Assembly (NCBI GenBank): GCA_964565945.1
Contig: CAZMGY010000015.1
Location: 1-32,000 of the forward strand
Source of the DNA: an uncultured bacterium
Lineage (GTDB): Bacteria > GCA-001730085
Direction of reading: 5' to 3'
DNA: 32,000 nucleotides
This document shows positions 1 to 32,000 of the stretch, piece by piece. The notes beneath the pieces are model-generated. The model was not told the DNA's origin, did no database searches, and worked only from the letters and a program-made list of their open reading frames with translations. The stretch's first letter is position 1. Every line of letters starts with the position of its first letter. The position numbers and the translations under genes were made by a program.

Positions 1-69
1 ATAAAAATAAAAATAAATCTACTCATAATGATTTCATTATGTCACTAAAATACTTTATTGTCCATTATT

Positions 70-1500
70 TTAAGATAAAAGCTTAGAAATAAGCCCGTTA
101 ACTAATTTTGGGTTAGCCTTCCCTTGCGTACGATACATGACTTGCCCCACAAAAAATCCAATCGCTTTTTTGTTGCCAGCCTGAAAATCAGCCACTGATT
201 GAGGATTGTCTGCAATGATTTTTTTGAGCATTTTTTCGAGATCCGAAATATCCGAAATCTGCTTAAGTCCTTTATTTTCAATGATTTGAGAAGATTTCTT
301 ACCTTCGTTAAACATAAGTTCAAACACCATTTTGGCATTCTGATGACTGATCACATCCTCCTTAACAAAACTAATCAATTCGACCAATTCTTGAGGAGAC
401 ACTTTGGAATGAGCAGCTGTCAAGTTGTGCTGATTCAGTTCTTTGAGAAACTCTCCCATCACCCAATTGCTCACCAGTTTAGGCTCGTTCAACAACTGGA
501 CACAGTCTTCAAAGTAGTTAGCCAAAACTTTTTGCGAGGTTAACACACCCGCATCGTAAACAGGCAAACCATAATCTTCGACAAAACGTTGCTTGCGTTG
601 CTGGGGCAACTCTGGCAAACTCTCTCTAATTTGATCTAAGTAGGCCTGATCTTTTAAATAAATGGTTGGCAAATCAGGCTCTGGAAAATAACGATAATCA
701 TGCGCATCTTCTTTGCTGCGCATCGGCAAAGTTTTTTCGTTCACAGCATCCCATAAACGAGTTTCTTGAACCACCTGTTCACCAGACTCAAGTAATTTCT
801 TTTGACGCTCGACTTCATAGACAATTGCTTTCTGTACACCTCGAAACGAATTCATATTTTTCACTTCGGTTCTAGTACCAAACGTATCGGAGCCAAGAGG
901 CATAATCGAAACATTGGCATCGCAACGCAAAGATCCTTCTTGCATATTGCAATCACTCACCTCAATATATTCCAAAATGGCTTTCAAATTGCTTAAATAA
1001 GCATACACTTCTTCGGGATTGCGCATATCTGGTTCACTCACAATCTCAATCAAAGGCACACCTCCACGATTGTAATCTACCGCACTATAGTCGGATCCTT
1101 CAACATGCGTCAATTTACCGGCATCTTCTTCGATATGAATCCGAGTTACCCCTAAACGCTTCTCACCAGCTTCAGTGTCGATCATAATATGACCATGCTC
1201 ACACAAAGGTTTATCGAACTGCGAAATCTGATAGGCTTTGCACAAATCGGGATAAAAATAATTTTTACGATCCATCTTAGATACAGTGGCCACCTGGCAA
1301 TTTAGCGCATAACCAGCCATAACCGCATACTCAACCACCTTTTGATTAAGTACTGGAAGGGTCCCTGGCAAACCTAAACACACGGGACAAACTTTACTAT
1401 TCGGCTCTGCCCCAAATACATTTTCACAGCCACAAAAAATTTTACTCTGAGTTTTCAGCTGCGTGTGTACTTCGAGTCCAATAACCGTTATGTATTCCAT
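70..1500 (-). CDS. gatB: Asp/Glu-tRNA(Asn/Gln) amidotransferase subunit B
   Basis: Full-length 476-aa ORF. N-terminus MEYITVIGLEVHTQL...IFCGC and the C-terminal YqeY-like tail are typical of GatB. Lies downstream of gatC-gatA on the same strand. Confidence 0.95.
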   Translation of the reverse strand: MEYITVIGLEVHTQLKTQSKIFCGCENVFGAEPNSKVCPVCLGLPGTLPVLNQKVVEYAVMAGYALNCQVATVSKMDRKNYFYPDLCKAYQISQFDKPLCEHGHIMIDTEAGEKRLGVTRIHIEEDAGKLTHVEGSDYSAVDYNRGGVPLIEIVSEPDMRNPEEVYAYLSNLKAILEYIEVSDCNMQEGSLRCDANVSIMPLGSDTFGTRTEVKNMNSFRGVQKAIVYEVERQKKLLESGEQVVQETRLWDAVNEKTLPMRSKEDAHDYRYFPEPDLPTIYLKDQAYLDQIRESLPELPQQRKQRFVEDYGLPVYDAGVLTSQKVLANYFEDCVQLLNEPKLVSNWVMGEFLKELNQHNLTAAHSKVSPQELVELISFVKEDVISHQNAKMVFELMFNEGKKSSQIIENKGLKQISDISDLEKMLKKIIADNPQSVADFQAGNKKAIGFFVGQVMYRTQGKANPKLVNGLISKLLS

Positions 1501-1516
1501 ATTTCAACATCCTTTT

Positions 1517-1666
1517 TTGTCATTCCCATTTTTCTCTGGCCCCCCCCCCATGTAAAGCCGAATCCATGACTATAAATTTTCCGTCATCCCCTGGTTTGAC
1601 CACGGGATCCACTCATGAATCCATGCCTACTGAGCCCACAATCAAGTCGCGGGATGACAAAGTCAT
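1517..1666. repeat. Cluster of short palindromic GTCATYCC-type repeats (REP/MITE-like) plus a C10 homopolymer in the gatA-gatB spacer
   Basis: GTCATTCC at 1519-1526, GTCATCCC at 1583-1590 and its inverted copy GGGATGAC at 1651-1658. Hairpin ATCCCCTGG-tttga-CCACGGGAT at 1586-1608. Direct 9-mers GAATCCATG at 1560-1568 and 1617-1625. ATGAC-aaa-GTCAT at 1654-1666. C10 run at 1540-1549. Confidence 0.6.
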
Positions 1667-1685
1667 ACTAAGTAAGACAACATAC

Positions 1686-3179
1686 TTACAAACTACACTC
1701 TAATGTGACACCCAATTCTTTCTCATAAGTCGCCGCTACGCGAAATAACGAACTTAAACCCTGCTCCAGCTGACCATCGGTAACTAACTGAACACTCAAA
1801 GGCAAACCATCTTGGTTTAAACCACTCGGAATAGAGATTCCTGGCAAACCTGCTAAATTAATGCTAATCGTAAAAATATCCGACAAATACATTTGTAAAG
1901 GGTCATCAGTTTTTGATCCCATACGAAAGGCTGGCGTTGGCGAAGTCGGCAACATAAGTGCATCAAATCCTTGTTCAGTAAATAATTTTTGATAATCTCG
2001 TTTGATTAAAGTTCTCACCCGTTGCGCTTTTTTGTAGTAGGCATCGTAGTAACCCGAACTAAGCACATACGTTCCCAACAAGATACGTCGTTTCACCTCG
2101 GCTCCAAATCCAACATCCCTGGTTTCGCAGTACATATCAGCCAAATTTTGACTCCCTGTGTACCGGTAACCATACTGCACACCATCGTAACGTGCCAAGT
2201 TCGAAGAGGCTTCGGCCGTCGCAATAATATAATACACCGAGACTGCATATTTGCTATGAGGCAACTCAACATCTTCCACGGTCGCTCCCATACGTTCCAA
2301 AAGTTCTTTGGCCTCTCGCAAAGACTGTTGCACCTCGTCGTCCACAGCTTCTGACCACGAAGACTGAGGAATACCTATTTTCATGCCTTCCACCCCAGAC
2401 TCCAAATGAGACAAGTAGTGTCCATACAAGCGCTCATCTTGAATTGACGTCGCATCCTGAGGATCATGCCCCGCAATCACCTGCATCAGCAAAGCAGCAT
2501 CATGAACATGACGAGTGAAGGGTCCAATCTGATCCAAGGATGAAGCAAAAGCCGCTAAGCCAAAGCGGGACACTTCTCCATAAATAGGTTTAAGTCCAAC
2601 TGTGCCACAAAAAGAGGCCGGCTGACGAATCGAACCACCAGTATCCGAACCCAAAGCCACCGCGGCTAAACGAGAAGTAACAACCGCGGCCGACCCACCA
2701 CTGGATCCACCAGGAACACAATCGAGATCCCAAGGATTTTTAGTCACACCCAAGGCCGATGTTTCGGTCGATGACCCCATAGCAAACTCATCCATATTGG
2801 TCCGCCCTAAAATCACTGCATCTTCAGCAAGCAAGCGATCAATCACAAAAGCATTGTAAGGCGAATGATACGGCTGTCCTTGGGCACCTAAAATGTTTGA
2901 TGCCGAAGACAAAGGCTTTCCTTGTTCAGAAATATTATCTTTAATCGCCACAGGCACCCCTGCCATCAATCCCAAGGGCTGATTAGCTTTAACTTTAGCA
3001 TCAATCGCTTCGGCTTGTTTCATCGAACCCTCACGATCAAGATACACATACCCATTGATTAACTCATTCAAACGATCAATCCGCTCCCAATACGCTCGAC
3101 ATACATCAACAGCACTGATCTCTTCGGTTTCGATTTTGTCAACAATTTCATACGCCGGGAGTAAAGTTAAATCGCTCAT
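1686..3179 (-). CDS. gatA: Glu-tRNA(Gln) amidotransferase subunit A (amidase signature family)
   Basis: 497-aa ORF with the amidase signature GGSSGGSAAVV...GSDTGGSIRQPA. Its start overlaps the gatC stop (ATGA). Confidence 0.95.
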   Translation of the reverse strand: MSDLTLLPAYEIVDKIETEEISAVDVCRAYWERIDRLNELINGYVYLDREGSMKQAEAIDAKVKANQPLGLMAGVPVAIKDNISEQGKPLSSASNILGAQGQPYHSPYNAFVIDRLLAEDAVILGRTNMDEFAMGSSTETSALGVTKNPWDLDCVPGGSSGGSAAVVTSRLAAVALGSDTGGSIRQPASFCGTVGLKPIYGEVSRFGLAAFASSLDQIGPFTRHVHDAALLMQVIAGHDPQDATSIQDERLYGHYLSHLESGVEGMKIGIPQSSWSEAVDDEVQQSLREAKELLERMGATVEDVELPHSKYAVSVYYIIATAEASSNLARYDGVQYGYRYTGSQNLADMYCETRDVGFGAEVKRRILLGTYVLSSGYYDAYYKKAQRVRTLIKRDYQKLFTEQGFDALMLPTSPTPAFRMGSKTDDPLQMYLSDIFTISINLAGLPGISIPSGLNQDGLPLSVQLVTDGQLEQGLSSLFRVAATYEKELGVTLECSL

Positions 3180-3481
3180 GAGTGCTCTATCACTTTAGGA
3201 ACTGCAAATGATCCTTTGCGGGCATCGGCTGATTCTTTTAAAATATCTTCACGATCCATCGAAGGCTGTGCTTTATCTTCCCGCAAACGTGAATTTTCGC
3301 TAGACCAAGTATACATCGTAGGCTGCACATTCTCTTTATCTAGAATTTCGTCCAACTCATTCAGTTGTTCCACATAATCTAAAATGGTGTTCAACTGCCC
3401 CACAAAAAGCTCTTGTTCCTGTTCATTGATTTTGAGATGAGCCAGCTTAGCAATATAAGCCACATCTTGGGTTGTGATCAC
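3176..3481 (-). CDS. gatC: Asp/Glu-tRNA amidotransferase subunit C
   Basis: 101-aa ORF, ...VAYIAKLAHLKI..EQE....L..IL.YVEQL..., typical of GatC. GTG start. 4-bp overlap with gatA. Confidence 0.9.
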   Translation of the reverse strand: MITTQDVAYIAKLAHLKINEQEQELFVGQLNTILDYVEQLNELDEILDKENVQPTMYTWSSENSRLREDKAQPSMDREDILKESADARKGSFAVPKVIEHS

Positions 3482-3516
3482 GCGTTTTTCTCCTTTTGCT
3501 TGTATTCAAAGCTTTA

Positions 3517-4401
3517 CTACGTTAAAACCTGCTGCAAGGCCCGAACCAAAGTCACAAAATCCTCAGACGACATATTTTGAGGTCGCCTTTGAGGCTCAAT
3601 ATTAGCCACCTCAAGCGACTGAGCCAATTGATCATCTGTAACAATATGACCACCCAACGCCATGCCACGCATACTGCTACCAATGGTCTTACGCCTTTGC
3701 TGAAAAACCGTTTGCACCACAGGAAACACTTCTTGATCTTCGGGGGCATTCACCAAAAGTTTAAAATCCACCTTCACCGCAGCAGAATCCACTTTAGGCT
3801 GTGGATAAAAACACTGCCGCGGCACTTTCGCCACTCGGGAAACCTGGGCCCAAAGGGAAAAATAGACAGATAGTCGATTATAGTCCTTTGAATGCAGTGG
3901 TGCAATCATTTTTTGGACCACTTCATCTTGCAACAACAAAACAGCGCGCTTAATACGATGTCTAGCCTGTAAAAGCTGCATCAAAACAGGTCCTGTGATC
4001 GAATAAGGTACATTACTTAAAACTTTAAATGTCTGATTGGGATAAAGCCGTTCCCAATCATGCTTAAAAATATCGCAATGCACCAAGTCCCAATGCGCTT
4101 GATAATCTCCTTTGTCGCGAATATCGGTCAAGTACCTCACCACACCTTGATCAATCTCTATGGAAGTAAAATCAATCGGCAAGTTGAGTAATAAAAACGT
4201 CATCGCACCTAAACCTGGTCCAACTTCGAGAATGCGTTCATCGGGCTGGATATCCAAGGATTGAGTAATTTTAGAAGCCATTGATTCATCAATCAAAAAG
4301 TTCTGACCCAATTGTTTCAAAGGCCGCAGACCATACTGCTCTAAAATCATTTGAATCCGTGTTTTGGTGGGATACTTTAACATTGAAAACGAATCGCCCA
4401 T
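3517..4401 (-). CDS. rsmA: 16S rRNA (adenine1518/1519-N6)-dimethyltransferase
   Basis: LGQNFLID and the SAM-binding motif ILEVGPGLGAMT. pdxA-rsmA synteny. The start could instead be the Met at 4383; both options overlap pdxA. Confidence 0.9.
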   Translation of the reverse strand: MGDSFSMLKYPTKTRIQMILEQYGLRPLKQLGQNFLIDESMASKITQSLDIQPDERILEVGPGLGAMTFLLLNLPIDFTSIEIDQGVVRYLTDIRDKGDYQAHWDLVHCDIFKHDWERLYPNQTFKVLSNVPYSITGPVLMQLLQARHRIKRAVLLLQDEVVQKMIAPLHSKDYNRLSVYFSLWAQVSRVAKVPRQCFYPQPKVDSAAVKVDFKLLVNAPEDQEVFPVVQTVFQQRRKTIGSSMRGMALGGHIVTDDQLAQSLEVANIEPQRRPQNMSSEDFVTLVRALQQVLT

Positions 4402-5357
4402 TCAATAGCAGCAATCATACTGCCTTCATGAGCTTTGTTTTGAGCTACAATATCATAAGCCGTACCATGATCCACCGATGTTCGCATATAAGGCAAGCCC
4501 AGTGTCACATTGATTCCTGTTTCGAAAGCCAACATTTTGAAAGGGATCAACCCTTGATCGTGATACATCGCTAGCACAAAATCGTAACGTTTAAGCTTTT
4601 GGGGAATAAAAAAACTATCTGCGGGAAAAGGCCCTTCCACATCCAAACCTTCTTGGCGCGCTTGTTCCAAAGCAGGAATAATCGTGGTGAGCTCCTCGTC
4701 CCCTATTTTGCCAGCTTCGCCAGCATGAGGATTTAAACCACAAACACCGATTTTGACCTGACCGTTCTGAGAATAGGGTTTCACTTGGTCCTGAATCAAA
4801 TGAAGCATACTCAAAAGGTCTTCACGATTAATCTGGGACGCAACATCTTTAAGAGGCACATGACGTGTTAAAACCGCCAGTTTAAATTCTTCGGAAAAAA
4901 ACGACATCAAGTAACGCGAAACCCCAAACGAGCGCGCAAAAAATTCGGTATGACCTGGATCATCATAACCCGCCATACGCCAGGCCGCCTTACTGATTGG
5001 TGCCGTTGCCACAGCGTCCACATGTTGATTTTGCAAAAGCTCAACAACTTTTTTCAGATAACTCATCGAAGCATGTCCTCCTTCGGGGCCGTCCTGACCT
5101 CGCTGATAATGAGAAAAATCATGGTCATCGATCGAAAGAATTTGCAAAGGCTGGTCGGTCGAAGCCAACACCTCCTCCACCACCCAATCATCGGACCAGG
5201 GCAAACGCAATTCCGTCGCTTGCTGCTCAAGTAATCTTGCCCCTCCAATCAAAACCAGACAACATTGTTTTTGAACATCGGCATTTAAAGCAGCTTTAAG
5301 CGAGACTTCGGGCCCTATCCCACAAGGATCGCCCACCGTGATGGCAATACGTTGCAC
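4377..5357 (-). CDS. pdxA: 4-hydroxythreonine-4-phosphate dehydrogenase
   Basis: IAITVGDPCGIGPE N-terminus, HTEFF, GLNPHAGE and HGTA motifs. GTG start. Position between the surA-like gene and rsmA matches the classical surA-pdxA-ksgA operon. Confidence 0.9.
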   Translation of the reverse strand: MQRIAITVGDPCGIGPEVSLKAALNADVQKQCCLVLIGGARLLEQQATELRLPWSDDWVVEEVLASTDQPLQILSIDDHDFSHYQRGQDGPEGGHASMSYLKKVVELLQNQHVDAVATAPISKAAWRMAGYDDPGHTEFFARSFGVSRYLMSFFSEEFKLAVLTRHVPLKDVASQINREDLLSMLHLIQDQVKPYSQNGQVKIGVCGLNPHAGEAGKIGDEELTTIIPALEQARQEGLDVEGPFPADSFFIPQKLKRYDFVLAMYHDQGLIPFKMLAFETGINVTLGLPYMRTSVDHGTAYDIVAQNKAHEGSMIAAIEWAIRFQC

Positions 5358-5362
5358 CTAAT

Positions 5363-6322
5363 TTAGCTTAGCTCCGCTTTGTATTCGATGAAAGCTTTTT
5401 TGCGCAGTTTGCTAAGAGTTTTATGGTACTTATCTTCGGCTTTTTGGGCAAAAACTCTCTGGCGCACACGATCTTCTACCTCAGACAATAACATCTGACG
5501 TGGCTGCTTGCGTGATATCAACTTTAAAATATGAAAGCCTGCCGAAGACTCCACTGGAGGACTAATATCTCCAATAAACATTTGCGACAAAGCATCCTCC
5601 ACTTCTTCCAACATTTGACCATTTTTCAAAAAACCTAAATCGCCGCCTTTGGACGCATTCGGTCCCTTAGAGAATTGTCGGGCCAAATCCTCAAAATTTT
5701 CACCACTTTTGAGCGATTGCAAGACCTGCTCAGTTTTTTTGCGAGCAAAAGCTTTTTCACTCTCGTTGCCAAAAGAGATAAAAATCTGGCTTGCGCGTAT
5801 TTCGGCCGAATCCCTATATTTTATTTTGTGTTGATCATAAAAATCTTTCATTTCGCTAGCCCGCACCCGGATGCCTTGAGAAATATAAGAATCTCGGTAA
5901 CGTTTGGAATACATCCTACGTTTAACACTTTCACGAAAGTTTTTTTCACTAATACCTTGAACACGCAAAACATCCACAAACTTCTGTTCAGTTCCAAATT
6001 GCACCTTAATCTCTTCGACAGACCGCTCAATGTCTGCCGATTTAACCTTAATGCCTTTCTGAACCGCTTCTTGATAAATTAAAAGTTGTTCAATCATCCT
6101 TTCCAAAATCATCTTACGCGCTTCCATCAATTTTGCGTGCAATTCTTCGCCTTGAAAAGTTTGCTCGTATTGCTGTTTAACCGCCATAAAAGCTCTATCG
6201 AGTTCTTTGGCAGTAATAATCTGATCATTGACTACCACCACCACACGATCGATCACATTAGCTTGCAAAGGCGCTGCCAACAACATCGCCACACACGTTA
6301 CTCGTTTAAAGTTTCGAAACAT
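5363..6322 (-). CDS. Periplasmic chaperone / parvulin-type peptidyl-prolyl isomerase (SurA-like)
   Basis: Signal peptide MFRNFKRVTCVAMLLAAPLQA. SurA-N-like helical region followed by a parvulin domain (GGDLGF...GFHILKL). Start placed at ATG 6322, 7 nt after the strong SD AAGGAGG, rather than the TTG at 6340. Confidence 0.8.
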   Translation of the reverse strand: MFRNFKRVTCVAMLLAAPLQANVIDRVVVVVNDQIITAKELDRAFMAVKQQYEQTFQGEELHAKLMEARKMILERMIEQLLIYQEAVQKGIKVKSADIERSVEEIKVQFGTEQKFVDVLRVQGISEKNFRESVKRRMYSKRYRDSYISQGIRVRASEMKDFYDQHKIKYRDSAEIRASQIFISFGNESEKAFARKKTEQVLQSLKSGENFEDLARQFSKGPNASKGGDLGFLKNGQMLEEVEDALSQMFIGDISPPVESSAGFHILKLISRKQPRQMLLSEVEDRVRQRVFAQKAEDKYHKTLSKLRKKAFIEYKAELS

Positions 6323-6343
6323 TCCAAACCTCCTTATCAAATA

Positions 6344-7717
6344 TTAAACACCTATAATTTCTTGCATTACTTTTTTATAAGCCTCAACACCTGGCTGATC
6401 GTAAGCATTCACATTGAGCAACTCACCTTCAAAAGCGGTCGCATACTCTAAAAAGTATAACAACTGTCCCAGGTAAAATGGGGTCAATTCAGGCAGTGTC
6501 AAACAACATGTCGGACGCTCGGCACTGGCCAAAGAACGCTCATTCGATACGCGCGCAATGCGCAACAAATCTTCCATTTTTTGATTCCCAATAAACGCAA
6601 TAGCTTTTTGTTCCGACAAAACATCGGGAATCGTCAAACTTTGATCTTGATAATCTGCAATATCAATAAACGTGATCACCCGTGAATTATCCCCTTCGAA
6701 GTGCTGTTGGGTTTGAGCATGCATATCGGTGGTTCCCACAGCAGGAATCGGCGTGCGTCCTTCGTAAACCACATCTCCGCTACGATTAAACTTTTTGCCC
6801 AAACTTTCGGCTAACAGCTGCACATACCAATCCCCCACCGACTTAAGCGCATTGGAATAGGGCATCATAACCCCTAAGTTCTTACCTTTATTTTTATACA
6901 AAAGCCAATGCAAAAAAGCATATAAGGCGGCTGAATTTTCAAAAATATCTTCTTTTTGACACCATTCATCCATAGCTTTGGCGCCTTCAATTAATTCAAA
7001 GATATCAATACCCGCAACAGCCGCTGTCAACAAACCAACTTCCGACAATACGGTCCAACGTCCACCGACACCTTCAGGAACGATAAAAGAATCCCAACCA
7101 TATTGCTTAACCATCGAACGCAACAAACCTTTGTTCTCATCTGTCACCGCAGTGATTTGATCTTGAACGCTACCACCAGCTTTTTCAATCACATCCAAAA
7201 TAACGGCAAAGCTACTCATCGGCTCAATCGTTCCTCCCGATTTAGAAATAATCACAAACTTAGTGCTTTTCACATCAATCACGTCCAACAAAGCTTTCAA
7301 GCGCGCGGGGTCCAAATTATCGCCGGCAAAATAAAGCTTAGGACAACTTCGACGAGCTTCTTCGCACTCATTGTAGTAAGGATCATTTAAAGCCTCTTGC
7401 AAAGTTTTGTTCCCCAAATACGACCCTCCAATGCCTAAAGACACCACCGTGCTGTATTTGACTTTCACAGCCTCGGCCCAATTAGTAATTTGTTTAAGCT
7501 TATCAGCCGATTGATAAGGCAAACCCATAAACAATACTTGCTCACCATGCTCAACCACCGCCCCGTTGCGAATGGTTTTTATCTTGGCGAACGCCTGACT
7601 GAGAGAGTCCTGATACTGTGCAAAATCCTCCGCATTCAAACCATGTTCGGCACCGATCTTATCTTGGAATAAATAGGAAAAATCACACGTTAAACTACGA
7701 TTATTGGTTATTTTCAT
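6344..7717 (-). CDS. pgi: Glucose-6-phosphate isomerase (short bacterial type)
   Basis: SLGIGGSYLG, ISKSGGT.EP and the C-terminal isomerase region. Start moved to ATG 7717 (SD AGGAGA upstream). The longer ORF to 7774 overlaps the upstream TPR gene. Confidence 0.85.
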   Translation of the reverse strand: MKITNNRSLTCDFSYLFQDKIGAEHGLNAEDFAQYQDSLSQAFAKIKTIRNGAVVEHGEQVLFMGLPYQSADKLKQITNWAEAVKVKYSTVVSLGIGGSYLGNKTLQEALNDPYYNECEEARRSCPKLYFAGDNLDPARLKALLDVIDVKSTKFVIISKSGGTIEPMSSFAVILDVIEKAGGSVQDQITAVTDENKGLLRSMVKQYGWDSFIVPEGVGGRWTVLSEVGLLTAAVAGIDIFELIEGAKAMDEWCQKEDIFENSAALYAFLHWLLYKNKGKNLGVMMPYSNALKSVGDWYVQLLAESLGKKFNRSGDVVYEGRTPIPAVGTTDMHAQTQQHFEGDNSRVITFIDIADYQDQSLTIPDVLSEQKAIAFIGNQKMEDLLRIARVSNERSLASAERPTCCLTLPELTPFYLGQLLYFLEYATAFEGELLNVNAYDQPGVEAYKKVMQEIIGV

Positions 7718-8693
7718 CGTTTTTTGAATCTCCTGTTTGTTGCAGTTCTTGAATCCATGATTCCACTTCAGCACGATCTACTGCCGTAGGAACAATCATT
7801 AAATACTTTTTATAGTGAAAAATGGCTCGTTTGCGATTGAATAAATAATCACTATAAATCACACCCAAATTGTAATGAACATCGGCCGATTCATCGTTCT
7901 TGTCCAAAATACTCTTAAACTCATCAAGAGCTTTATTATACATTTCTTTCTTCACATAGATCACCCCAAGATTCACCCGAGAACGCAAATCTTCAGGATC
8001 CAATTCAATCGCCTTCACATACATCGGAATGGCCTCATCAAGCTTCCCTAAAGTGTAGAACATATCGGCCTTATTAAAAAAAGCGGCTGAGTAACGCGGA
8101 TACTCTTTGATAAGAAAGTTGAATATCTCAAGACTTTTCTCGGCATTTTTGATCTTAAACAAAGCGATAGCTTTGTTAAGCAACACATAAGGATTCTTAG
8201 GTTGCAACTTAAGCGCTTGATTATAATAGTCCATCGCCCGCTGGAACTCCTTGGTTCCTAACAAAGCGTCGCCACGACGCAAGAGGCTTTCAAACTTCTC
8301 ACTTTCTGCAGAGCGCAACACCTCAGGTGTCATTCCTTTTTGAAGTTGATATTTTTCCTTGAAGGTTTTTACCCTTTCAATCAACTTACCCAGTTCGCGA
8401 ACTTTATCCTCACAGCGACCAATCTGAATGTCAACCAAAATCAAAGGCCCCCAATCCGCGTGATCCTTTTTGACGGACTGGAACTGTTGAAGAGCCTTCT
8501 TATACAACTCCATTGCATCAAGATAGAAGCCTTTTTGCGTCTTTTGATCGGCGAGCTCAACCTTTTGCTTATAAGCCTTATAAAGCTCAATCGGACCAGA
8601 AGATGCCCAAAGAATCGTGGCTTGAAATAAGAGCAGTAATGTTAAAAAACATACCCCCCTCCTATTAATCCTTTGATTCCATGTAGGTAACAT
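7701..8693 (-). CDS. Secreted tetratricopeptide-repeat protein
   Basis: Predicted signal peptide (RINRRGVCFLTLLLLFQATILWA|SS) followed by multiple TPR-like units (A...Y.KAL.L.P.N). Start uncertain: ATG 8693 has GGAGA upstream. Confidence 0.65.
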   Translation of the reverse strand: MLPTWNQRINRRGVCFLTLLLLFQATILWASSGPIELYKAYKQKVELADQKTQKGFYLDAMELYKKALQQFQSVKKDHADWGPLILVDIQIGRCEDKVRELGKLIERVKTFKEKYQLQKGMTPEVLRSAESEKFESLLRRGDALLGTKEFQRAMDYYNQALKLQPKNPYVLLNKAIALFKIKNAEKSLEIFNFLIKEYPRYSAAFFNKADMFYTLGKLDEAIPMYVKAIELDPEDLRSRVNLGVIYVKKEMYNKALDEFKSILDKNDESADVHYNLGVIYSDYLFNRKRAIFHYKKYLMIVPTAVDRAEVESWIQELQQTGDSKNDENNQ

Positions 8694-9027
8694 ATTTCTC
8701 CAAAGCCTTACGTTTTGATTTTTCAAGATCTGCAAAAAAAACAGCCATTTCACGCGACCCAGGCTCAGCCTTCAAAGGCTCCGAACGAACCACCACCCCA
8801 GGACAATTGATTTTATTGACATTTTTTTTGCCTTTGGCATCGGGGCCTGGCAATAGCAAGGTCACAATAACCTTGGTCATCAAAGGCATTTCTTTATTTA
8901 TTTTAAACGATACCCCAGACACACTAATATCCTTTGCTTCGGAAATCATATTACTTTCAGCATCACTGATGGCAATCGCAATATCGCCCTTCACACGCTT
9001 ATGGCAACGCTTTTCTTCTTGAGACAT
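8665..9027 (-). CDS. PilZ-domain protein (putative c-di-GMP receptor)
   Basis: 120-aa ORF with an N-terminal basic KRCHKR motif (RxxxR-like) and DISVSGVSF (D/NxSxxG), the two halves of the PilZ c-di-GMP binding signature. Confidence 0.7.
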   Translation of the reverse strand: MSQEEKRCHKRVKGDIAIAISDAESNMISEAKDISVSGVSFKINKEMPLMTKVIVTLLLPGPDAKGKKNVNKINCPGVVVRSEPLKAEPGSREMAVFFADLEKSKRKALEKYVTYMESKD

Positions 9028-9077
9028 AATCCAATCCTGACCTTAATTAAAAAATTATATGTAAATAGCAAAAATCT

Positions 9078-9107
9078 ATTTTAACATGGCTATTTTTGAA
9101 GTGTCAA
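9078..9107 (-). promoter_or_regulatory. Sigma70-like promoter upstream of the PilZ gene
   Basis: On the minus strand: TTGACA (9107-9102), 18-nt spacer, TAAAAT (9083-9078). About 45 nt upstream of the ATG at 9027. Confidence 0.55.
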
Positions 9108-9114
9108 TTTAAGT

Positions 9115-9588
9115 CTAAAGAGACGGTTTACGCAACTCTTGAAAAAAGTGACTGAGTAAATCACTGGCATCTTGTGCCAAAACGCCCGAAAAGATTTCGG
9201 CGGTGTGATTAAATCGTATGTCGGTCAAAGTGTTGCACAAACTGCCACAAGCTCCCTTTTTAGGATCATGCGCGGCAAAGACTATCCGAGGGATACGTGC
9301 CAGCTGAATCGCACCAGCGCACATAAAACAGGGCTCCAGAGTAGTGTATAAGGTACATTCGTTAAGACGCCACGAATCCAAAGCCTCCGACGCTTGAGTG
9401 ATAGCAATCATTTCGGCATGGGCTGTTGCATCACGCAGCTGTTCAACTTGATTATGAGCTCGACCAATAATTTTATTATCGTGAGTGATAATGCAACCAA
9501 TCGGCACTTCCTTGATCTCATAAGCTTTGACGGCCTCATTAAGCGCCAACTTCATAAAGTGAGTATCGAGATCTGCTTCGTGCAACAT
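9115..9588 (-). CDS. tadA: tRNA-specific adenosine(34) deaminase
   Basis: CDA-fold zinc motifs HAEMIAI and PCFMCAGA. 157 aa, the typical TadA size. SD AAGGA upstream. Confidence 0.9.
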   Translation of the reverse strand: MLHEADLDTHFMKLALNEAVKAYEIKEVPIGCIITHDNKIIGRAHNQVEQLRDATAHAEMIAITQASEALDSWRLNECTLYTTLEPCFMCAGAIQLARIPRIVFAAHDPKKGACGSLCNTLTDIRFNHTAEIFSGVLAQDASDLLSHFFQELRKPSL

Positions 9589-9608
9589 GCCCTATCCTTG
9601 AGAAATTT

Positions 9609-9683
9609 TACGCCCGGGAGGATTCGAACCTCCAAGCCTTCTAATCCGTAGTCAGACGATCTATCCAGTTGATCTACGGGCGC
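9609..9683 (-). tRNA. tRNA-Arg (anticodon ACG), CCA not encoded
   Basis: Manual cloverleaf on the minus strand: acceptor GCGCCCG/CGGGCGT, D arm GATC-AACTGGATA-GATC, anticodon arm TCTGA-CTACGGA-TTAGA (ACG at 34-36), T arm GGAGG-TTCGAAT-CCTCC. Closely resembles E. coli tRNA-Arg(ACG). Confidence 0.85.
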
Positions 9684-9698
9684 ATAATGAAGTCACCA

Positions 9699-9727
9699 AT
9701 TATAACGATTCCGAGTTTTGAGGTCAA
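9699..9727 (-). promoter_or_regulatory. Near-consensus sigma70 promoter driving tRNA-Arg (and probably tadA)
   Basis: Minus strand: TTGACC (9727-9722), exactly 17 nt, TATAAT (9704-9699). The tRNA 5' end lies 15 nt downstream of the -10. Confidence 0.7.
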
Positions 9728-9730
9728 GCC

Positions 9731-9771
9731 ATATAAACAAAAGCTCTTGGTTACGGTTAAGCAAGAGCTTT
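9731..9771 (-). terminator. Putative intrinsic terminator after tsaB
   Basis: Perfect 10-bp inverted repeat AAAGCTCTTG (9740-9749) / CAAGAGCTTT (9762-9771) with a 12-nt loop. On the minus strand it is followed by TGTTTATAT. Located about 110 nt after the tsaB stop. Confidence 0.5.
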
Positions 9772-9881
9772 GACCTTTAGCTTCCCTGTCTTAGTTGACA
9801 ACTCTGTTTCAAGGGCTGCCACATGACGCAAATAAAGTTCGATCATGGTTATCTCTTTGTGTTCTATCCAGCCTTTAATAA

Positions 9882-10544
9882 TTAGTAAGACGAAACCAAG
9901 TATAACGGTGTGCTGCTTGCGAGTTCTGGATTGGGATTGTGACTGTGCTGTTCCAGGGCTAAGTTGATAAGCTTAAGAGAGTCTAAGTGAAACATTTTTG
10001 TGTTCACTGTAATCCACGAGCTTTGAGCCAGATAGGAAGCTATTTCGTCTTCGAAGGCAAGACTGCCCGTTCCGATAATATAGCAATCTTGGTTAATTAA
10101 ACTTAAAGCTTCTTGGATGGGCAGATACAGGGGCTTGCAAAGAGTTTCTTTGCTTGTTCCAAAGAATTGAGCATACACATGACCATGACGCGCATCTATC
10201 AAGCAAAGAGTGGCTTTATCGCTTTGGGTTTGTGCTGCAAGACCTTTAAGAGCACTGAGACCATAACAAGGTTTCTGAGTGCTGTATGCTAGTGTGCGAA
10301 TCGCCATAAGTCCGATACGTATACCAGTGAAAGATCCTGGACCTCGAACAACGCCCCAAATGTCGATATCTATGGGCGACAATTGATGTGCTTGAAGAAG
10401 CTGTTCAATCGATGGAAGCAATTCTTGCGAATGAGCATTGGCCTGCTCGTTTACCTGCTGGATACGTTCCCCCGAAGTTAATTGCAGAGCAAGCTGTAGG
10501 TTGTGGGCATGGGTATCGGCAATCAAAAGAGTAGGTGAACTCAT
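9882..10544 (-). CDS. tsaB: tRNA t6A37 threonylcarbamoyltransferase complex dimerisation subunit
   Basis: 220 aa. GPGSFTGIRIG motif typical of TsaB (YeaZ). Directly downstream of tsaE. Confidence 0.85.
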   Translation of the reverse strand: MSSPTLLIADTHAHNLQLALQLTSGERIQQVNEQANAHSQELLPSIEQLLQAHQLSPIDIDIWGVVRGPGSFTGIRIGLMAIRTLAYSTQKPCYGLSALKGLAAQTQSDKATLCLIDARHGHVYAQFFGTSKETLCKPLYLPIQEALSLINQDCYIIGTGSLAFEDEIASYLAQSSWITVNTKMFHLDSLKLINLALEQHSHNPNPELASSTPLYLVSSY

Positions 10545-10546
10545 AG

Positions 10547-11017
10547 TTAAAACTCCATTGTTTTTAAAATGTCTTGACCGCGCTCAGAATAGGCCTCGAA
10601 GCGTATCAAACGTGTATTTTCACTGTGATATTCGAGGATAACGTCGATATCACGTTGAACCTTTTGATCAAATTTATTGGCCCATTCAATGAGAAATATA
10701 CCTTCTTGGTTCAAATAATCGTCCATGCCAAGGTTATACAGTTCGCTGGCATTTTCTAGGCGATAAAGATCGAAGTGATAGATCGAAAGCGGGCCAGGGT
10801 AAATGTTAACCAAGGTGAATGTCGGACTACTGACTTGGTAGGCCAGATCTGTTTGAATATGTTCCGCTATGCCTCGCGAAAAGCAAGTCTTGCCTGCACC
10901 TAAGTCTCCAATAAGCCCCACAATATCCTTATTTTTAAGATGTTGAGCCAAAAACTGGGCGATGTGTTCTGTTTCGTGGTCATTATGACTGAGAATGATG
11001 TGAGAGTTCATGAGCAC
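10547..11017 (-). CDS. tsaE: tRNA t6A37 threonylcarbamoyltransferase complex ATPase subunit
   Basis: 156 aa. Walker A GDLGAGKT, followed by SPTF.L...Y and HFDLYRL, typical of TsaE (YjeE). Confidence 0.85.
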   Translation of the reverse strand: MLMNSHIILSHNDHETEHIAQFLAQHLKNKDIVGLIGDLGAGKTCFSRGIAEHIQTDLAYQVSSPTFTLVNIYPGPLSIYHFDLYRLENASELYNLGMDDYLNQEGIFLIEWANKFDQKVQRDIDVILEYHSENTRLIRFEAYSERGQDILKTMEF

Positions 11018-11777
11018 GTAAATCCATTAAAACGCGGTTGCCATACAAAATCATAACCACAACACGAGCTATAAAAGCTGCGAAAGTGGCCAGACCCACC
11101 CACTGCATAACAAAAGAAACAAGCAGTGCGGGGAAGAGGCTGAGTAAGCTTATTATTACCAGTTTGGAATATCTTATATCGAGCTTATAGAAGCGAGCTC
11201 TAAGATAGAAACAGAATCCAATAAGCAAAATGAGCCCCAAGTTGATGGCTAAGCTGGTGGAGGCAATTATACCTGCGAACAAAGGAAAGGTTATGGCGTA
11301 AATGATTGGGCGCCACTCCTCGAGTTTTGTGTTGTCGACGGTGAACGGCCCAATAAGTTCACTAATTTTACGTGCATCAAACCACGTTTTGCGACGAAAG
11401 TCTTTCTTGAACAAGATGCTATCTCGTTTGACAAGGAGCCCCGAAGGAACGTCTGGGCCTAGATCTTGAATAGCTCCTGTAGTGTCGACCACAATTCTAA
11501 AATGATTCACATTGGGCGAAACGTAGGGTTGGTTGAGTGATGAGCTAATTTCCCCGTCTTGGATAACGAAGGTCGGAAAGTCATCGTTGAAATAAGAGCG
11601 AGAGAGGTTTAGCAAATCATCGACAGACCCCATACCATCAAGTCCATAAACGGCAAATGCGTAGAAAAAGACACTGCCGATGAACAAACGAAACAAACGA
11701 AACAAGGATAATTGTTCGCAGTTCCTATAAAAGTTCAAATTAAGAATCAGACTGTCTTTAAAATTTTTTATAAGCAC
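10983..11777 (-). CDS. Polytopic membrane protein of unknown function
   Basis: 264-aa ORF with one N-terminal and about four C-terminal hydrophobic helices (e.g. IIYAITFPLFAGIIASTSLAINLGLILLIGFCFYL). Overlaps the pyrG stop and the tsaE start, so it is operonic. No recognisable catalytic motif. Confidence 0.55.
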   Translation of the reverse strand: MLIKNFKDSLILNLNFYRNCEQLSLFRLFRLFIGSVFFYAFAVYGLDGMGSVDDLLNLSRSYFNDDFPTFVIQDGEISSSLNQPYVSPNVNHFRIVVDTTGAIQDLGPDVPSGLLVKRDSILFKKDFRRKTWFDARKISELIGPFTVDNTKLEEWRPIIYAITFPLFAGIIASTSLAINLGLILLIGFCFYLRARFYKLDIRYSKLVIISLLSLFPALLVSFVMQWVGLATFAAFIARVVVMILYGNRVLMDLRAHELSHHSQS

Positions 11778-13402
11778 AAACGTGTCTCCTTAGGATATTG
11801 TTCTGCGGCTGCTGCAATGAAACCATGAAACAAAGGATGCGCCGCGATAGGTTGTGATTGAAATTCAGGATGAAATTGAACCCCGACAAACCAGGGGTGT
11901 TCGGGAAGCTCAATAATTTCGACCAAATGACGCTCTGGATGGGTTCCTGCAATGAACAAGCCCTTTTGAGTTAAGGCATCCAAGTAGTGGTTGTTAAATT
12001 CATAACGGTGACGATGGCGTTCCTTAATCATATCTTTCTGGTAAGCTTGATAAGATAAACTTTGGGGATCCAATTGGCATGGGTACGACCCCAAACGCAT
12101 GGTTCCACCCATACTGGTCACTTGGTTTTGTTCATTCATAAGCGCAATCAAGGGCTCCGCTGTTGTTGGGTCAAATTCCATGCTATTGGCTTTTTCAAGA
12201 CCACATACATTGCGGGCAAATTCGATGACCGCACATTGCATCCCCAGACATACGCCTAAGAAAGGAATGTTATTTTCTCGGGCATAGCGAATGGCCGTGA
12301 TTTTACCTGGAATGCCTCGGTCACCAAAACCGCCTGGAACGAGAAGACCTTGGATATTATTTAACTTTTGGTGAACATTCGATTCTTGAATGTCTTCGGA
12401 ATCGATGCGAAGGATGTCGATCTGAGCTTTGTTAGAAAATCCTGCATGCACGAGAGATTCATAGATACTTTTATAGGCATCCTGGAGATCGATATACTTG
12501 CCAACCACTGCAATATGACAGGTTTGTTCCAGTTTTTTTATGTTATCGAGCATGGCGAGCCACTTGTATTCTAATTCTTTATTACGTTCTTTAGGATTTA
12601 ATTTAAATTTGTCTAGAATAATGCTGTCGAGCCGTTCTGATTTAAGGTAAAGAGGAAGCTCGTAAATGGAGTCGCTTACGTCGATTTCTTCAATGACTGA
12701 CTCTTGGTCAACATTGCAGAAGAGAGAAATTTTGTCTTTGATATCTTTGGTGAGCTTTTTTTCGGTCCGACAAATAATAATATCGGGCTGAATACCAATT
12801 TCCCGGAGTCTTTCGACACTGTGTTGGGTTGGCTTTGTTTTAAGTTCACCTGCAGCTTTAATATAGGGAATAAGTGTAACATGCATATACAAACAGTTCT
12901 CACGTGCCACATCGTTACGTAGTTGGCGAATGGATTCCAAGAAGGGTAATCCTTCAATGTCACCCACCGTTCCGCCGATTTCGACGATCACAAAATCAAT
13001 TGAAGAGTCGTCTTCAAAGGAACGGATTCGCTTATTGATTTCATTGGTAACATGAGGAATTACTTGAACAGTTTCACCTAAAAAATCTCCGCGTCGTTCC
13101 TGAGAAAGAACCGTGTGGTAAACGCTTCCAGCTGTAATGTTGTTTTTTTGTGACAAATCTTCGGACGTGAAGCGTTCGTAATGTCCCAAGTCAAGGTCTG
13201 TTTCGGCACCGTCATTGGTAACATAAACTTCTCCATGTTGAAAAGGGCTCATTGTGCCTGGGTCAATATTGAGGTAAGGGTCGACTTTAAGCAAAGCTAC
13301 CTTGAAACCATCTACTTCGAGAAGATGACCAACAGAAGCTGCCGTTAAACCTTTACCTAGAGATGAAACAACGCCTCCTGTAATAAAAATATATTTAGGC
13401 AT
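11768..13402 (-). CDS. pyrG: CTP synthase
   Basis: 544 aa. N-terminus MPKYIFITGGVVSSLGKG. GATase domain with GVCLGMQ and the HRHRYEFN region. Confidence 0.97.
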   Translation of the reverse strand: MPKYIFITGGVVSSLGKGLTAASVGHLLEVDGFKVALLKVDPYLNIDPGTMSPFQHGEVYVTNDGAETDLDLGHYERFTSEDLSQKNNITAGSVYHTVLSQERRGDFLGETVQVIPHVTNEINKRIRSFEDDSSIDFVIVEIGGTVGDIEGLPFLESIRQLRNDVARENCLYMHVTLIPYIKAAGELKTKPTQHSVERLREIGIQPDIIICRTEKKLTKDIKDKISLFCNVDQESVIEEIDVSDSIYELPLYLKSERLDSIILDKFKLNPKERNKELEYKWLAMLDNIKKLEQTCHIAVVGKYIDLQDAYKSIYESLVHAGFSNKAQIDILRIDSEDIQESNVHQKLNNIQGLLVPGGFGDRGIPGKITAIRYARENNIPFLGVCLGMQCAVIEFARNVCGLEKANSMEFDPTTAEPLIALMNEQNQVTSMGGTMRLGSYPCQLDPQSLSYQAYQKDMIKERHRHRYEFNNHYLDALTQKGLFIAGTHPERHLVEIIELPEHPWFVGVQFHPEFQSQPIAAHPLFHGFIAAAAEQYPKETRLCL

Positions 13403-14132
13403 GGCCAGTGTTCCTCTCTGATAATATTTTTTGAGCTGCTAGTAGGTCGTCTTGAGTGTCTATCCCTAAACAGACTTCTTCGCAGAGTGTAACATGAATC
13501 GAGATTCCTTGCTCAAGGGCACGTAACTGTTCGAGTTGTTCGACTTGTTCAAGTAAAGAGGGTGGCCAAGATACGAAATCGAGTAAAAAATCTTTGCGGT
13601 AAGCATACACTCCAATGTGTTTGTAGTATTGAAGTGTTTGATAGGTGTTATATTTGTACGGAATAACTGAACGAGAAAAATAGAGTGCGCGTCCCTGATG
13701 ATCAAATGTGACTTTAACGTTGTGTGGGGACTGCGCATCTTCTTCGGACATGGGATGTGCCAGGGTGGCCATAGGATACATAGGGTTTTGGCATGCCGCA
13801 ATCAGTTCCGAAAGATACTGCGTTGGAAGAAAGGGTTCATCACCTTGGATGTTCACGATCACATCTCCCTCGATGCACAAGACTGCTTCTGCGATGCGGT
13901 CGGTGCCCGAAGGATGATCTCGGGATGTTAAAACGGCCTGTCCTCCAAATTGTTCAACAACGGATTTGATTTCGTTGGAATCGGTGGCGACAATGATTGC
14001 GTCTAACGCAGTGCATTTCTGAGCATTTTCGAAGGTGTGCTGAATAAGCGGCTTGCCTTTAAGCTCGATGAGCATTTTTTCAGCTAATCTTGTTGATAAG
14101 AGACGTGCAGGAATCACACCAATTGTTTGCAT
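13395..14132 (-). CDS. kdsB: 3-deoxy-manno-octulosonate cytidylyltransferase (CMP-Kdo synthetase)
   Basis: 245 aa. VIPAR..S.R...K.L..L.GKPLIQH, VATD, GTDR and NIQGDEP motifs. Confidence 0.92.
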   Translation of the reverse strand: MQTIGVIPARLLSTRLAEKMLIELKGKPLIQHTFENAQKCTALDAIIVATDSNEIKSVVEQFGGQAVLTSRDHPSGTDRIAEAVLCIEGDVIVNIQGDEPFLPTQYLSELIAACQNPMYPMATLAHPMSEEDAQSPHNVKVTFDHQGRALYFSRSVIPYKYNTYQTLQYYKHIGVYAYRKDFLLDFVSWPPSLLEQVEQLEQLRALEQGISIHVTLCEEVCLGIDTQDDLLAAQKILSERNTGHA

Positions 14133-15109
14133 AGTGTTGCCTTGAGTTCATCGATTGTCACTGCCGCAACGCCAACTTTGCCAACAACAACTCCACCAGC
14201 AATGTTAGATAAATAAGTGGCTTCTTCCAACGAAGATCCTGCCCCAAGCGCTAAAGCAAAAGTAGCGATCACGGTATCACCAGCTCCAGAGACATCAAAA
14301 ACTTCTTGGGCTACGGTGGGTATATGTAAAGGCGCTTTATCCTTTTGAAATAAGGACATACCGTGCTCTCCTCGCGTGAGGAGGACAGCTTTGCAGTTAA
14401 TTTTTTTTAAAAGGGCTTCTCCGCATTGGCAAAGAGACAGGTTATCTTTGATTGTGATTCCCGTTACTTTTTCGGCTTCGTGATGATTCGGAGTGATCAC
14501 ATCGACATTGGCATAATAGTCGAAGTATTTCTCTTTAGGATCGACGGCAATCAGCACATTGTGTTTATGCGCTTCCCGAACAATATTTTGAATCAATTGG
14601 GGTGTAATGAGACCCTTGCCATAATCTTCGATGATAACGATGTTAATCGAAGGCATAAGGGCGACAACTTGTTCCATTAATTTGTCGTGCTGTTCTTCTG
14701 TGATATCGTCTTTGACTTCGCGGTCGATACGAACCACTTGCTGGTTATAAGCGATCACACGGTCTTTGACTGTTGTGATACGTTGCTCGTCTTCAATGAT
14801 TCCTGAACAGTCTGTTTGAGATTCTTGGATCTTTTGGATCAGTTGTTTGCTATATTCATCTTTTCCAACGACACCGCACAAATAAGGTTTGCCTGTTAAG
14901 CTAGCAATGTTATTGCTCACGTTGGCAGCTCCGCCTGGCATTGCTGATTCTCGTTGCACTTCGACAATGGGCACAGGTGCTTCGGGAGAAATGCGCTGGA
15001 CACTTCCCCAAAAAAAGCGATCAAGCATGAGATCACCAATGATAAGGACTCGCACCTGGGAGAATTGTTCTAGAGTTTTTGAAAATGAATAACTATCATT
15101 GTTTAACAT
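14114..15109 (-). CDS. hldA: D-beta-D-heptose 7-phosphate kinase (RfaE domain I only; PfkB family)
   Basis: VLIIGDLMLDRF..G...RISPEAPVP, GGAANV and the C-terminal DVSGAGDT. Start set at ATG 15109 (MLNNDSYSF...). The upstream 79 codons of the ORF look non-coding. No adenylyltransferase domain is present. Confidence 0.85.
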   Translation of the reverse strand: MLNNDSYSFSKTLEQFSQVRVLIIGDLMLDRFFWGSVQRISPEAPVPIVEVQRESAMPGGAANVSNNIASLTGKPYLCGVVGKDEYSKQLIQKIQESQTDCSGIIEDEQRITTVKDRVIAYNQQVVRIDREVKDDITEEQHDKLMEQVVALMPSINIVIIEDYGKGLITPQLIQNIVREAHKHNVLIAVDPKEKYFDYYANVDVITPNHHEAEKVTGITIKDNLSLCQCGEALLKKINCKAVLLTRGEHGMSLFQKDKAPLHIPTVAQEVFDVSGAGDTVIATFALALGAGSSLEEATYLSNIAGGVVVGKVGVAAVTIDELKATLCKQLV

Positions 15110-15425
15110 ATGATTAATCCTATTATTTAGTATCAAACAATAAAAGTATGATTGTATCAAAAATTTAGCGTTTTGACCAGTTCTTTCCATGGCGTATTCT
15201 TGATGCTCCGAGGGCGAATGTCGTGAAATTTCGTGGATAAGATGTATCCCAATCAGTCGAGCCCTGAAAATCGAAAATCCGCAAGCTGAAAAAAAATAAT
15301 GACAAATAATGATTAAAAGAGAAGATGGGGAGTATATGCTCCACATGTTCGAGAATGGTCTAAAATTAAGAGTGCTCCAACTAAAACAATGAGGATTTCG
15401 TTGTTTTTGCTGGTGATATCTCCAT

Positions 15426-16004
15426 TCATGAGGAAGGTTCCTTATTTTGAGATTGTGAAGACAACAGGTTCACCAAAATGTGAAGGGTCATTGTTCCATA
15501 AAATCCTCTAGGATGTTTGTTTTCGATGTCAAGCAAATGAATGTGAATGTCAAAAGAACTTGTTTCGATGGCTTTGATCATATCGATAAAAACAGGAGTT
15601 TCACAGAGAAATTCAATGTCTAAAAAGATAATGGATTGCATTTTATTCTGGCTTTTCTCTTGGTGAAAGGTGTAATTCATTAAGATATTAGGTTCGGTAT
15701 CGCCTAAAAACTTTTGGAGAAGTTCTAAGATAATCCGATGGGACTCTTCGACCTGACTAACTTTTAGAGCCTTGCTCTCTTGTTTGTTGAGGAGCGCTTT
15801 AAGTTTTTTAAGATCCTTGGCATAGCGTGCTTTATTTATAAATAGGTCTTCGTATTTTTGCAAGGATTTTCTAGTTTTTTTGAGTGAAGCTAAACTGGGA
15901 TCTTGTTGCGAGTATTTAAAATTTATTAAAGACAAAGAGCCAATCCCTATAAAAATTGCCAAAGGAAGGAGTATTTGTGAATTTAGATATTTACTTTTGT
16001 CCAC
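15426..16004 (-). CDS. T2SS assembly protein, GspM/PilO-like (bitopic)
   Basis: Last gene of the gsp module. Single TM helix (ILLPLAIFIGIGSLSLI), then a coiled-coil and a small domain. Start proposed at GTG 16004, preceded by GGGAGAAG and overlapping the upstream stop by 14 bp. The ATG at 16148 would overlap the upstream gene by 158 bp. Confidence 0.5.
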   Translation of the reverse strand: MDKSKYLNSQILLPLAIFIGIGSLSLINFKYSQQDPSLASLKKTRKSLQKYEDLFINKARYAKDLKKLKALLNKQESKALKVSQVEESHRIILELLQKFLGDTEPNILMNYTFHQEKSQNKMQSIIFLDIEFLCETPVFIDMIKAIETSSFDIHIHLLDIENKHPRGFYGTMTLHILVNLLSSQSQNKEPSS

Positions 16005-17442
16005 GAGCTTCTCCCTGCAAATATGAAAAATAGAACTTAGCTTGAAAACCAATATGATCTGGATATTCTTGTTTGATTTGAGATAGTTTCGAAATTTGTA
16101 AGGATTTGATATTGTAACATAAATCAAGTCCTTGACTGACATCTGCAACGCTTTGCGTTAAGCCTTCGAGCGTTATTTTTCCCGTTACGTCTTTAGAGAG
16201 ATGTGTTAGGTAGGTATGTGCGGGAAGGTGTCTGTTTAAATTACTGAGCAATGAAAGCAAGAAAGGTTGTTTCTTGAACGAAGAAGTGATTTTATGGATG
16301 GACTTGAGCTCTTTTTTTAACTTCTTTTGCAAAGATTTGGTCTTTTGGGCACCCTGACGGATTTCGCTGATCCTTTGTTTAAGCGGTTTTAAAAGAGAGA
16401 CGAGTTGGTGAGGTTTAAACGTCAAACCGAGCTGACATAGAAAAATACCGCCCAACAATGCGGACACATGAGGTTGGTATTTTTGAAAAGAAAGAGGGCC
16501 TTGAGACTCTGATTTTAGATCCAGATAAGGATACTGTTTCAAAATAGATATGGCGTGTCCAAAGGCAAGAATATACTCTCGTTCAATGGTATGCTCAACA
16601 GAAACATTTTGCATTTGTAAATTTTTGCAAAGATACTCAAGAATGAGGTCGGGGATATCCTTAATACTGTGGATTTTAAGGAAGCTAGGACGTGATCCAG
16701 ATTGAATGGTTTGGAAGTAAGTAATTGCACTTTCCATTTCATCGAAAATAATGTCCCATTCCGCACTAGGACCTTGATGTTCGTGAATGCTACTAAAGTT
16801 TGGATGTCCTGTGAGGGACTTTGAAAAACGTAGCAAGCCTTTATCTAAAATATTAATGTGGATCTCGTTTGGATTGCTTAGGTCGATTAAAAGAACTGTT
16901 TCAGTTTGAAATGTTTCGGAATGATAAATGTAGTAAGCAGAAATAGCGCATACTTTAAGGCTAACAAGAGGCTTTTTAAGTCCCCAGCTTTTGAGTTGTG
17001 CACGGTGTTTTTGCAAGCTTTCTTTTTTGGTTAAACCCAAAAGGATATGGAGGTGATGAGGGTTCATCTCTTTAAGTAAAGAAAAGTCGTAAACAATATC
17101 GTCCTTGTTGAAGGGAATGTGGTTTTCTATTTCGAACGATAAGGCTTGTTCTACAAGCTTGTGTTCCATGGGAGGCAGTTTAATTTCTTTGATAAGAACC
17201 TTCTCTAAAGGAGCAATGGTTCGAATATTCTGATTCGAAATACCGCATCGTTTAAGCAGTGCTGTAACTTTTTGACTAATTTCCGAAGAACTAGGATTAT
17301 CGGTTAAATATTCGATGCCATAGCTTGCAATTTTTAGATTAGGGCCTTGAATATGGCATTTAAGAGCACATATAAAGTGCTTCTCAATGGTTAAGCAGCC
17401 GACTGAGCTTAAATTAAAATTGATAAGTACCTTTTTAATCAT
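15991..17442 (-). CDS. gspL: T2SS GspL-like protein with PilM-like cytoplasmic domain, TM segment and PilN-like periplasmic tail
   Basis: 483 aa in the gspL position (after gspK). N-terminal pattern (...VLIKEIKLPPMEHKLVEQALSFEIENHIPF..DDIVYDF) matches the PilM/GspL actin-like fold. One TM (ALLGGIFLCQLGLTF) near residue 340. Confidence 0.6.
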   Translation of the reverse strand: MIKKVLINFNLSSVGCLTIEKHFICALKCHIQGPNLKIASYGIEYLTDNPSSSEISQKVTALLKRCGISNQNIRTIAPLEKVLIKEIKLPPMEHKLVEQALSFEIENHIPFNKDDIVYDFSLLKEMNPHHLHILLGLTKKESLQKHRAQLKSWGLKKPLVSLKVCAISAYYIYHSETFQTETVLLIDLSNPNEIHINILDKGLLRFSKSLTGHPNFSSIHEHQGPSAEWDIIFDEMESAITYFQTIQSGSRPSFLKIHSIKDIPDLILEYLCKNLQMQNVSVEHTIEREYILAFGHAISILKQYPYLDLKSESQGPLSFQKYQPHVSALLGGIFLCQLGLTFKPHQLVSLLKPLKQRISEIRQGAQKTKSLQKKLKKELKSIHKITSSFKKQPFLLSLLSNLNRHLPAHTYLTHLSKDVTGKITLEGLTQSVADVSQGLDLCYNIKSLQISKLSQIKQEYPDHIGFQAKFYFSYLQGEARGQK

Positions 17443-18508
17443 ATGTCACAGTGACCCAGCAGATAACCCTCAATTGCGCTTCTTCCTCAGAAAGAAACGT
17501 TTTGTGGACCACAGCTTCGGTGCGAAGCAATGTTGTTGTACGATCCGCTGTTTGTAACGTTGAGATAATTTTATAAAAAGATGTGCGAAAAGACAAATGT
17601 TTCTCCAGAGCTTTGAGCGCTTCTTGGCTCAATGTGAGTTGTCCAGTGTCTTCTAGTTCTTTAAGATGAACGATAGGTCTCTCTTCGCGTAAAGAAAGGA
17701 GTGTTTGAATTTCGCTTGACGAAAAACCTAAGAAAGGAAGAACAATGTTGAGGACTTCTTCGGGGGCCGTGTTGATATTAATAATGGATTTGGTCTTTAA
17801 ATATTTTTGTGAGAGATTGATTAATTTTTCGTTTTGAGTCGAAGCGATATCATCAAGCTCAAAAGTTTGGCGAAATGAGCTTTGATTTTTTTCGATATCA
17901 CTATTGCGCTGCTCGTTCAATAAATCAGATAAAGATGCAGTGACTTTTTGGATATCTTCTTGAGAGACATTTTTGTAGGCTAAAAAGCGTGCAATTTGCT
18001 TGGGTTTAGAAAGATTTAAACTCGGATCTCCATATGTGGTTAGGTAACGACTCCATGCTTTGGTTCTATATTGAGGATCTATTTCGGAAAGGTGACTCAC
18101 AAACATATCTTGGTTATGGATTTTTTGGATAGAAGAGAGTGTTTTGCCATTGATATCAGGGATACGTTCAATCCATTCTGAGGGATGAACATTGACGTTA
18201 ATCAGGCTACCAACATCTTCAATGGTGAGAGTATTGATCAGTTGCTGATTTTGATAAATGATCGTATCTTCTGGGTCCCTTTCTGAGGGGTGATCGTAAA
18301 GGTTGGTATCTTGTTTGATTTTGGCCATTGTGAGTAAAAGGCCATTTTTGACATATTGCTTATAGATAAGCGTTTGTTTGAGCTGTTGAAGAGATTTTCG
18401 ATTGGTGCGAAAATGAAAGGACAAGGTGGTGCCCATAATCATGAGTGCGATAACTGCCCATAAAACAAAAATAAGAGTGAACCCGTGAGGCTTAGATAAT
18501 TTGATCAT
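17435..18508 (-). CDS. gspK: T2SS minor pseudopilin GspK
   Basis: Prepilin-like N-terminus KPHGFTLIFVLWAVIAL lacking Glu+5, as in GspK. Size about 357 aa. NINTAPEEVL helix-hairpin-helix motif. Start set at ATG 18508. Confidence 0.8.
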   Translation of the reverse strand: MIKLSKPHGFTLIFVLWAVIALMIMGTTLSFHFRTNRKSLQQLKQTLIYKQYVKNGLLLTMAKIKQDTNLYDHPSERDPEDTIIYQNQQLINTLTIEDVGSLINVNVHPSEWIERIPDINGKTLSSIQKIHNQDMFVSHLSEIDPQYRTKAWSRYLTTYGDPSLNLSKPKQIARFLAYKNVSQEDIQKVTASLSDLLNEQRNSDIEKNQSSFRQTFELDDIASTQNEKLINLSQKYLKTKSIININTAPEEVLNIVLPFLGFSSSEIQTLLSLREERPIVHLKELEDTGQLTLSQEALKALEKHLSFRTSFYKIISTLQTADRTTTLLRTEAVVHKTFLSEEEAQLRVICWVTVTYD

Positions 18509-19049
18509 AGAGAACCTCAAAAATAAGATATTGGGTTTGTTCAAAATGTTTGTGATTAAAGCTTAGGCGAACAAAACGTGGCCAGCGTTGCTTATAGGTC
18601 CATGTGCGCAACCAGGTTTGTGTATTGGGGTCAAAATAATCGACGTGAGCTTGTTGGACCTTTGTGAGCGTGTGTGTAAGCAGGGGTGAGGCTTCGGGCA
18701 AAGCGGGCTTAACCATCACTTCGATGGTTTTCCTGCCATTAAGAATCGCTATGAGGATATGTCTTTTGAAAAGGCCTTGGTTATTTTCTTGGATGCTTGT
18801 GAAGGTCAGTCGATCACTCTGCCCATAGAAAGCACTGCGTGGGTCAAGGTCGGAATAGTATAAGCTTTCGAGGTTGTTTTTTAACAGAGAGTGGAAGAAA
18901 AGTGTTGCTGTGATGAACTCTGTTCTTTCCGATGTTTTTCGGTAAGTGGCAAGAGCAATTGAAAAAAAACCGACCACGGCTGTGATCAATAGCGCACTGA
19001 TCGTAAAAGTGACAATCACTTCGATAAGAGTGACGCCTCGTTGATTCAT
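18492..19049 (-). CDS. gspJ: T2SS minor pseudopilin GspJ
   Basis: N-terminus MNQRGVTLIEVIVTFTISALL (prepilin motif with Glu+5). 185 aa. Position between gspI and gspK. ATGA overlap with gspI. Confidence 0.75.
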   Translation of the reverse strand: MNQRGVTLIEVIVTFTISALLITAVVGFFSIALATYRKTSERTEFITATLFFHSLLKNNLESLYYSDLDPRSAFYGQSDRLTFTSIQENNQGLFKRHILIAILNGRKTIEVMVKPALPEASPLLTHTLTKVQQAHVDYFDPNTQTWLRTWTYKQRWPRFVRLSFNHKHFEQTQYLIFEVLYDQII

Positions 19050-19378
19050 GTTGCTTGCTTTCCCTTGGGGTAAAAAACATTAACGACCATAAGGCCTTCA
19101 TCATTGGAATCAATGGAATACTTTATAAAATTTCCGTAGTGATGAATCGTGTTGATTTTTTTTGCAAAGGTATCTGTGTTTTCGGAAGAAGGTACAGAGG
19201 CTTCGGTTAAAAAGTAATTTTGAAAACGAATGAGCTTAAACAGGTAGGCTTGATTCTTTCGAATGCTTTGAGCATACATTGTGTAAAGCTGAAGTAGCAT
19301 TGTAAGAGCAACGACGGCAATGGTTAAGGCAACAAGGACTTCGACAAGTGTGAATCCTTTATGTGTTTTGAGGGGCAT
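19046..19378 (-). CDS. gspI: T2SS minor pseudopilin GspI
   Basis: MPLKTHKGFTLVEVLVALTIAVVAL prepilin N-terminus. About 110 aa, the typical GspI size and position. Confidence 0.75.
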   Translation of the reverse strand: MPLKTHKGFTLVEVLVALTIAVVALTMLLQLYTMYAQSIRKNQAYLFKLIRFQNYFLTEASVPSSENTDTFAKKINTIHHYGNFIKYSIDSNDEGLMVVNVFYPKGKQAT

Positions 19379-19838
19379 AGACGACTCCCTGTTGCGCATC
19401 GATGGTTAGAAGACAAGGTGTGTTTTTATGTAGAAGATAGAGCGTAATCGGGTAAAATGTTCCATCGCTGTGAATATCTAGGGAAAAAATATCGGTTTGA
19501 TCATCTGTTTGTTCGAGGTTCCTTTGCAGAAATGAGGGAATGGTTAAAGGCTCGCCAATATCTCCTTTGAGAGCATACCATTCATTAATGTGTGATTTTT
19601 CGATAATGACTTTTGAGAATTCGAAGTCAAATGTGATGCGGTAGGCCTGATGATACTGCAGCGCCGCATATTTGGCATAGTTGATGAGTTGTTCGGTTTG
19701 TTTGAGAAAACTTCTGAACCTATGTTTGTCTTGAGAGCGTCCCACTTGTGGAATAACGATCAATAGCAAGAAAGAAACAAGTGTGATGGTAACAATGAGT
19801 TCGATGAGTGTAAAACCCGAGAGTCTCCCTTTAGGCAT
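19359..19838 (-). CDS. gspH: T2SS minor pseudopilin GspH
   Basis: MPKGRLSGFTLIELIVTITLVSFL prepilin N-terminus. About 159 aa. Start ATG 19838 overlaps the gspG stop (ATGCCTAA). Confidence 0.75.
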   Translation of the reverse strand: MPKGRLSGFTLIELIVTITLVSFLLLIVIPQVGRSQDKHRFRSFLKQTEQLINYAKYAALQYHQAYRITFDFEFSKVIIEKSHINEWYALKGDIGEPLTIPSFLQRNLEQTDDQTDIFSLDIHSDGTFYPITLYLLHKNTPCLLTIDAQQGVVYAPQNT

Positions 19839-20280
19839 CTTTGAGAGATTTCCAACTGACAATATCCGTGTCAATTTGAGTGCCTCCAGCTAAACCATCG
19901 CGACCATAACTGAGGATGTCGTAGGATTTAGGATTTTCTTGTCCTGGTGAACGATAAACATAAGGGGTATTCCAAGGATCTAGAGGAACCTTTTTCTTGA
20001 GGTAGGGGCCGTCCCATGACTTAGGTTTAGGGTCGAGGACAGGTGGGGTGCGCAAAATTTCCAGGCCTTGTTCAGTGGTAGGATAACGATCGTTGTCAAG
20101 ATAATAGTTATCTAAAGATGCCGCAAAAATTTCAATTTGAGTTTGAGCGGCTATTTGCTTGGCTTTAGCAATGCGACCCACAATTTGCGGATAAGCGATG
20201 GCTCCAATAATAGAGATGATAACAATGACCACCATAAGTTCAACCAGTGTGAAACCTTTAGAACTTATGCCTTGTGCCAT
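19831..20280 (-). CDS. gspG: T2SS major pseudopilin GspG
   Basis: MAQGISSKG|FTLVELMVVIVIISIIGAIA leader and N-terminus. C-terminal DPWNTPYVYRSPG...YDILSYGRDGLAGG...DI..W is the canonical GspG signature. Start ATG 20280 with AAGGGGA SD. Confidence 0.9.
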   Translation of the reverse strand: MAQGISSKGFTLVELMVVIVIISIIGAIAYPQIVGRIAKAKQIAAQTQIEIFAASLDNYYLDNDRYPTTEQGLEILRTPPVLDPKPKSWDGPYLKKKVPLDPWNTPYVYRSPGQENPKSYDILSYGRDGLAGGTQIDTDIVSWKSLKDA

Positions 20281-20639
20281 TGTTTTAATCCCCTTACACG
20301 CCTTAGCTAGCGAACAATTCATGGACTCTGCTGACCAGGCCACAGGATCCATAACTACAGAGTCTCAAGCCTGATTCATTGTAGCACAAAATAAAAACGG
20401 CTTTCTAAGTCTTTTCTAAAATTAGAACTTTCAAATCCCCTTTCACTCCCATAATACTCGCTCAAAATAAGCAACTCCACATTTATACGACCTACCACGA
20501 CCCCAAATGCTCCCAAAGTCGCCAAATATTGGAACTGCTCCAACACAACAAAGTAGCAATATCCAATTAGTATAGAATCTCTCAAAACATTTGTCAGTCG
20601 AACAGCATCTGACTAAAAAGCTTATGCTACAATGAGTCA

Positions 20640-20897
20640 ATGAATGAGAAACGTATTATTTCTTTAGGCTACGTAGCAGCTTTAATGACAACACTAATGT
20701 TTGGATCTTATGTTGATCAAATACGCCTAAACATCAGTAGCATTAAAGGCTCCTCGCTGTTGCCCCTACTAACGATGGTTAGCACCGCCTTATGGATCGC
20801 CTATGCGTTGTTTAAATCAAAAAAAGATTGGCCCATTGCTATTTGCAACGTTGTGGGATTTGTTTTGGGACTTGCTACTTTTTTAACAAGCCTATAA
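20640..20897 (+). CDS. SemiSWEET-family (PQ-loop) small transporter
   Basis: 85 aa, three predicted TM helices. Aligns by eye to bacterial SemiSWEETs (LGYVAA.MTT..F...Q......S.......LW..Y......D.PI...N.VG), with DQ in place of the PQ motif. Confidence 0.65.
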   Translation: MNEKRIISLGYVAALMTTLMFGSYVDQIRLNISSIKGSSLLPLLTMVSTALWIAYALFKSKKDWPIAICNVVGFVLGLATFLTSL

Positions 20898-20924
20898 ACC
20901 TAATCGACAAATACGGAGTTCTTT

Positions 20925-21638
20925 GTGACAAGACACCAGATTCATTACTTACAACATGTTCCTTTTGAAGGCCTTGGTGCCATGCAAACATACTTTGACA
21001 GACATCAGATGCCCACCACTTCGACAAAGTTATATGATTCCAATGGTTTAAAGAAATTTCCATCTCTCAATGAATTTGATGTATTGGTTATTATGGGTGG
21101 CCCTATGAGTGTTCATGATGAATCTCTTCACTCTTGGTTAAAGCAAGAAAAACAATTTATACAATCATGCTTACATGCAAATAAACCAATCTTAGGCATT
21201 TGCTTAGGGGCCCAACTATTAGCTCAAGCCTTAGAAGCGCAAGTATCTAAAAATCTCTATCGAGAAATAGGCTGGTGGCCTTCACAAACAAGCAGAAATA
21301 TTAAAAAAACTGCTTTTGCAAAAGTATGGCCTAAAAAATTCCTAGCTTTTCACTGGCATGGAGAAACATTTTCTATACCTAAAGATGCTGAACATTTAGT
21401 GGAATCTCCAGCTTGCCTTCATCAAGGGTTCAGCCGTTTCAACCGTCAAATTGGCTTACAGTTTCACCTAGAGACGACCCTAGAATCGGCCCAACTGCTT
21501 GTGGAACATTGTTCGGATGAACTCGACAATTCCACTTATGTTCAAAGCATCGAAAAGATCTTACAATCATCTCATCATTTTGATGAACTCAACCTTTTTT
21601 TGTTTAAACTTTTAGACGAATGGCTTAAAAATATTTAA
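20925..21638 (+). CDS. Class I glutamine amidotransferase (GuaA-N-like, stand-alone)
   Basis: GTG start with GGAG SD. ILGICLGAQLLAQAL (nucleophile-elbow Cys), FHWHGETF and LQFHLE (His/Glu of the triad). Confidence 0.8.
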   Translation: MTRHQIHYLQHVPFEGLGAMQTYFDRHQMPTTSTKLYDSNGLKKFPSLNEFDVLVIMGGPMSVHDESLHSWLKQEKQFIQSCLHANKPILGICLGAQLLAQALEAQVSKNLYREIGWWPSQTSRNIKKTAFAKVWPKKFLAFHWHGETFSIPKDAEHLVESPACLHQGFSRFNRQIGLQFHLETTLESAQLLVEHCSDELDNSTYVQSIEKILQSSHHFDELNLFLFKLLDEWLKNI

Positions 21639-21673
21639 CTAATCCCGCATAAACACATAGGAGAAACAATACA

Positions 21674-22252
21674 ATGCAACACTGTATAATCAATGGTCTT
21701 CATTACGGTCCCCTGGCCAAGCTTGTCGGCTCTTGGTATGGCAATAAAGGCCTTGATGTCTCCCCAGAACCCCAAGAGCACAAAAAAACTGACTTTCATG
21801 AAAACCTTACATTTGAAGCCATCGGCTGCGTCACCAACGCCAAACAACAAACGCTGGCAGCACTCCGATACCACCAGGTTGTTATAAAAAATGTGGACAA
21901 CTGTGTGTTTCATAACGAAACAGGTTACTGGATGTGGGATTCGGATAGCCACACCATCATGCAATCCTTAACCATTCCACGTGGAGTCTGTGTTTTAGCT
22001 GGAGGGCATGTCGCTGAATCTTACCTCAAGCATAACACCGTTTCCTTAGAAGTGATCGCCAAAGATGGATCCACCGACTGGGGTATTTTGCAATCTCCCT
22101 TTATGCAAAACAATGCCAAAACCATTCAATTCACACATAGCATAAACGTGTCCGACACAGAACTTACCTATTCGGAAACTATGTTGATTGATATTTATGG
22201 GAAATCATTTGAACATAAAGACGGAAATACATTACATAAAACCAATATGTAA
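21674..22252 (+). CDS. Nitrobindin/THAP4-like heme-binding beta-barrel (DUF1794-type) protein
   Basis: GPLAKLVGSWYGNKGLDVSP...F.E.L.F......L.Y.......HNETGYWMW pattern, typical of the FABP-like nitrobindin family. AGGAGA SD. Confidence 0.55.
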   Translation: MQHCIINGLHYGPLAKLVGSWYGNKGLDVSPEPQEHKKTDFHENLTFEAIGCVTNAKQQTLAALRYHQVVIKNVDNCVFHNETGYWMWDSDSHTIMQSLTIPRGVCVLAGGHVAESYLKHNTVSLEVIAKDGSTDWGILQSPFMQNNAKTIQFTHSINVSDTELTYSETMLIDIYGKSFEHKDGNTLHKTNM

Positions 22253-22270
22253 GTTAGAATATATTTACTG

Positions 22271-22299
22271 TTGACAAAAAAGCAGTGCTTGATTACACT
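22271..22299 (+). promoter_or_regulatory. Sigma70-like promoter upstream of the SIR2-TPR gene
   Basis: TTGACA (22271-22276), 17 nt, TACACT (22294-22299). About 55 nt upstream of ATG 22359. Confidence 0.55.
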
Positions 22300-22320
22300 T
22301 AGCAAAGTGTCCATTTTTTT
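22295..22320 (+). terminator. Weak intrinsic-terminator-like hairpin plus T7 after the nitrobindin-like gene
   Basis: ACACTT (22295-22300), agca loop, AAGTGT (22305-22310), cca, TTTTTTT (22314-22320). Overlaps the proposed -10 element, so only transcripts coming from upstream could form it. Confidence 0.4.
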
Positions 22321-22358
22321 AAGAAAATTACAACAAAAACTTTAATGGCGACAACAAC

Positions 22359-24194
22359 ATGAATGAAGTGCAAAAACTTAAAGAGGAAGAATTAATATCA
22401 CGTATATCTAATGTCGACAATAATGTGCGTTTTAGTTTTTTTTTTGGTGCAGGTGCTTCGCTTCGTTCGGCTATTCCATTAGCGCAAAGCCTCTGCGAAA
22501 CTTGGATAAAGGAAATAGAGAAAGGCCCCTCCCCGAAGGCCGTCAAAGAAGAGTGGAAAAAGAACCCCTCTTCACTTTCTGTGTTTTATAGTGACATTTT
22601 TGAAACACGTTTTCGTGCAAACTTAGATTTAGGTGACAAATTTTTGCAGGAGCATATGGATAAGGCTAGCTCCAGTATTGGTTATTTGTTTTTAGCAGAG
22701 ATTTTAGCCCAAACTAAAAATAAAGTTGTAATAACCACCAATTTTGACACCCTGAGTGAAGATGCTTTATTTTATTTAAAAAATAAAAAACCCTTAGTGA
22801 TTGGCCATCCGTCACTAGCTGAACATTTAAAAACCACCGACTTAGATCGCCCAGTGATTATTAAACTACATCATGACTTTTTATTAAAACCTAAAAGTTT
22901 TGAGGAAGAGACAAAGAAATTAGCCCCAGAGTTTAAAGCAAAACTTGACCTTATTTTAGAAGCGACGCACTTAATCGTATTGGGATATAGTGGCAATGAT
23001 AACAGCGTTATGGATTACCTTAAAAACAACAAAAAAAGAAAACCTATTTATTGGTGTCGCCTTGCTAAAGATGCGTTATCAAAAAAAGTAGAGGAAACAT
23101 TAATAGAAAAAGACTTTATTGTAGAAATTAAAGATTTTGACCGTTTTATGTTGCTATTACGTGGAAAGTTTCCTGGGATTAAATCTTTAATTGATACAGA
23201 TAATCCTTCTGAAAGCCTTTTAATAACAGATGTAAACAATAAGGTTGAAAAATGTCTAAACCAATTAGAGAGATTATTCCAATCTAGTAATGAAAAAGAA
23301 GAACCTTCTTGGTCACAAGAAGAGAAGGACTCCATTAAAAAGCAAATACCCCCTTGGGGGATTTACGAATCACGGGTGAATGAAACAGAAAACAATGACA
23401 ACAAAAATGCAATCTATTTGGAGGGCTTGAACATATACCGTAAGAACCCCAAATTTCTTAACAATTATGCAAGATTTTTAGAAAATATTCGCAACAATTA
23501 TGACGAGGCAGAGAAATATTACAAAGAAGCCTTAGCCTTAGACTTAGACTTAGATCCGAATCATGCACTCATAACTTTCAATTATGCAGGATTTTTAGAA
23601 AATATTCGCAAAGATTATGACGAGGCAGAGAAATATTACAAAAAAGCCTTAGAAGTAATGCCCCATCACGCAACAATTAATCACAATTATGCAGAATTTT
23701 TAAAAAATATTCGCAACGATTATGACGAAGCAGAGAGATATTTCAAAAAAGCCTTAGAATTAGAGCCAAATAATGCACTCATGAATTCCAATTATGCAGG
23801 ATTTTTAGGAGGTATTCGCACCAATTGTGACGAAGCAGAGAAATATTTCAAAAAAGCCTTAAAATTAGGGCCAAATAAGGCACTCATAAATTCCCATTAT
23901 GCAGGATTTTTAGTACGTATTCGCAAAGATTATGACGAGGCAGAGAAATGTTTCCAAAAAGCCTTAAAATTAGAGCCAAATAATGCACTCATAACTTTCA
24001 ATTATGCAGAATTTTTAAAAAATATTTGCAACGATTATGCCAAGGCAGAGAAATATTTCCAAAAAGCCTTAAAATTAGAGCCAAATAATACACTCATGAA
24101 TTCCAATTATGCAAGATTTTTAGAAAATATTAGCAAAGATTATGCCAAGGCAGAGAAATATTTCAAAAAATCCTTAGAATTAGAGTCAAATTAA
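22359..24194 (+). CDS. SIR2_2-type (defence-like NADase/sirtuin-fold) domain fused to a 7-unit TPR array
   Basis: N-terminal FFFGAGASLRSAIP (aa 27-40), VITTNFDTL (N128), IIKLHHDF (H171) and LIVLGYSGNDNSVMDYL reproduce the SIR2_2/ThsA-type motif order (GAGxS...TTNYD...KLHG...GYSxxD). From about aa 345 to 611 there are TPR-like units NYAxFLxNIRxDYDEAEKYFKKALxLEPNNALxx. No Walker A motif anywhere in the protein. Confidence 0.8.
   Translation: MNEVQKLKEEELISRISNVDNNVRFSFFFGAGASLRSAIPLAQSLCETWIKEIEKGPSPKAVKEEWKKNPSSLSVFYSDIFETRFRANLDLGDKFLQEHMDKASSSIGYLFLAEILAQTKNKVVITTNFDTLSEDALFYLKNKKPLVIGHPSLAEHLKTTDLDRPVIIKLHHDFLLKPKSFEEETKKLAPEFKAKLDLILEATHLIVLGYSGNDNSVMDYLKNNKKRKPIYWCRLAKDALSKKVEETLIEKDFIVEIKDFDRFMLLLRGKFPGIKSLIDTDNPSESLLITDVNNKVEKCLNQLERLFQSSNEKEEPSWSQEEKDSIKKQIPPWGIYESRVNETENNDNKNAIYLEGLNIYRKNPKFLNNYARFLENIRNNYDEAEKYYKEALALDLDLDPNHALITFNYAGFLENIRKDYDEAEKYYKKALEVMPHHATINHNYAEFLKNIRNDYDEAERYFKKALELEPNNALMNSNYAGFLGGIRTNCDEAEKYFKKALKLGPNKALINSHYAGFLVRIRKDYDEAEKCFQKALKLEPNNALITFNYAEFLKNICNDYAKAEKYFQKALKLEPNNTLMNSNYARFLENISKDYAKAEKYFKKSLELESN
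23463..24191 (+). repeat. Seven in-frame tandem DNA repeats (1 x 117 bp, 5 x 105 bp, final truncated unit of about 87 bp) encoding the TPR array
   Basis: Unit starts at 23463, 23580, 23685, 23790, 23895, 24000 and 24105, each beginning (A/C)ATTATGCA. Units share long identical strings, e.g. GAGGCAGAGAAATATT(T/A)C(A)AAAAAGCCTTA(G/A)AATTAGAGCCAAATAATGCACTCAT. Confidence 0.9.
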
Positions 24195-24204
24195 AATTAT
24201 TAGA

Positions 24205-25347
24205 ATGAAACAAATAAAATTAAATAAACTTAAAATAGGAATAATCGGAGGAGGCCAACTGGGTCGTATGCTCGCGCTTAAAGCCAAAGAGTGGAATGTG
24301 AGCGCCTCTATTATGGCTCCCTCAAACTCGGCTTCTGCGCGCGCCGTCTGTGACCATTTTGAGCAAGGTTCCATTTATTCCCAAGAAGCTATTCTAAGCT
24401 TTGCCCAAGACCTCAACCACATCACCATCGAGTCCGACCATGTGAATGTGCAAGCCCTTGAATTGTTAGAACAACAAGGAAAGATTGTCATTCCATCGAG
24501 CCAAACGCTCAGAGTGATTCAAGACAAGGGCCAGCAAAGACAATTTTATGCTGATCACAAGTTGCCATCCCCACGTTTTGAATGTTTCGCTTCGCCTCAA
24601 GAACTCGCACAATCTCAATGGAACGCACCCTTTATTGTCAAAACGCGCACCGCGGGTTACGATGGCAAGGGTGTTTTTATCATCCATGATCAAAACACTA
24701 TCGCTCAATTGCCCAACATCCCCATTGTGGCCGAAGAATCTATTGATATCGTAAAAGAGTTCTCCATTATTGTTGTGCGCAATCAAGCAGGCGACATCGC
24801 CACGTATCCCGTTAGCGAATTAGCTGTTCATCCCGACACATTTATGCTTGACTACATGGTATCTCCAGCTAATATCGAAGACTCCATTGCAAACAAAGCC
24901 CAAACGATAGCTCGAGATTTAGCCACCAGTTTAAAGGTTGTAGGTTTGCTTGCAATCGAACTGTTTTTAGATCGTAACGATCAGCTATGGATCAATGAAT
25001 CTTCAGCACGCCCCCATAATAGCGGGCATTACACCATTGAAGGAGCAGTTACTTCGCAATATGAACAACATTTGCGCGCCATTTTTGATTTGCCTTTAGG
25101 CGACTGTCGTTCCACAGGTATTTCTGGAATGATTAACCTTTTAGGAGCCCCTGATGCCCAAGGGCAACCTCTGTATTGCGGTCTTGAAGATTGCCTAGAA
25201 TATCCCGATGTTCATGTTCATATCTATGGCAAGGCAGAGGTTTCACCGCATCGCAAGATGGGGCATATCACGGTGTTAAGAGATTCTTACATGCAATTAC
25301 AAGAAACTATTCAAACCCTTAAAAAGAAAGTGAGCGTGCAATCATGA
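24205..25347 (+). CDS. purK: N5-carboxyaminoimidazole ribonucleotide synthase
   Basis: IGIIGGGQLGRML N-terminus, ATP-grasp core (FIVKTR..GYDGKGV) and the NE...RPHNSGH motif. Confidence 0.93.
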   Translation: MKQIKLNKLKIGIIGGGQLGRMLALKAKEWNVSASIMAPSNSASARAVCDHFEQGSIYSQEAILSFAQDLNHITIESDHVNVQALELLEQQGKIVIPSSQTLRVIQDKGQQRQFYADHKLPSPRFECFASPQELAQSQWNAPFIVKTRTAGYDGKGVFIIHDQNTIAQLPNIPIVAEESIDIVKEFSIIVVRNQAGDIATYPVSELAVHPDTFMLDYMVSPANIEDSIANKAQTIARDLATSLKVVGLLAIELFLDRNDQLWINESSARPHNSGHYTIEGAVTSQYEQHLRAIFDLPLGDCRSTGISGMINLLGAPDAQGQPLYCGLEDCLEYPDVHVHIYGKAEVSPHRKMGHITVLRDSYMQLQETIQTLKKKVSVQS

Positions 25348-25889
25348 GTCTATCTACACAAGAACCCCTTGTTAGCATTGTCATGGGGTCAGACTCAGAC
25401 CTGCCTATCATGCAAGAAGCCGCTGTGTTTTTGGAAGAGCTCTCAATTCCTCATGAGGTCTCGATTGTCTCGGCCCATCGCACTCCCGAGCGATTGTTTA
25501 GCTATAGTCAAGATCTTAGCAATCGTTCCATCAAGGTCATCCTCGCCGGCGCAGGTGGTGCGGCTCATTTGCCTGGCATGATAGCTTCCCTCACGCCCCT
25601 ACCTGTGATTGGCGTGCCAATCCATAGCCGAATTTCTCTTGATGGATGGGACTCTGTTTTATCTATTTTACAAATGCCTCCAGGAATCCCCGTGGCCACG
25701 GTAGCCCTTAACGGAGCTAAAAATGCGGGTATATTGGCCGCTCAAATCTTAGGGACTTCTGATCCTTCCATTTTGGATCAGGTCACAACTTATAAACAAA
25801 ACTTAAACCAAGTAATCATGGATAAAATCCAGCATTTAGAACAAGACGGCTTTCGTAATTACCTCAAAAAGAAGGAAGATAAACTATGA
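25344..25889 (+). CDS. purE: N5-carboxyaminoimidazole ribonucleotide mutase (class I PurE)
   Basis: VSIVMGSDSDLPIM, SAHRTPERL, AGGAAHLPGM and PVIGVP motifs. ATGA overlap with purK. Confidence 0.93.
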   Translation: MSLSTQEPLVSIVMGSDSDLPIMQEAAVFLEELSIPHEVSIVSAHRTPERLFSYSQDLSNRSIKVILAGAGGAAHLPGMIASLTPLPVIGVPIHSRISLDGWDSVLSILQMPPGIPVATVALNGAKNAGILAAQILGTSDPSILDQVTTYKQNLNQVIMDKIQHLEQDGFRNYLKKKEDKL

Positions 25890-26857
25890 TTGATGCCCTC
25901 ATTAATCCTATCGTTTTCTTTTTTATTTTAGGTTTGGTCGCAGGCCTGCTTCGCTCGGACTTAAAAATTCCCGATGGTCTTTATGAAACTCTCAGTATTT
26001 ATTTACTCTTAGCTATTGGACTTAAAGGGGGCGTAGAGCTGTCCAAAGTTAACCTATTCGACATTATTCAACCTATGGTTTGCACACTGGCCGTGGGCAT
26101 CCTTATTCCCTTAATTGCTTACACCCTTGCGAAAACTCTGTTTAATTATTCGCGCATCAATGCCGCGGCCTTAGCCACCCATTATGGTTCTGTGAGCGCA
26201 GTCACCTTTGCCGTTTGTCTCACCTACTTAACTCATTTAGCCATTCCTTACGATCCTTATGTGACCGTTATGCTTGTCATTCTCGAAGTACCCGCCCTGA
26301 TTATTGGCATTATGCTCGCCAAAACGGGCACTCCTGGATTCAAGCAAAATATCCTTAAGGTGTTGCACGAAGTCTTGTTTGGCCAAAGTATCTTTCTGCT
26401 AGTGGGTGGCTTGTTAATCGGCTTATTCGTCGGAGCTAAAAAAATGGAAATGCTCGACACCGTATTTGTGGCTCCTTTCAAAGGGGTGCTCGCCTTTTTT
26501 CTTCTCGAAATGGGCCTGATGGTTTCTAAGCGAATTAGCAGCCTGAAAACAATCGGCCCCTCATTGGTCATTTACGGCATTTGCATGCCGATCCTTTCGG
26601 GCACACTAGCTAGCATTCTTGGAGCAATACTCGGTCTTCATTTGGGCACCTTAGTTGTCCTTGCTACTCTTTCGGCCAGTGCTTCGTATATTGCCGCTCC
26701 TGCCGCTGTCCGAGTGGCCATTCCCAAAGCCAATCCTGCTATTTACCTGACCTCTTCTCTAGCAATTACATTTCCCTTTAATGTGGTTCTAGGCATACCG
26801 ATCTATCATCAAGTGGCCACATTTTGCCTGACATTATTTCAAGGAAGCGCTGGTTAG
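25886..26857 (+). CDS. SbtA-like (DUF897) sodium-dependent bicarbonate-transporter-family permease
   Basis: 323 aa, about 10 TM helices. N-terminus ...NPIVFFFILGLVAGLLRSDLKIPDGLYETLSIYLLLAIGLKGG matches the conserved start of the SbtA/DUF897 family. ATGA overlap with the purE stop. Confidence 0.6.
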   Translation: MIDALINPIVFFFILGLVAGLLRSDLKIPDGLYETLSIYLLLAIGLKGGVELSKVNLFDIIQPMVCTLAVGILIPLIAYTLAKTLFNYSRINAAALATHYGSVSAVTFAVCLTYLTHLAIPYDPYVTVMLVILEVPALIIGIMLAKTGTPGFKQNILKVLHEVLFGQSIFLLVGGLLIGLFVGAKKMEMLDTVFVAPFKGVLAFFLLEMGLMVSKRISSLKTIGPSLVIYGICMPILSGTLASILGAILGLHLGTLVVLATLSASASYIAAPAAVRVAIPKANPAIYLTSSLAITFPFNVVLGIPIYHQVATFCLTLFQGSAG

Positions 26858-27171
26858 TAAAGTCAAACAAGTTTTCAATATGCCTCAGCTCACTTGCCTG
26901 GGACGGCTCTGAAAGCCCTCCACATCCAAATCTTCCAAAATAATCCACAATTCCTAAATCGTGCTCACCATTTGCAAAGGCTTCATCGAAATCAGCCATC
27001 CATTTTATAAAAAATGTTTAAGCACTTGTGCGAATCATTTAATGTCTAAGCTCATTCAAGGAATAGGGGGGCTTTTCCCCTTCATAATCCGTCCAAGTCA
27101 CTGTAACATCCATGATCATCCATCGAATAAAACCAAGGTGCCAAAAGTCCATCTTGGCATTTTATTAATAT

Positions 27172-28226
27172 TTAAATAAAAAAGCCCTGCTGAGCATTGT
27201 TAAAGCCGAGAGATGCTGATTTTTGAAAATACTCTTCAGCTCGTAAATCGGATTAGGGTACACCTTGACCATCGCGATAAGCCACACCCAAATTGTATTG
27301 AGCCACAGCTTGTACCCCTTTATTTTGAGATTAAAACGCAACCTGCTAAAGCTTAATCGCATTACCTATGTTTTTATTGCCACCAAGCCCCAAATAGTAC
27401 AAACCCCCCAACTTTATTCATCGCTTGAACATTGTTGAACTGCATCCGCAAAACCTGCTCCAACAAAGCACGCGCCTGTTCATAAGACTTGCCCTGAATT
27501 AACAAAACCGCTAGGTTGTAATATCTACGAGGATCACCCAATTGACCAACTTTCATAAAGTAATCAATCACTTTTTGCTTGTTTTCCATTTACACGGCAT
27601 GCCTGCCCAATTTTAAATAGGCTTCTGTTCTGTATTGTTGGATTCTTCCAACAAACGACTCCCTTCGGGAAGATTTTCATGACCACCAATGCCATTCAGT
27701 AAAAAGTCACCATAAGTCGCCTTGAGCTTGAGTACTAGGCAAATCATTATAAGAGGCACGACGGGAAGTACTGACGAATGAGTCTCCCCTCAGGCAAAGG
27801 TTCATAACATTGACGATACAGCAAATTCAAAACACCCTCCGAAACAGGATCTAACAACTCGGCTTCCTTCAAAAGAATGTCCATGGCATCTTTCGACTTT
27901 TGTTGATAAAAATAGGCGCCCAAACTAAATTGAACTTTTTTAAGGTCTTCATCAAAAATCCAAGGGTAATCATTACGCAACTGGGCACGTGTTTCTTTCG
28001 CTTTTTTAGCACATTCGGGATAATTAACAAAAATAGGCGTTAACCACTTAATGACATCTTTAGCTTTATTTTTTTCCATGTAATATCACGCCAAATCAAG
28101 CATCGCCTGAGGTGTCCCATAAGGAAAATAGCTGAACAAAATAAAGCAAACGCTTGATCCACTATAAGCAATGTTCCACTCAAAGCAATAACACCTATCA
28201 ACCCATTTCGACTTTTGCACTTTCAT
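27172..28226 (-). pseudogene. Decayed secreted Sel1-repeat (SLR/TPR-like) protein gene
   Basis: Sel1 units are readable only by switching frames and reading through stops: ...AQYNLGVAYRDGQGVP*SDLRAEEYFQKSASLGFNNAQ, LGGLYYLGLGGNKNIGNAIKL*Q.AF*SQNKG, AYLKLGRHAV*MENKQKVIDYFMKVGQLGDPRRYYNLAVLL. In-frame stops at 27253-55, 27331-33, 27346-48 and 27590-92. Frameshift near the G6 run at 27404-09. N-terminal MKVQKSK, then (other frame) GLIGVIALSGTLLIVDQAFA, a signal peptide. The longest intact pieces are ORFs 27747-28079 and 27374-27589. Confidence 0.6.
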
Positions 28227-28535
28227 AAACACCCCTCAAGTTTGAGTTGTTTGTAGCACATCTTTTAGAGAAGCACATTATAACAACTCCTCTCCAATCA
28301 GGCTTGTTTGAGAATCATCGCCATAAAGGTGCTAGTTTTATTTGCGAACACGCGTCATTTGCATGCGACACAGCAAGCGTCGAGTCAGAAAGAGCTACAA
28401 CTAGCGAGAACAGGATTCAGCGTAAGGCCTAAAAAAAAACAAGAGCTACAAGAAAATGCGAAGCTGTCTCAACATAAAATCCAATACTGCTTGTCTCAGT
28501 TAAATAGAAGATTAATGGTAAGGGAATTGCGCCAA

Positions 28536-30191
28536 CTAGTCAAGCCGATCATCGGCCAAGTGCCAATGATAATCTTGTAAAATGCTCACCTCAACAATAT
28601 TCTCGGCTTTGCTTAGCAAGGTTTCGCAATCTTGACTCAAATTGAGCAAATGCAGTTTTTTGCCAGCCTGGGCATAACGACTCGTCACATTATCAATAGC
28701 TTCGATACCCGAATGATCAAACACCAAGGCCTTTTCGAAATCGATAATAATTTCTTCGGGATCGTTATGAACATCAAACAAAGCCTTAAAAGCTGTCACC
28801 GAACCAAAAAATAAACTTCCTTTAAGACGGTACATTTTATGCCCTTTAGGAGTTATCTCTGTCTCGACAATAATTTTTTTGCTTTGTGCCCAAGCAAATA
28901 CCAAAGCCGAAACAATCACACCGACAATCACTGCAATCGCAAGGTCAAGCACAACCGTCACAACCGCTACCAAAATGATCACAAACGCATCGGAACGAGG
29001 AATTTTTTTCATAATACGCAGACTAGACCATTCAAAGGTCGCAACAACCACCATAAACATAATGCCAACCAAAGCCCCTAAAGGGATCTGCTCGATCAAA
29101 GCAGCTCCCAACAAAATAAAGCCCAACAAAAACACCGCAGCCGTAATCCCCGATAAACGGCCTCGACCCCCAGCACGAATATTGATAATACTCTGTCCGA
29201 TCATGGCACAGCCTCCCATGCCTCCTAAAAAGCCATTCACAAAGTTGGCAATCCCTTGACCAACACTTTCTTTGTTACTTTTGCCATGGGTTTCGGTCAG
29301 TTCATCGACCAAGGTCAAGGTCATTAAAGACTCAATCAAACCCACCGCGGCGGCCAAAGCCGCATAAGGGAAGATGATTTTTAAGGTTTCCAAGTTGAAG
29401 GGAATCTGCGGCACCGCAAAACTAGGTAAAGTAGCCGCAATCGTCGTTTTGCTTGGATCCATGTTTGTCACAAAATCCAAAACGGTGTGCACCTCAAAAC
29501 CAGCTTTGCGTAATCCAATAGAAACCAAAGTCGTCGTAAGAATGGCCACCAAAGATGCTGGAACAGCTTTGGTCAAACGAGGCAAAAAGTGCGCAATCGC
29601 CATGGTAAGTGCAATTAACGCCAGCATAATCAACAAAGGTGTCGGTGGTAACAAGTGGCGTGCTTCACCCGTGCCAATATAAAACTGCGCAAACTGCGCT
29701 TTAAAAATCACAATCGCCAAACCATTAACAAAGCCCAGCATCACAGGATGAGGAATCAAGCGCACAAATTTTCCTAATTTGCACACGCCAAACACAATCT
29801 GCAAGACCCCCATCAAAATCACTGCTGCAAACAAATACTGGGTCGCCAGATCTAAACCAACCTGAGCACTCAGCGCAATCATCATTGGCGCAAAAATAAC
29901 CGCCACGGCGCCTGTGGCGCCCGAAATCATCCCAGGTCGCCCACCTATGCAAGCCGTAATCAGACCCATTAAAAAAGCCGCATATAGTCCAATTGTAGGA
30001 TCGACATGCACCACAAACGAAAAGGCAATCGCTTCGGGAATAAGGGCTAAAGCCACCGTAAGTCCCGACAATATATCATTCTTGATATTCGAAGGTTTTT
30101 TAATAATCAAATCAATCATGCCATCTACCCATTCTTGTTCACCATTTTCGTCCACCAACTTCCATTTAAAGATTTTGGCGGGGGTAGGCAT
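28536..30191 (-). CDS. SulP-family anion transporter with C-terminal STAS domain
   Basis: DILSGLTVALALIPEAIAFS and multiple TM helices. C-terminal STAS (YRLKGSLFFGS...FDHSGIEAID...LHLLNLS). Start uncertain: ATG 30191 or 30119. The ORF extends to 30269. Confidence 0.85.
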   Translation of the reverse strand: MPTPAKIFKWKLVDENGEQEWVDGMIDLIIKKPSNIKNDILSGLTVALALIPEAIAFSFVVHVDPTIGLYAAFLMGLITACIGGRPGMISGATGAVAVIFAPMMIALSAQVGLDLATQYLFAAVILMGVLQIVFGVCKLGKFVRLIPHPVMLGFVNGLAIVIFKAQFAQFYIGTGEARHLLPPTPLLIMLALIALTMAIAHFLPRLTKAVPASLVAILTTTLVSIGLRKAGFEVHTVLDFVTNMDPSKTTIAATLPSFAVPQIPFNLETLKIIFPYAALAAAVGLIESLMTLTLVDELTETHGKSNKESVGQGIANFVNGFLGGMGGCAMIGQSIINIRAGGRGRLSGITAAVFLLGFILLGAALIEQIPLGALVGIMFMVVVATFEWSSLRIMKKIPRSDAFVIILVAVVTVVLDLAIAVIVGVIVSALVFAWAQSKKIIVETEITPKGHKMYRLKGSLFFGSVTAFKALFDVHNDPEEIIIDFEKALVFDHSGIEAIDNVTSRYAQAGKKLHLLNLSQDCETLLSKAENIVEVSILQDYHWHLADDRLD

Positions 30192-30333
30192 CACCTTAAA
30201 GACAAAGGGATCTACTCCATTGGATTTCAAAAACACAAAAAAATATAGAAGTGGTTTGGAGAATGCCAAAGCTCAAGGCAACAACTCTTTAATTGAGTAT
30301 CAAAGACAACTTGCTACGCTAAGGTTTATAAAA

Positions 30334-30795
30334 TTAATTATGCGCAAAGGGCTCAATGTCACCAGGTTTGCGCAACATTTTGTTTACCTCACCAATATGT
30401 TCTTCTTCGGTGGCAATTGTCGTCCGCGCATACTCTTCGAGCAACACCGATTTGTCTTTCACCAACTTTAAGAGATCCTGATAAAGATTCAAAACTTCAT
30501 GCTCGGTCTCTAAGGCTTCCAGCAAAATCTGACCAATATCATGATTGTGCGTTTCAAGCAAAGCACCCATGCCTAAAGAAGGATGTCCTCCCAAATGCGT
30601 AATCAACTCTCCCGCCTTATGGGCGTGAGCTAAACCTTCATCGGCTTGAGATCGCAACCATGACACAATCGGAATGCGATGATAGCCAAAAACCATAAAC
30701 GAATAATGGGTGTAACGCACCACTCCAGCCAATTCTTTTTCCAAAATTTGATTCAATACATCCAAAACGGCTTCTTGATTGGTGACCGAATTCAT
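30334..30795 (-). CDS. Ferritin-like protein (bacterioferritin / Dps-like family)
   Basis: 153-aa four-helix-bundle pattern with di-iron ligand-like residues (LEKELAG...Y, ADEGLAHAHK, ALETEHE, EEEH). Strong SD GGAGGT. Confidence 0.7.
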   Translation of the reverse strand: MNSVTNQEAVLDVLNQILEKELAGVVRYTHYSFMVFGYHRIPIVSWLRSQADEGLAHAHKAGELITHLGGHPSLGMGALLETHNHDIGQILLEALETEHEVLNLYQDLLKLVKDKSVLLEEYARTTIATEEEHIGEVNKMLRKPGDIEPFAHN

Positions 30796-30852
30796 AACAA
30801 CAATTACCTCCCACAGATATTTATTTCACCACTTCTTATTTTTTATGATAGT

Positions 30853-30865
30853 CTATTCAGAATAG
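30853..30865. promoter_or_regulatory. Candidate operator palindrome in the divergent ferritin-like/mscS promoter region
   Basis: Perfect 6-1-6 palindrome CTATTC-a-GAATAG inside AT-rich TGATAGTCTATTCAGAATAGTAAG, 58 nt upstream of the ferritin-like gene start. Confidence 0.3.
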
Positions 30866-30938
30866 TAAGACAAGTTTTATTTTATTTTTTTATGAATAAT
30901 CTATGTTAGCGTAGCAAGACAAGCAAAGGAGACAAACA

Positions 30939-31805
30939 ATGTCAGTCGACTCATTATGGACAATCAGCCAAGCCTGGCTTCTTTCTTCGGGCATTCACAT
31001 TATCGTCATTCTTATCCTTACCCTAATCACCCTACGATTATCTCGTTTAATCATTGCGCGTAGCATTTGCATGTACAACGAACATATCAACACTACAGAA
31101 GCGATCAAACGCTCCGACACGCTTAACGCTTTGCTTCGCAGTTTCTTTAGGGTTATTATTTTATCTCTGTCAACTTTTATGATCATTAAGGAGTTTGGCA
31201 TCGACATCCGTCCTATTCTGGCTACAGCTGGCATTTTGGGATTGGCCGTTGGTTTTGGCGCTCAAAAGCTAGTTGCCGATATTATCAGTGGTTTTTTCAT
31301 TTTTTTAGAAAATCAAATCTGCGTCGGAGATGTGGTACAAGTCGCTGGCAAAGGAGGTTTTGTCGAAAGAGTCACCCTACGCATGGTGATTTTGCGTGAT
31401 CTCGCTGGCAATGTTCATTATGTGCGTAATGGCGAAATCAATATTGTCACCAACATGACCAAAGAGTATTCACGGTACGTCTTCGACATTCGCGTGTCTT
31501 ATAATTCAGATGTCGATCACGTGATGCGTGTGATTCAACAAGTGGACGAAGATATGCGCACAAACAGCGCTTTTGTCACCGACATCCTGGAGCCCATTGA
31601 AATTTTAGGACTGGATCAATTTACCGACTCGGCCCTGAGCATCAAAGCCCGCACCAAAACACAACCTATCAAACAATGGGCCGTTGCTCGCGAATTCAAT
31701 CGACGACTTAAAATCGCCTTTGACCAAGAAGGTATTAAGATTCCTTTTCCTCATAGAACTCTATGCTTCAGTGAACCCCTTAGTATTCAAAAAACACGTT
31801 CATAA
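30939..31805 (+). CDS. Small-conductance mechanosensitive channel (MscS family)
   Basis: Three TM helices, then the MscS core GFGAQKLVADIISGFFIFLENQICVGDVV...G.VE.V.LR...LRD..G....V.NG.I. AGGAGA SD. Confidence 0.88.
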   Translation: MSVDSLWTISQAWLLSSGIHIIVILILTLITLRLSRLIIARSICMYNEHINTTEAIKRSDTLNALLRSFFRVIILSLSTFMIIKEFGIDIRPILATAGILGLAVGFGAQKLVADIISGFFIFLENQICVGDVVQVAGKGGFVERVTLRMVILRDLAGNVHYVRNGEINIVTNMTKEYSRYVFDIRVSYNSDVDHVMRVIQQVDEDMRTNSAFVTDILEPIEILGLDQFTDSALSIKARTKTQPIKQWAVAREFNRRLKIAFDQEGIKIPFPHRTLCFSEPLSIQKTRS

Positions 31806-31824
31806 GGCACCCGATATGTTTAGG

Positions 31825-32000
31825 TTATAAATGCATGAACTGCATTCGAAACAATTTGGCATAAAACCCATTCAAAACCATCAGCTCCTCATGCGACCCT
31901 TGCTCGACAATAGCACCATCTTTAAGAGCTAGAATATGGTCGGCTTTTTGAATTGTCGACAAGCGATGGGCAATCACGAGAGCTGTTTTTTTCTTTAACA
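31825..32000 (-). CDS. ABC transporter ATP-binding/permease protein, C-terminal fragment (MsbA-like exporter); runs off the window
   Basis: My minus-strand translation: [57 protein letters not shown]. This covers the H-loop region (IAHRLST) and the typical exporter C-terminus. Confidence 0.85.

Follow-up and report, generated by a model that had tools for sequence, protein, structure and literature searches.

What does a sirtuin-like domain do when it is fused to an array of tetratricopeptide repeats (TPRs), with no NTPase in the same polypeptide, and when its gene ends just ahead of purK? This question is raised by a gene, here called SIR2-TPR, in a 32-kb stretch of bacterial DNA (the window, 32,000 nucleotides with 31 annotated genes). 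A preliminary description, made from the sequence alone, had read the gene as a minimal NADase for defence or sensing, and the open reading frame that it described is present. The parts of the locus to which the argument refers are the following.

22271 to 22299, + strand: candidate sigma-70-like promoter (TTGACA, 17 nt, TACACT), about 60 nt 5' of the ATG, a consensus match only
22359 to 24194, + strand: coding sequence of SIR2-TPR (611 aa and a stop codon), ATG start, from the ORF listing
22359 to 23168, + strand: aa 1-270, SIR2_2 domain of the defence-type sirtuins (Pfam PF13289), with a Rossmann fold and a helical subdomain
22446 to 22460, + strand: GAGAS cofactor-binding loop, aa 30-34, aligned with the GAGTS loop of GsSir2
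22728 to 22748, + strand: V-I-T-T-N-F-D motif, aa 124-130, aligned with the TTNFD of GsSir2; codon of N128 at 22740-22742
22869 to 22928, + strand: aa 171-190, comprising H171 (codon 22869-22871, aligned with H186 of GsSir2) and the loop after it
23169 to 23435, + strand: helical bridge from SIR2 to the TPR array, aa 271-359, from DSSP helices
23436 to 24191, + strand: array of seven 35-aa TPR units, aa 360-611, from Pfam TPR stretches; presumed ligand-binding solenoid
24195 to 24204, + strand: 10-bp spacer from the SIR2-TPR stop to the purK start, from ORF coordinates

On balance, we think that SIR2-TPR is a stand-alone sensor-effector, a single protein that depletes NAD+. The evidence begins with the N-terminal domain. 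Its assignment to SIR2_2, the defence-type sirtuins also called SIRim, is borne out by Pfam (PF13289, aa 123-230, E 4.3e-9), where it scores 37.0 bits and the gathering cutoff is 24.5. A family profile compared with the PDB retrieved SIR2 proteins only. GsSir2-APAZ of the short-pAgo system SPARSA came first (E 2e-40, aa 6-272), DSR2 (2e-11), ThsA (3e-9), KomC (1e-8) and FAM118B (6e-3) gave weaker matches, the SIR2 protein of SIR2-HerA scored 0.025, and canonical sirtuins appeared only at E >= 2.5e-4. Foldseek with a SIR2-only model (pLDDT 86.7) placed the SPARSA Sir2 first (8y80_E, E 1.5e-15, TM 0.78), followed by ThsA, KomC, DSR2, Avs5 and SIR2-HerA, and all of the top 50 structural neighbors were defence NADases, in support of the earlier reading. 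Judged by sequence and by predicted structure, GsSir2-APAZ is by far the closest solved relative of this domain, which would be a defence-type SIR2 NADase from the same clade as the SPARSA module.

The residues on which catalysis would depend are conserved. TTN occupies aa 126-128 and KLHH aa 169-172, and in the alignment to GsSir2-APAZ (PDB 8jkz/8in8) TTNFD corresponds to TTNFD and KLHHDF to KIHGDF. The catalytic pair proposed in the preliminary description, N128 and H171, is thus present, and it matches the catalytic N142 and H186 of GsSir2. V124, T126, T127, N128, F129 and D130 are invariant in 66 homologs, and T126, N128, F129 and D130 remain so across 146 family sequences, as do G30, G32 and S34; H171 and the G-x-G-x-x-S loop are invariant in both sets. 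The features common to SPARSA and SIR2-TPR are the GAGxS loop, the Asn of TTNFD and the His of K-x-H-x-D-F. In GsSir2, the G25-A37 loop is needed for NADase activity, N142 is catalytic, and a "catalytic loop", the counterpart of the loop after H171, is repositioned by tetramerization (PMC11452484). In SIR2-TPR, the segment that corresponds to this mobile loop has the lowest confidence in both the full-length and the SIR2-only models (pLDDT 63-80). From these residues, NADase activity of SIR2-TPR may be expected.

Could the domain instead serve a function outside immunity? SIR2-TPR might be an NAD-dependent deacylase or ADP-ribosyltransferase, or an enzyme of NAD homeostasis, with TPRs that recruit substrates and a gene wired into a purK-purE-sbt unit. 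The eukaryotic SIR2_2 proteins FAM118A/B, which process NAD outside phage settings, lend this idea some credit. However, the SIR2 domain contains only two Cys residues, C46 and C233, and no CxxC pair, and so the zinc module is absent. According to the FAM118 paper, this module is required for canonical sirtuin deacetylase activity and SIR2_2 proteins lack it. By its sequence the domain is not of the deacetylase type, and its nearest relatives in both sequence and structure are all immune-system NADases. The genomic side of this explanation is taken up below.

The likeness to SPARSA ends with the SIR2 domain. In PADLOC the best models were pAgo-associated SIR2 models (Aga_SIR2, 4e-30), but these alignments stop at about aa 267 (profile position about 300), where TPRs follow in place of an APAZ domain, and the window's 31 annotated genes include no Piwi, MID or pAgo. 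With neither APAZ nor pAgo, sensing by SIR2-TPR cannot be based on guide RNA and target DNA. The second-best PADLOC family, for SIR2-TPR (E 1.3e-17) and for 10 relatives, was the candidate PDC-S65; in the relatives it covers the SIR2 domain alone, and every time the pAgo-associated SIR2 models outscore it. The PADLOC comparison suggested in the preliminary description thus yields defence matches for the SIR2 domain only, and PADLOC v2 holds no dedicated model. PDC-S65 was considered as a name for the family and set aside as unproven, given its restriction to the SIR2 domain, its second-best score and the lack of any publication found.

The remainder of the protein was examined in an AF2 model of the full length (mean pLDDT 89.9, pTM 0.74). 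Where a low-complexity linker of about 90 aa had been proposed, the model predicts four ordered helices within aa 287-359 (287-311, 320-329, 332-342 and 346-359 by DSSP, pLDDT 75-90), and we refer to this segment as the bridge. Beyond it, Pfam TPR_1, TPR_2 and related models recognize seven stretches (E 5e-34), with units that start at aa 360, 399, 434, 469, 504, 539 and 574 and a 4-aa insertion after unit 1. Each unit is modeled as paired helices with an A-B loop that is one residue longer than in 34-aa TPRs, which gives the period of 35 aa, and the protein ends 3 residues past the last unit. A tandem repeat underlies the array in the DNA (period 105 nt, 84% matches). The number and length of the units are those given in the preliminary description, where "near-identical" was somewhat generous: the units share 70-89% nucleotide identity and, as protein, 60% on average. 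The best Foldseek matches of this part are designed consensus TPR superhelices, and a structural search of BFVD returned generic giant-virus TPR and Sel1 proteins only.

Within-array entropy in 23 family proteins is 1.41 bits at the seven canonical concave-face positions, numbered 3, 4, 6, 9, 13, 16 and 17 in the unit and defined as TPR ligand positions in PMC1261162, versus 0.56 elsewhere (p=4.5e-6). Because hypervariability of the concave face is a general property of TPRs (PMC1261162), it marks the ligand-binding face and not an arms race. Between units 5-7, 12-16 substitutions are non-synonymous and none is synonymous. Among the units dN/dS is about 1.4, not significantly above 1 (6.5 synonymous vs. 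41.5 non-synonymous, p=0.19), and we make no claim of positive selection from this excess. The array may have evolved by duplication of units together with diversification of the ligand-facing residues.

A different kind of ligand has also been considered. The TPRs might sense a small-molecule alarm, such as an ADPR derivative made by a TIR protein, or a host protein altered by infection, in which case the NADase would serve as effector in a dispersed signaling system and would not sense a phage protein directly. The TPR domain of ThsI, the effector of type VII/VIII Thoeris, has been proposed to perceive cADPR; the SIR2 clade of SIR2-TPR is also found fused to TIR, in P0040; and TIR and TPR may reside on separate proteins in TIR-II systems. 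Nevertheless, no TIR gene or other conserved gene that could generate a signal was found beside family members or in the window, and arrays of 2-15 units with a diversified concave face are easier to reconcile with an extended ligand, protein or peptide, than with a single small molecule that is conserved. We regard this explanation as quite unlikely.

Two characterized systems serve as precedents. Like SIR2-TPR, DSR2 of Bacillus subtilis is a single NTPase-free polypeptide, in which a helical bridge connects an N-terminal SIR2 NADase to a C-terminal alpha-solenoid. DSR2 binds the phage tail tube between its HEAT-like repeats and is activated allosterically within a SIR2-centered tetramer. The full-length SIR2-TPR model can be aligned with it over about 750 columns, at a global rmsd of about 23 A. 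However, DSR2 has about 1000 aa and HEAT-like repeats, whereas SIR2-TPR has 611 aa and canonical, internally repetitive TPRs whose copy number is variable, and the sequence relation is weak (2e-11, vs. 2e-40 for SPARSA; the PADLOC "SIR2" models reach only 1.5e-5). TIR-II of E. coli is likewise a single-gene system in which an NADase effector is fused to TPRs. This TIR plus TPR protein has validated antiphage activity that requires the NADase active site, an ATPase is present in only about 30% of its family, and the TIR and TPR parts can be separate proteins (PMC11350192). Its effector is TIR and not SIR2, and the two are likened on architecture.

Other systems resemble SIR2-TPR in part. Avs5 (SIR2-STAND, AVAST type 5), which is activated through filament formation, has an N-terminal SIR2 of similar structure (9jap, 9nc9) and C-terminal sensor repeats, but it carries a central STAND NTPase, whereas SIR2-TPR shows neither a Walker A motif nor a Pfam match to an NTPase, in keeping with the earlier statement that it is not a SIR2-STAND-TPR protein. 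In the Effector-TPR-GreA/B-C-PIN system, swappable N-terminal effectors, including SIR2, precede rapidly evolving TPRs (Kaur et al. 2021, PMC8195603); there a constant GreA/B-C plus PIN follows the TPRs, and SIR2-TPR has no such Pfam match. No SLOG, Macro or TIR match, which would recall ThsA of Thoeris, was found in the protein or the window, and no HerA ATPase gene in the window. The preliminary description had already noted that a SLOG domain, a HerA partner and the large DSR C-terminal region are lacking, and none of them was found.

By analogy with these systems, SIR2-TPR is most likely a ligand-triggered NADase activated by oligomerization, the SIR2 counterpart of DSR2 and TIR-II. At rest the enzyme would be inactive because the H171 loop is out of alignment with N128. 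The concave face of the TPR superhelix would bind a ligand derived from the invader, most likely a phage protein or peptide, and the ligand would drive or rigidify SIR2-SIR2 oligomers, as a tetramer or a filament, in the manner of SPARSA, DSR2, ThsA and Avs5. Activation would proceed without any NTPase switch. Once H171 is positioned, hydrolysis of NAD+ would yield ADP-ribose and nicotinamide and lead to arrest or death of the infected cell. The nature of the ligand, the oligomerization and the abortive infection are steps that we infer; a one-gene antiviral suicide switch is the most likely role of the protein.

This architecture, which the preliminary description presented as minimal, turns out to predominate in a family of very large size. 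At E<=1e-30 the family comprises 1,830 representative clusters; at least 83% of the top 145 representatives combine SIR2 and TPR without an NTPase, and Walker A occurs in just 2 of the 145. Arrays contain 2 to 15 TPR units. In other fusions, SIR2 domains of this clade are joined to TIR (P0040), FtsK-gamma, HTH or unknown C-terminal domains. At present the annotation of members does not go beyond "tetratricopeptide repeat protein" or "SIR2 family protein"; our literature search found no report on SIR2-TPR and none of an activity or phenotype for any member of the family.

The distribution of the family points to mobility. It is found in many free-living lineages, phages and plasmids, and in an archaeal virus. 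Members lie on 38 IMG/VR contigs, where at least six were confirmed as SIR2 plus TPR amid genuine phage tail, integrase and terminase genes; one adjoins the integrase of a Haloferax provirus, and others are carried on plasmids, such as WP_080176582.1 of Photobacterium toruni. Gene 3 of the Vibrio phage PQ189330 is a further homolog. Prophage copies occupy lysogeny and tail-module slots. One clear island was found, in a Bacteroidota-like genome, where the homolog is surrounded by Fic, a Schlafen-like ATPase, a PLD nuclease, RES-Xre and HigBA. Among the 124 neighbors at +/-2 genes in 33 metagenomic loci, examined with PADLOC and Pfam, most were metabolic or housekeeping genes and a handful were defence matches, and on this sample no enrichment in defence islands could be shown. 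A conserved partner gene was also sought and rejected, as the largest neighbor cluster covered 3 of 34 loci.

Mobility of this kind would also fit a selfish element. In such a reading, members are addiction or toxin-like modules, or cargo that benefits the phage through superinfection exclusion, and the NADase kills cells that lose control while the TPRs bind an unlinked antidote. The carriage in lysogeny and tail-module slots and the homolog between the toxin-antitoxin pairs RES-Xre and HigBA are compatible with it. Nevertheless, no conserved adjacent antidote gene was found, and superinfection exclusion by a prophage equals, in practice, the antiviral NADase of the best explanation. We therefore consider a selfish or phage-serving role very unlikely.

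How the gene came to its present position is suggested by its composition and surroundings. As had been noticed by eye, SIR2-TPR is AT-rich relative to its neighbors: its GC content (0.334, z = -3.0) is the lowest of the 31 genes in the window, and its GC3 is 0.304 (z = -3.1). A GATase gene two genes upstream has a GC3 of 0.303. SIR2-TPR is the sole immune-like gene of the 32-kb window, and no other defence gene, integrase or transposase was found among the 31 annotated genes. An Rfam scan gave a tRNA as its only match.

The near-consensus promoter attributed to the gene does match the consensus at 10 of 12 positions (22271-22299), but similar sites are common in this AT-rich region (19, vs. 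11 +/- 3.2 in shuffles). Moreover, the ATG of purK lies 10 bp past the SIR2-TPR stop codon and no + strand terminator-like site was found between 22252 and 24900, so that the gene is not transcriptionally isolated. With no terminator in between, transcription would read through into purK-purE-sbt (24205-26857).

SIR2-TPR is fixed and invariant across the sampled population (at least 21 contigs), and its 5' part shows 0-1 mismatches in 8 independent metagenome contigs. An exact-match lookup of the 611-aa protein returned no record, because all short-read assemblies break at the repeats. Fixation, together with the abutment on purK, is also compatible with a domesticated role.

In the purK loci of the nearest available relatives, the gene is absent upstream. 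These loci were compared at 52-54% identity and lack the nitrobindin-like neighbor too, and the absence of SIR2-TPR there is consequently only a weak test. For the two closest relatives (72-76% identity), synteny was anchored on pyrG; gene order breaks at the boundary of the type II secretion (T2SS) cluster, which makes this comparison uninformative for the insertion site, and a purK scan of the genome collection for synteny gave weak cyanobacterial matches only. The closest homolog of SIR2-TPR lies at a different locus, and the homologs are non-syntenic. Conservation of position in the manner of a housekeeping gene, which the preliminary description had named as an argument against its reading, was thus not seen: the gene is absent at the purK of relatives, its closest homolog lies elsewhere, and its composition is that of an outlier. 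The gene seems to have entered this deep-branching bacterium of the PVC group by horizontal transfer, with insertion directly ahead of purK-purE-sbt; the direction of the transfer is what we infer.

These observations bear on both sides of the non-immune explanation. The position 10 bp from purK with no terminator between, the fixation and invariance in the population, and the mostly metabolic or housekeeping neighborhoods of the family favor an enzyme integrated into metabolism. On the other hand, the purK loci of relatives lack the gene, the neighbors of its homologs are unrelated, members travel as cargo of prophages, a provirus and plasmids, and the composition of the gene is outlying. Together with the missing zinc module and the immune relatives of the SIR2 domain, these points make a deacylase, ADP-ribosyltransferase or NAD-homeostasis role unlikely.

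One more possibility is a eukaryote-like repeat protein of a host-associated PVC bacterium whose NADase is delivered into or against animal host cells. Among named bacteria, the organism's closest relative comes from the bryozoan Bugula neritina and belongs to the PVC group (76% identity in CTP synthase), symbionts typically encode TPR-rich proteins, and a T2SS gene cluster lies 2 kb upstream of SIR2-TPR. However, this cluster is on the opposite strand and one relative keeps the T2SS genes without SIR2-TPR, no hydrophobic stretch resembling a signal peptide is present at the N-terminus (MNEVQKLKEEELISRISNV...), and the family extends to the free-living lineages, phages, plasmids and archaeal virus mentioned above. 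Delivery to an animal host is hardly credible.

An antiviral NADase triggered through its TPRs therefore remains the preferred reading of SIR2-TPR. A broader proposal, which we offer tentatively and hold somewhat short of even confidence, is that SIR2-TPR proteins are a very widespread class of NTPase-free pattern-recognition receptors of bacteria and archaea, an "NLR without the NOD", in which a SPARSA-type NADase is switched by TPR-ligand-driven oligomerization. Specificity would arise through TPR duplication and concave-face diversification, and the pAgo-associated SIR2-APAZ would form a sister lineage that replaced the protein-sensing TPRs by the nucleic-acid-sensing APAZ/pAgo module. If the predicted antiviral role is correct, a family of thousands of representative clusters would join the antiviral catalog, among the simplest of sensor-effector designs. 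The family would offer a tractable system in which a repeat array alone controls SIR2 oligomerization without an NTPase, and would show how TPR arrays gain new specificities. It would also connect the SIR2 module of Argonaute-associated systems with a protein-sensing lineage.

The open reading frame at 22359-24194 (+) is real and encodes a 611-aa protein, here called SIR2-TPR, in which Pfam detects both a SIR2_2 domain and a TPR array, as the preliminary description had proposed from reading the DNA. The ordered SIR2 motifs all occur where that description placed them:

aa 30 of SIR2-TPR: GAGAS motif
aa 123-230: SIR2_2 (PF13289), Pfam score 37.0 bits (cutoff 24.5)
aa 126-128: TTN motif, the Asn being N128
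aa 169-172: KLHH motif, the His being H171
aa 209: GYSG motif
seven stretches with Pfam TPR matches, E down to 5e-34
aa 360, 399, 434, 469, 504, 539 and 574: starts of seven 35-aa TPR units, a count that rests on one longer assembly and may be collapsed or expanded

Neither a Walker A pattern nor an NTPase domain was found in SIR2-TPR by pattern scanning and Pfam, confirming that the protein lacks an NTPase. Its SIR2 domain contains just two cysteines, so the zinc module typical of deacetylase sirtuins is absent. The full-length AlphaFold2 model draws on 66 homologues and has high confidence (mean pLDDT 89.9, pTM 0.74). In this model, residues 287-359 are predicted to form four ordered helices bridging the SIR2 domain and the TPR solenoid, instead of the ~90-aa low-complexity linker described earlier. 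The loop following H171 is the least confident segment in the full-length and SIR2-only models alike.

The SIR2 module of the family is sister to that of SPARSA, a short pAgo system. By sequence, the nearest solved structure to SIR2-TPR is the SPARSA partner GsSir2-APAZ, in which TTNFD pairs with TTNFD and KIHGDF with KLHHDF. A profile built from 21 family SIR2 domains matches GsSir2-APAZ over the entire domain (E 2e-40), and far more weakly DSR2 (2e-11), ThsA (3e-9), KomC (1e-8), canonical deacetylases (2.5e-4 or worse), FAM118B (6e-3) and SIR2-HerA (0.03). The best 50 structural matches to the SIR2-only model (pLDDT 86.7, pTM 0.87) are exclusively defence NADases, headed by SPARSA Sir2 (E 1.5e-15, TM 0.78) and followed by ThsA, KomC, DSR2, Avs5 and SIR2-HerA. 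PADLOC is in accord, its best models being pAgo-associated SIR2 (4e-30) and then PDC-S65 (1e-17); in ten relatives both cover the SIR2 domain alone. The SPARSA catalytic pair is N142 and H186, and tetramerisation shifts the H186-bearing loop into place (PMC11452484). N128 and H171 are the equivalents of this pair in the alignment and are unchanged across 66 and across 146 relatives; G30, G32, S34, F129, D130, H150, K169, G209, Y210, G212 and D214 are also invariant in both sets. SIR2-TPR belongs to none of the named systems, because the partner or domain defining each was sought and is missing. The annotation of the 32-kb window contains no pAgo, HerA, TIR, STAND, integrase or transposase gene.

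The preliminary description took the union of SIR2 and TPRs for a candidate minimal defence/sensor protein; in the family this design is common. Searched exhaustively with a profile, 1.84 billion representative proteins gave 12,686 matches at E<=1e-3, 6,003 at E<=1e-10 and 1,830 at E<=1e-30. Among the best 145 representatives, 69 have at least two units of the identical 35-aa TPR type (maximum 11) and at least 51 of the remaining 76 have Pfam TPRs, so that at least 83% share the architecture; Walker A occurs in just 2 of the 145. On these counts, SIR2-TPR is an ordinary representative of a very large family, not a one-off. The same SIR2 clade is occasionally joined to other C-terminal domains, including TIR (protein P0040), FtsK-gamma (P0046 and P0050), Crp-type HTH (P0007) and unassigned ones. 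SIR2 proteins of ~864 aa from this clade are found on IMG/VR contigs (L118, L121, L123-L128, L130, L131, L133); no Pfam model matches their C-terminal 550 aa, which terminate in a conserved YYRF-x-WPA-x-P motif. A literature search found no paper naming or testing the SIR2+TPR architecture, and one sirtuin phylogeny just labels SIR2_2 proteins bearing TPR and other domains (PMC12700824).

The DNA of the array is a tandem repeat with a period of 105 nt and 84% matches. The second helix and turn of the unit, DYDEAEKYFKKALELEPNN, are close to the designed consensus TPR, in keeping with which the best Foldseek matches to the TPR part of the model are designed consensus TPR superhelices. The period is 35 aa because the A-B loop holds one extra residue. 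The register was set by signature residues (L7/G8/Y11 as unit Y11/A12/L15, A20/A27 as unit A25/A32, P32 as unit P2). The canonical concave-face specificity positions 2, 5, 9, 12, 13, 33 and 34 (PMC1261162) thereby become unit positions 6, 9, 13, 16, 17, 3 and 4. Across 23 family proteins of at least five units each, within-array entropy averages 1.41 bits at these seven positions versus 0.56 at the others, and all seven are within the top nine of 35 (Mann-Whitney p=4.5e-6). Family arrays hold 2 to 15 units per protein, with 60-85% scaffold identity from unit to unit. This sequence pattern looks like amplification followed by differentiation of the ligand face. An arms race is not proven, since concave-face positions are variable in TPRs generally (PMC1261162) and dN/dS between the window units, ~1.4, is not significantly above 1 (p=0.19). 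An antisense promoter-like site (TTGAAA/TTGGAA/TTGTAA-16/17-CATAAT/CACAAT) recurs once per TPR unit at 23497-24166 (-), for which the repetition of the DNA is the simplest explanation.

The window is ordinary chromosome. It begins with gatB, gatA, ksgA, pdxA, surA, pgi, tadA, tRNA-Arg, tsaB, tsaE, pyrG and kdsB, continues with a type II secretion pseudopilin cluster, SemiSWEET, GATase and a nitrobindin-like gene up to SIR2-TPR, and ends with purK, purE, an SbtA-like transporter, SulP, Dps and MscS. It comes from a deep-branching member of the PVC group, whose CTP synthase shares 76% identity with that of 'PVC group bacterium (ex Bugula neritina AB1)'; identity is at most ~65% for all but the two closest relatives. 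SIR2-TPR is more AT-rich than its neighbours, as had been judged by eye, with the lowest GC (0.334) of 31 window genes (z -3.0; GC3 z -3.1). The distal type II secretion/pseudopilin cluster at 15426-18544 is likewise AT-rich (gene GC 0.34-0.38); it encodes a PilM-PilN fusion-like protein of 483 aa as well as one of 240 aa without a Pfam match.

At least 21 short-read metagenome contigs from this organism, drawn from three SRA series, contain the nitrobindin-like gene followed by the 5' part of SIR2-TPR and match the window with 0-1 mismatches; contigs on the purK side begin within the last TPR unit. Hence the gene is fixed here, the assemblies simply breaking at the repeats. All short-read metagenome contigs of the organism (loci L004-L017) stop at the array, window 23436-24191. 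In relatives whose purK is 52-54% identical, purK-purE(-sbt) is kept, the upstream genes are unrelated and SIR2-TPR was not found at the purK loci. The closest homologue (53% identity, 847 aa) occupies an unrelated locus, flanked by amidohydrolase and flavin monooxygenase genes. SIR2-TPR is thus no conserved syntenic housekeeping gene, the arrangement that the preliminary description had named as evidence against itself. A TTGACA-17-TACACT promoter-like site, identified by sequence match, is situated ~60 nt upstream. The proposed promoter of its own therefore stands as a site, but transcriptional independence does not: only 10 bp without a terminator separate the SIR2-TPR stop from the purK start, making read-through into purK-purE-sbt likely. 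This junction, together with fixation in the population, would suit a purEK-linked role as an enzyme outside immunity. Such a role nevertheless fits poorly with relatives' purK loci lacking the gene and with a family spread over phage, plasmid and archaeal virus.

The order purK-purE then SbtA-type bicarbonate transporter is found both in the window (24205-26857) and in a distant relative (L028, 8001-10989), where a P-II-like gene follows the transporter; the pairing of a bicarbonate importer with the bicarbonate-using PurK step is thus conserved. Between the sbt-like gene and SulP, 1.7 kb (26857-28536) hold short ORFs only, which may be decayed genes, including a TPR/Sel1-like 71-aa ORF at 27374..27589 (-) and a 110-aa ORF at 27747..28079 (-); an Rfam search gave no match in this interval.

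The SIR2+TPR family is clearly mobile. It occurs on four plasmids, among them a Photobacterium plasmid with a 716-aa SIR2+TPR protein, and on 38 IMG/VR viral contigs; SIR2+TPR proteins are confirmed on at least six distinct contigs among the latter. Neighbours on viral contigs include baseplate hub, GpU-like tail, baseplate wedge, late activator, integrase, terminase and primase genes. Three SIR2-TPR allele clusters occupy one slot (~7950-9830) of five related prophages (L114, L115, L116, L117, L119), which looks like a cargo hotspot; 92-, 639- and 98-aa genes lie upstream of the slot, and 397-aa baseplate-hub-like and 312-aa genes downstream. In a Haloferax pleolipovirus provirus the SIR2+TPR gene adjoins integrase and dcm methylase genes. 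In the Vibrio P2/186-like temperate phage PQ189330.1 (L147), the gene at 5980-7818 encodes 612 aa with a SIR2 domain of the same clade and a C-terminus that is not TPR; it is placed between the integrase and a cI-type repressor, the latter accompanied by a PH-domain gene, a lysogeny-module position typical of prophage defence cargo. A symbiosis effector role, which the organism's relatives suggest, fits poorly with this spread and with SIR2-TPR having no signal peptide.

No conserved partner gene was found among the ±2 neighbours, the largest cluster covering 3 of 34 loci. One homologue in a 5.6-Mb genome is in a clear island with Fic, Schlafen-like ATPase, PLD nuclease, RES-Xre and HigBA, and the PLD nuclease recurs on a related contig. 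Metabolic and housekeeping families dominate the 124 neighbours from 33 metagenomic loci; defence matches are scattered (one type III Cas7/Csm3, PDC-S01, bSEFIR, two PLD proteins), and no defence-island enrichment is therefore claimed. On one metagenome contig, a SIR2-TPR gene has a canonical Sir2 gene (PF02146; L029, 3314-4129) two genes upstream of it.

By analogy with its nearest relatives, the SIR2 domain would be an NADase, inactive until SIR2-SIR2 contacts place the His loop. In SPARSA these contacts come from guide/target recognition (PMC11452484), in DSR2 from a phage tail-tube protein caught between HEAT-like repeats in a SIR2-centred tetramer, and in Avs5 from filament formation. In SIR2-TPR the TPR solenoid is the sole candidate sensor. 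Given a concave face that differs between units, the most economical trigger is an invader protein or peptide bound directly by the solenoid. Alternatively, the TPRs might respond to a small-molecule signal, which has been proposed for ThsI, although no signal-making gene linked to the family was found among the ±2 neighbours at 34 loci. SIR2-TPR is predicted to work most like DSR2 and E. coli TIR-II, a validated NADase-TPR fusion that sets a precedent for an NTPase not being obligatory; the NADase activity, ligand, oligomerisation and abortive-infection outcome are inferred. The preliminary observation is confirmed, apart from its linker and transcriptional independence, and its interpretation is supported in part. 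The SIR2+TPR design would not surprise a specialist; the abundance and simplicity of the family make it a reasonable target for study.
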